Shown here: in pieces, positions 1-33,361 of the stretch
Layout of the letters: each line of letters starts with the position of its first letter
How positions within the stretch are numbered: the first letter of the stretch is position 1
Assembly: GCA_030145595.1 (NCBI GenBank)
Contig: JAQYVG010000003.1
Coordinates: forward strand, 1 to 33,361
DNA from: Desulfobacterales bacterium
GTDB taxonomy: Bacteria; Desulfobacterota; Desulfobacteria; Desulfobacterales; UBA11574
Direction of reading: 5' to 3'
Length of the DNA stretch: 33,361 nucleotides
Notes under the pieces: generated by a model
What the model saw: only the letters and a program-made list of their open reading frames with translations
Told to the model about the DNA's origin: nothing
The model's database searches: none
Made by a program: the position numbers and the translations under genes

Positions 1-693
1 CAGTTTCTTTGGGACGAAGGCAACAAAAAGGTGGGCGTTCTGAGCTTAATGGACGGTATTCTGGGCGGTTCACCGGACAGCATGGCCTTTTATCCCCCCA
101 ATGAATATTACGCACCGGGGCAGATTTCGTGGCTGGAAAACGTTCTAAGCGCCATAGAAAACAAGCAAGAAAACAATGGGAAAATATTTATCTGCCTGCA
201 TGCACCCCCCATTAACGTTGCAAAACGGCCCAGCATTCCGGCTGATCATAATGAAGTCCTGCTTGTGAGAGAAAAAGTTAATGCCACCTTTGGAACCATA
301 AACCATTTCCTTAGCCAGTTTTTCCATCTTTGCCTGGGCAGAAAAGAAAAAGATGCGGCTTACTCCGGGCCGATTGTGGATATGGTTCTATGCGGGCATG
401 CTCACCAGGACATAGAGTTCAGAATCGACAGCAACATCCGTATCTATCACGGGAACTATTCCTCTAAGCCTGATGCAGCCCAAACGTTCGACAGCAATCG
501 GCCTTATATACTGCAAACGGCTGCATGCGGCCCGGCGGCGATGGAGATGGGTTTCAATAATCCACCCTACTACAGAACAATACACCTCGATTCCAACGGC
601 AACGTTACAAGATTTGGACGAGAAGATGGAATAATGCCAGGGATCTTATCTGTTGTTAAGGCCGAGTTTCTTCATTCTGGAACAAAAGGTTGA
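1..693 (+). CDS. Metallophosphoesterase (calcineurin-like), 5'-partial; frame is open back to base 1
   Basis: Frame 1 has no stop from position 1. The protein has 'FICLHAPP' and 'VLCGHAHQD' (GHxH) motifs typical of metallophosphoesterases. The listed GTG at 31 is probably internal. Confidence 0.6.
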   Translation, partial: QFLWDEGNKKVGVLSLMDGILGGSPDSMAFYPPNEYYAPGQISWLENVLSAIENKQENNGKIFICLHAPPINVAKRPSIPADHNEVLLVREKVNATFGTINHFLSQFFHLCLGRKEKDAAYSGPIVDMVLCGHAHQDIEFRIDSNIRIYHGNYSSKPDAAQTFDSNRPYILQTAACGPAAMEMGFNNPPYYRTIHLDSNGNVTRFGREDGIMPGILSVVKAEFLHSGTKG

Positions 694-2208
694 TCGATTT
701 ACCTTTGCAGCGTTGGCAGCACGCGTTATATTCCACCTGTTTTTATTAAGAAGATAGACAACATAATCTTTTTCAAGCTCTTTCCAGGAATAACCGGCAA
801 ATGGAGACTCGGCAGCAGACGCAGCAATGCTTTTATCTGCAGACATCGGTTCATCGGTAAGAGACGAGGTGTTGACGGCGCTGCTTTGTATAATTTCTTT
901 TTGCTTAAAATGATCCGGTATCTCACTTACACCCACAATGTCATTATCAATTGTGCTGAGAATATATTTGACAAAATTTTCAAGCTCCCGGATATTCCCT
1001 TCCCATTGATAGTCTTCAAAATACTGAAATGTTTTTTTCGATATTTTCTTCTGAGAAACTCCTAATTTGAGCGCTTCTTTCTTGAAAAAATAATTTAGCA
1101 GAAGCGGTATATCCTTCTTGCGTTCTCGCAATGGAGGGAGGTGGAGCGGCAGAACATTGATGCGATAGAACAAATCTTCTCTGAATTCTTTTTTGTTAAT
1201 CGCTTCGCTTAAATTTTTGTTGGTGGCAGATATAATTCTTATATTGATTTTGCTGGTCTTAGTCTCCCCGAGGGGTTTAATTTCACTGTTTTGAATAACT
1301 CTCAATATGCGCGCCTGAAGGTGTAATGACATGTCCCCAATTTCATCCAGAAAAACCGAGCCGCCGTCGGCGGCCTGCAATAGACCGGTCTTGTCCTGTA
1401 TTGCACCTGTAAAGGCGCCTTTTTTGTATCCGAAAAGCTCGCTTTCCAGCAGTGTGTCCGGGATGGCACTACAATTTTGCACAACAAACGGCTTGTCCTC
1501 ACGAGAACTGAGATTGTGCAATGCCGTTGCGATAAGATCCTTACCGGTTCCGCTTTCGCCGGTAATCAACACGGGAAAATCCGTTCGGGCGTAATCACGG
1601 ACCCTTTTCATTACATCAATAAAGGGTCGGCTTTGACCAATGATTTGGACCTTGCCCCGAATCTCTCCCAGGGTTTGCTCAAGTTCAAGATTTCTTTCAA
1701 GTTGCGCGGTACAGTACAGGGCGTTGCTCATGGCTATGGAGCCTATGTCGATAATGTTCTTGATGAGTTCGATGTATTTTTTATCAAGATCAAGACGCTT
1801 GTTGTCTTTGCTGGTGTCGATGAGCTGGACGACCCCGTAAACCTCTCCGTTTTTCAAAATTAACGGAAAAGCGGTAATCCAGGCGCTCTTTAATTTCATG
1901 TCCTTTTCAAACTCTTTATAATGACGGGGATCCATGCCGGCCTCGGCAACAGTCATCTCGGCGTTTTCCATTACCCAGCCGACGATGCTCGGCCGATCAG
2001 TACTGATACTGGCTCCTGTGATGATATCTATATCCGTAGGGCTTCCCAAAGATTCAACACACACGTATCTTTCTTCTTGCTTAACCCAGATAGATCCACG
2101 GTCCACGTTCTGGATCTTCAAAAGCAACCTCAGAAATCTTTTTTTCAGGCTTTCGGGATCAAGATCATCGAAGAGCACTTTGTAGAAATCCAAATTATCA
2201 ACACTCAT
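646..2208 (-). CDS. Sigma-54-dependent transcriptional activator (N-terminal GAF-like sensor, AAA+ domain, C-terminal Fis-type HTH)
   Basis: Walker A 'GESGTGKD', 'ESELFGYKKGAFTGA' (GAFTGA sigma-54 contact loop), 'RIISATN', 'FREDLFYRINV', 'WEGNIRELEN', C-terminal HTH 'NITRAANAAKVNRSTF'. AGGA lies 8 nt upstream of the ATG at 2208. Confidence 0.9.
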   Translation of the reverse strand: MSVDNLDFYKVLFDDLDPESLKKRFLRLLLKIQNVDRGSIWVKQEERYVCVESLGSPTDIDIITGASISTDRPSIVGWVMENAEMTVAEAGMDPRHYKEFEKDMKLKSAWITAFPLILKNGEVYGVVQLIDTSKDNKRLDLDKKYIELIKNIIDIGSIAMSNALYCTAQLERNLELEQTLGEIRGKVQIIGQSRPFIDVMKRVRDYARTDFPVLITGESGTGKDLIATALHNLSSREDKPFVVQNCSAIPDTLLESELFGYKKGAFTGAIQDKTGLLQAADGGSVFLDEIGDMSLHLQARILRVIQNSEIKPLGETKTSKINIRIISATNKNLSEAINKKEFREDLFYRINVLPLHLPPLRERKKDIPLLLNYFFKKEALKLGVSQKKISKKTFQYFEDYQWEGNIRELENFVKYILSTIDNDIVGVSEIPDHFKQKEIIQSSAVNTSSLTDEPMSADKSIAASAAESPFAGYSWKELEKDYVVYLLNKNRWNITRAANAAKVNRSTFCSRMKKLGLNNR

Positions 2209-2223
2209 ACAGCCATCCTTTAA

Positions 2224-2250
2224 TTATAAAATCGCAACAAGATTTTATAA
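2224..2250. promoter_or_regulatory. Perfect 10-bp inverted repeat TTATAAAATC-N7-GATTTTATAA; candidate activator (UAS) or autoregulatory site
   Basis: Read directly from the sequence. It sits 16 nt upstream of the activator start codon and about 155 nt upstream of the sigma-54 promoter at 2405. Confidence 0.4.
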
Positions 2251-2404
2251 TAGTGGCACCTTTTCCTTAAATTGTCGACATATCATCAATCTGACCATAT
2301 GCAATAGCACCGGAAGTGGCTAAATACAAGCAAGAAATATGGCCATGCTGTTTTGTTGATGTGATATCAAGTGGTTGAGCTGAAAACCCCATCTCTTGGC
2401 TTGT

Positions 2405-2420
2405 TGGCACAATGCTTGCT
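2405..2420 (+). promoter_or_regulatory. Sigma-54 (RpoN) -24/-12 promoter TGGCACaatgcTTGCT
   Basis: Exact match to the consensus TGGCAC-N5-TTGCW. It lies next to a divergent sigma-54 activator gene and about 140 nt upstream of the ATG at 2558. Confidence 0.8.
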
Positions 2421-2557
2421 ACATTAATATAGCAAAAATCATCTCGAATTAAAGTGTATCTCTAACCAAAACGGAACTGGCCTCCTCTCTATAAATGAAG
2501 AGCTTCCCGGAAGGGAAAAACCATTCAATCTTCTGAAAAATTTTCAAGGAGGATACC

Positions 2558-2761
2558 ATGAAACCTCATCGCAACCTTACAGACAGGCGAAGCGGTAGGG
2601 ACCGTAGGTTTCGCGACGCTGCAATACCATCCCCGGACAGAAGAAATGGCATATGCAGGCGCAAGTCTCCCCGGCCCCAAAAACATTTGCACTTTGGCCA
2701 ATCCAATTGCCGCTATACTGCCATTAAAGTTCAAAATTCAAGATACATGCCTTGGATCTGA
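2558..2761 (+). CDS. Small arginine-rich protein (67 aa, three DRR motifs), function unknown
   Basis: Strong RBS AAGGAGG 5 nt before the ATG. It is the first ORF downstream of the sigma-54 promoter. 14 of 67 residues are Arg, with TDRR / RDRR / PDRR motifs. Confidence 0.5.
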   Translation: MKPHRNLTDRRSGRDRRFRDAAIPSPDRRNGICRRKSPRPQKHLHFGQSNCRYTAIKVQNSRYMPWI

Positions 2762-2794
2762 AAATATCAGACTTTATAGTGCCGGGTGTTTAGC

Positions 2795-4159
2795 ATGGAA
2801 GAAAATTCACAAAAACAAATCAAGGGAATGGTAGATCAGGTGGAATTGATCGACAATCGAATGCAACGTCAGTTGGAAAGCATGGCTGTTTTAGATCAAC
2901 AATACATAGCTGAAAGATGCATTGGCCGACGAAAAGAAGACGGGCTGGTTAGAGATAAGATTGACCAGTACGATCAGTTTTTCAATGTGGGCCGGACAAT
3001 CACTTCAGAAATGAACATGGACGTTTTGTTCGATGTAATTATGGATCAAACCAACCAGATCATGAGCACTCAAAGAAGTACTGTATTTCTGTACGACGAA
3101 ACACCCCAAGAGCTATGGTCTCTCGTAGCAACCTCTATGAAAAAAAATGAAATCCGTATACCAGCGGATCACGGGGTGGCCGGGTGGGTCTTTCAAAGCA
3201 GCCATCCATTGCTCCTCAATGATGCCTACAATGACCCCCGATTCTATTCCGGGGTAGACAAGGCGACCGGTTTTCGAACTAAAAACATTCTCTGCGTTCC
3301 TCTCATTAACCGCAAAGGCCAAAGTATTGGGGTTATTCAAGTTATTAACAAGAATTTGGGAAATTTTACGGATGCAGACAGAAAATTGCTCACATCCATA
3401 TCTCACTACGTGGCCATTGCACTGGAGAATTCGAAGCTCTACGAAGAAGTGAAAAGCTATTCAGAAGAGCTGAAGTCCACCCTCATACGCATCGAAACTA
3501 TCGAGAAAGTTAAGAGCCAATTGATGAAGTTTGTGCCGTCTTGCGTCGCCAAGCTGGCAGAGCACAATTCAGATGAACTGGCAGGCAAAAAGATTCCTAT
3601 GGATGTAACCATACTATTCATTGATATTCAAGGTTTCTCCAAAATCACGGAAGAATTCGACCAAACATTGGTCAACGATATGGTAGAGTCCCATTTTTCC
3701 AGTTATCTCGAGTGCATAAATCGGCATGGCGGAGAAGTAAACGAGACTTCGGGCGATGGGTTAATGGTTATCTTCAAGGATGGTTCTTTGGAATCTCATG
3801 CCCGGCAAGCTGTTGCCGCCGGATTGGAAATTGTATTTGAGAACTGTCGGTTGAATTACGAGCGTTTATATCCTTGGGGCGAGGTGAAGCTGCATTTAGG
3901 AGTCAATTCCGGGGGAGCGTGGGTCGGATCAACCAAAATGAAAAGTTTCACCGGCGAGCGTTGGACTTATACTGCTTCAGGATTAGTTACAATTTTGGCG
4001 GCTCGAATTGCTGCTCTTTCTCGTGCGAGTCAACTTTTTGTTGGCCTAGAGACATTTAAATGCATTGAATATGATTCCGATTATGAATTCATAGGGCTCC
4101 AAGAAGTTAAAAACGTCAAAAAACCGATTCCTGTTTATTGGGTGAAGCATTTGAAGTAA
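2795..4159 (+). CDS. GAF domain / class III nucleotidyl cyclase-like protein (atypical catalytic residues)
   Basis: GAF-like N-terminal half ('STVFLYD...', 'GVAGWVF', 'ILCVPL'), coiled linker, cyclase homology domain 'VTILFIDIQGFSKITEE', 'ETSGDGLMVIF', 'YTASGLVTILAARI'. The start is uncertain: GTG 2786, ATG 2795 or ATG 2828. Confidence 0.8.
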   Translation: MEENSQKQIKGMVDQVELIDNRMQRQLESMAVLDQQYIAERCIGRRKEDGLVRDKIDQYDQFFNVGRTITSEMNMDVLFDVIMDQTNQIMSTQRSTVFLYDETPQELWSLVATSMKKNEIRIPADHGVAGWVFQSSHPLLLNDAYNDPRFYSGVDKATGFRTKNILCVPLINRKGQSIGVIQVINKNLGNFTDADRKLLTSISHYVAIALENSKLYEEVKSYSEELKSTLIRIETIEKVKSQLMKFVPSCVAKLAEHNSDELAGKKIPMDVTILFIDIQGFSKITEEFDQTLVNDMVESHFSSYLECINRHGGEVNETSGDGLMVIFKDGSLESHARQAVAAGLEIVFENCRLNYERLYPWGEVKLHLGVNSGGAWVGSTKMKSFTGERWTYTASGLVTILAARIAALSRASQLFVGLETFKCIEYDSDYEFIGLQEVKNVKKPIPVYWVKHLK

Positions 4160-4165
4160 ATACCG

Positions 4166-5854
4166 GTGGCTAAATATTCATCCCGCAACCCACCTTGCAC
4201 AAGCAGTCTTGGTGATTTTGGACCCATCGAAAAAAATGAACGATTAAAGCAAATGAAGAGACGAAATCTACCGAAAATACTTGTTACCGGTGCATCCGGG
4301 ATCATTGGTCGGAACATTATAAAAGACCTCTGCGAATACTGTCGCATATACGCTCTGGCAAGACGAACCCAGCAGGATGCCGGTGTTTTGGCGCACAAAA
4401 ATATTAAATGGATCCAGGTGGATATCGCCTGTGAATTGAACTTGGCAAAGGTTGTCAAAAACATCAAAAAAGAAGGCGGCGTTGATTTCGTCATCCACCT
4501 TGCGGCGTATTACGATTTTGGCAACGTACCTCATCCAGAATATGAGCGGACCAATGTCACAGGTACCCGCTTAATGTTGGAGCATTCCAAGGAACTGGGG
4601 ATCAAGCGCTTTATTTACTCCAGTTCCATCGCGGCCTGCAATTTCCCCGCGGCCGGAGAATCCGTTAATGAACGTACATCCCTGGATGCAGATTTTCCTT
4701 ATGCCCGTGTCAAAAAAGAATGCGAGCAAATGCTGAAAAAATACTCTGAAAACTTTCCCTGTTCCTCTCTCCGGCTTGCAGCCGTATATACCGATTGGTG
4801 CGAGTTCGGTCCTCTCTATATGTTACTGAAAACATGGCTCTCCTCCTCGTTGAGATCACGAATTTTAGGCGGCAAGGGAGAAGCGGCCATACCATATGTG
4901 CATGTCAACTGTGTTTCCAGAGCGATCTCAATTGTCCTTGACAAAACAGATCGGCTGCCGCGATTCGATATCTACGTAATCAGCCCCGACAGCTCCACCT
5001 CTCACCAGGAGCTTTACGACCTGGCCACCAGGCTTTATTGCGGGGAAATTAAGCACCCCATTTTTATACCGAAGTGGCTTGCTAAAATATGCGTTTATAT
5101 TTGTGATTTGCTGGGCAGGCTCATCGGGAAAAGGCCATTTGTGAGGCCCTGGATGATGAAATACATTGATTTGCAATTAAACACAGAATCAGATTATACT
5201 CGAAAAACCCTTGGGTGGGAGATCCCGCAACGGATGAACATTTTGCACCGATTGTTGTTGCTTATTGATAATTTGAAAAACTCTCCGCTTCAATGGCATC
5301 AAATGAACAAGGCCGCTCTGGAAAAAACACGTCTGGAAAGACCGAATCTGATCCTTGCCGAATTGATGCAGAGCATGCAGAAAGAAATAACCGATCGGTC
5401 ACTGCAGAACCTGATCTCCCCTGGTTATACGAACAAACCGAAACATTACTATGATCTTCAGAGTCCCAACAAAGTAAAGTGGTATATAGAGCTGGTTTAT
5501 AACCTTTTAATCGCATCCGTTCGCAACAGCGACCGGTACCCGCTGGTAAATTATGCCCGGTCTTTGGCCAATATCAAAAGTCAGGAAGGCTTTGATGCTG
5601 CTGAAGTCTGCCTGATGTTGAATGTAATTGCAAACAATCTCCGTTCAGCCCTCCTGGCACGCCCCGAAACTAAAGGGATGGAATTGCTCATCCACGACTG
5701 GATCTCTTTAGCCATACAACTGGCCATAGATGAAGTCGAAAATTCATTTGAACGCGTTTTCCCTTTAAAGACGGCAGAAAGAGGTGCGAGGGTGCTGGAA
5801 ATTTATAATCAAGGATATAAAGATTCGACAACCGCTTTTTGTTATATGATTTGA
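4166..5854 (+). CDS. NAD-dependent epimerase/dehydratase (extended SDR) fused to an uncharacterised ~230-aa helical C-terminal domain
   Basis: Rossmann motif 'ILVTGASGIIGRNI' and catalytic 'YARVK' (YxxxK). The C-terminal third has no motif I recognise. The start may instead be ATG 4253 (MKRRNLPKILVTGASG). Confidence 0.7.
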   Translation: MAKYSSRNPPCTSSLGDFGPIEKNERLKQMKRRNLPKILVTGASGIIGRNIIKDLCEYCRIYALARRTQQDAGVLAHKNIKWIQVDIACELNLAKVVKNIKKEGGVDFVIHLAAYYDFGNVPHPEYERTNVTGTRLMLEHSKELGIKRFIYSSSIAACNFPAAGESVNERTSLDADFPYARVKKECEQMLKKYSENFPCSSLRLAAVYTDWCEFGPLYMLLKTWLSSSLRSRILGGKGEAAIPYVHVNCVSRAISIVLDKTDRLPRFDIYVISPDSSTSHQELYDLATRLYCGEIKHPIFIPKWLAKICVYICDLLGRLIGKRPFVRPWMMKYIDLQLNTESDYTRKTLGWEIPQRMNILHRLLLLIDNLKNSPLQWHQMNKAALEKTRLERPNLILAELMQSMQKEITDRSLQNLISPGYTNKPKHYYDLQSPNKVKWYIELVYNLLIASVRNSDRYPLVNYARSLANIKSQEGFDAAEVCLMLNVIANNLRSALLARPETKGMELLIHDWISLAIQLAIDEVENSFERVFPLKTAERGARVLEIYNQGYKDSTTAFCYMI

Positions 5855-5996
5855 TGATAGCGTAGGTGAATACTTGCTTGGCATCCAGGCTGTTCGGTAG
5901 ACCGCCGACAGCTCGTAGGTGCGATAGGCAACTGCAAAGAACATTTTTAATATTTGATATTTGTGCTATGATAAGGATAAAATAAAAATTACAGGG

Positions 5997-6104
5997 ATGT
6001 ATAGAATTGAGTTCGCCAAAAAGGCAGCTAAGTTTTATCAACGGATTGACACCATTACCGGCCGACGTCTTAACCACATTTTTGAAAGATTGTCGGATTA
6101 TTAG
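5997..6104 (+). pseudogene. Truncated RelE/ParE-family toxin remnant (35 codons)
   Basis: 'MYRIEFAKKAAKFYQRIDTITGRRLNHIFERLSDY*' matches the N-terminal pattern of ~85-90 aa RelE/ParE toxins (Y-x-I-E-F-x-K-K-A-x-K) but stops early. No cognate antitoxin lies upstream. Confidence 0.45.
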
Positions 6105-6133
6105 AAATATTATAATAATGTTAGGAGCTTTCA

Positions 6134-6358
6134 ATGCAAAATATTGATATTAACCAAGCCAAAAAACGTTTGTCTGAACTTGTCGAGAAGACTATCAGCG
6201 GGGATGAAATCATCATTACTAAAGCCGGGCAACCGATTGCCAAACTTATTGGTATCCCCAAACGAGACAAAAAGCGTCAGTTTGGCACGGCAAAGGGTCT
6301 CATTAAAATATCCGATGATTTTGATAAACCGCTTGAAGACTTTCAGGGTTATATGTGA
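6134..6358 (+). CDS. Type II antitoxin, Phd/YefM (prevent-host-death) family
   Basis: 74 aa. 'INQAKKRLSELVEKTISGDEIIITKAGQPIAKLI' is a typical Phd/YefM N-terminus. AGGAG RBS. The stop overlaps the start of the downstream PIN gene (ATGTGATG). Confidence 0.8.
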   Translation: MQNIDINQAKKRLSELVEKTISGDEIIITKAGQPIAKLIGIPKRDKKRQFGTAKGLIKISDDFDKPLEDFQGYM

Positions 6359-6744
6359 TGCGGGCATTGCTTGATACGGGCACTTTCCTATGGTTTATTG
6401 CTGATAGTGATCGGCTGAGCATTAATGCACGTAACTACATCGCAGATTTGGAAAATGAACTTATCTTGAGTGTTGCAAGTCTATGGGAGATCGCTATCAA
6501 ATCGAGTCTTGGAAAGCTTGAGTTGCTACGTCCCTTTGATCAGCTTATACCGGAACAGCTTGAAATAAATGCGGTCGATATTTTGCCGATAGAACTAAAA
6601 CATCTTTCAAGTGTAATCAAACTGCCATTTCATCATCGAGATCCCTTTGACCGTTTAATAATTGCCCAAAGCATTACGGAAGATATGCCCGTGATAAGTG
6701 GTGATAAAGCATTTCAAATGTATCCAATTGAAGCTATATGGTAA
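6355..6744 (+). CDS. vapC: Type II toxin, PIN-domain ribonuclease (VapC family)
   Basis: 129 aa. N-terminal acidic 'LLDTGTFLW', 'SVASLWEIAIK', 'HHRDPFDRLIIAQS', 'ISGDKAF' give a PIN-like conserved Asp pattern. 4-nt overlap with the antitoxin gene. Confidence 0.8.
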   Translation: MMRALLDTGTFLWFIADSDRLSINARNYIADLENELILSVASLWEIAIKSSLGKLELLRPFDQLIPEQLEINAVDILPIELKHLSSVIKLPFHHRDPFDRLIIAQSITEDMPVISGDKAFQMYPIEAIW

Positions 6745-6989
6745 TGCTCAAATTGCCCTCTGAGAAATAGTCTTAAACAAAGTCGGTCTGCATCCCCCCG
6801 ACAAATCGGAACAGACAGAGTTCCAGTTCACTGAATGCGACCCGGAGTTTATCCCGCCGTAGGGCGCCGCTGCCTGCTGAGTTCTTCCAACCTTAAAACA
6901 AACGCGAAACCCCAACCCAGATAAAGCGACCGCATGCTCTTATTGCTTTTCATTTCTTTTTATCTCCACATTGTGTATGTGCTTCCGTT

Positions 6990-8069
6990 ATGGAAAACAC
7001 GATCACAAGCTCAGCGGAACCTCTCTTGACACAAATTCGGCAACTGTTCCGAAACGATCTGGCACTGGAAAACGATTTTCTCAGGCAGGAAAACAGGATT
7101 CTCAGAAGCAAACTTGGTAAACGCGTGCCTTTGACAGATAAAGACCGAAGAGTGCTGGTAAAGTATGGCTTGCGGATTAAGGAACGTCTGGCCGATGTTA
7201 TCAGCATTGTCAAACCGGAGACTCTGCTTGCGTGGCACAGGAGGATTATACAGAAAAAATGGACTTATAGTAAAAAATCAAATCAACCGGGACGACCTCG
7301 AACGAATAAACAGACCGAGGAGCTTGTCGTCAAACTGGCTGAGGAAAACACTTGGGGTTATCGACGCATCGAAGGTGAATTGAAAAAACTTGGACATCAT
7401 GTTTGTCCGGGCACGGTTCGAAATATCCTGCAAAAACATGGACTGTCCCCGACTCCCGGACGAAAAAGCATGTCCTGGAAAAAATTTATACAGTCTCACA
7501 TGGATGTCTTGTGGGCTGGAGACTTTTTTACAGAAGAAGTTTGGACAATGAAAGGGCTTGTGACGTATTATACCCTGTTTTTCATACATCTTGGTTCACG
7601 GAGAGTGCATATTGCAGGCTGTACGCCAAATCCAAACTATGTGTGGACTTCACAGCAGGCCAGAAACTTTTCCATGCTGCTGGATGAGATCCCGGAAAGA
7701 TGCCGCTACATCATCCATGACAGAGATAACAGCTTTCTGCCATTTGATTTTGTTGTCAAATCCGAAGGAATCAAAATCGTTAAGATACCCCCGCAGGCAC
7801 CCATGTGTAATGCCTTTGCGGAAAGATTCGTGCGTGAGGCAAGAGAGACGCTTAACAACATTATCCCGCTTGGTGAAAATCATTTCCGTCATGTGCTTAG
7901 ATGTATTGAACTGCATCACAACAGGGAAAGACCTCATCAAGGCATTGGAAATGTCATTCCGTTACATTTTGTTTACCCCGAAGAGCCTGCAGATTCAAAA
8001 AGCGTTCACTGCCGTTCTTCGCTTGGTGGTCTGATGAATCATTACTATATCGATAAAAAAGCTGCGTAA
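6990..8069 (+). CDS. DDE transposase with integrase-core (rve) domain; IS element ORF, family not resolved (IS481/IS3-like)
   Basis: N-terminal coiled 'LRQENRILRSKL' and a 'GRPRT' HTH region. DDE triad candidates are 'WAGDFF', 'IIHDRDNSF' and 'NAFAERF', with about 35 aa between the second D and the E. Confidence 0.85.
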   Translation: MENTITSSAEPLLTQIRQLFRNDLALENDFLRQENRILRSKLGKRVPLTDKDRRVLVKYGLRIKERLADVISIVKPETLLAWHRRIIQKKWTYSKKSNQPGRPRTNKQTEELVVKLAEENTWGYRRIEGELKKLGHHVCPGTVRNILQKHGLSPTPGRKSMSWKKFIQSHMDVLWAGDFFTEEVWTMKGLVTYYTLFFIHLGSRRVHIAGCTPNPNYVWTSQQARNFSMLLDEIPERCRYIIHDRDNSFLPFDFVVKSEGIKIVKIPPQAPMCNAFAERFVREARETLNNIIPLGENHFRHVLRCIELHHNRERPHQGIGNVIPLHFVYPEEPADSKSVHCRSSLGGLMNHYYIDKKAA

Positions 8070-8390
8070 TATCAGATCGGCCTATTCTTGATTCATAGGG
8101 AAGCTCTGTCCGGTCTTTTCCATATGGTGACATCTGCACCTTTGCATCTAACCATCCAAATCAACGGTCTATTCTCACCTTGTATCCCAGAAACGTACAG
8201 GAAATCCACCAATCATCTAGCGTAATCATTCTCAATTCCGGTCAGTTGTGTCCAGATGAGTTTTTGAACACTACAAGTTTCACGGTTATCACAAAATCAT
8301 CACCAATACAGATATCATAATTTTGTTTAATATGATTTTGCTGTTACTGACAGTAGAATGGGATTGGAGTGTTGGTTGGACTTGCACGCC

Positions 8391-9356
8391 CTATTTTTTG
8401 GGGCTAACAACAGATTTGGGCGATTGATACATTCCTTTGATTTTATAATACAAATCATACAGATGGACGGCCATGATCGCCGTGATCAACCTGGGCACCC
8501 ACAGCCAGAAAGCACTGAGTCCTAACGGTAGAAACAGCGCCGGATCCTCGACCATAGAATGATTGATCCCGATGGAAAAATGGAGTCTTTCAAGCTCTCG
8601 GGCGGTAAGATTTCCTTCTTTGGCTTCTTCCACTATCACCGCGCCTCCATAAGCAACCCCGAATACGGTTGCCGTCAGCCATAATATGCCGACTCTTTGG
8701 TCCAGACCCATGGTCTTTAAGAGAGGAGTCAATATCTTAACGAGATGAGGAATCAGGTTGAAGCTTTTCATGGTTTCAAGAATTATCATTAACACCATGA
8801 TGATAACGAAAATCTTGAAGCTAAGATACAGCATCGCTACAAACCAGCTTTTCAGCATAATCAGCATAGGCGGATGGACTGCAACCGACGCGCCTATTGG
8901 TGCAGGCGTTGCTGAGTCCGGTTTGATGAAAAAAGAGATCGCCGTTACGGTTACGATAGAAGCTGTCAGGCGCAAAAGGGTGGCTCTAACCGGGTTCAAG
9001 CCCGACTTTCCCTGAATAACCCCTTCTTGTATTAGATTATGGGAAATGAGCACAAAATTAGCGATAAGCGTCATCTGTACAATGGTAAGAGGAAGCATGG
9101 CCATGGCGGCAATGCATCCGTATATTCCGGTCAGCATACCGGCAATAAGCGGCAGGGCGGCTACCGGCGGCAGGTCCAGCAGGTTCATGCCGGGTTTTAA
9201 AAGAAAATCTATTTTATATAACCAGCCGCTGTATTCAAGCAGAGCGGTCAAGAAAGATATGGGTATAAGGATTTTGAGCATCCAGATAAACCCGCTCAAC
9301 CCTTTTTTAACACCGGACCTCAGACTCTGCTTAACTGTGCGTTGAATGTTTTGCAT
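8391..9356 (-). CDS. Polytopic membrane protein with nucleoside-recognition (Gate) type domains
   Basis: Multiple hydrophobic helices. 'LKILIPISFLTALLEYSGWL...LPPVAALPLIAGMLTGIYG' resembles Gate-domain proteins (FeoB C-terminal / YlbJ-like). Start set to ATG 9356, 4 nt after the upstream gene stop. ORF-track start 9398 would overlap it by 38 nt. Confidence 0.6.
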   Translation of the reverse strand: MQNIQRTVKQSLRSGVKKGLSGFIWMLKILIPISFLTALLEYSGWLYKIDFLLKPGMNLLDLPPVAALPLIAGMLTGIYGCIAAMAMLPLTIVQMTLIANFVLISHNLIQEGVIQGKSGLNPVRATLLRLTASIVTVTAISFFIKPDSATPAPIGASVAVHPPMLIMLKSWFVAMLYLSFKIFVIIMVLMIILETMKSFNLIPHLVKILTPLLKTMGLDQRVGILWLTATVFGVAYGGAVIVEEAKEGNLTARELERLHFSIGINHSMVEDPALFLPLGLSAFWLWVPRLITAIMAVHLYDLYYKIKGMYQSPKSVVSPKK

Positions 9357-9360
9357 TTCA

Positions 9361-10650
9361 TCACTGCTTCGGACTGCAGGCAATGCCGTCCGATACAAGA
9401 TGCTTAAGCTTTTGCTGCAGAACCCTGTAAGAAAAAAAACGTTTTGCTATTTCGTAGTTTTTCTCTACCATGGCCTGGCGGCGTTGCGGATTCTCTAATA
9501 CCTCCCGCGTCTGACTTACAGCCTCCTCGGACACATACCCGTCGATCTCAATCACATCAAAGCCCTTGGGCTGGATATCAAATGAATAAATTGAATAATT
9601 GTTCACAACTATCGGTTTTTTAAAATATATGGCTTCAAGAAAGGCATTCCCAAACCCTTCAAAATTGGACGGATAGGTTACCAGGTCGGCATGGGGATAA
9701 ATATCATCCAGGGTGTAGATTTTTTTCCCTTGTTTAGTATACTCTCTGCATTCATTGACAATGCCTGACGCAAACATCGTATCAACCTTCAAAAGTTTGG
9801 AATATTCCTTGACCCTATCTTCATAATCGTAACCTTCATCCCCGGAAGCATGGGAAATAACCAGTCTGGCTTTCTTGCCCAGCCTGTGCACAATTTCGAT
9901 GGCATGTTCAATCCCTTTGCGCTTAACAACCCGGGTCGGCTGAAGGATTAAAAGCTCGTCTTTCTCAAGACCGAGAGAATGTCGCACATCGGAAGCATAA
10001 TCATCAACCGGCGGCGGCGGGTTTTCAAAATCCATGACATTCGGGATAGTAGTTGACGAAATACCGGTCCTGAGGCTTAATTGATTGTCAGCCGAAGAGT
10101 TGATAACCACATGCTTCATTGACGGCAAATGGGGCGGAAACGCCATATTCAGGTATTCCCAGACCGCATTCGTAAGAAAATGCTTGCGCTCCCAGAAAAA
10201 ATCGTGATGGTGGGCTATTGCCGGCATTCCTGTTTCAGATATCACCTCTGTAATAGCTATACCAAGGGGGACATTCAGCGGAATCGTCAGCGAATTTTCC
10301 GGCACTAAAAGTTCTATATTAAATTTTTCGATAAATCTGTAAAGTTCGTCTTTTAACTTTTCTTTAAATTCATAAATTTTTTTCGTAAGGCGTCGCTCGC
10401 GCTTGCGGACACCAAAGCAGTTTTCGTAAATATCTCGAATTTCAGGATGGCGAAAATACGCTTCTTCTACCAGATAGGAACGATCTTCCGGACGGTCGAG
10501 TCTTCCGGCAAAGTAATAGCAGTTACACCCATTCTTTTCAAAAACATCAGCCCATTTTGCGGCCTCCAGGGAAACGCCGTCCGTCCCCGCAAGACGTGTT
10601 GCAACAAATCCGATATTGTGTTTCTGACCGCAGATTTCACAGTGACTCAT
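9361..10650 (-). CDS. Glycosyltransferase family 4 (GT-B, group 1)
   Basis: C-terminal E-x7-E motif 'EGFGNAFLE' and a GT4-like N-terminus 'IGFVATRLAGTDGVSLEAAKW'. AAGGAG RBS. Confidence 0.7.
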   Translation of the reverse strand: MSHCEICGQKHNIGFVATRLAGTDGVSLEAAKWADVFEKNGCNCYYFAGRLDRPEDRSYLVEEAYFRHPEIRDIYENCFGVRKRERRLTKKIYEFKEKLKDELYRFIEKFNIELLVPENSLTIPLNVPLGIAITEVISETGMPAIAHHHDFFWERKHFLTNAVWEYLNMAFPPHLPSMKHVVINSSADNQLSLRTGISSTTIPNVMDFENPPPPVDDYASDVRHSLGLEKDELLILQPTRVVKRKGIEHAIEIVHRLGKKARLVISHASGDEGYDYEDRVKEYSKLLKVDTMFASGIVNECREYTKQGKKIYTLDDIYPHADLVTYPSNFEGFGNAFLEAIYFKKPIVVNNYSIYSFDIQPKGFDVIEIDGYVSEEAVSQTREVLENPQRRQAMVEKNYEIAKRFFSYRVLQQKLKHLVSDGIACSPKQ

Positions 10651-10685
10651 CTTGCGCTCCTTGTTTGCGAGACCTTTGCAGGCCC

Positions 10686-10733
10686 AAAAAAAACGCTTTT
10701 CCCCTTAATCTCGGCATGCGGGAAAAACGCTTT
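10686..10733 (-). terminator. Rho-independent terminator after the FHA/kinase operon
   Basis: Minus-strand RNA: GCGUUUUUCCC-loop-GGGGAAAAGCG (about 10 bp including one G-U pair), followed by U8. Confidence 0.6.
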
Positions 10734-10803
10734 AATGTTGTATCCAATCTTGCTCTACACCCTTATTCAGGCGGGACATTCTCAGGTAAACCGGATCGTA
10801 TTA

Positions 10804-11508
10804 TTATTTCTCAGTGTAAAACTGCAGCTTGACCGAACCTACCTCGATTTCATCGAAGTCTTCAAGAGCGACCGACGCTTTTACAGTCTCACCATTGACC
10901 TTCGGTTTGGTCATACCACCCACATAACTTAATGAATATCCTTGGGGTCTCTTGCTTATGGTTGCAGCGGTCGCCCCCATCATGAAGCCGCCTATCACAA
11001 TATCACAAGTGTCACTCTTCCCTATTTTGGTAAGCTTCTTGACAAGCTTTATTTCCCCCTCACCGCCGCTCAGATATGACAGCATACCTACCGGTTCCTT
11101 GGCCTCTGCCGTTGCACCCTTGGGTATGGCCTGGGCCAGCATATCCCGATATTTGTCCGTATCCATAACCATGGTCTGATCCATGCTGGCGGCAGCTTCA
11201 TCCGGTTGTTTCTCACCTTCATCGTAAGTAAAGATCAGGGTATGCTTGCCGATAAGAATGTTGTCGCCATCTTTAAGCCAGTGAGATGAAACAAGTTCCT
11301 TGTTTACAAAGGAACCGTTTTTACTTTGCAGGTCCGTCAGTAAAAATCCTTCACCCACAGAGTCTATCTTGGCATGATGCCCGGAAACAGCGAGGTTCTC
11401 GATCGGCACATTGTTACTTGCCTTCCGACCTACCGTCATAGACTGCCCCTCTTCAATGCGATAAGTAGCGATGGTGTTATCTTTGAATGTAAGTGTCAAA
11501 GTCGGCAT
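10804..11508 (-). CDS. FHA-domain protein (canonical N-terminal FHA plus degenerate FHA-like C-terminal module)
   Basis: N-terminal 'TVGRKASNN...VSGHHAKI...DLQSKNGSFVN' carries the GR / S-x-x-H / S-x-NG signature. The C-terminal 'IGKSDTCDIVI...KVNGETV' follows the FHA pattern without the pThr-binding residues. Confidence 0.85.
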   Translation of the reverse strand: MPTLTLTFKDNTIATYRIEEGQSMTVGRKASNNVPIENLAVSGHHAKIDSVGEGFLLTDLQSKNGSFVNKELVSSHWLKDGDNILIGKHTLIFTYDEGEKQPDEAAASMDQTMVMDTDKYRDMLAQAIPKGATAEAKEPVGMLSYLSGGEGEIKLVKKLTKIGKSDTCDIVIGGFMMGATAATISKRPQGYSLSYVGGMTKPKVNGETVKASVALEDFDEIEVGSVKLQFYTEK

Positions 11509-11524
11509 TGCAGTACCCTCATTT

Positions 11525-12343
11525 TTAATGAAATATTTTTTTCATAATCTGTGAAATCATTCCCATGATTCCGCCTTTTTCATTATCAGCTTTTATTTTT
11601 ACTACAATAACGGTTATATTATCATCTCCACCACGCTCATTGGCTAAATCTACAAGCGTCTGGCAGGCCTTTGCAGGCTGTTCTGCTTTGACAATATCGA
11701 GAATTTCTTCAGGAGATACCTTGTCGCTAAGGCCATCGGAACTGATGGTCAGAATATCGCCTTTAAAACATTGGATCTCACAGACATCAGCTTCTACCGT
11801 TGCTTCAACCCCCATGCCCCGGGTGAGCATGTGTCTAAAGCGCGGGTCCAGTTTCTGGGCCATTTCAGGATTGATCGCCATCTGCTCTGACATCACGTTG
11901 TGGGTCACGGACAGCAGTTCGATGCCTCCGTCATGCACCAGGTATACCGGGCTGTCACCCACATTGGCCACAATCATAGTATCGCTGGTAAAGAAGGCCG
12001 CCGATACGGTGGAACCCATCCCTTTATAGTCTTCATTACTTTGTGCTACCTGGTGGACACCTTGGTTGGCCATGTTGATACTGGAAAGCAGCCGGTTGGC
12101 CTCTTTGGAAAGGGTTTCGTCGGGGTCCTCCATCTCTTCGACATCGCCCTCCTCTTTGAAACGCTTCATGTAATCTCGTATGGTATCTACCACCAGCGCA
12201 CTGGCCACTTCACCGGCCAAGTGTCCACCCATGCCGTCGGCCACCATGTAAAGCTTCAGGTCATCATCAAGATAGAAAGAATCTTCGTTGCCTGTCCTTT
12301 TTTGACCAACATCAGTAATTGCTGCAGATTCTATGGCAATCAT
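11525..12343 (-). CDS. PP2C-family Ser/Thr protein phosphatase
   Basis: 'DVGQKRTGNEDSF', 'ADGMGGH', 'SSDGLSD' and 'GGDDNITVIV' form the full PPM metal-binding motif set. Confidence 0.92.
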   Translation of the reverse strand: MIAIESAAITDVGQKRTGNEDSFYLDDDLKLYMVADGMGGHLAGEVASALVVDTIRDYMKRFKEEGDVEEMEDPDETLSKEANRLLSSINMANQGVHQVAQSNEDYKGMGSTVSAAFFTSDTMIVANVGDSPVYLVHDGGIELLSVTHNVMSEQMAINPEMAQKLDPRFRHMLTRGMGVEATVEADVCEIQCFKGDILTISSDGLSDKVSPEEILDIVKAEQPAKACQTLVDLANERGGDDNITVIVVKIKADNEKGGIMGMISQIMKKIFH

Positions 12344-12567
12344 AATTGATACTGTAAGGCTAGACTGTTTATCTGGATATAAAACAAACCGTGCTTATCG
12401 AAGGCTCGATAAACTCTGGGTTTATCATTGAAACTTTTGACAATTAATCTACCTATTAAGATAGGTGACCTATATTACAAAAATACAGTTAGGTCAAGTA
12501 TTTCGTTGCCGGGCGCAGCTATACCACCAGCGGCCGTCATTGAGAGATCTGTAAAATTCGCTTAAGA

Positions 12568-15099
12568 TTATCCCGATGTCTTTTTAGCCATAACAGCATC
12601 GATCTTTTGCCCGAGCATTCTTAGATGGCTGCACAACTGGGACGCATTTTTATAACGCTTTTCGCGGTCCTTTGCCAGGGTATTGCCGATTATGGTTACA
12701 AGCGGTTTTACAATTTTGGGGTTGAATTTTCTCGGGTCCGGATGAGGAACATTCATTATCTGGTTCATCAAGGCCATAGGGTTTTCGCCGCGAAAAGGGA
12801 GTTCGCCGGTAAGCAGCTGAAACAGCATGACCCCGACTGAAAAGATATCAGATCTTCCGTCGACCTTTTCACCGGCAAACTGTTCCGGTGACATGTAGTA
12901 GGGGGTCCCCTTGACTACGCCGGACTGGGTATGGGAGGTTGCCGCGATTCTGGCAATGCCGAAATCGGTAATTTTTACAACACCTGTTTTCAAAAGCATT
13001 ATATTGGCCGGTTTGATGTCTCGATGAACGATCCCTATCTTGTGAGCATACTCCAGCGCATCGCTGATGTCAGCAATATAGTCAATAACCTTACGCATGG
13101 GCAGGAGTTTATCTTTTTTGGTATATTTACTCAGGTCTTCACCTTCTAAAAATTCCATGGCGATGTAGGCCAAATCCTGCTCATCACCGGCATCGTAAAT
13201 GGTTACGATATTGGGGTGCGAGAGGGTCCCGGCACTTTCAGCCTCCCGGAAGAACGCCTCTTTCATCTTCTCGGCTTCTTCGGGCTCGAAGTCATCGGCA
13301 AACCGTACAGTCTTGATGGCGGTGGTCCTGTTAATGCGCGGGTCCTGGCCCAGGTAAACCATACCCATGGCACCTTTGCCCAGTTGTTTGAGCACTTCAT
13401 ACCTGCCCAAGGTCGGGCGGGTACCGGTAGTGCCGGACAAAAGTTCGTCTCTTGGAGGTCCGCTCAGGAAACCGTCACCGAATATCATGGTCTCGCTGGT
13501 CTGAACCAACTTCTTTTTGCGTTCAGTCACATCCTTGAATTTGGCATCATGTTCTTCAATATATTCAAAAACGGAAGCCGCTTTATTATATTGCCGTTTT
13601 CTTTCGTAGTCCAAGGCAAGGTTGTAGAGGACATCCTTCATTTCGTCGTCCACCGGTACCCGGCGCAGCTTGTCAAAGGCCATGTCCAGCATCCCCTGGC
13701 TTTGAAATGAAAGTCCCAGCATTCGATTTGTTTCAGCAGATTCAGCTTCCACCTTTTCTTTGCGAGTCTCGGTTACAAAATATTTGATACTGACCACACC
13801 GATGTAGCCCAAAACAAGCTGCAAGAATGGGTAAGTAATCCAAACCCAAAGGCCGCCTGAAACAAATAAATAAGTCGATCCCCCAGTAAGGACAATCAGC
13901 AGAATAAAAAAAACAAGACCCGCAATCCCGGCTTTTACTCTCGGCAAAACAAAGGTGATTATCAGCCCTAAAACAAGTATCATCACAAGCTCTGCGGATG
14001 AACCCCAGGCAGGCTGTTGAATAAATTGTTTGTTAATAATGGACCAGATGGTGTTGGCAGAGAGTTCCCCATCAGGCATGATTGGATCGGTGGGTGTACT
14101 GAACAGATTCCCGATTCCCGCAGCAGATGCGCTTACTAAAACAAGCTTGTTTCTAAAGACGCTCGCAGAAACCTTGTCGTTGATGACGTCAAAAAAGGAA
14201 TAGCTCTTAAAAGAGCCGCGGGGACCTTTGAAGCTGATCATCATCTCAGTACCCCAGGTAGTCGGAATCTCCAGGCTGCCCAGATAAACGGCCGAACCCA
14301 AAACAGCCCGAATTTCACTGGTTGGCAGGTTCAGATACTCGGCCGCCAGCTTTACCGTATATGAAGGGATGTAGAGTCCTCGATATTCATATAAAAGCCG
14401 CTCACGCCTGGCCGTTCCGTCCATGTCAGGCGCTATGTTGATGTGGCCGATTCCTGTGGATGCTTTGAACAGGGTGTCAAAGGGCAGGGCTATTTCAGCG
14501 GCCCTGGGGGCACCCAACCCCTCAGGATCACTAACCATCCGGATAGATTGATCAATAATGCTCTCGTCGGTTTCTGCCGGGCCTTCAATGCCCGCCGCTG
14601 ACATTTTGAAAAAAACCGGGAGAACAACGTTGCCGGCTGCATGCAGCGACGCGGTTAATATTTGGTCGTTATCCAGCCTTGCCTGGGATTCCCTCATGGT
14701 CTCTAGAAACATTAGCCCTTGTTCGCCGGTGAGATCCAGCATCGTTTCGGAAAAAAGTGCATCGAGATTCTTCAACACCTTTAAGCCGGTGCTTTCCTCG
14801 GCTTCACTTAAAATAATATTGAGCCCGATAACTCTGGGTTTGCCTGCACTTATTTTTGTAATGCCTTGGGCTAATAGGGAGCGGGGCCAGGGCCAACGCC
14901 CGATCTTCTCAATGGAGTCGTCATCAATATCCACAATGACAATATCACTCGGACTCTGGGGATCACTCCTCAACTCCATCATTACATCGTAGAATTTGAA
15001 TTCCAATGTGTCGAGAACATTCATGCTGAACAACACGATAAAGATGACCGTTATAACCAGGCCCAGAGCTTTTTCCGGATGTCTTTTGAGAATGTCCAT
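12568..15099 (-). CDS. CHASE2 sensor domain / transmembrane / C-terminal Hanks-type Ser/Thr protein kinase
   Basis: N-terminal TM helix followed by the CHASE2 hallmark 'IVIVDIDDDSIEKIGRWPWPRS'. A block of TM helices sits mid-protein, followed by a TPR-like helix pair. Kinase motifs: 'LGKGAMGMVY', 'AIKTV', 'HRDIKPANIM', 'DFGIA', 'YMSPEQ'. Confidence 0.9.
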   Translation of the reverse strand: MDILKRHPEKALGLVITVIFIVLFSMNVLDTLEFKFYDVMMELRSDPQSPSDIVIVDIDDDSIEKIGRWPWPRSLLAQGITKISAGKPRVIGLNIILSEAEESTGLKVLKNLDALFSETMLDLTGEQGLMFLETMRESQARLDNDQILTASLHAAGNVVLPVFFKMSAAGIEGPAETDESIIDQSIRMVSDPEGLGAPRAAEIALPFDTLFKASTGIGHINIAPDMDGTARRERLLYEYRGLYIPSYTVKLAAEYLNLPTSEIRAVLGSAVYLGSLEIPTTWGTEMMISFKGPRGSFKSYSFFDVINDKVSASVFRNKLVLVSASAAGIGNLFSTPTDPIMPDGELSANTIWSIINKQFIQQPAWGSSAELVMILVLGLIITFVLPRVKAGIAGLVFFILLIVLTGGSTYLFVSGGLWVWITYPFLQLVLGYIGVVSIKYFVTETRKEKVEAESAETNRMLGLSFQSQGMLDMAFDKLRRVPVDDEMKDVLYNLALDYERKRQYNKAASVFEYIEEHDAKFKDVTERKKKLVQTSETMIFGDGFLSGPPRDELLSGTTGTRPTLGRYEVLKQLGKGAMGMVYLGQDPRINRTTAIKTVRFADDFEPEEAEKMKEAFFREAESAGTLSHPNIVTIYDAGDEQDLAYIAMEFLEGEDLSKYTKKDKLLPMRKVIDYIADISDALEYAHKIGIVHRDIKPANIMLLKTGVVKITDFGIARIAATSHTQSGVVKGTPYYMSPEQFAGEKVDGRSDIFSVGVMLFQLLTGELPFRGENPMALMNQIMNVPHPDPRKFNPKIVKPLVTIIGNTLAKDREKRYKNASQLCSHLRMLGQKIDAVMAKKTSG

Positions 15100-15158
15100 A
15101 TTAAATCCCTCGGCTCCCTATATTTAACCTCGATAGAGCGTAAATCCTTAGTGTAGCG

Positions 15159-17015
15159 TCAAGCATCATATCTGCGGGTCTTATCATCAAATTCGACCTC
15201 TTGCACCAAAGCAACGCTGTGAAACTCTAGGATTGTTTGCGGAGCAAGCTGTATTTTTGCACCATTGTTTAAGGTTACACCAGTGGCGAGCACTCTTTTT
15301 TCGTCGACCTTGATACCATTTTTGCTGCCCAAATCACGGATATAGAACCGGCCGTCATCAAAATAGATCTCGCCGTGCTTCCGCGATACCGACCGGTCCG
15401 GAATACAAATCGTATTATCGCTGCTACGCCCGATAAGCGTAGTCCCGGCAACCTTAAAACTTTTCCCGGTCTCAAGGCTATCGCTCTCGACGACTTTAAC
15501 CGCAGCGGGCGGCACCGTCTGCAGATCTTGATCATCCTCCATAAAGACGGTTTCATCTTCTATGTCCGCTGCCGGCACTTCATCCAAAGCCGTGGTTTTG
15601 TCCGGCTTGACCGGGACCACAACCGTCTGCCGTTGCCTGTTGATAAACCACCAGGTAATCCCGCCGGCAAGGGCCAGCAGTACAACGAGTCCGGCGATCC
15701 AGGTCATCGCAGGTTGCGCTCTTTGGTCCTTACCGGCAGCCGGCGGCGGTGCCGGCCGGGTCAATCCAGCCACTTTTAGAGTCATCTCGGCTGATCCGGT
15801 CCGTCCGTTGACGTCGATGGCTTCGACACGCAAGATATGGAGTCCGCCGGGAAGTCCGGCCGTATCCCAGTGAAAAATATCAAACGGAGCAGTTGCACGC
15901 TCTTCTTTTAGGCTGGCACCTACATAGTATCTTACTTTGGCAATCGCTCCCTGCGGTTTGATGCTTGTTTTTACCGTTACAACGCCTTTGACATGCTCGG
16001 CTGTACCCGGCTCGACAAAGCTAATGCTCAGCGGCCGGGAAACCGGCAGCGGCGGTGACCAGAAACGCTTTTCATCCTGCCTGCGGGCACCTGCATGCTG
16101 AACCTTCATTACCAGCGTGTGCTCTCCACTTGGACTGTGAGTAATATAGGTAATTAGATACTGATTTTTCAGTTGATTGGCTATGGCCCGGTAAAGCCCC
16201 TGAAGATCGGATAGAGAAGTCGCCAACAGATTCCGCCCTCCGGTGAAACTGGCTATGCGACCGAGTTCCCGGGCATCAACCTTGGGGCCCACTCCGATAG
16301 TAAAAATCGGTACGCGAATAGATTTGGTGGTGGCGACATCGATCACATCGTTGGCCGTGTGCATACTGCAGGCACGCCCTGCTTTCTCATCCTTACCGTC
16401 CGTGAGCAGGATGATTGCCCGCCTTCCTCTGGGAATCTCTGCTGCTTTTTGAACAGCCTCAAAAGCTGTATCATATAAACACGTGGCTGCATTCGGTTTG
16501 GCGGCCAGTGCATTAACGGCCTTAATGACCGCGTCGTGATCGGTTGTAAAATCCACTTTTAGGCTCGGTTCATTATTGAAACTAAAAAGTGCCACCCGAT
16601 CATCCCGGGACAACATGGAAATGAAATTGACAGCAGCCTTTTTAGCTGCGGTCATCGAGGTCTGGCCGGCACTCCTGGCCTGCATGCTTCCGCTAGTATC
16701 AATGGCTAGCACAACGGTCATAGGATCGGTGGCGGGAGACACATCGTCAACGGTAACCTTCCTGCCGTCTTCAAGAATTTCAAAATCTGTGTCCGACAGC
16801 CCCAAAACGGGATTATTATCAGCAGCGGTCACACTGGCATATACGCGCACCTGATTTGCAGACTTGTCGGCAGCCGTTACGGTCTCGATATAGTTGATGG
16901 TCAACTCTTTGATGGATTGGCCCCACGCCGGCACAGTCATGGTAACCACTACCAATAAGCAGACTGTCAGGTATATTTTAACTTTACAATTCAAGCGGTT
17001 TTGCTCCACCGGCAT
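15159..17015 (-). CDS. Signal/TM - vWA domain - Ig-like domain - TM helix - C-terminal FHA domain protein
   Basis: MIDAS 'VLAIDTSGSM' plus 'LLTDGKDE'. TM helix 'WIAGLVVLLALAGGITWWFI'. FHA 'LIGRSSDN...VSRKHGEI...DLGSKNGIKV'. Start set to ATG 17015, preceded by GGAGGAGG. Confidence 0.85.
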   Translation of the reverse strand: MPVEQNRLNCKVKIYLTVCLLVVVTMTVPAWGQSIKELTINYIETVTAADKSANQVRVYASVTAADNNPVLGLSDTDFEILEDGRKVTVDDVSPATDPMTVVLAIDTSGSMQARSAGQTSMTAAKKAAVNFISMLSRDDRVALFSFNNEPSLKVDFTTDHDAVIKAVNALAAKPNAATCLYDTAFEAVQKAAEIPRGRRAIILLTDGKDEKAGRACSMHTANDVIDVATTKSIRVPIFTIGVGPKVDARELGRIASFTGGRNLLATSLSDLQGLYRAIANQLKNQYLITYITHSPSGEHTLVMKVQHAGARRQDEKRFWSPPLPVSRPLSISFVEPGTAEHVKGVVTVKTSIKPQGAIAKVRYYVGASLKEERATAPFDIFHWDTAGLPGGLHILRVEAIDVNGRTGSAEMTLKVAGLTRPAPPPAAGKDQRAQPAMTWIAGLVVLLALAGGITWWFINRQRQTVVVPVKPDKTTALDEVPAADIEDETVFMEDDQDLQTVPPAAVKVVESDSLETGKSFKVAGTTLIGRSSDNTICIPDRSVSRKHGEIYFDDGRFYIRDLGSKNGIKVDEKRVLATGVTLNNGAKIQLAPQTILEFHSVALVQEVEFDDKTRRYDA

Positions 17016-17114
17016 CGCCTCCTCCCCAAACTTATAAAGTATAATTAAAGGCCCTTTAAGTGTCAACTGGAACAACGAGACCTTTGAACTGAAACAGCAG
17101 AATTGATTGGGAGT

Positions 17115-18968
17115 CTATCTTTTCAGGTCCTTGACAACGAATGCTTTGAGATCGGCTTCTATTTCCGGATGTTTGGTTTTAATCACCTTGGGCTGGACAT
17201 TGACCAAATGATAAACGCGCTCATAAACAGTTTGGCTGATGACGACTTCACCTGCTGCGGCGCCATCGCAATACCTGGATGCACGGTTGACAGTGTCGCC
17301 GATGACCGTATACTCCAAACGTTCCGCGGACCCGATGAAACCGTGGATGACTGCACCTGTGTGAACACTGATGCCTACGTCAAAAACAGGCAGCCTGCGC
17401 ACTTTTCTTCCTTCTCCCAGCTTGCTGACCGCCCGCTGCATTTCCAGCGCCGCCTTAACCGCCTTTTCACATTGATCGTCGTCTTTTTCGGGACTGCCGA
17501 ATACCGCTAAAACCGAATCTCCGACATATTTGTCCACAACACCGTCATGTTCGAAAACTATGGGAACAAAGGCATCGAACATCTCATTGAGCATCCGGAC
17601 AACTTCGTCCGGCTCCATCTCGGCACTAAGCGCGGTGAAGCTGCGCACATCCGAAACGAGAATAGTAACCGGATCCACTCTTTCTCCTCCGGCCCGTAAA
17701 CGGCTGTCTGTAGCGCAAATTCGTTTGGCAATCTTGGGGGAGAACTGCCTTGAAAGATGAAATCGCAGTTCTTTTTCTCGTTTGAGGTCTTTTCGTAATA
17801 TGTGATCCCTGACAAACATCGCCACCTGGTTGGCAATGGCGCGCATCAATTCCAGATCGGTTCCAAAAAACGCTTCATGGGTTAAATAGTTGTCAACGTA
17901 CATCACTCCCAGAACCTGCTCTCCCAGCAGCAGCGGAACATAAATCGCCGACTGTACGCTGTAGTAAATAGCACTTTCAGGCGTATCATTTCCCTTATGG
18001 CTTTCAGCAGCAGACCAGATAAAAGGCTCACGCCTGTCATAAGCCCGTTTGATCCAGGTCATGCTAACGGAATGATCCCCCTGGGGCCAGTGAGCTTTGA
18101 GAAGCAGCTCGCCCCGCTCGTCCGGCAAGAGAACGGCTCCGCGCTGGGCGTTGGGAATCGCCTGTTGCAAATGTTCGACCAAAATTTGCACCAGAGAATC
18201 CAGTGTGTCGGCTGCACTTAGCATATGACAAAGGTCGTTGAAAGCGGTTAATTGCCGCCGCGACCGGGCAAGCATTTCATCCGCAGAATCATGGCTGGAT
18301 ATCGCATGCTGAAGTGTCGTAATATCCTTTAAATCAACAATAGTCCCTTCGAGAGCCGGGACTGGAACCGGTTCCGCAACAGGTGGCATCGGCCCCACGA
18401 AGTTTGTAACAATGGTTGCAGATTCCGGTGCCTTATCTTCGTCGGATATGTCAACTTTGGGTTCCACCAACTCTGAAATCAAAACGTCAGCATCCGTATC
18501 ATGGCCTGGATCATCAGCGGATGGTATCGGCTCCACCTGCTTCCTGGTTATGGTGGGAGAATCCGGGAACGGGCCGGGAGCGGATACAGGCTCTTCCGGT
18601 CCTATCTGCTCCATTAAACTGGTGGGGGAATCCGAAACCGGACCTGGATCGGGTTCGGATGCCGGCGGTTCCATCTGAACTTCAATCATCGTCCACCCAA
18701 TCTGCACCTTATCCCCCGGTTTCAGCCGCGTTTCGGTTTTAATTGCAGCTCCGTTCACCAAGGTACCATTGGCACTGCCCAGATCTTCAATCCAATATTC
18801 ATTGTTTTCAAAAGTAAGGCATGCATGAATATGGGAAATATAATCATCTTCTACCAAATCGATATCAATGTACTGGTCGGGAGAAGGGTTGCGGCCGAAG
18901 ATGATCGAATTCGATTCAGTCTCAAACTGTTTCGGCGCTTGTAATGGCAGCGAATAACTGATTATCAT
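17115..18968 (-). CDS. FHA - acidic/Pro-rich linker - GAF - class III adenylate cyclase
   Basis: FHA 'IIFGRNPS...ISHIHA...DLGSANGTLVNG'. GAF-like 'RGAVLLPDERGELLL...AIYVPLL'. Cyclase 'VTILVSDVRSFTALS', 'DKYVGDSVLAVFG', 'EYTVIGDTVNRASR'. Start is ATG 18968 (alternative GTG 19007). Confidence 0.88.
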   Translation of the reverse strand: MIISYSLPLQAPKQFETESNSIIFGRNPSPDQYIDIDLVEDDYISHIHACLTFENNEYWIEDLGSANGTLVNGAAIKTETRLKPGDKVQIGWTMIEVQMEPPASEPDPGPVSDSPTSLMEQIGPEEPVSAPGPFPDSPTITRKQVEPIPSADDPGHDTDADVLISELVEPKVDISDEDKAPESATIVTNFVGPMPPVAEPVPVPALEGTIVDLKDITTLQHAISSHDSADEMLARSRRQLTAFNDLCHMLSAADTLDSLVQILVEHLQQAIPNAQRGAVLLPDERGELLLKAHWPQGDHSVSMTWIKRAYDRREPFIWSAAESHKGNDTPESAIYYSVQSAIYVPLLLGEQVLGVMYVDNYLTHEAFFGTDLELMRAIANQVAMFVRDHILRKDLKREKELRFHLSRQFSPKIAKRICATDSRLRAGGERVDPVTILVSDVRSFTALSAEMEPDEVVRMLNEMFDAFVPIVFEHDGVVDKYVGDSVLAVFGSPEKDDDQCEKAVKAALEMQRAVSKLGEGRKVRRLPVFDVGISVHTGAVIHGFIGSAERLEYTVIGDTVNRASRYCDGAAAGEVVISQTVYERVYHLVNVQPKVIKTKHPEIEADLKAFVVKDLKR

Positions 18969-19377
18969 AGCCTTCTTGTGACATTTGTTTTGATCAAGCG
19001 GAGGCACGGCTCTGCCGTTGTTTTTGCATGGCGAAACGTTATTGAAGTTCCCTGTGGTCCCGATTATCTGGATCTGCGCTGCGGCAAACTACGATGAATA
19101 CACTCGCTGTTTCAGTTTAAAATGAAGCTTCAAGGTGATCAACACCGGTTGGCTCAAGCATGTCGTCAAAACCGTTATCGGATGATTTCAATTAAATACA
19201 ATGACTTGTGTCAATTTGTCAAGAAGAATCGGCCGGTCGTCATATGCATAAATGAAGAAATCGGTTGCGAAATCGCAGTATCTCCGCTATTTTCTAACCA
19301 GTGTTCCTATTTGAGTCTGAATTTCTGTTAAAGAAGTTATCCGGCTTTATTTCTTAAAATAATTGAGGAGAAATATT

Positions 19378-19857
19378 ATGCCAAATGTTGACGTGCTTGA
19401 AATTCTACTACAATCTAAGGTGTTTAAGGGACTTTCTGATGAACATTTAAAAAAGTTTGCCGACCGTGGTGATATCGTTACCTTTGAAAAAAATGAAACA
19501 ATCATAAGCGAAGACCAAGCCGGACACCCTTTTTTTATTGTCATCAAGGGCCAAGTAGAAGTCGTTCTTCCTGAGCCAGCCTCGGGTCAAGATTCCGAAA
19601 GGGTTACAAGGATAAAGCTAAACCTGCTGGAGCAAGGTGACTGCATCGGGGAATATTCTCTGATAGACGAACAACCGGCATCTGCTACAGTGATTGCGCT
19701 GGAACCTTGCATACTTTTTGAAATTTCTAGATCGCATTTTGAAGAAATTATTAACATCAGTGATTTTATCGCCAAGACTGTTTATAAAAACATCCTTTTA
19801 ATCACTATCGAAAGGGCTCGCGACGGTAATCGGCAACTCGATATATGCTTTTATTAG
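19378..19857 (+). CDS. Stand-alone CAP/Crp-type cyclic-nucleotide-binding-like domain protein (no DNA-binding domain)
   Basis: 'FKGLSDEHLKKF...FEKNETIISEDQAGHPFFIVIKGQVEV...GDCIGEYSLIDEQPASATVIA'. The GE of the phosphate-binding cassette is present, but the cassette Arg is Ala. GAGGAG RBS before ATG 19378. Confidence 0.7.
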   Translation: MPNVDVLEILLQSKVFKGLSDEHLKKFADRGDIVTFEKNETIISEDQAGHPFFIVIKGQVEVVLPEPASGQDSERVTRIKLNLLEQGDCIGEYSLIDEQPASATVIALEPCILFEISRSHFEEIINISDFIAKTVYKNILLITIERARDGNRQLDICFY

Positions 19858-19975
19858 TGCCTAATCAATCGTTTATAGAGAGTCTCCAAGAGATCGCTTT
19901 GGGAAAAATGCGATTACTATCGCCGTAATATACGAAACTGAGTTTAACAAACAGAAAATTATTGCGAGGAACGGC

Positions 19976-20374
19976 ATGATATACATAGCTAATTTTCTTC
20001 ACGTCACCGACCAGCAAGAAGTTTTGGAATCCGAACGAAGACATGGTGAGTTCAGCCTGATCATCGAATCCGGTAGCCATGAGACCGCCATGCAAAAGTT
20101 CAAAGATCGAATCATCGCATTCAGGGAATCGAGCGATTTCTTTCAAGGCGACTGCCGCATCTTTTTTACACAGCTTTTGGAGTTTGATTCCTTTCCCAAA
20201 ATTGAAGCTATCATGCTGAATTACAAATCGATAGTCGGAGACCCCTTTTTACCATTTATCGGCTGTTCTATCCCAACCGGAGAATCAGATGCCTGCCGCA
20301 TTTTTGATTGGGAAAACAACATGCCGGAAATTGATGGTAAAAACGAGTATCTTTTTCTGGAATTTAAAGATTGA
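19976..20374 (+). CDS. Hypothetical protein (132 aa), no recognisable motif
   Basis: GAGGAA RBS. The stop overlaps the start of the downstream acyltransferase. Preferred over the overlapping 93-aa antisense ORF. Confidence 0.45.
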   Translation: MIYIANFLHVTDQQEVLESERRHGEFSLIIESGSHETAMQKFKDRIIAFRESSDFFQGDCRIFFTQLLEFDSFPKIEAIMLNYKSIVGDPFLPFIGCSIPTGESDACRIFDWENNMPEIDGKNEYLFLEFKD

Positions 20375-20952
20375 ATTATACCATTTTCGATACTCCCGTG
20401 TTGAACATCTTTTTGCGCTGGTTTTCGCTAATCGTCTTAAAAATTACCGGGTGGCGTACGCACGGCCGGCTGCCGGCTACTCTTAAATTTGTGCTTGTCG
20501 GTGCTCCCCATACTTCCAACTGGGATCTTCCATACGCGTTATTCATTATTTTTGTTCTCAGGGGTAAAATATACTGGTTGGGAAAAGAGTCCTTATTTCG
20601 CCGGCCGCTTAAAGGGTTTTTCAAATGGCTGGGAGGCATACCGATTGACCGATCCAAATCGAAAAACGTTGTGGCCCAGTCAATTCAACAATTTCATCAG
20701 AATGAAAAGCTGATTCTTACGATAGCACCGGAAGGCACCCGTTCAAGGGTCAAAAAGTGGAAAACAGGATTCTATCATATCGCCAAAGGCGCAAACGTTC
20801 CCATTGTACTGGGCTTTCTCGATTATCGACGCAAAACTGGAGGAATAGGTCCGGTGATTTATCCAACCGGAAATGTTGATGCGGACATGGAAACTATCAG
20901 AGCGTTTTACGATGGTATCACAGGTAAATTTCCTGAAAAATCAATGACCTAA
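20371..20952 (+). CDS. PlsC-family (lysophospholipid / 1-acyl-glycerol-3-phosphate) acyltransferase
   Basis: H-x4-D motif 'HTSNWD' and motif III 'APEGTRS', after an N-terminal hydrophobic segment. TTG start overlaps the upstream TGA (alternative GTG 20398). Confidence 0.75.
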   Translation: MNYTIFDTPVLNIFLRWFSLIVLKITGWRTHGRLPATLKFVLVGAPHTSNWDLPYALFIIFVLRGKIYWLGKESLFRRPLKGFFKWLGGIPIDRSKSKNVVAQSIQQFHQNEKLILTIAPEGTRSRVKKWKTGFYHIAKGANVPIVLGFLDYRRKTGGIGPVIYPTGNVDADMETIRAFYDGITGKFPEKSMT

Positions 20953-21013
20953 TTTCAAAGCAATTCTCATAATACAGAACTTATTTTCTGCCCTCAGATC
21001 CCCTTGGCACGAC

Positions 21014-21159
21014 GTCTTGTCGGGTCGTCTTGTCGGGTCGAAGCCGGAGGCGAAGACTGAAGCCGGAGGCGTAGCCTGAAGCTTTAGCGTAGGCGGCCCT
21101 GGCGCGACGTAGCTTTAGCGAAGGCGGCCCTGGCGCGACGTAGCTTTAGCGAAGGCGGC
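21014..21159. repeat. Composite GC-rich tandem repeats: 13 nt x2, 19 nt x2, 31 nt x2.5
   Basis: gtcttgtcgggtc at 21014-21026 and 21027-21039. gaagccggaggcg at 21040 and 21059 (19-nt period). gctttagcgNaggcggccctggcgcgacgta at 21081-21111 and 21112-21142, with a partial copy at 21143-21159. Confidence 0.85.
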
Positions 21160-21452
21160 TGACCCCTTGAACTGTAATTTGGAGATGATCCATAAAAGTA
21201 GACTTTCCTTCTGGTTAAATTCGTGTTATTGGTTTTCAGCTTACATCCGGAACTGCAATCCAGCCTTAACAAGTGTCCATCCAGAAATGAGGATTTTTGT
21301 CCAATATCAAGGCATGCGAAAAAAATAACCACAGGCATATGTGTAATATTTCGAGGATTATTTTTTGAGCATAACGCAGAGATTGGGCCAAAAGACCATT
21401 TGTGGATGGGCACTAATTAAATTTTCTCACCTTAAAAATCAGGAGGTAGCGT

Positions 21453-22370
21453 ATGCGAATCTTACTAATCGGCCAAGCGGCATTTGCCGCAAAAACGTTG
21501 GAAAGTATGCTGGCGAGGGGCGACGACGTTGTGGCGGTTTACGCACCGCCGGACAGGCCCGGCGGCCGGCCGGACCCCCTTAAGGATACGGCCGCTTCCA
21601 AGGATATCCCGGTTTATCAGCCCACAACGTATAAAGATGATCAGGTGTTTGCCGAGTACAAGGAACTCAAACCGGATCTCACTGTTTTGGCGTTTGTCAC
21701 GGATATTATTCCGGCACGCTATTTCGAAGTTCCCACGCAAGGGGCTATCTGCTACCATCCTTCGATCCTGCCGCGCCATCGAGGGGCCAGCGCCATTAAC
21801 TGGGCCGTGATCATGGGGGCTACCAAAACCGGGCTGACGATATTCTGGCCGGACGGCGGTATCGACACCGGTGAAATCCTTTTGCAGAAAGAAATTGACG
21901 TAGGTCCGGGCGATACCACCGGTTCCCTCTATTTCAACTACCTTTTCCCCATGGGAGTGGAGGCCATTTTAGAATCCATCGATCTGATCAAAGCAGGTAA
22001 TGCTACCAGAATTTCTCAAGATGAAGCCGAAGCCACCTATGAACCGCCCTGCGATGACCGTGTAGCCGGCATCGACTGGTTCAAACCAGCTCCAGAGGTA
22101 CACAATCTTGTACGCGGCTGCGATCCCCAACCCGGGGCCTTCGCCATGTTCAAGGATGAAAAAGTTCGTTTATATGGTGCAAGACTCATGGAGGAGTCCC
22201 ATGACAAGGCACCGGGAACAATCCTCCAGATTGATGATCAAGGTATACAAGTGGCGGTCTCGGGCGGTAAACTGGCCGTCTCCAAGGTCCGGGCGCCTGA
22301 CATCGGAAAAGTCGCTGCGGCCGAATTTGCCGCTGAGAAAGGGCTGAATGTGGGAGATATGTTAACCTAA
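21453..22370 (+). CDS. Formyltransferase family protein (Fmt-like; resembles the N-terminal hydrolase domain of 10-formyl-THF dehydrogenase)
   Basis: 'MRILLIGQAAF', 'YHPSILPRHRGASAINWAVI', 'GLTIFWPDGGIDTGEILLQKE'. The catalytic His and Asp context is conserved. AGGAGG RBS. Confidence 0.8.
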   Translation: MRILLIGQAAFAAKTLESMLARGDDVVAVYAPPDRPGGRPDPLKDTAASKDIPVYQPTTYKDDQVFAEYKELKPDLTVLAFVTDIIPARYFEVPTQGAICYHPSILPRHRGASAINWAVIMGATKTGLTIFWPDGGIDTGEILLQKEIDVGPGDTTGSLYFNYLFPMGVEAILESIDLIKAGNATRISQDEAEATYEPPCDDRVAGIDWFKPAPEVHNLVRGCDPQPGAFAMFKDEKVRLYGARLMEESHDKAPGTILQIDDQGIQVAVSGGKLAVSKVRAPDIGKVAAAEFAAEKGLNVGDMLT

Positions 22371-22431
22371 TCCGGCTGGTGAGAAAATCATAGATTCTCA
22401 ATAAGTACAGACAAGTTAACTGTGCATCATC

Positions 22432-22508
22432 ATTCTGGATGCCCGCCTTCGCGGGCATGACAGGGTTCTGGTACGTTAGTCATTCCCGCGAAGGCAGGAA
22501 TCCAGAAT
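22432..22508. repeat. REP-like palindromic element pair (inverted 30-nt arms, each containing a GC-rich hairpin)
   Basis: attctggatgcccgccttcgcgggcatgac (22432-22461) against gtcattcccgcgaaggcaggaatccagaat (22479-22508), reverse complements with a few mismatches. This is the widespread 'IPAKAGIQ / AFAGMT'-type intergenic repeat. Confidence 0.7.
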
Positions 22509-22591
22509 AAATTATTTGCAAAAAAAAGACCTTTGAAAATGCCTGCAACGGACATTTTCAAAGGTCTTGTATTTTAATATGTATTTCCTTT
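22497..22591. repeat. Copy 1 of a ~95-nt repeat carrying a terminator hairpin (copy 2 at 27521-27615)
   Basis: Aligned by eye over 95 nt without gaps. I count roughly ten mismatches, most of them in the left third. Same orientation. Confidence 0.8.
22520..22576 (-). terminator. Rho-independent terminator (possibly bidirectional) between the convergent formyltransferase and GcvH-like genes
   Basis: Stem AAGACCTTTGAAAATG / CATTTTCAAAGGTCTT (16 bp). An A8 run on the + strand gives U8 after the hairpin on the minus strand. A weaker T-rich tail follows on the + strand. Confidence 0.7.
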
Positions 22592-22717
22592 ATCCAGCGG
22601 GAGGTTTACACTATCGTTGCATACATAACACATCGAGCTTTGATAAAAATATTATTTTTTGCAACGTTTATTAAATTCAGAATCCTACTATGGATCCGGG
22701 CACAAAATTATTGACGA

Positions 22718-23647
22718 TCAGGTTTTAAGAAAGGTTTTTATAAACTTGGCCCAGTTTTCCCCTTCCAGTTCCTGGGAAATATCTTCAACCGAAACACCGC
22801 CATCTGCGGCCACCGAAAAATCCTCATTGGCCATGGCAAAGAGCTTTTCCCTTTCCTCATTAATAAAATTGCGGGCCTCTTGGCCATAGTAGAGTCCCTT
22901 TAAGTTTTTGCGCAGCCTGGTTGGCTCAATAGTAAATAACCATCCATTTTCATAGGGAGATTCATTGGCCAGCTCGGGTAGATCCCAAAGTTTATAGTTA
23001 ACATGTGACACTATGCCATCCATTGGGGAGAGGACCTTTGCAGCCTTTCCATTGCGTCTGACTTGCAATCCCACCTCACCTTGTTTTACTTCCTGGCCGA
23101 TATTCGGCAAGTCAATCCTGCCAAGCTTACCGAGCAGCTTCTGGGCAAAGTCGTCCAGACCTACCCGAACACGTCCGCCATATTCGGGTTTGGCCCATGC
23201 ATGGCCCTCATGATAGTAAAAGTCTTCCGCCAGTTCGAATCCGCTCTCCTGGGTTCGGGCATTTACCGGCAGGATCTCGGCTTGCAGACGCTCCTGCATC
23301 ATCTGATCAAATGAGCATGTGCCGCACTCATAAGCACTGGGGCATATCTTGCGACCGACTTCCCCGGTAATCATATACCGGCATTGTCGCCGATTAGCCG
23401 GGAACTGCATCATCTTTTCCACCCAGGTTTCATTGAACTTCTCAGGCGCTGCCGGAAACGGCTGCATTACAGCGGCCGCCTTATGCCGGGCCACCTTATC
23501 CTGCATGCCGTGGTCGTATGAGCATGTGGAGCAATCAAAGTTGTTATCACACAGTTTGTAGGACACAACCCCTGCCTCCATCCATACGCATTTCTTCTTT
23601 CCCGCTGGAACAATTCTCATCGATTCTCTCTTTTTTGTAGCTTTCAT
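22718..23647 (-). CDS. GcvH-like (glycine-cleavage H / lipoyl-carrier fold) protein with duplicated N-terminal 4-Cys motifs
   Basis: C-terminal half 'YYHEGHAWAKPE...VRVGLDDFAQKLLG...LPNIGQEVKQGE...SPMDGIVSHVN...SPYENGWLFTIEP' matches the GcvH fold pattern. The N-terminus has two copies of C-x12-C-x5-C-x2-C. GGAGG RBS. Confidence 0.75.
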   Translation of the reverse strand: MKATKKRESMRIVPAGKKKCVWMEAGVVSYKLCDNNFDCSTCSYDHGMQDKVARHKAAAVMQPFPAAPEKFNETWVEKMMQFPANRRQCRYMITGEVGRKICPSAYECGTCSFDQMMQERLQAEILPVNARTQESGFELAEDFYYHEGHAWAKPEYGGRVRVGLDDFAQKLLGKLGRIDLPNIGQEVKQGEVGLQVRRNGKAAKVLSPMDGIVSHVNYKLWDLPELANESPYENGWLFTIEPTRLRKNLKGLYYGQEARNFINEEREKLFAMANEDFSVAADGGVSVEDISQELEGENWAKFIKTFLKT

Positions 23648-23725
23648 TTTATTTTCCTCCTAATTTTTACCTGTTTTTTATTATCGTTTTTTTGTTTGTT
23701 GACTCGATTATTAGCAAGAGTTATT

Positions 23726-23741
23726 AGCAAGAGCTGTGCCA
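23726..23741 (-). promoter_or_regulatory. Sigma-54 (RpoN) -24/-12 promoter TGGCACagctcTTGCT (minus strand)
   Basis: Exact consensus match, about 80 nt upstream of ATG 23647. It sits directly downstream of an operon encoding a sigma-54-dependent response regulator. Confidence 0.8.
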
Positions 23742-23956
23742 CCATGTAACAGAATGAAAAAAAAGATTATAACCATCTGATATTTTACATATTAATTTTC
23801 AAGGGATTGCAACAGGTTCCAAAGCTGTATGTCGGACTGCCTAAATATTCGGCAAACAATATTTATCATAAAACTGGAGAATGGCGTAACCTTCTGATTA
23901 TTAGATAAATATAGAGGGTGCCGAAAAACAAGACAGGTTGCCGAGAATATCGACAT

Positions 23957-24517
23957 TCATGTAGGGTTCTGGTCGAGGGCTTTTTCAAGATGCCATCTGA
24001 AGAGTTCAAAACAGGTAAGGCAAAAGTCGGGGTGTTTGAAATCCGTATCCTCCATCCGGGCTGAGGAATACATAACGCAACGCCGATCTCTGCAATGGGT
24101 TAGGCCGAATGTGTGGCCCAGTTCATGCAGGGCGGTCTTTTCTAGCCTGACCAAGAAAAGATCTGGATTTGATGGCTGGTCATAAAACTGGGGGTAAAGC
24201 CGATGTAGAGAGATAATGGAGTGTTGACCTTCAATTTGTGCCAATCCAAAAACAAACTTAAGAATGGGTACATACAGGTCTGCGGGAGTAACGCCAATAA
24301 ACCTCAGGGTGTCACTTGGACATTGTCGCAGGAGGTGCTTTAATATCAGTTTTGAATTATACTGACACCGGGTCTGATTATACGCATACTCAGGACTTTC
24401 CATTCTCGAAGAAATCTTGCAGGTTAGACCACATCGGGCCGAGATACATTCCGCAAGGTGCTCGAGAATACTTTTGTCCACCGAACCGACAGCGCAGATG
24501 GTAACACATCTTGGCAA
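23957..24517 (-). CDS. amzA: Archaemetzincin-family zinc metalloprotease (peptidase M54)
   Basis: 'HELGHTFGLTHCRDRRCVMYS...DFCLTCF' matches the HExxHxxGxxxC-x4-CxM...CxxC archaemetzincin signature. Putative TTG start 6 nt after the upstream stop. Confidence 0.8.
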   Translation of the reverse strand: MPRCVTICAVGSVDKSILEHLAECISARCGLTCKISSRMESPEYAYNQTRCQYNSKLILKHLLRQCPSDTLRFIGVTPADLYVPILKFVFGLAQIEGQHSIISLHRLYPQFYDQPSNPDLFLVRLEKTALHELGHTFGLTHCRDRRCVMYSSARMEDTDFKHPDFCLTCFELFRWHLEKALDQNPT

Positions 24518-24523
24518 GGTGAT

Positions 24524-25876
24524 TTAGGATTCCTTTTCGATATGATATTTTTCAATCTTATTGTAGAGGGTCTGCCGGTCAATTTCCAGTACACGAGCTG
24601 TTTTGCTGATGTTCCAATCCGTTTCTTCCAGAATTTTATTAATATGCATTTTTTCCATCAATTTTAGCGACTTGGGCAATGCTTCAGTTCCCAACTCCTT
24701 GCGTGAAAAGGGGAGATCCTCTGTTACGATTTCTATGCCACGCCCGATAACCAGCGCCCTTTCAATTACATTTTCCAATTCCCTCACATTTCCGGGCCAG
24801 TTGTAATCCATTAACAATTTCATGGCGGAGGACACGATTTTTACCGGCTCTTTATTCAGTTCCAGACAATATCTGCGGATAAATGCCTTTGCCAGCAGTG
24901 GGATATCTTCTTTTCGTTCCCTTAGCGACGGTACGTGGATTGATATGACGTTCAATCGATAAAAAAGATCTTCACGAAATCGGTTTTCGGAAATCGCCTT
25001 CTTCAGGTCCTGATTAGTGGCCGCCAGAATACGTACATCCACTTTTATCTCTTCCTGACCGCCCAGACGTCTGAACTCCTTTTGTTGCAAAACCCTTAAA
25101 AGATCCACCTGTGTCTTTAAACTGATGTCTCCGATTTCATCCAAAAAAAGTGTTCCCTTATCGGCCATTTCAAATCGTCCCTTTCTGGTATGCTCTGCAC
25201 CTGTAAAGGCGCCCTTTTCATAGCCGAACAGTTCACTCTCCAACAGAGAATCGGGCAAGGCCCCGCAACTCACCGCGATAAAAGGCATGTAACAGCGCTG
25301 ACTGTTCCCGTGAATCGCCTGGGCAATCAGTTCTTTACCGGTGCCGCTTTCACCGGTGATGAGTACGGTAGAGTCTGTTGGCGCCACCTGGGAAATCAAA
25401 TCATATATCTTTTGCATGACATCGCTTTTACCAATGATCTCGTCATATTCTGATCTTTCTTCCAGTTTTTGGCGCAGTAAAATATTTTCTAAGACCAGTT
25501 CCTGGTGGGTGACAATTTTCTTTATCTGCATTTCGATTTCGTCAGGGGAGAAGGGCTTGACCAGATAATCAAAGGCCCCTTCCTTCATAGCCTGAACCGC
25601 GGTATCTACCGTGGCATAGGCTGTCATCATGAGTATCTCCGCCTCTGTATTCACTTCTTTTCCTTTAAGCCGTTTCAGGGTCTCAACCCCATCCATGCCC
25701 GGCATTTTCAGATCCAGCAAAATCACGTCCCAGTTTTTCTTCCGGGTCATGGTAATGGCTTCTTTGCCGCTTGCAGCCAGGCCGACCTCATAGCCTTCCT
25801 CCATCAGCCAGTCTTTAAGAGATTCTCGCATCGGCGCTTCATCATCAACGACAAGAATACGGGGCTTTTTGGTCAT
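24524..25876 (-). CDS. Sigma-54-dependent response regulator (REC - AAA+ - Fis HTH; NtrC/AtoC class)
   Basis: REC 'ILVVDDE...VILLDLKMPGMDG'. AAA+ 'GESGTGKE', 'ESELFGYEKGAFTGA', 'WPGNVRELEN'. HTH 'NISKTARVLEIDRQTLYNKI'. GGAAGGAG RBS. Confidence 0.93.
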   Translation of the reverse strand: MTKKPRILVVDDEAPMRESLKDWLMEEGYEVGLAASGKEAITMTRKKNWDVILLDLKMPGMDGVETLKRLKGKEVNTEAEILMMTAYATVDTAVQAMKEGAFDYLVKPFSPDEIEMQIKKIVTHQELVLENILLRQKLEERSEYDEIIGKSDVMQKIYDLISQVAPTDSTVLITGESGTGKELIAQAIHGNSQRCYMPFIAVSCGALPDSLLESELFGYEKGAFTGAEHTRKGRFEMADKGTLFLDEIGDISLKTQVDLLRVLQQKEFRRLGGQEEIKVDVRILAATNQDLKKAISENRFREDLFYRLNVISIHVPSLRERKEDIPLLAKAFIRRYCLELNKEPVKIVSSAMKLLMDYNWPGNVRELENVIERALVIGRGIEIVTEDLPFSRKELGTEALPKSLKLMEKMHINKILEETDWNISKTARVLEIDRQTLYNKIEKYHIEKES

Positions 25877-25911
25877 TGTCGGCTCCTTCCATTTTCAATA
25901 ATGCATTACAA

Positions 25912-27357
25912 TCATTCGCACGGCAGGCGAACCTTGAACGCACTTCCCTTGTCAAGTTCGCTTTCCACTGCTATTGTACCGTTGTGCTGGGTGATGATGC
26001 CGTAAGCTACCGCAAGGCCGAGACCCACACCTTGTCCCTCTTCTTTGGTGGTAAAAAAAGGCTCAAAAATATTTTCCATGTCTTTCCCGGCAATGCCGCA
26101 GCCCGTATCGGAAATCACGATCTCTAAAAACCCCTCGGGCGCGACGCTCCTATTGGTTGTTACCGTCAGGGTGTCTCCTTTTTGCATGGCCTCTGAAGCA
26201 TTGTACATGAGGCCTAAAAGGACCTGCTGGATCTGTCTAAAATCGCATTGAACTTTTGGCATATTCGACTCAATGCTTTTTTTCAGTTGAATTTCTTTTA
26301 TTTTCAGATCATGGGAAATAATAATCAGGGTCCTGTCGATAATGTCTGTAATGCTGTGGCTTGAAATGGTAATTTTTGATTGACGGGAAAATGCCAGAAG
26401 GTTTTTTACGATGTCTCCACACCGGGCTGTCTCTGATTCCATGGTAGCCAAATATCCGGAAATGTCCTCAAGTCTTTCAGGGGAGAAGCGATTCCGGGAT
26501 ATAAGCTTGATCATCAACCGGATATAGGTCAGAACCGTGGCAAGGGGATTGTTTATTTCATGGGCGATGGTAGCGGCCAATTTGCCCAGGGAGGCCAGCT
26601 TATCCTGTCTCATCAAGGCCTTCTTCCATTTAATCTCTTTGGTGATATCCCTTGATACTTCTATCACACCGACCAGCGTATTATTTTCAAAGAGAGGATG
26701 ACAGGATATGGAACAGTAACTCTTTTGATTTCCCTTGTCCAGATGAATATGCGTTACGCGGGTAAGTTCCTGGGTTTCTTTAACCTCGGCAAGTGGGCAG
26801 GGATGCTCTTCCCCTGAGCAGGGTGCGTTTTGATGATGCGAAATTTCGTAGCAGTAACGACCAATAACATTTTCCCGTTCAAGACCTAATTTGGTAAGCA
26901 GGGTATCATTGATATCCAGAATGCGGTAATTGAGATCAATGATCATGACGTCGTCCTGTATCAGGTCATTTATGACAAGCCTATACATGGTTTTTGTTTT
27001 TTCAAGTTCTTCGTTGGTCTGCTCCTGAATACTGGAAACGCCGACCTCCCAGAAAAGCCGGGCGGTGTTATGGTTAATGGCCCGGACGCTTTTTTTCTTT
27101 TTGGATACAATGTTAAAGAACACCTCATTATCGCCGGTCAGCTCGATAATAAGGTCGAGATCATCCCTGTCAAAGAACTCATTATAATCATTGGTGATAA
27201 AAAGCCCTTTTTCTTTTGCTTTGACCAAGCCTGGCGCATCGTTTTTTATGTCGGCTACGGCTATTATATTAGGGCTTAATTCGGCAAAGACATGTTTTTC
27301 TATCATCTCCAGTAAAACGCGGCACCGGGCACCACCGCCGACGACAGCAATGTTCAT
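25912..27357 (-). CDS. Sensor histidine kinase: Rossmann-like N-domain - Cys/His-rich PAS - HisKA - HATPase_c
   Basis: 'MNIAVVGGGARC' (GxGxxG-like). PAS region with 'CYEISHHQNAPCSGEEHPCP...YCSISCHP'. H-box 'ATIAHEINNPLATV'. N/G boxes 'LGLMYNASEA', 'DTGCGI', 'GQGVGLGL'. Start set to ATG 27357 with GGAGG 7 nt upstream (ORF-track TTG 27453 is unlikely). Confidence 0.88.
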   Translation of the reverse strand: MNIAVVGGGARCRVLLEMIEKHVFAELSPNIIAVADIKNDAPGLVKAKEKGLFITNDYNEFFDRDDLDLIIELTGDNEVFFNIVSKKKKSVRAINHNTARLFWEVGVSSIQEQTNEELEKTKTMYRLVINDLIQDDVMIIDLNYRILDINDTLLTKLGLERENVIGRYCYEISHHQNAPCSGEEHPCPLAEVKETQELTRVTHIHLDKGNQKSYCSISCHPLFENNTLVGVIEVSRDITKEIKWKKALMRQDKLASLGKLAATIAHEINNPLATVLTYIRLMIKLISRNRFSPERLEDISGYLATMESETARCGDIVKNLLAFSRQSKITISSHSITDIIDRTLIIISHDLKIKEIQLKKSIESNMPKVQCDFRQIQQVLLGLMYNASEAMQKGDTLTVTTNRSVAPEGFLEIVISDTGCGIAGKDMENIFEPFFTTKEEGQGVGLGLAVAYGIITQHNGTIAVESELDKGSAFKVRLPCE

Positions 27358-27520
27358 GGTCAACCTCCAGTTTGAAACAGAATAATTTTCTGCTTTCGGA
27401 AATGAGGTTTGTTTACTCTCATTTATTGTATAAGATCTGAATCTTGCAAGCAAGATTCAGGTAAAAACTTATGGATATATAACACATGTAAAATGGGAAT
27501 GTAAATATCGAGTCTGTCCG

Positions 27521-27615
27521 GCAATCCAGACAAAATATTTACAAAAAAAAAGACCTTTGAAAATACCTGCAACGGGCATTTTCAAAGGTCTTGTATTTTA
27601 ATAGGTATTTCCTTT
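27521..27615. repeat. Copy 2 of the ~95-nt terminator-bearing repeat (copy 1 at 22497-22591)
   Basis: See copy 1. The right end abuts the fdhA stop codon at 27616. Confidence 0.8.
27543..27600 (-). terminator. Rho-independent terminator of the hdrA-mvhD-FeS-fdhA operon
   Basis: 15-bp stem AAGACCTTTGAAAAT / ATTTTCAAAGGTCTT, followed on the minus strand by U9. It begins about 20 nt after the fdhA stop. Confidence 0.8.
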
Positions 27616-29652
27616 TTAGGCGGCTTTCTCGATCTTAACCGCGCAAACCTTGTATTCCGGAATTTTGGCCGTCGGATCGGCTGCCGCATTGGTAAGCACA
27701 TTGGCCGGGCTTTCCGCAAAATGGAACGGCACGAAAAGCAGGCCCGGTTTTACCTTGTTGCTGACACGAGCCGACACTTGAATTTCACCTCTGCGGGTGG
27801 AAAGTTTGACCGTATCACCGTCTTTAACCGCCAGCGTTTCGGCATCCTCCGGATGGATTTCCACATATCCGTCTTTCTGCTCGGCATCCAGATGGGGTGA
27901 GACGCGCGTCATGGTGCCGGTATGATAATGGGCGAACATGCGGCCGGTGGTGAGAAAATAGGGGTATTCGGCGTCCGGCATTTCAGCAGGATCAAGGTAC
28001 TCGATGGCATGGAAAAGACCTTTGCCGCGGGTGAACTGCTCCTTGTGCAGAAACTGGGTTCCCGGGTGTTCGGGGTTCGGGCAGGGCCACTGCAATCCGT
28101 CCAGCCCCATCCTTTCGTAAGACATGCCGGCATAGCTCGGTGCCGCGGTGGTGACTTCCTTGAATATGTCTTCGGGACCATCATATTTCATCTCATAGCC
28201 CATGGCCGTTGAAAGCCTGGAGATGATTTCCCAATCTGCCAGTGTATCCCCTAAGGGTTCGATGGCTTTGTTGACTTTCATACAGCGGCGTTCCGTATTG
28301 GTAAATGTTCCGTCTTTCTCAGCCACCGAAACTGCTGCCAGCACTATATCGGACCTTGCGGCGGTCTCCGTCAGATAGATGTCCTGACAGATCAGAAGTT
28401 CAAGTTTGTCGAGGGCCTTATCAAGATGATTTTGGTCCGGATCACTCAACATCGGATTCTCACCGATGACGTACAGAGCCTTTAATTTGCCGTCGATCAT
28501 GGCCTGAACCATATCGGTGATGGTTAATCCTATCTTGTTCGGCAGCTCTTTGCCCCAGGCTTGGGAAAATTTTTCGGTGTTGGCTTCAACGGTTACCGGC
28601 TGATAGGCCGGAAAAACATTGGGCAGGCCGCCCATATCACAGGCGCCTTGAACATTATTTTGCCCCCTCAAAGGGTTGACACCACCGCTTTTCACACCGA
28701 CATTGCCGCACAGCATGGCAAGATTGCAAATGCTTTTAACATTGTCCACACCGGTAGTATGCTGAGTAATTCCCATGGCATAAAGAATAGAAGCCGGAGA
28801 GTTGGTGGCGTACAGTTCGGCCATCTTTTCCAGATCCGCCGGGGCAATACCGGTGATGGGCTCAACCTTTTCCGGCGTATACGCATCCAAGGCTGCCAGA
28901 AATTCCTCAACCCCCTCGCACCTTGCCTCCATGTAGCTTTTGTCGTGCCAGTCATTCTTGACAATGATATGCATCATGCCGTTAAGCATGGCTACGTCGC
29001 TTCCGACGCGCTGGGTTACCGCGACATCGGCAAAGCGTGACAGCTGGATATTTCTCGGGTCGGCCACGACCAGTTTGGCCCCTTTTTCCTTGGCCCTGAA
29101 AACCCGCCTTGCAATCAACGGATGGCATGCCGAGGTGTTTGAACCGGTGATAAAGATACAGGCGGCATCCTCGATTTCCTCAATGGAATTTGTCATGGCT
29201 CCACTTCCAAACGCAGCGGCAAGACCTACCACTGTAGAGGAATGTCAGAGCCGTGCGCAGTGGTCGACATTGTTGGTGCCGATCACCGCCCGGGCAAACT
29301 TTTGAGTTAAATAGTTTTCTTCGTTAGTAATTTTAGCAGAAGCCAGTACACCGACACTGTCCGGTCCGTGGGCGCTAACGATTCCCTTAAGCTTTTCTGC
29401 TGCAGTCTGGATGGCTTCATCCCAGGTGGCGTCTTGAAATTCGCCATTCTTCTTAATCAGGGGAGTGGTCAGGCGCTTATCGCTAACCACATGTTCATGC
29501 AGGTTCCAGCCTTTAATGCAAAGTTTGCCTTCATTCACCGGATGGGTTTTCATCGGGAGGGTATCGGTTAGCTTTCCGTCCATCACCTGGAAAAGGACAC
29601 CGCATCCTGTGCCGCAATATGAACAAACTGAAGGAATGATTTTGTAATCCAT
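27616..29652 (-). CDS. fdhA: Formate dehydrogenase catalytic subunit (Mo/W-bis-MGD), selenocysteine-containing; in-frame UGA at 29245-29247
   Basis: ORFs 29245..29652 and 27616..29232 are in the same frame. Reading through the TGA gives '[30 protein letters not shown]', the canonical FdhA/FdhH active-site context. N-terminal 4Fe-4S motif 'CSYCGTGCG'. No twin-arginine signal peptide. Confidence 0.9.
29214..29234 (-). promoter_or_regulatory. Putative bacterial SECIS hairpin for the fdhA UGA
   Basis: RNA CAGUGGUA-GGUCU-UGCCGCUG: an 8-bp stem (two G-U pairs) with a GGUC-containing apical loop. It starts 10 nt after the UGA, similar in position and loop to the E. coli fdhF SECIS. Confidence 0.55.
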
Positions 29653-29708
29653 ACCTAACGCTCCTTGGTATATGTTTGAAGGTTCAGGTCAGTATTTTAC
29701 TCTATCAA

Positions 29709-30578
29709 TTACAACGGTTTAGGCTCCAGAGTCACCTCATCTCCCAGCAAATTGAACGGAGATTGATCTGCATGCGTGCCGGTCTCGTAACCAAACTCAT
29801 CCTCCACCGTTGCATTTACCTTGCGGTAGAGCAGCCGCAGCGGAATATCCACCGGGCAGGCATCTTCGCACAAGCCGCAGTCGATGCATCGCCCTCCCAT
29901 ATGGACGGCCCTGACAAGGTGAAAAATGGGGTTTTCGGGCGGAAGGGTTCCGGTAGCGATCAGCTCCGGGTGTTCCAGGCTGCATTCCTTGCAAAAACAG
30001 ACCGGGCAGATGTCCCGGCATCCGTAGCACTTGATGCATTTTGAAAACTCATACATCCACCGCTTAAAGCGTTGCTCCATATCAAAGACTTCGGCGTCTT
30101 CGACATCCATATTGTTGTCGATGCCGACTTCCTTTTTATAAACAGCGGCTTTTTCAGGTTCAAGGTAGGAGCAATCCGCGTGTTTTTTAAGTTTGGAAGG
30201 GCAGCAGTTTAGATTAATTGTTTCCACGTTTTCAGGATTCAACTGGTTCCAGACATAGAGCACATTCAAAGCTCGCTGGTTGCAGTCCCTAACCATAAGC
30301 CCTATTTTAATGGCCGGCTTTTCAGCCGCAATCTTGGTGGCGATCTTTTCAAGGGAATAGCGTGCCTGGCCGCCGATCAACTCATCGACTTCATCAAGAT
30401 TGTTCTTGGTAAAAAAATGGGGCAGTGGATGTCCTTGAACCATTTTGTACCCCAGAAATACATCGATCTTATCCTGATCGATCCACTCTTTGACTTGCTC
30501 TTGCATGGTGGCAAGCGTACTTGGTTTACCGTCGGTAGTGCTAAACGGTTCGAGCCATTTTTTCATCTGCTCTTCCAT
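29709..30578 (-). CDS. 4Fe-4S dicluster iron-sulfur protein (putative electron-transfer subunit between FdhA and MvhD/HdrA)
   Basis: C-terminal 'CIKCYGCRDICPVCFC' and 'CIDCGLCEDACP' ferredoxin-type motifs. The N-terminal ~170 aa are unassigned. The RBS GGAGGA overlaps the mvhD stop. Confidence 0.65.
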   Translation of the reverse strand: MEEQMKKWLEPFSTTDGKPSTLATMQEQVKEWIDQDKIDVFLGYKMVQGHPLPHFFTKNNLDEVDELIGGQARYSLEKIATKIAAEKPAIKIGLMVRDCNQRALNVLYVWNQLNPENVETINLNCCPSKLKKHADCSYLEPEKAAVYKKEVGIDNNMDVEDAEVFDMEQRFKRWMYEFSKCIKCYGCRDICPVCFCKECSLEHPELIATGTLPPENPIFHLVRAVHMGGRCIDCGLCEDACPVDIPLRLLYRKVNATVEDEFGYETGTHADQSPFNLLGDEVTLEPKPL

Positions 30579-30579
30579 G

Positions 30580-31077
30580 TTATCCTCCCTCTACACTCTG
30601 AACTTCGGCGCTCTTGGCTTCGATTTCTGCCTCGCACGCATTCTCGATGGCTGACAGATCAAGCTCTCCCGGTAACGGGCTGGGACCCATTGCCTTGACT
30701 TTATCAGTGAAAGCAGTAACCACCTGGGCAAATTTCTGGGCCTCGGCCGAGGATATCCAGTCCAAGTGTAAACGGCCTTCTAATCCCATAAAATTCAAAA
30801 GTTCCTGTAGAAACGTCATCCGTTTGATGGTCATGAAATTACCGTACAGGTAATGGCAGTCGCCAACATGTCACCCGCCCACCATAACGGCATCGGCTCC
30901 GCTTTGAAAGGCCCTCAAAATATGGTGAGGCGATATGGTGGCGGAGCACATCACACGAATGGGCCGCACGTTGGTCGGATACTCCAGACGACTCACACCC
31001 GCCAGATCGGCGGCCCCATAGGCGCACCAATTACACAAAAAAGCGATTATCTTAGGCTCAAAACTATCCTCATTCAC
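30580..31077 (-). CDS. mvhD: MvhD-type (methyl-viologen-reducing hydrogenase delta subunit) protein, selenocysteine-containing; in-frame UGA at 30871-30873
   Basis: ORFs 30871..31077 and 30580..30834 share a frame. Read-through gives '[22 protein letters not shown]...RVMCS...[22 protein letters not shown]...LDWISSAE'. This matches the MvhD pattern GGCHxGDCHY with Sec in place of the first Cys. Confidence 0.85.
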
Positions 31078-31098
31078 CTTTCTCTCCTTTTCAATGGA

Positions 31099-33361
31099 TT
31101 AAAAACACAACGCACTCTTGATCTGGGCGTAAAGCTGATTGTTGTCAAATCCCATCAGTTCCGGTGCCTCGGAGGGACAGGCCGCCGAACAGGCTCCGCA
31201 GCCCTTGCAAAGGGCCGGATTCACTTCAGCCACAAATTTTTCTGCGTCAAAATCAATGGCATTAAAGGGACAGACATTAATGCATCCCAAGCATCCGGAA
31301 CAAAGCTCCGGAGCGATATGGGAGATTATGCCGCCCAGCATGATTTCTTTTTTGGCCAGAACCGTGACGGCTCTGGCGGCCGCGGCCTGAGCCTGGGTAA
31401 TCGATTCATCGATGGTTTTGGGCGCATGGGCCAGCCCGCAGACAAAGACACCGTCCGTGGCAAAATCGACCGGCCGGAGTTTGACATGGGCTTCTGCAAA
31501 AAAGCCGTCTTGATTCAGGGGCACTTTATAAAGCTGCGCCAGTGGAGTTTTTGCAGCCGGTACGATGGCGGAAGCCAGAATTAACAGGTCCGGTCGAATT
31601 TCCATCAGACGACCTAACACCCTGTCGGAGAACGCAACCTTAAGATCTTCTTGCTCTGCTTCCACGGTTAAATCTTTATCCGAGTCGTAGCGGATAAAAA
31701 CAATTCCGGCCGATCGTGCCTGCCGGTATAGATCCTCTCGCAACCCGTAGGGGCGCATATCCCGGTACAGAATATAAACATCCATGCCGGGATTTTGCTC
31801 TTTGAGATTCAGGGCGCTTTTGATGGATTGTGTACAGCAGACCTTGGAGCAGTAGGGACGCTCCGGGATGCGCGAGCCGACACATTGGATAAAAACAGCC
31901 GATTTAAAATTTTCCAAAGCAGGATCATTTTCGATAAACCGTTTTTGCAATTCCAGCCCGGTAACCACGCGGGGATCCTGTCCGTATAAATACTGGTCCG
32001 GTTTGAGTTCTGAAGCTCCGGAAGCAATGATGGTTACCCCGTGCTCCAACACGCTGCTGCTGCCGTTGCTTTGGATGGTTGTTTTAAAATTGCCGACAAA
32101 CCCTTCCACCTGTTGAATCTTTGCATTCAAAAAGGTCTCGATGTTATTGTCCGACCCGACGGCACTGGTTAACTCGTTAAGGTGCTGCTGAACATTCTCG
32201 CCGCGCCAGGTTTCATGCAGAGACCGCGCCTGTCCGCCTAAAGCGTCTGTTTTTTCAACCAGAAAAGTCTTGAATCCCTGCTGGGCCATATTTTGGGCCG
32301 CCGCCATGCCGGCAACACCGCCGCCGATTACCAAAACCGACTGGGTAACCGCCATAGTCGATTCTGTCAGAGGCTGTAAAAGCACTGCTTTGGCCACCGC
32401 CATTCTGACCATATCTTTTGATTTTTTCGTGGCTTCTTCAGGATCGTATTTATGGACCCAGGAGCACTGGTTGCGGATGTTGCTCATCTCGAACAGATAT
32501 TTATTTACACCGGCGTTAATCAAAGTTTCCTGAAACAGCGGTTCGTGAGTTTTGGGAGTACAGGCGGCCACAACCACCCGATTGAGGTTATGCTCTTTAA
32601 CGACCTCGGTTATTTTTTCCTGGGTGTCCTGGGAGCAGCTGAACAGGTTTTCCTCGACATAGGCCACACCGGGCAGACTCTTGGCAAACTCCACCACGGC
32701 CGGAACATCGACGAAGGCTGCAATATTGGTACCGCAGCGACAGACAAAAACACCGACCCGGGGAGGCTCGCCACGCACATCGATCTCTGCGGGGACATCT
32801 TTGGTTTTCGTGAGGGTCCAGCGGGCTTCGGCCAGCCGGCTTCCCACCACGCCCGCGGCGGCACTGGAATCGACCACCGACGCCGGGATATCCTTGGGGG
32901 CCTCAAAAGCACCGCAAACATAAATGCCCGGCTGGTTACTTTCGACCGGTGCAAAGCTGCTGGTTTTGGCAAAATTATAGTGGTCCATATCAACACCCAG
33001 CCTTTGGGCCAACTCCACCCCTTCCGGACTCACCATCAGGCCGATTGACAACACTACTATATCAAATCCCTCTTCAACCCGTTTGCCGGCCTCATCCACA
33101 TAACGGATCAGAAGTTTGCCGGTTTCATCATCTGGAATCACGTTGGTGACCTTGGATTTGACGAATCGGACGCCGACTTCATCCTTGGCGCGGTTGTAAT
33201 AGCGCTCAAAGTCTTTGCCGTAAGTGCGGATGTCGATATAAAATATGGCGGCGTCAAGGTCTTCGGCAGCGTGATCTTTAGCCAGCATGGCTTCTTTGAT
33301 GGCATATGTACAGCAGACTCCGGAACAATACCCATGGGCACCCAGATGTTCGTCCCGTGAT
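31099..33361 (-). CDS. hdrA: Heterodisulfide reductase subunit A-like flavoprotein, tandem-duplicated HdrA; 5' end lies beyond the window
   Basis: The frame is open to base 33361 ('SRDEHLGAHGYCSGVCCTYAIKEA' precedes the listed Met). Second module: 'VGVFVCRCGTNI' N-domain, 'VIGGGVAGMAAAQ' FAD site, 'YCSKVCC', and a C-terminal 2x[4Fe-4S] region 'CSGCLGCINVCP...CKGCGACSAACP'. Confidence 0.88.
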   Translation of the reverse strand, partial: SRDEHLGAHGYCSGVCCTYAIKEAMLAKDHAAEDLDAAIFYIDIRTYGKDFERYYNRAKDEVGVRFVKSKVTNVIPDDETGKLLIRYVDEAGKRVEEGFDIVVLSIGLMVSPEGVELAQRLGVDMDHYNFAKTSSFAPVESNQPGIYVCGAFEAPKDIPASVVDSSAAAGVVGSRLAEARWTLTKTKDVPAEIDVRGEPPRVGVFVCRCGTNIAAFVDVPAVVEFAKSLPGVAYVEENLFSCSQDTQEKITEVVKEHNLNRVVVAACTPKTHEPLFQETLINAGVNKYLFEMSNIRNQCSWVHKYDPEEATKKSKDMVRMAVAKAVLLQPLTESTMAVTQSVLVIGGGVAGMAAAQNMAQQGFKTFLVEKTDALGGQARSLHETWRGENVQQHLNELTSAVGSDNNIETFLNAKIQQVEGFVGNFKTTIQSNGSSSVLEHGVTIIASGASELKPDQYLYGQDPRVVTGLELQKRFIENDPALENFKSAVFIQCVGSRIPERPYCSKVCCTQSIKSALNLKEQNPGMDVYILYRDMRPYGLREDLYRQARSAGIVFIRYDSDKDLTVEAEQEDLKVAFSDRVLGRLMEIRPDLLILASAIVPAAKTPLAQLYKVPLNQDGFFAEAHVKLRPVDFATDGVFVCGLAHAPKTIDESITQAQAAAARAVTVLAKKEIMLGGIISHIAPELCSGCLGCINVCPFNAIDFDAEKFVAEVNPALCKGCGACSAACPSEAPELMGFDNNQLYAQIKSALCF

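Follow-up and report, generated by a model that had tools for sequence, protein, structure and literature searches.

The cyanobacterial enzyme Cya1 is a class III adenylate cyclase with an N-terminal FHA domain, an arrangement shared by the cluster cyclase described below; we know of no GAF domain, vWA-FHA partner or dedicated kinase/PP2C cluster for Cya1, and to our knowledge regulation of the enzyme through its FHA domain has not been established. In mycobacteria and corynebacteria a Hanks kinase (PknB or PknG) and a PP2C phosphatase (PstP) act with a small FHA protein (GarA/OdhI), which has a conserved phosphorylatable Thr motif in a flexible segment beside the FHA domain. The FHA-GGDEF diguanylate cyclase DgcB of Bdellovibrio is gated by a phospho-Thr peptide, binding of which is proposed to rearrange the catalytic dimer, the phosphorylating kinase not having been identified (PMC6733907). 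The threonine-phosphorylation pathway of the T6SS comprises PpkA (a kinase with a periplasmic vWA domain), PppA (PP2C), Fha1 and TssL (PMC1262709, PMC3953482), with Fha binding phospho-threonine on the membrane protein TssL (PMC3953482). In Sulfolobus, the vWA protein ArnB is recognised at its phosphorylated C terminus by the FHA domain of ArnA (PMC6509490), and DRA0331-DRA0334 of Deinococcus radiodurans encode a vWA protein, an STPK, an FHA protein and an FHA-PP2C (bioRxiv 10.64898/2026.01.23.701218).

Here we analyse a locus (10804-19007) in a 33,361-nucleotide stretch of DNA from a sulfate-reducing Desulfobacterales bacterium (the window), together with a comparison set of 124 related loci (L numbers). 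Its five ORFs encode, in order along the locus, an FHA-GAF-class III cyclase, a vWA-Ig-TM-FHA protein, a CHASE2-Hanks kinase, a PP2C phosphatase and a tandem FHA protein. All of these parts are known, and it is their combination that is uncharacterised: literature searches found no characterised system with this composition, in agreement with the initial annotation. We give about even odds to a reading of the locus as a composite phospho-threonine/cAMP signalling cluster formed from two modules, with pThr-FHA docking to the cyclase. The cluster is thus a candidate route from threonine phosphorylation to cAMP.

The kinase, the phosphatase and the tandem FHA protein resemble the PknB/PknG, PstP and GarA/OdhI set, and the FHA domains of the cluster are nearest in sequence and fold to GarA, OdhI and FhaA. 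The likeness to GarA/OdhI includes the conserved Thr motif in a flexible segment beside an FHA domain; here, however, the motif lies C-terminal to that domain, in the linker that joins it to another, degenerate FHA, and the protein scores 64 bits against the OdhI equivalog model, under the cut-off of 200. The sensor of the kinase is CHASE2, in place of PASTA or TPR, and neither RodA/PbpA genes nor metabolic-enzyme targets are evident here. Like DgcB, the cyclase fuses a canonical N-terminal FHA to a nucleotide second-messenger cyclase, but its catalytic part is of the class III adenylate cyclase type, not GGDEF, a GAF domain stands between the two, and genes for a candidate kinase and phosphatase accompany it in the cluster. 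Unlike in DgcB, no N-terminal tail precedes the FHA domain, which makes supply of its ligand in trans probable, from the vWA-FHA protein or the kinase. With the T6SS pathway the locus has in common its periplasmic vWA, Hanks kinase, PP2C and candidate FHA reader of membrane-protein phospho-Thr, whereas the vWA domain sits on a separate FHA-bearing protein and not on the kinase as in PpkA; the window has no T6SS genes, the TagH model scores under its cut-off, and a cyclase forms the output. DRA0331-DRA0334 and ArnA/ArnB likewise have vWA, kinase, FHA and PP2C genes in a cluster, and the conserved C-terminal DDKTRxYD tail of the vWA-FHA protein matches the Arn mode of an FHA bound to a phosphorylated vWA C terminus. 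In both those systems, however, vWA and FHA are on separate proteins, while here the periplasmic vWA is fused via a TM segment to FHA, and neither has a cyclase, CHASE2 or GAF. An uncharacterised CHASE2-cyclase/CHASE2-kinase/PP2C/tandem FHA cluster of other Desulfobacterales (L037-L039, L113) has an orthologous triad (64-70% identity) and, directly upstream of the kinase, a class IIIb-type cyclase with the Lys/Thr pair also found here; that cyclase is a membrane CHASE2 protein without FHA, GAF or Thr motif, whereas here the connection looks like pThr-FHA docking.

Gene content and transcription units

All five minus-strand ORFs named by the initial annotation are present (Table 1), Pfam supports every domain claimed for them, and its parts list of writer, eraser, readers and cyclase proved correct, with catalytic and pThr-binding residues intact at the sequence level. 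Its count of three canonical FHA domains and one degenerate one also agrees with our alignment, in which GR, SxxH and NG are present in three, and TM topology agrees with extracytoplasmic (periplasmic) placement of the vWA/Ig and CHASE2 modules.

Table 1. Coordinates of the features of the locus and its surroundings
Feature	Position	Strand	Details
GT4 glycosyltransferase, directly downstream of cluster	9361..10650	-	Pfam Glycos_transf_1 5.8e-14
Intrinsic terminator, cluster end	10686..10733	-	14-bp stem + U8, dG -17.8 kcal/mol
Tandem FHA adaptor, module B gene 3	10804..11508	-	Canonical N-terminal FHA, linker, degenerate C-terminal FHA-like domain
Tandem FHA linker MDQTMVMDTDKY	T112 codon ~11173-11175	-	Invariant in 21/21
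Cytoplasmic PP2C (PPM) Ser/Thr phosphatase, module B gene 2	11525..12343	-	Pfam PP2C_2 8e-16, PP2C 6e-15
Stable hairpin + weak T-run, putative PP2C leader	12393..12414	-	dG -13.4 kcal/mol, z -4.56 vs shuffles
Predicted internal sigma-70-like promoter	12470..12497	-	In 224-bp kinase-PP2C spacer
CHASE2-Hanks Ser/Thr kinase, module B gene 1	12568..15099	-	CHASE2, four TM, TPR-like linker, kinase
Kinase juxtamembrane motif Q(T/A)SETM(I/V)FGDG	Thr codon ~13489-13491	-	Conserved (19 kinases compared)
vWA-FHA protein, module A gene 2	15159..17075	-	Signal peptide, vWA (MIDAS), Big_7, TM, linker, FHA
vWA-FHA C-terminal Thr motif DDKTRxYD	Thr codon ~15177-15179	-	Conserved
vWA-FHA Thr motif DIEDETVFM	Thr codon ~15549-15551	-	Conserved
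FHA-GAF-class III adenylate cyclase, module A gene 1	17115..18968	-	617 aa from ATG 18968
Cyclase protein domains	FHA ~18696-18902, GAF ~17814-18209, cyclase domain ~17211-17684	-	
Segment missing from L041/L120 (module A + upstream region)	15145..19247	.	4.1 kb; blastn
Stand-alone cNMP-binding-domain protein, divergent	19363..19857	+	164 aa; Pfam cNMP_binding 1.1e-19

The cyclase ORF (17115..19007) reaches upstream to GTG 19007; because homologues are 617 aa, ATG 18968 is the most likely start. Its architecture (Pfam FHA 2e-17, GAF_2/GAF_3 2.7e-12, Guanylate_cyc 1.6e-25) is common to >260 homologues, and the metal (D440/D484), substrate (K480/T554) and transition-state (N561/R565) residues are invariant among 22 aligned sequences. 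The solved structures nearest to the cyclase domain are 2w01 and 6fht; Lys stands where 2w01 has Glu, as it does in the 6fht fusion. The GAF domain carries a pattern conserved in the alignment, N360...F367-x3-D371-x-E373, that resembles NKFDE, a pattern associated with cNMP-binding GAFs. The vWA-FHA protein, which probably starts at ATG 17015, matches VWA (2e-17), Ig-like Big_7 (1.8e-5), FHA (9e-19) and NCBIfam TIGR03436 (100 bits, cut-off 81.25). A signal/TM segment at aa 30-52 and a TM segment at aa 455-479 predict a periplasmic vWA/Ig part and a cytoplasmic linker and FHA; MIDAS residues D126/S128/S130/T198/D226 and FHA residues G549/R550/S564/H567 are invariant in 19 homologues.

The kinase (CHASE2 2.6e-59, Pkinase 9e-57), with TM segments predicted at aa 7-34 and aa 363-443, contains LGKGAMG, AIK, HRDIKPAN, DFG and SPE, and ATSxTQ(S/T)G in its activation loop. 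The phosphatase has the metal motifs DGMGGH and GGDDN and scores 204.6 bits against NCBIfam Stp1_PP2C_phos, under the equivalog cut-off of 230. The tandem FHA protein, with >2200 homologues, has one strong FHA match (7e-22) and a weaker second, FHA-like stretch (Yop-YscD_cpl); this C-terminal half, in which GR has become GK and SxxH is lost, aligns to the protein's own N-terminal FHA (hhalign E 1.8e-5). An AlphaFold model (pLDDT 70) contains two beta-sandwiches, and Foldseek matches include the tandem FHA of EssC, GarA, OdhI, FhaA and the DgcB FHA.

The genes had been described as one operon with short gaps, closed by a terminator. The terminator is indeed present, the tandem FHA gene starts 16 bp past the PP2C stop, and 59 bp without a shared promoter region separate the vWA gene from the kinase gene in the window. 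The kinase-PP2C gap, however, spans 224 bp, within which lie a promoter-like motif and a hairpin. The motif consists of a -35 element TTGACC (12497-12492) followed by TGTAATATA, an extended -10-like element, and the TTGACC...TGTTATATA block is the sole conserved sequence of this spacer across seven five-gene relatives. A strict promoter pattern matches 15 of the 51 kinase-PP2C spacers examined, including a canonical TTGACT-N14-TGCTATAAT. The hairpin, classed as terminator-like, is conserved no further than the window and its close relatives L041 and L001. The conserved promoter-like block makes a single operon doubtful, and the cluster is probably transcribed as at least two units, cyclase-vWA-kinase and PP2C-tandem FHA.

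Two modules and their distribution

On comparative sequence grounds, the locus is two separately conserved signalling modules side by side. Module A comprises the cyclase and vWA-FHA genes, which lie side by side in 16 of 21 Desulfobacterota-type genome loci, in most cases without a nearby kinase. It stands as a pair of its own either on the same strand (L005, L007, L015, L020, L021, L027, L028, L034, L036) or convergent (L006, L014, L018, L030, L035). Module B, the triad of kinase, PP2C and tandem FHA, occurs on its own in dozens of loci, is much more widespread than module A, and by its domain content is a widespread Desulfobacterota set of sensor, eraser and adaptor. Each module is found far more often apart from the other than together with it.

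The five-gene order is nevertheless conserved in at least five distinct lineages (window, L001, L003, L013, L031, L047; cyclase identity 56-99%, falling from 79% to 56% across the loci named). In the contig L041/L120, by contrast, which has about 91% DNA identity to the window and is collinear with it on both sides, exactly the cyclase and vWA-FHA genes are missing (blastn aligns window 25519..19248 and then 15144..8317 collinearly with L041 at 90-97% identity). The same arrangement is found in the NCBI MAG contig JACNIG010000217, and in MAG GCA_016342285.1 the modules lie on different contigs. The vWA-kinase junction itself varies, with 253 extra bp in L040 and breaks 125-250 bp upstream of the kinase in three independent assemblies. 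Most genomes have the modules unlinked, and the 91%-identical relative has no module A; their coupling is therefore not obligatory. The initial annotation had called the locus a self-contained circuit; it had the parts right, but they do not form one indivisible unit. The check it had proposed, whether related genomes keep the gene order, gives a mixed outcome.

Threonine motifs and a proposed mechanism

The kinase, vWA-FHA and tandem FHA proteins share a conserved Thr motif (ET and then hydrophobic residues) in linker or juxtamembrane segments. DIEDETVFM and DDKTRxYD are found in 19/19 vWA-FHA sequences and SETM(I/V)FGDG in 17/19 kinases, with variants SENMVF and GETNVL in L113 and L095. A pattern set post hoc, after looking at the sequences, matches once each in the kinase, vWA-FHA, tandem FHA and cyclase proteins, and has zero matches in PP2C, the cNMP protein and the glycosyltransferase (GT). 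The cyclase linker is poorly conserved, EGTI(V)D alone being semi-conserved, and the cyclase may therefore be a reader only. These conserved motifs suggest docking, written by the kinase and read by FHA domains, that would gate cAMP synthesis.

In such a mechanism a periplasmic cue would be sensed by the CHASE2 kinase, which would autophosphorylate in its activation loop and at the juxtamembrane SETM(I/V)F threonine, and would phosphorylate similar acidic motifs of the E/Q-T-hydrophobic type, DETVFM in the juxtamembrane linker of the vWA-FHA protein and DQTMVMDTD in that of the tandem FHA protein between its two domains. The resulting phospho-threonines would be read by the three canonical FHA domains; the soluble cyclase, docked through its N-terminal FHA to a phosphorylated membrane partner or the kinase, would change its dimerisation or activity and hence cAMP. 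The GAF domain could contribute a small ligand as a second input, and the vWA MIDAS ectodomain a second extracytoplasmic signal, while the tandem FHA protein would serve as a GarA/OdhI-like phospho-switch adaptor and PP2C would reset the system.

Cyclic-nucleotide links and alternative readings

Module A lies directly in front of the kinase in the window lineage, a position held by a CHASE2-cyclase in other lineages (heading the triad in L037-L039, L050-L062 and L113). Pkinase + cNMP_binding fusions flank the triad in L003, L013, L045, L047, L048, L065, L066 and L085, and in L014 the vWA-FHA gene has two FHA-bearing cyclases and a PP2C as flanking genes. This recurrent, non-orthologous link of the triad to other cyclases and cNMP-binding proteins is the best comparative argument tying cAMP to the phospho-system. 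Where a CHASE2-cyclase, having neither FHA nor Thr motif, heads the triad, the link looks like parallel sensing and not pThr docking. Orthologues of the window's cNMP-domain protein are divergent from the cluster in L003, L013, L031 and L041. The phosphate-binding-cassette Arg is Ala in this protein (PASA for RSA/RTA in 5/5 clade members), which leaves the window's cluster without an obvious cAMP receptor. The initial annotation had missed this gene (19363-19857), as well as the triad's recurrent link to cyclases and cNMP-binding proteins.

It is possible, though we think it rather unlikely, that the modules are functionally independent and neighbours by chance, with module A in a hypervariable spot upstream of the kinase, its FHA domains served by other kinases, and the triad controlling another process. 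The absence of module A from the same site in L041/L120, its separation from module B in GCA_016342285.1, the variable junction, and the lack of a kinase or PP2C within 10 kb of most module A loci all favour this. Against it, the A+B fusion is kept across lineages down to 56% cyclase identity, the triad has elsewhere been linked time and again with other cyclases or cNMP-binding kinases, only the 59-bp gap, with no shared promoter region, separates the modules in the window, and module A has two FHA domains and phospho-acceptor-like Thr motifs without a kinase of its own. We find it improbable that the triad acts chiefly on envelope or exopolysaccharide synthesis, with the tandem FHA protein steering the adjacent glycosyltransferase pathway and the cyclase being a side branch or input. 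A GT4 gene does follow the tandem FHA gene in the window and many relatives, and in L037-L039 the triad lies amid rml, GT2, epimerase, PMT_2 and PBP genes; but GT genes are common everywhere, a terminator intervenes in the window, the FHA domains have no direct link to these GTs, and the recurrent cyclase and cNMP-domain partners would be left unexplained.

The direction might also be reversed, a cyclic nucleotide or GAF ligand being the input and FHA merely bringing the cyclase to a kinase complex in which cAMP would adjust Ser/Thr phosphorylation, with cNMP-binding kinases as one conceivable route. The NKFDE-like GAF pattern and the eight relatives with Pkinase + cNMP_binding fusions are consistent with this, but the window has no such kinase, its sole cNMP-domain protein lacks the key Arg, and GAF ligand specificity is not readable from sequence; we regard this reading as very unlikely. 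Hardly any credence is due to an anti-phage or conflict system, either Pycsar-like (cyclase with cNMP-binding effector) or vWA-centred. PADLOC matches favour it at the level of domains (the cyclase domain to PycC, the cNMP domain to PycTIR, the kinase to PD-T4-6) but are confined to generic catalytic or binding domains, the 164-aa cNMP protein has no effector domain, the cyclase residues Lys/Thr are of the adenine type, and there is no MoxR/VMAP partner. A borderline GT4-conflict match of the GT (26.9 bits, cut-off 26) and an IS 3 kb away speak for such a system, whereas stable housekeeping synteny across relatives (fmt, acyltransferase, GcvH-domain gene) speaks against it.

The GT4 glycosyltransferase, a conserved neighbour of the triad, is possibly part of the physiological output. 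A GT homologue follows the tandem FHA gene, directly or one gene on, in L001, L003, L031, L040-L043, L046-L048, L055, L061, L066 and L076.

Gene layout and predicted transcription units

The domains that the initial annotation had read from the sequence are borne out by ORF positions and Pfam searches, which place them in five consecutive open reading frames on the minus strand (see table), and the terminator that it placed at the end of the cluster has a 14-bp stem followed by U8. Judging from the homologues (617 aa), the cyclase probably starts at ATG 18968 rather than at GTG 19007; the vWA gene probably starts at ATG 17015.

Coordinates of the features discussed, in window positions
Feature	Position	Strand	Basis
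FHA + GAF + Guanylate_cyc (cyclase)	17115..19007	-	ORF, Pfam
VWA + Big_7 + FHA (vWA-FHA)	15159..17075	-	ORF, Pfam
CHASE2 + Pkinase (kinase)	12568..15099	-	ORF, Pfam
PP2C	11525..12343	-	ORF, Pfam
FHA + second weak FHA-like (Yop-YscD_cpl) stretch (tandem FHA)	10804..11508	-	ORF, Pfam
Terminator	10733-10686		
Promoter-like block in kinase-PP2C spacer	12497-12470		
Hairpin in kinase-PP2C spacer	12414-12393	-	
Divergent cNMP-binding-domain protein	19363-19857	+	
GAF-sigma54 activator	646-2208	-	
Second GAF-class III cyclase	2786-4159	+	
IS-type transposase	6990-8069	+	
PAS-HisKA-HATPase sensor kinase and response-regulator sigma54 activator	24524-27453	-	
Molybdopterin oxidoreductase, two ORFs	27616-29652	-	
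In-frame TGA between the two ORFs	29245-29247		

The genes are co-directional, with gaps of 39-99, 59, 224 and 16 bp. Their description as closely spaced holds for three of the gaps, and not for the 224 bp between the kinase and PP2C genes, where a promoter-like block and a hairpin are found. The block, CAAC-GAAATACTTGACC-N13-TGTTATATA, is the only part of this spacer kept in all seven five-gene relatives, and its resemblance to a -35/extended -10 motif makes it a predicted promoter. A strict form of the pattern matches 15 of 51 kinase-PP2C spacers, some of them carrying the canonical TTGACT-N14-TGCTATAAT. Downstream of the block and ahead of the PP2C start codon lies the hairpin (dG -13.4 kcal/mol, z -4.6), adjoined by a weak T-run and kept in the closest relatives only, which could be a leader or attenuator of the PP2C gene. 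An Rfam search of the whole window gave no matches, so that the long spacers contain no riboswitch or leader of a known family. A generic promoter/terminator scan was uninformative: it reported 25 promoter-like sites where 11.6 were expected, and neither the real terminator, whose loop exceeds the length that the scan allows, nor the conserved spacer motif was among its hits. We predict at least two transcription units, cyclase-vWA-kinase followed by PP2C-tandem FHA.

Two modules and the junction upstream of the kinase gene

From an alignment of 22 cyclase homologues we collected 30 loci in GTDB species genomes, added further loci by exact-protein look-up, and mapped the window domains onto them by tblastn and phmmer (loci are numbered L001-L123). 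The full five-gene order was found in L001 (cyclase 79% identical), L003 (67%, a single-cell genome), L013 (56%), L031-L033 (70%) and, in a metagenome scan, L047, usually with the divergent gene of a cNMP-binding-domain protein ahead of it and that of a GT4 glycosyltransferase after it. Conservation of the order thus holds for these loci; elsewhere the cyclase/vWA-FHA pair (module A) and the kinase-PP2C-tandem FHA triad (module B) are separate.

Outside the five-gene clade the pair alone persists, its genes being on the same strand in nine loci (L005, L007, L015, L020, L021, L027, L028, L034, L036) and convergent in five (L006, L014, L018, L030, L035). Neither kinase nor PP2C was found within 10 kb of these pairs, except in L014, where a PP2C and an additional Guanylate_cyc-FHA gene are present. 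There, a set encoding Guanylate_cyc-FHA (310 aa), vWA-FHA and PP2C (11614-15309, minus strand) is convergent with the FHA-GAF-cyclase gene, which places vWA-FHA between two FHA-bearing cyclases; L026 carries a similar Guanylate_cyc-FHA gene. In a short-linker cyclase subgroup (L004, L010, L011) two ABC exporters come next. In two Anaerolineae (Chloroflexota) loci (L022, 11698-14529; L024, 11597-14392) the FHA-GAF-cyclase is followed by a Zn-ribbon-FHA-FHA-ABC transporter, whose architecture resembles that of M. tuberculosis Rv1747, and other Anaerolineae homologues have unrelated genes next. In a worm-symbiont-like clade a PatA_N-domain protein is encoded between the cNMP-binding gene and the FHA-GAF-cyclase (L034, 9134-9631; L036, 9127-9630).

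A further 80 loci came from metagenomes scanned with the tandem FHA alignment, and the triad was present in nearly every locus with enough upstream DNA; it is a separate module, more widespread than module A. The gene ahead of it is module A in L047 (and in the truncated L048 and L066), a CHASE2-cyclase in L037-L039, L050-L062 (mostly one worm-symbiont organism) and L113, and unrelated in L065, L076, L080, L083, L089, L090, L094, L095 and L101. The three long contigs L037-L039 read CHASE2-Guanylate_cyc, CHASE2-Pkinase, PP2C, tandem FHA. One MAG (GCA_016342285.1) has module A on contig 35 (L015) and CHASE2-cyclase plus triad on contig 4 (L038), with proteins 53-70% identical to those of the window. 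We therefore replace the earlier picture of a self-contained five-gene operon by that of two fused modules, each of which also occurs alone.

The junction just upstream of the kinase gene is hypervariable. Locus L041 (the NCBI MAG contig JACNIG010000217, also L120) is 90-97% identical in DNA and collinear with window positions 25519..19248 and 15144..8317, and lacks 15145..19247, exactly the cyclase and vWA-FHA genes, while the cNMP-domain gene remains, divergent from the kinase. There is some residual chance that this contig is chimeric rather than truly devoid of module A. In L040, 98.7% identical, 253 extra bp at 15148/15149 (its positions 202-454) contain a hairpin and short direct repeats; in L001, from which the cNMP gene has been lost, the junction carries an insert of about 250 bp that is unrelated. 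Three independent assemblies (L121-L123) end 125-250 bp upstream of the kinase, which we read as strain heterogeneity at this point.

Signalling domains and conserved threonines

The catalytic motifs agree with the initial annotation in that the cluster encodes one intact Hanks kinase and one intact PP2C; hydropathy is consistent with its extracytoplasmic CHASE2 and vWA/Ig modules, and its count of three canonical FHA domains and a degenerate one stands. Hanks-type Ser/Thr kinases are recognised by a glycine loop, the VAIK lysine, the HRD catalytic loop, DFG and APE/SPE with an activation-loop threonine, which appear here as LGKGAMGMV, TAIKTV, VHRDIKPANIM, ITDFGIA and YMSPE (Pkinase 9e-57), with the activation loop ATSHTQSG (ATSxTQ(S/T)G in the family). 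CHASE2 sensors have an N-terminal TM segment, the periplasmic domain and three TM segments ahead of the output domain; in the kinase PF05226 matches aa 17-380 (2.6e-59), and hydrophobic segments at aa 7-34 and 363-443 fit a periplasmic CHASE2. CHASE2-kinases are known from cyanobacteria (PMC2176072). The PP2C has both metal motifs of the PPM family, DGMGGH near the N terminus (VADGMGGH) and GGxDN near the C terminus (GGDDNITV; PP2C_2 8e-16). None of the five proteins reaches a curated NCBIfam equivalog, the Stp1 PP2C, PknB-PASTA, OdhI, FhaB and TagH models all falling below cut-off. The kinase scored 311.5 bits against 450 for PknB/Stk1 PASTA (NF033483), the kinase domain alone matching and the sensor being CHASE2, and the PP2C scored 204.6 against 230 for Stp1/IreP.

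Class III adenylate cyclases (IIIb-like) have two metal-binding Asp, a substrate Lys with Asp/Thr, transition-state Asn and Arg, and a homodimer-competent domain. The corresponding residues D440, D484, K480, T554, N561 and R565 (from ATG 18968) are invariant in the 22 cyclase homologues. At the position of the Lys, Glu is found in the closest solved cyclase domain (2w01) and Lys in a bacteriophytochrome-adenylate cyclase fusion (6fht); from established class III knowledge, we infer that the Lys/Thr pair is adenylate-specific and IIIb-like. An exact-sequence look-up of the window cyclase found no record. The linker of this protein varies in sequence and contains many Pro, Asp and Glu residues, with only the weak E-G-T-I-(V)-D motif semi-conserved, which argues against it as a conserved phospho-acceptor.

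The vWA metal-ion-dependent adhesion site (MIDAS; DxSxS ... T ... D) is complete (D126-T-S128-G-S130, T198 and D226, invariant in 19 homologues), and the vWA domain passes the NCBIfam subfamily model TIGR03436, as the only cluster protein to pass any. A signal/TM segment at aa 30-52 and a TM segment at aa 455-479 fit a periplasmic vWA/Ig module. Canonical FHA domains are 11-stranded beta-sandwiches with GR, SxxH and NG motifs, found here in the cyclase (G25/R26/S45/H48/N67/G68), vWA-FHA (G549/R550/S564/H567) and the N-terminal domain of the tandem FHA protein (G27/R28/S42/H45/N64/G65). The C-terminal half of the latter is a diverged duplicate of its own N-terminal FHA (hhalign E 1.8e-5), with GK for GR and SxxH lost; in the model it folds as a second beta-sandwich (pLDDT 70). 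Homologues of the tandem FHA protein number more than 2200, many of them 65-70% identical, and over the same range the protein is better conserved than the cyclase. Foldseek matched its model to the EssC tandem FHA, GarA, OdhI, FhaA and the DgcB FHA. It scored 64.2 bits against 200 for the GarA/OdhI family (NF041660), the FHA alone matching and a second FHA-like domain following; GarA and OdhI have a single FHA and an N-terminal ETTS phospho-motif, whereas the threonine motif here is C-terminal to the FHA. The protein may work like GarA without being a member of that family.

Alignments point to several candidate phospho-threonines. All 19 vWA-FHA homologues, including those without a kinase nearby, have D-I-E-D-E-T-V-F-M about 25 aa ahead of the FHA and D-D-K-T-R-x-Y-D at the C terminus; M-D-Q-T-M-V-M-D-T-D-K-Y is invariant in 21 of 21 tandem FHA proteins; and between the last TM segment and the catalytic domain of the kinase, 17 of 19 have Q-(T/A)-S-E-T-M-(I/V)-F-G-D-G (variants in L113 and L095). 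The pattern [DEQSG][EQG]T[MVIL][VIFM][MFDGV], defined post hoc and suggestive rather than statistical, has one match each in vWA-FHA, tandem FHA, kinase and cyclase, and none in PP2C, the cNMP protein, the glycosyltransferase or the CHASE2-cyclases, so that the cyclases heading module B elsewhere do not share the motif. FHA domains recognise the pT+3 residue, and the acidic-Thr-hydrophobic shape fits a single kinase specificity combined with such recognition. The comparison supplies testable threonines in vWA-FHA (DETVFM, C-terminal DDKT), the kinase (SETMIF) and tandem FHA (DQTMVMDTD). The predicted phosphosites are T509 and T633 of vWA-FHA (numbered in the 638-aa ORF from TTG 17075, and 20 lower from ATG 17015), T112 and T117 of tandem FHA and T537 of the kinase.

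A possible route from phosphorylation to cAMP

Work on bacteria mostly treats Hanks-kinase/FHA signalling and cAMP signalling as two distinct networks. Cyanobacteria probably possess FHA-bearing adenylate cyclases (Cya1 would be one), and to our knowledge no FHA-bearing adenylate cyclase has an established link to a kinase supplying the phospho-threonine or to a docking partner. The cluster encodes every candidate component of a kinase-to-cyclase route together. As a locus in which Ser/Thr phosphorylation may be coupled to cAMP it is a well-defined candidate that could be reconstituted, and its support comes from comparative genomics. In the proposed mechanism the CHASE2 kinase would sense a periplasmic cue, autophosphorylate and phosphorylate the ET-hydrophobic threonines, on which FHA domains would dock. 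The FHA of the cyclase would bind the phosphorylated tail of vWA-FHA or the juxtamembrane site of the kinase, and this recruitment would alter cAMP synthesis, with GAF and the vWA MIDAS as additional inputs, the tandem FHA protein as a GarA/OdhI-like switch or buffer, and PP2C resetting the system. A bolder reading, which we consider less likely than not, is that the vWA/MIDAS-Ig-TM-FHA receptor and the soluble FHA-GAF adenylate cyclase form a transmembrane route to cAMP that consists of two proteins and is new, with the cyclase recruited and switched by a pThr/FHA handshake; the window lineage would then be the sole case encoding writer, eraser, readers and cyclase together.

Comparison of loci bears on the proposed coupling from both sides. 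The modules may instead be independent neighbours at the variable junction, a somewhat doubtful reading that the separate occurrence of pair and triad would suit. What speaks most strongly, on comparative grounds, for a functional connection with cAMP is that the triad occurs with cyclic-nucleotide genes in several non-orthologous arrangements. In L003, L013, L045, L047, L048, L065, L066 and L085 it is flanked by a Pkinase-cNMP_binding fusion (about 430-460 aa; L003 12794-14182, minus strand; L085 5342-6634, plus strand), absent from the window, whose C-terminal cNMP domain has an intact RTA cassette and which looks like a bacterial cyclic-nucleotide-dependent protein kinase. CAP/PKA-type cNMP domains have the cassette G-E-x(8-9)-R-[ST]-A. 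In the divergent cNMP protein of the window (GEYSLIDEQPASA) and its orthologues in L003, L013, L031 and L041, all five of this clade, the phosphate-binding Arg is Ala (PASA for RSA/RTA); RSA/RTA is kept in the kinase-fused domains, the small cNMP proteins beside module A in L020, L021, L028, L034 and L035, and the stand-alone protein of L085. The Arg-to-Ala change, and the persistence of the gene beside the kinase where module A is absent, weaken this protein as a cAMP receptor, and the window cluster has no evident one because the Arg is missing. That the direction is reversed, with the cyclic nucleotide as input, seems improbable to us.

The real output might also be envelope or polysaccharide synthesis, which we consider unlikely; the conserved glycosyltransferase neighbour and sugar-gene neighbourhoods speak for it. 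A defence system is the least credible reading, PADLOC similarity being at the level of generic domains only. Pycsar combines a pyrimidine cyclase with an effector in which cNMP binding is joined to a killing domain of the TIR or TM kind; here the domain matches are generic, the 164-aa cNMP protein lacks both an effector domain and the phosphate-binding Arg, and the cyclase Lys/Thr is purine-type. Membership in the T6SS pathway (PpkA/PppA/Fha1-TagH) is contradicted by TIGR03354 scores of 36-50 bits against 120.25 and by the lack of T6SS genes among the window ORFs, and membership in the actinobacterial division cluster by scores below NCBIfam cut-offs and absent context genes.

All the parts, and the association of kinase, PP2C, FHA and vWA, are already known: an FHA-gated GGDEF protein, DgcB (PMC6733907), is the sole structural precedent for an FHA-gated second-messenger cyclase; in T6SS, Fha binds phospho-TssL (PMC3953482); the ArnA FHA binds the vWA protein ArnB at its phosphorylated C terminus (PMC6509490); and Deinococcus has a vWA/STPK/FHA/FHA-PP2C operon (bioRxiv 10.64898/2026.01.23.701218). 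Our literature search found no characterised FHA-adenylate cyclase/kinase pathway, nor a characterised FHA-GAF-cyclase/vWA-TM-FHA pair, CHASE2-kinase/PP2C/tandem FHA triad or fusion of the two. If the two-protein route exists, it would be a directly reconstitutable bacterial receptor-kinase-to-cAMP cascade. Real coupling would mean a new gating mode for class III cyclases, parallel to FHA-gated DgcB for c-di-GMP, and a function for the vWA-TM-FHA and tandem FHA families, both of which have numerous uncharacterised members among sulfate reducers of marine sediments and worm symbionts; if there is no coupling, the locus is still a clean example of signalling-cassette shuffling at a hypervariable junction.

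Genes for cyclic-nucleotide and GAF signalling are frequent in this region. Downstream of the cluster terminator, at a distance of about 7-10 kb, a second GAF-class III cyclase, which has no FHA, is encoded along with a GAF-sigma54 activator; nearer to the terminator on that side, at about 2.7 kb, is the gene of an IS-type transposase with an rve_3 integrase core and HTH domains. The sensor kinase and sigma54 response regulator lie 5 kb upstream of the cluster, and in L031 a similar regulator follows the glycosyltransferase. The molybdopterin oxidoreductase is split in two ORFs by the in-frame TGA, whose context (NNVDHCARL*HSSTV) we take to resemble the selenocysteine site of formate dehydrogenase alpha subunits; the two ORFs are probably one Sec-containing FdhA-like gene.

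Follow-up and report, generated by a model that had tools for sequence, protein, structure and literature searches.

Gene neighbourhood and the conserved four-gene module

The window (the whole stretch of Desulfobacterales DNA that was analysed, 33,361 nt) carries, in minus-strand order, genes for HdrA, an Fe-S protein, a selenocysteine-containing FdhA, a histidine kinase, a sigma-54 regulator, an M54 peptidase and a 309-aa protein, here termed the C8-GcvH-like protein. A sequence-only reading of this DNA had set the last gene between two neighbours, the two-component system on one side and the Hdr/Fdh operon on the other; in this order, however, the C8-GcvH-like gene comes at the end of the row, after the two-component system and the M54 gene. 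The 309-aa reading frame itself is present as proposed. The genes are as follows.

27616–33288, minus strand: context operon with an HdrA-like gene (31099–33288), an Fe-S protein gene (29709–30578) and a selenocysteine FdhA gene (27616–29652; selenocysteine codon an in-frame TGA at 29245–29247)
25912–27453, minus strand: histidine kinase with a weak Rossmann-like N-terminus, a Cys/His-rich PAS domain, HisKA and HATPase
24524–25876, minus strand: NtrC-type sigma-54 response regulator with REC, AAA+ with GAFTGA, and HTH_8
23957–24517, minus strand: M54 (archaemetzincin-type) Zn-metallopeptidase (Pfam Peptidase_M54, E = 2.6e-28), the immediate upstream neighbour of the C8-GcvH-like gene
22718–23647, minus strand: CDS of the 309-aa C8-GcvH-like protein from the open reading frame list, ATG start, stop codon counted in

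There are 412 homologues of the 309-aa protein, the best 120 of which are all about 309 aa long and 68–92% identical. Across 80 loci its conserved companions are the kinase, regulator and M54 peptidase genes, and the order kinase, sigma-54 regulator, M54 metallopeptidase, C8-GcvH-like gene is nearly invariant. These four genes define a module conserved in at least 80 species. The M54 gene, whose product has an HELGHTFGLTH motif and a CX4C...CX2C pattern, is found in 65 of the 66 loci with enough upstream DNA, and the regulator in 64 of 66 (72–98% identity). The kinase core is kept in 61 of 63 loci and the sensor part is not conserved; the Cys/His motif of the PAS domain is common to only four loci, indicating that the sensor part varies. 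The M54 gene, the upstream activator sites and the monocistronic unit with its terminator, described below, were absent from the sequence-only reading.

A probable sigma-54-dependent transcription unit

The region upstream and downstream of the C8-GcvH-like gene contains the following elements.

23919–23955, no strand assigned: predicted distal activator sites, UAS2 TGTCGATATTCTCGGCA at 23939–23955 and a further site at 23919–23935
23838–23854, no strand assigned: UAS1, predicted proximal activator-binding palindrome, TGCCGAATATTTAGGCA, one mismatch, 113 nt 5' of the promoter
23726–23741, minus strand: sigma-54 promoter TGGCAC-N5-TTGCT (-24/-12 elements), TGGCACagctcTTGCT, an exact match to the TGGCAC-N5-TTGCW consensus
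23656–23661, minus strand: ribosome-binding site AGGAGG, read from the sequence, 8 nt 5' of the ATG
22526–22568, minus strand: intrinsic terminator, an 18-bp stem with a T run after it, some 150 nt past the stop codon

The promoter had been proposed as a perfect sigma-54 site, and comparison with other loci strengthens that assignment considerably. Exact sigma-54 matches in the window number two, against 0.07 expected by chance, and both adjoin sigma-54 activator genes. A TGGCA[CT]-N5-TTGC site lies 60–122 nt 5' of the orthologue start in 78 of 80 loci of related species, with a spacer that is variable among the orthologous loci, and 71 of the 85 strict sigma-54 motifs in 1.1 Mb of related loci fall at the promoter place of the C8-GcvH-like gene. 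Upstream of the promoter, a 17-bp palindrome, TGCCGAA-N3-TTCGGCA, occurs at about -113 to -117 and -214 to -217, and most related loci have the proximal copy between -114 and -120. The palindrome is conserved in position, and it is almost exclusive to the region upstream of the C8-GcvH-like gene, where 86 of the 101 matches in 1.1 Mb of related loci are located (100–450 nt 5' of the start). A regulator with the properties expected of the cognate activator (AAA+, GAFTGA, HTH; 24524–25876) is encoded beside the gene. The conserved promoter, the enrichment of motif and palindrome and the adjacent GAFTGA activator all support the proposal that the kinase and NtrC-type regulator, whose genes lie just upstream, have the C8-GcvH-like gene as their dedicated local target.

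UAS palindromes, -24/-12 promoter, ribosome-binding site, CDS and terminator together make up what is probably a monocistronic, sigma-54-dependent unit. The monocistronic reading follows from the terminator 3' of the gene and from metatranscriptome contigs that are confined to it (coverage of 22633–23654 only, with the CDS in and the 5' leader out); these contigs also establish that the gene is transcribed in the environment. An Rfam search of the window returned no RNA family.

A GcvH fold without a lipoyl lysine

The C8-GcvH-like protein consists of three parts, a tandem pair of Cys4 modules (C8), a GcvH barrel free of the lipoyl lysine and a conserved helical tail, which map to the DNA as follows.

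23273–23608, minus strand: N-terminal C8 domain, residues 14–125, two homologous Cys4 modules with a long helix closing each
23522–23590, minus strand: Cys4 module 1, C20-x12-C33-x5-C39-x2-C42
23315–23383, minus strand: Cys4 module 2, C89-x12-C102-x5-C108-x2-C111
22856–23218, minus strand: GcvH-fold domain, residues 144–264 (Pfam GCV_H and Foldseek)
23045–23059, minus strand: hairpin tip R197-R198-N199-G200-K201 at the place of the would-be lipoyl lysine, no conserved lysine
22721–22915, minus strand: conserved helical C-terminal extension, residues 245–309, with an A-D-G-G motif (alignment and AF2 helices)

Assignment of the C-terminal half to the GcvH fold is borne out by the Pfam GCV_H match to residues 144–264 (E = 2.4e-24, 86 bits vs a cut-off of 22.2) and by Foldseek superpositions on solved H-proteins (TM 0.87–0.92, rmsd 1.5–1.7 Å). 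The curated GcvH cut-offs are missed (TIGR00527, 77.1 vs 115.85; NF002270, 89.6 vs 117), and the scores against NF045810 GcvH_rel_desulf (37.8 vs 150) and TIGR03077 not_gcvH (60.1 vs 144) are likewise below the curated values.

In an ungapped alignment with T. thermophilus GcvH it is G200 that falls on the lipoyl-Lys position, K201 being one residue out of register, and a gap is needed in the alignment with E. coli GcvH to set K201 on the lipoyl Lys; the structure model places the hairpin turn at residues 199–200. The tip columns among 81 orthologues hold R in 64, R in 68, N in 74 and G in 65, and position 201 is E in 41, D in 22 and K in 4, giving a family consensus of R-R-N-G-[E/D]. K204 is variable, and no Lys is conserved at any position of the broader family alignment. 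A genuine lipoylated H-protein with an N-terminal extension, of the glycine cleavage system or an LbpA-type carrier, is an extremely unlikely reading: the GCV_H domain and fold and the gapped E. coli alignment agree with such an identity, but K201 is present in so few orthologues (E or D in 63), no other Lys takes its place, the scores stay under the equivalog cut-offs, and neither gcvT/gcvP nor lipoate ligase genes were seen among the annotated neighbours in the window. Lipoylation was rejected on the poor conservation of K201 and its position in the structure. The sequence-only reading had called lipoylation uncertain and pointed to GcvH-like lipoate-binding proteins as partners of Hdr-like complexes; the R-R-N-G tip, with K201 in 4 of 81 orthologues, argues that the protein is no GcvH, nor a lipoate carrier of the LbpA type. 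The alignments indicate that the lipoyl lysine is absent from the family, which would preclude lipoate carriage, and the database name 'glycine cleavage system protein H / lipoate-binding protein' is wrong for it.

An eight-cysteine domain found in several architectures

The duplicated C-x12-C-x5-C-x2-C modules noticed earlier are both present, and each of the eight Cys is invariant (100%) across 81 orthologues. The modules are homologous to one another (38% identity over 39 aa, E = 1e-13), and in the structure model of the domain (AF2 pLDDT 84) each CxxC lies at a helix N-terminus. Since the eight invariant Cys form two homologous four-Cys units with this geometry, the modules are most likely metal sites, with Fe-S clusters or with Zn, a prediction made from Cys spacing.

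No Pfam or NCBIfam model covers the domain, for which these libraries gave only a sub-threshold zf-CHY trace (E = 0.09). Foldseek with the domain model found no match in the PDB at E <= 10, no PDB sequence came below E = 0.4 in a profile search, and the best 120 matches of a C8 profile in a 90%-identity clustered database were all close family members. The literature on GcvH-like and non-lipoylated proteins yielded no description of the C8-GcvH-like family. The search for the Cys-rich N-domain as an independent family, suggested at the outset, did find it elsewhere: at the C-terminal end of response regulators with a REC-(TPR)-C8 layout (12 among the top 150 representatives; full-length relatives from several phyla number 79), in a TPR-C8-HisKA histidine kinase and, as a Cys4 module, fused with NuoG-type ferredoxin domains (locus L081). 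On the evidence of sequence, C8 is an independent, previously undescribed eight-cysteine domain.

In layout, REC-C8 proteins match classical response regulators, whose output domain is C-terminal, and together with the weak zf-CHY similarity this could suggest a zinc-finger transcription factor in which C8 binds DNA and the GcvH-like part is a ligand or effector domain. This is very unlikely, as C8 is also N-terminal in the kinase and fused to ferredoxin domains, and matched no DNA-binding fold in the Foldseek search of the PDB.

Association with Hdr and NuoEF genes

The proposed link to Hdr-type redox enzymes gains support from the related loci. Of the 25 loci that extend 9 kb or more to either side, 20 carry an HdrA-like gene, and in several phyla a C8 protein is encoded by the first gene of a sigma-54 operon running into HdrCB/HdrL or NuoEF genes. 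In L089 a sigma-54 site is followed by the C8-GcvH-like gene, HdrC, HdrB, HdrL and HdrA, with CCG domains in the HdrC and HdrB encoded directly 3' of it, and in L018 the gene precedes HdrL-MvhD-HdrA, a scan finding no terminator between. A perfect sigma-54 site heads the operon of L081, whose first gene encodes a fusion of a 2Fe-2S and two 4Fe-4S ferredoxin domains with one Cys4 module and a GcvH-like domain; the C8-GcvH-like gene, NuoE, a second NuoE-like gene and NuoF come after it. The Dehalococcoidales locus L092 begins with a sensor kinase with a hydrogenase-like domain, a sigma-54 regulator and a sigma-54 site, after which come REC-C8, NuoE, NuoF and NuoG-N. A second apparent GcvH match, beside NuoEF in Desulfatiglandales loci, proved to be a NuoG-N/GltD-like fusion without GcvH, matched by the ferredoxin part of the query. 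Contigs of several more distant relatives were not long enough to tell anything about gene context. In the window and most of the 80 loci the C8-GcvH-like gene forms a transcription unit of its own, and no sigma-54 site was detectable at the neighbouring Hdr/Fdh genes; co-expression with the redox complex is therefore not general.

In the PspA/PspF and NifL/NifA circuits, the target of a sigma-54 activator is the activator's own modulator. By analogy, the C8-GcvH-like protein may be a signalling or regulatory protein in which C8 is a redox- or metal-sensing (or protein-binding) module, acting in feedback on the kinase or regulator or as a switch of the redox complex, with M54 removing the protein. 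Such a role is possible; it fits the presence of C8 in REC-(TPR)-C8 regulators and the TPR-C8-HisKA kinase, the near-absolute coupling with kinase, regulator and M54, the fact that no other local sigma-54 target is detectable and that the gene is mostly monocistronic, and the position of REC-C8, the same in L091 and L092, after the sigma-54 regulator. However, the L081 paralogue joins a Cys4 module and GcvH-like domain to NuoG-type 2Fe-2S/4Fe-4S domains within a NuoEF operon and resembles a wired subunit rather than a regulator, the gene heads an Hdr operon in L089 and L018, and the protein has no DNA-binding or known partner-switch domain.

The protein had also been suggested to be a redox or sulfur carrier, which may hold by way of its cysteines or metal sites, but not by way of lipoate. 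A thiol/disulfide or persulfide carrier that is itself a redox substrate of HdrB/HdrL-type enzymes, a lipoate-free analogue of LbpA or DsrC with CxxC replacing the lipoamide dithiol, would be in line with the invariant CxxC pair of both modules, the enrichment of the family beside Hdr genes, including the CCG-domain HdrC/HdrB of L089, and the role of the GcvH-fold LbpA as an essential partner of sulfur-oxidising Hdr-like complexes (PMC6067878). We consider it unlikely: two homologous units of four invariant Cys are the pattern of a metal site and not of a redox-active disulfide, the association is equally frequent with NuoEF-type modules that lack HdrB, and no sulfurtransferase partner is consistently adjacent, DsrE being seen only in L081.

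Proposed function

Our preferred reading, to which we assign a probability of about 50%, is that the C8-GcvH-like protein serves as a redox accessory to cytoplasmic complexes of flavin-based electron transfer, namely those of the HdrA/HdrL-MvhD and NuoEF types. Its synthesis would answer a redox or substrate signal relayed by the two-component system. The C8 domain would dock on the Hdr/NuoEF-type complex and tap its cluster chain, and the GcvH-like barrel with its basic R-R-N-G tip would be a docking module for proteins and not a swinging-arm carrier. The redox link is drawn from the HdrA-like gene in most loci with sufficient flanks and from the operons of L018, L089, L081 and L092, and physical association with the complexes is presumed from these neighbourhoods. 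There is a precedent for the regulation in D. vulgaris, whose adh-hdr-flx operon is under the control of the sigma-54 regulator DVU2394 (PMC4641369). Several observations count against a redox accessory: the transcription of the gene on its own in most loci, the occurrence of C8 in response regulators and a histidine kinase, which fits a signalling role too, and the invariant M54 peptidase, which it leaves without explanation. Any role of the peptidase, for example in turnover or processing of the C8-GcvH-like protein, is conjectural.

A broader proposal, which we regard as doubtful, is that C8 is a new metal-cluster docking or sensing domain coupling sigma-54 two-component signalling to flavin-based electron-bifurcating or -confurcating HdrA/HdrL-MvhD and NuoEF complexes across several phyla, and that in sulfate reducers the GcvH-like fusion is the protein that bacterial Hdr complexes are missing as partner or substrate, matching LbpA in role without lipoate and checked by a dedicated archaemetzincin. 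The physiological partners and substrates of HdrA/HdrL and NuoEF-type complexes in sulfate reducers and syntrophs are a long-standing question, on which the present analysis bears by defining a four-gene module with a clear promoter and operator, and an eight-cysteine domain, as yet without a model, that in several phyla is encoded time and again at the start of sigma-54 operons for complexes of these types. The module offers specific proteins for purification and a specific promoter/operator for testing.

Comparison with known systems

The barrel shares with canonical GcvH (TIGR00527/NF002270) its fold (TM ~0.9), 28–36% identity over ~125 aa and an H-x-W motif near the first strands; unlike it, the C8-GcvH-like protein scores below the cut-offs, is missing the lipoyl Lys, has two extra domains and lacks a gcvT/P context. 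GcvH-L is both lipoylated and ADP-ribosylated. This protein of the SirTM/macrodomain operon of Staphylococcus and Streptococcus (PDB 5a35; a weaker Foldseek match, E = 7e-5) is similarly a divergent GcvH fold put to use in a stress or redox setting and not in glycine cleavage, but has no Cys-rich domain and no sigma-54 control.

LbpA of sHdr systems (Cao et al. 2018, PMC6067878) resembles the C8-GcvH-like protein in its GcvH fold, its Hdr-type gene neighbourhood and its extra conserved cysteines relative to GcvH. It differs in being a single domain served by dedicated lipoate ligases, with a lipoyl lysine strictly conserved in 95 of 95 proteins (PMC6067878), whereas the C8-GcvH-like family has the R-R-N-G tip, no conserved lysine, an added 125-aa C8 domain and a helical tail, is sigma-54-controlled, and in sulfate reducers stands beside HdrA/HdrL/NuoEF and not sHdr; no sHdr cluster was found among the annotated neighbours in the window. 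DVU2394/DVU2395 of Desulfovibrio vulgaris (Rajeev 2011; Kazakov 2015, PMC4641369) likewise combine an NtrC-type regulator and kinase with Hdr-type energy genes and a sigma-54 promoter. In contrast to that system, the conserved local target here is the single C8-GcvH-like gene, the M54 gene is part of the regulatory cassette, and the regulated unit takes in Hdr genes in some cases only.

A strain-level duplication at the promoter

23708–23733, no strand assigned: 13-nt tandem duplication, TTATTAGCAAGAG x2, taking in the -12 element, strain-specific

The tandem duplication that had been noticed around the -12 element is real. An assembly artefact was ruled out by its presence in contigs from three sequencing runs of one study. 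L001 (97% protein identity) and L002, the closest relatives, lack it, as does a related strain from a fourth sequencing run, and it is therefore a strain-level polymorphism. The first copy leaves the -24/-12 spacing intact.

A cysteine-rich domain fused to a GcvH barrel lacking the lipoyl lysine

The N-terminal 125 residues of the C8-GcvH-like protein comprise two mutually homologous modules (38% identity, E=1e-13), each with the spacing C-x12-C-x5-C-x2-C and with the CxxC beginning a long helix in the AlphaFold model. All eight cysteines are invariant in 81 orthologues, which bears out the duplicated four-Cys motif of the sequence-only reading. The C8 domain formed by these modules has no matching model in Pfam or NCBIfam; modelled alone it is confident (pLDDT 83.7), and neither a Foldseek comparison of this model with the PDB nor a profile search of PDB sequences returned a match. 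Residues 1-135, used as the query of an exhaustive HMMER search (E<=1e-3), recovered 656 representative clusters, nearly all with the same Cys spacing in one or two copies, and among the best 150 of these a GCV_H domain is present in 45, a receiver (REC) domain in 12 and a histidine-kinase core in one. Full-length REC-(TPR)-C8 regulators are found in Aminicenantia, Dehalococcoidales, Planctomycetota and Zixibacteria, and one planctomycetotal REC-C8 protein (P0384) is extended by the FdhE central and C-terminal domains, another tie of the C8 domain to redox-enzyme accessory machinery. The N-terminal domain is an independent, undescribed domain. A zinc-finger transcription factor is a very improbable reading. 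Some C8-GcvH-like relatives (P0146, P0163 and P0169) carry an extra N-terminal Cys motif of ~60 aa, K/R-C-P-F-L-E-E...C...C...C...C, for which Pfam gave no match.

The GcvH fold proposed for the C-terminal half is confirmed by Pfam GCV_H (residues 144-264, E=2.4e-24) and by the AlphaFold model (pLDDT 82.6), which aligns with solved H-proteins at TM 0.87-0.92; the protein's scores do not reach curated GcvH cut-offs. The hairpin bearing the lipoyl lysine in H-proteins is here R197-R198-N199-G200-K201, with its turn at 199-200 in the AlphaFold model, and the Thermus H-protein lysine pairs with G200 in an ungapped alignment. Among the 81 orthologues, 63 have E or D at position 201 and only 4 have K; K204 varies too, and in a broader 50-sequence alignment none of the invariant or near-invariant columns is a lysine. 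In contrast, the lysine of LbpA proteins, the Hdr-associated lipoate carriers, is strictly conserved (PMC6067878). The C8-GcvH-like family is therefore neither GcvH nor LbpA, and names given to it in databases, 'glycine cleavage system H lipoate-binding protein' among them, are misleading. A true lipoyl protein can be practically dismissed, and the earlier suggestion of an LbpA-like redox or sulfur carrier loses its lipoate part, the conserved lysine being missing; what survives is a cysteine-based thiol/disulfide or persulfide carrier acting as a substrate of Hdr, which we consider unlikely. The barrel is followed by a helical tail that is conserved and contains an A-D-G-G motif.

Predicted sigma-54 control of the C8-GcvH-like gene

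Features of the gene and its control region, with the second sigma-54 site of the window
23647 (ATG) to 22718, minus strand: C8-GcvH-like ORF, 309 codons, AGGAGG ahead of the ATG
23741-23726, minus strand: sigma-54 site TGGCACagctcTTGCT, 94 nt upstream of the ATG
23838-23854 (1 mismatch), 23939-23955 and 23919-23935: palindrome sites upstream of the promoter
22568-22526, minus strand: terminator, a strong hairpin then a T run, 150 nt past the stop codon
2405-2420, plus strand: second exact sigma-54 site TGGCACAATGCTTGCT, between divergent genes

The exact sigma-54 site reported ahead of the ORF is present, and TGGCAC-N5-TTGCW occurs twice in the window against 0.07 expected from shuffles. The second site is flanked by genes for a GAF-AAA+-HTH sigma-54 activator (646-2208, minus strand) and a GAF-adenylate/guanylate cyclase (2786-4159, plus strand); both exact sites thus adjoin activator genes, and the second is probably part of another activator/target pair.

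Our comparison set comprised 80 related loci, one per species, from Desulfobacterales, Desulfatiglandales and relatives (1.1 Mb), the closest being Candidatus Desulfatibia vada (97%). An exact TGGCAC-N5-TTGC lies upstream of the orthologue in 50/80 loci and a site with TGGCAT or one other change in 28 more; all 78 sites are 60-122 nt upstream of the start, with a variable spacer, and 71 of the 85 strict motifs in the 1.1 Mb occupy the orthologue promoter position. A word count upstream of these promoters revealed TGCCGAAA/TTTCGGCA in 50/78 loci. It is part of a 17-bp palindrome, TGCCGAA-N3-TTCGGCA, fixed at about -117 with more copies near -197 and -217, and 86 of its 101 matches (<=2 mismatches) in the 1.1 Mb are located 100-450 nt upstream of the C8-GcvH-like start. 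The gene directly upstream of the M54 peptidase encodes a REC-AAA+(GAFTGA)-HTH_8 regulator and is preceded by a PAS histidine kinase gene; as read from the sequence, the arrangement is the textbook one for an NtrC-type activator with its putative target. The pair is comparable to the D. vulgaris DVU2394 system, which controls the adh-hdr-flx operon (PMC4641369). The regulatory anatomy of the gene is well supported.

The 13-nt tandem duplication noted earlier (TTATTAGCAAGAG twice, 23708-23733) is real. It is absent in both closest relatives, found in contigs from 3 runs of one marine-sediment study and missing in one related strain; it creates an extra TTGCT 13 nt downstream, leaves the -24/-12 spacing undisturbed, and is most readily explained as a polymorphism from recent slippage.

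Metatranscriptome contigs of three studies match 22633-23654 at 90-99% identity, indicating that relatives of the gene are transcribed in situ. The same contigs leave the intergenic region and most of the M54 gene uncovered, consistent with a separate transcription unit, contig depth being only a rough guide. The next gene, a formyltransferase (21453-22370, plus strand), converges on the terminator. Between them, 22430-22510 contains a short repeat as an inverted pair (TTCTGGATGCCCGCCTTCGCGGGCATGAC and GTCATTCCCGCGAAGGCAGGAATCCAGAA), and in one metatranscriptome ~30-nt contigs matching 22479-22508 reach depths of 27-145, far exceeding the flanks, which suggests either a repeat element present in multiple copies or a small RNA of high abundance.

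Genomic contexts and possible function

The C8-GcvH-like gene of one relative (L018) is followed by HdrL (an NfnB-HdrA fusion), MvhD, HdrA and an Fe-S protein, and a terminator scan after the gene found none. At L089 (homologue 39% identical), kinase, regulator, M54 and MvhD share one strand, and the divergent strand has a sigma-54-like site TGGCACgctgcGTGCT, the homologue, HdrC, HdrB (CCG), HdrL and HdrA. At L081 (35% identical), kinase, regulator, M54 and a perfect sigma-54 site precede a gene for a 434-aa fusion of NuoG-type 2Fe-2S, two 4Fe-4S, one Cys4 module, a GcvH-like domain that also lacks the lysine, and the same tail; next in line are the C8-GcvH-like gene, NuoE, another NuoE-like gene and NuoF. 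On a Dehalococcoidales chromosome (L092), rpoN, a kinase with an [FeFe]-hydrogenase-like sensor domain, a sigma-54 regulator, a terminator and the sigma-54 site TGGCGAgaaaaTTGCA precede REC-C8, NuoE, NuoF and NuoG-N, and L091 has the same kinase-regulator-REC-C8 order. Across phyla, these contexts place the gene of a C8-domain protein directly after a sigma-54 two-component system, where it opens a unit in which NuoEF- or Hdr-type modules are often encoded.

We favour, at about even odds, a metal-bearing protein that acts as redox accessory or adaptor to flavin-based electron-transfer complexes; its lysine-less GcvH barrel would serve as a docking module. This reading draws on the NuoG-type ferredoxin fusion with its Cys4 and GcvH-like domains, the HdrCB/HdrL or NuoEF operons, and the 2 x 4 invariant cysteines.

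Where a locus extends far enough upstream, the order kinase-regulator-M54 in the same orientation is nearly constant (M54 65/66, regulator 64/66, kinase 61/63). Regulators are 72-98% identical between loci; the kinase sensor part is not conserved, and the signal that feeds the module apparently differs by lineage. The downstream gene differs between loci and is often convergent, and of the 25 loci with 9 kb on both sides, 20 have an HdrA-like gene no more than 10 kb away. This strict coupling to a two-component system and M54, the monocistronic unit of most loci (the window included) and the C8 fusions to REC and kinase point to a signalling or feedback role, a possible but distinctly less probable explanation than a redox accessory. 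The window's M54 peptidase (23957-24517, minus strand) is archaemetzincin-type, with HELGHTFGLTH then CX4C...CX2C. M54 accompanies the GcvH-like versions in every context examined and is absent at both REC-C8 loci examined (L091 and L092); as a guess, it may process or turn over the C8-GcvH-like protein. The N-terminus of the window's kinase (25912-27453, minus strand) shows a weak DapB_N/Rossmann-like similarity (E=0.005), and the kinase's PAS motif C-x4-H-x5-C-x6-C is common to only 4/80 loci.

Two elements have precedents: GcvH-fold proteins encoded beside Hdr genes, and Hdr operons controlled by sigma-54 two-component systems. Neither the literature searched nor Pfam, NCBIfam or the PDB contained the fusion of an unmodelled C8 domain to a GcvH barrel without the lysine, the invariant set of four genes that includes M54, the operator palindrome, or the repeated occurrence, in several phyla, of C8 domains heading sigma-54 redox operons.

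Other genes in the window

The formate-dehydrogenase alpha subunit gene (27616-29652) has an in-frame TGA at 29245-29247 (minus strand) in the context VDHCARL-U-HSSTV, indicating a selenocysteine FdhA, and is split in two by ORF lists. A eukaryote-like signalling cluster at 10804-19007 (minus strand) encodes an FHA protein, a PP2C phosphatase, a CHASE2 Ser/Thr kinase, a VWA-FHA protein and an FHA-GAF-adenylate cyclase, and is followed by a cNMP-binding protein gene (19363-19857, plus strand). A transposase/integrase gene (rve_3, HTH_32, HTH_21) lies at 6990-8069 (plus strand).
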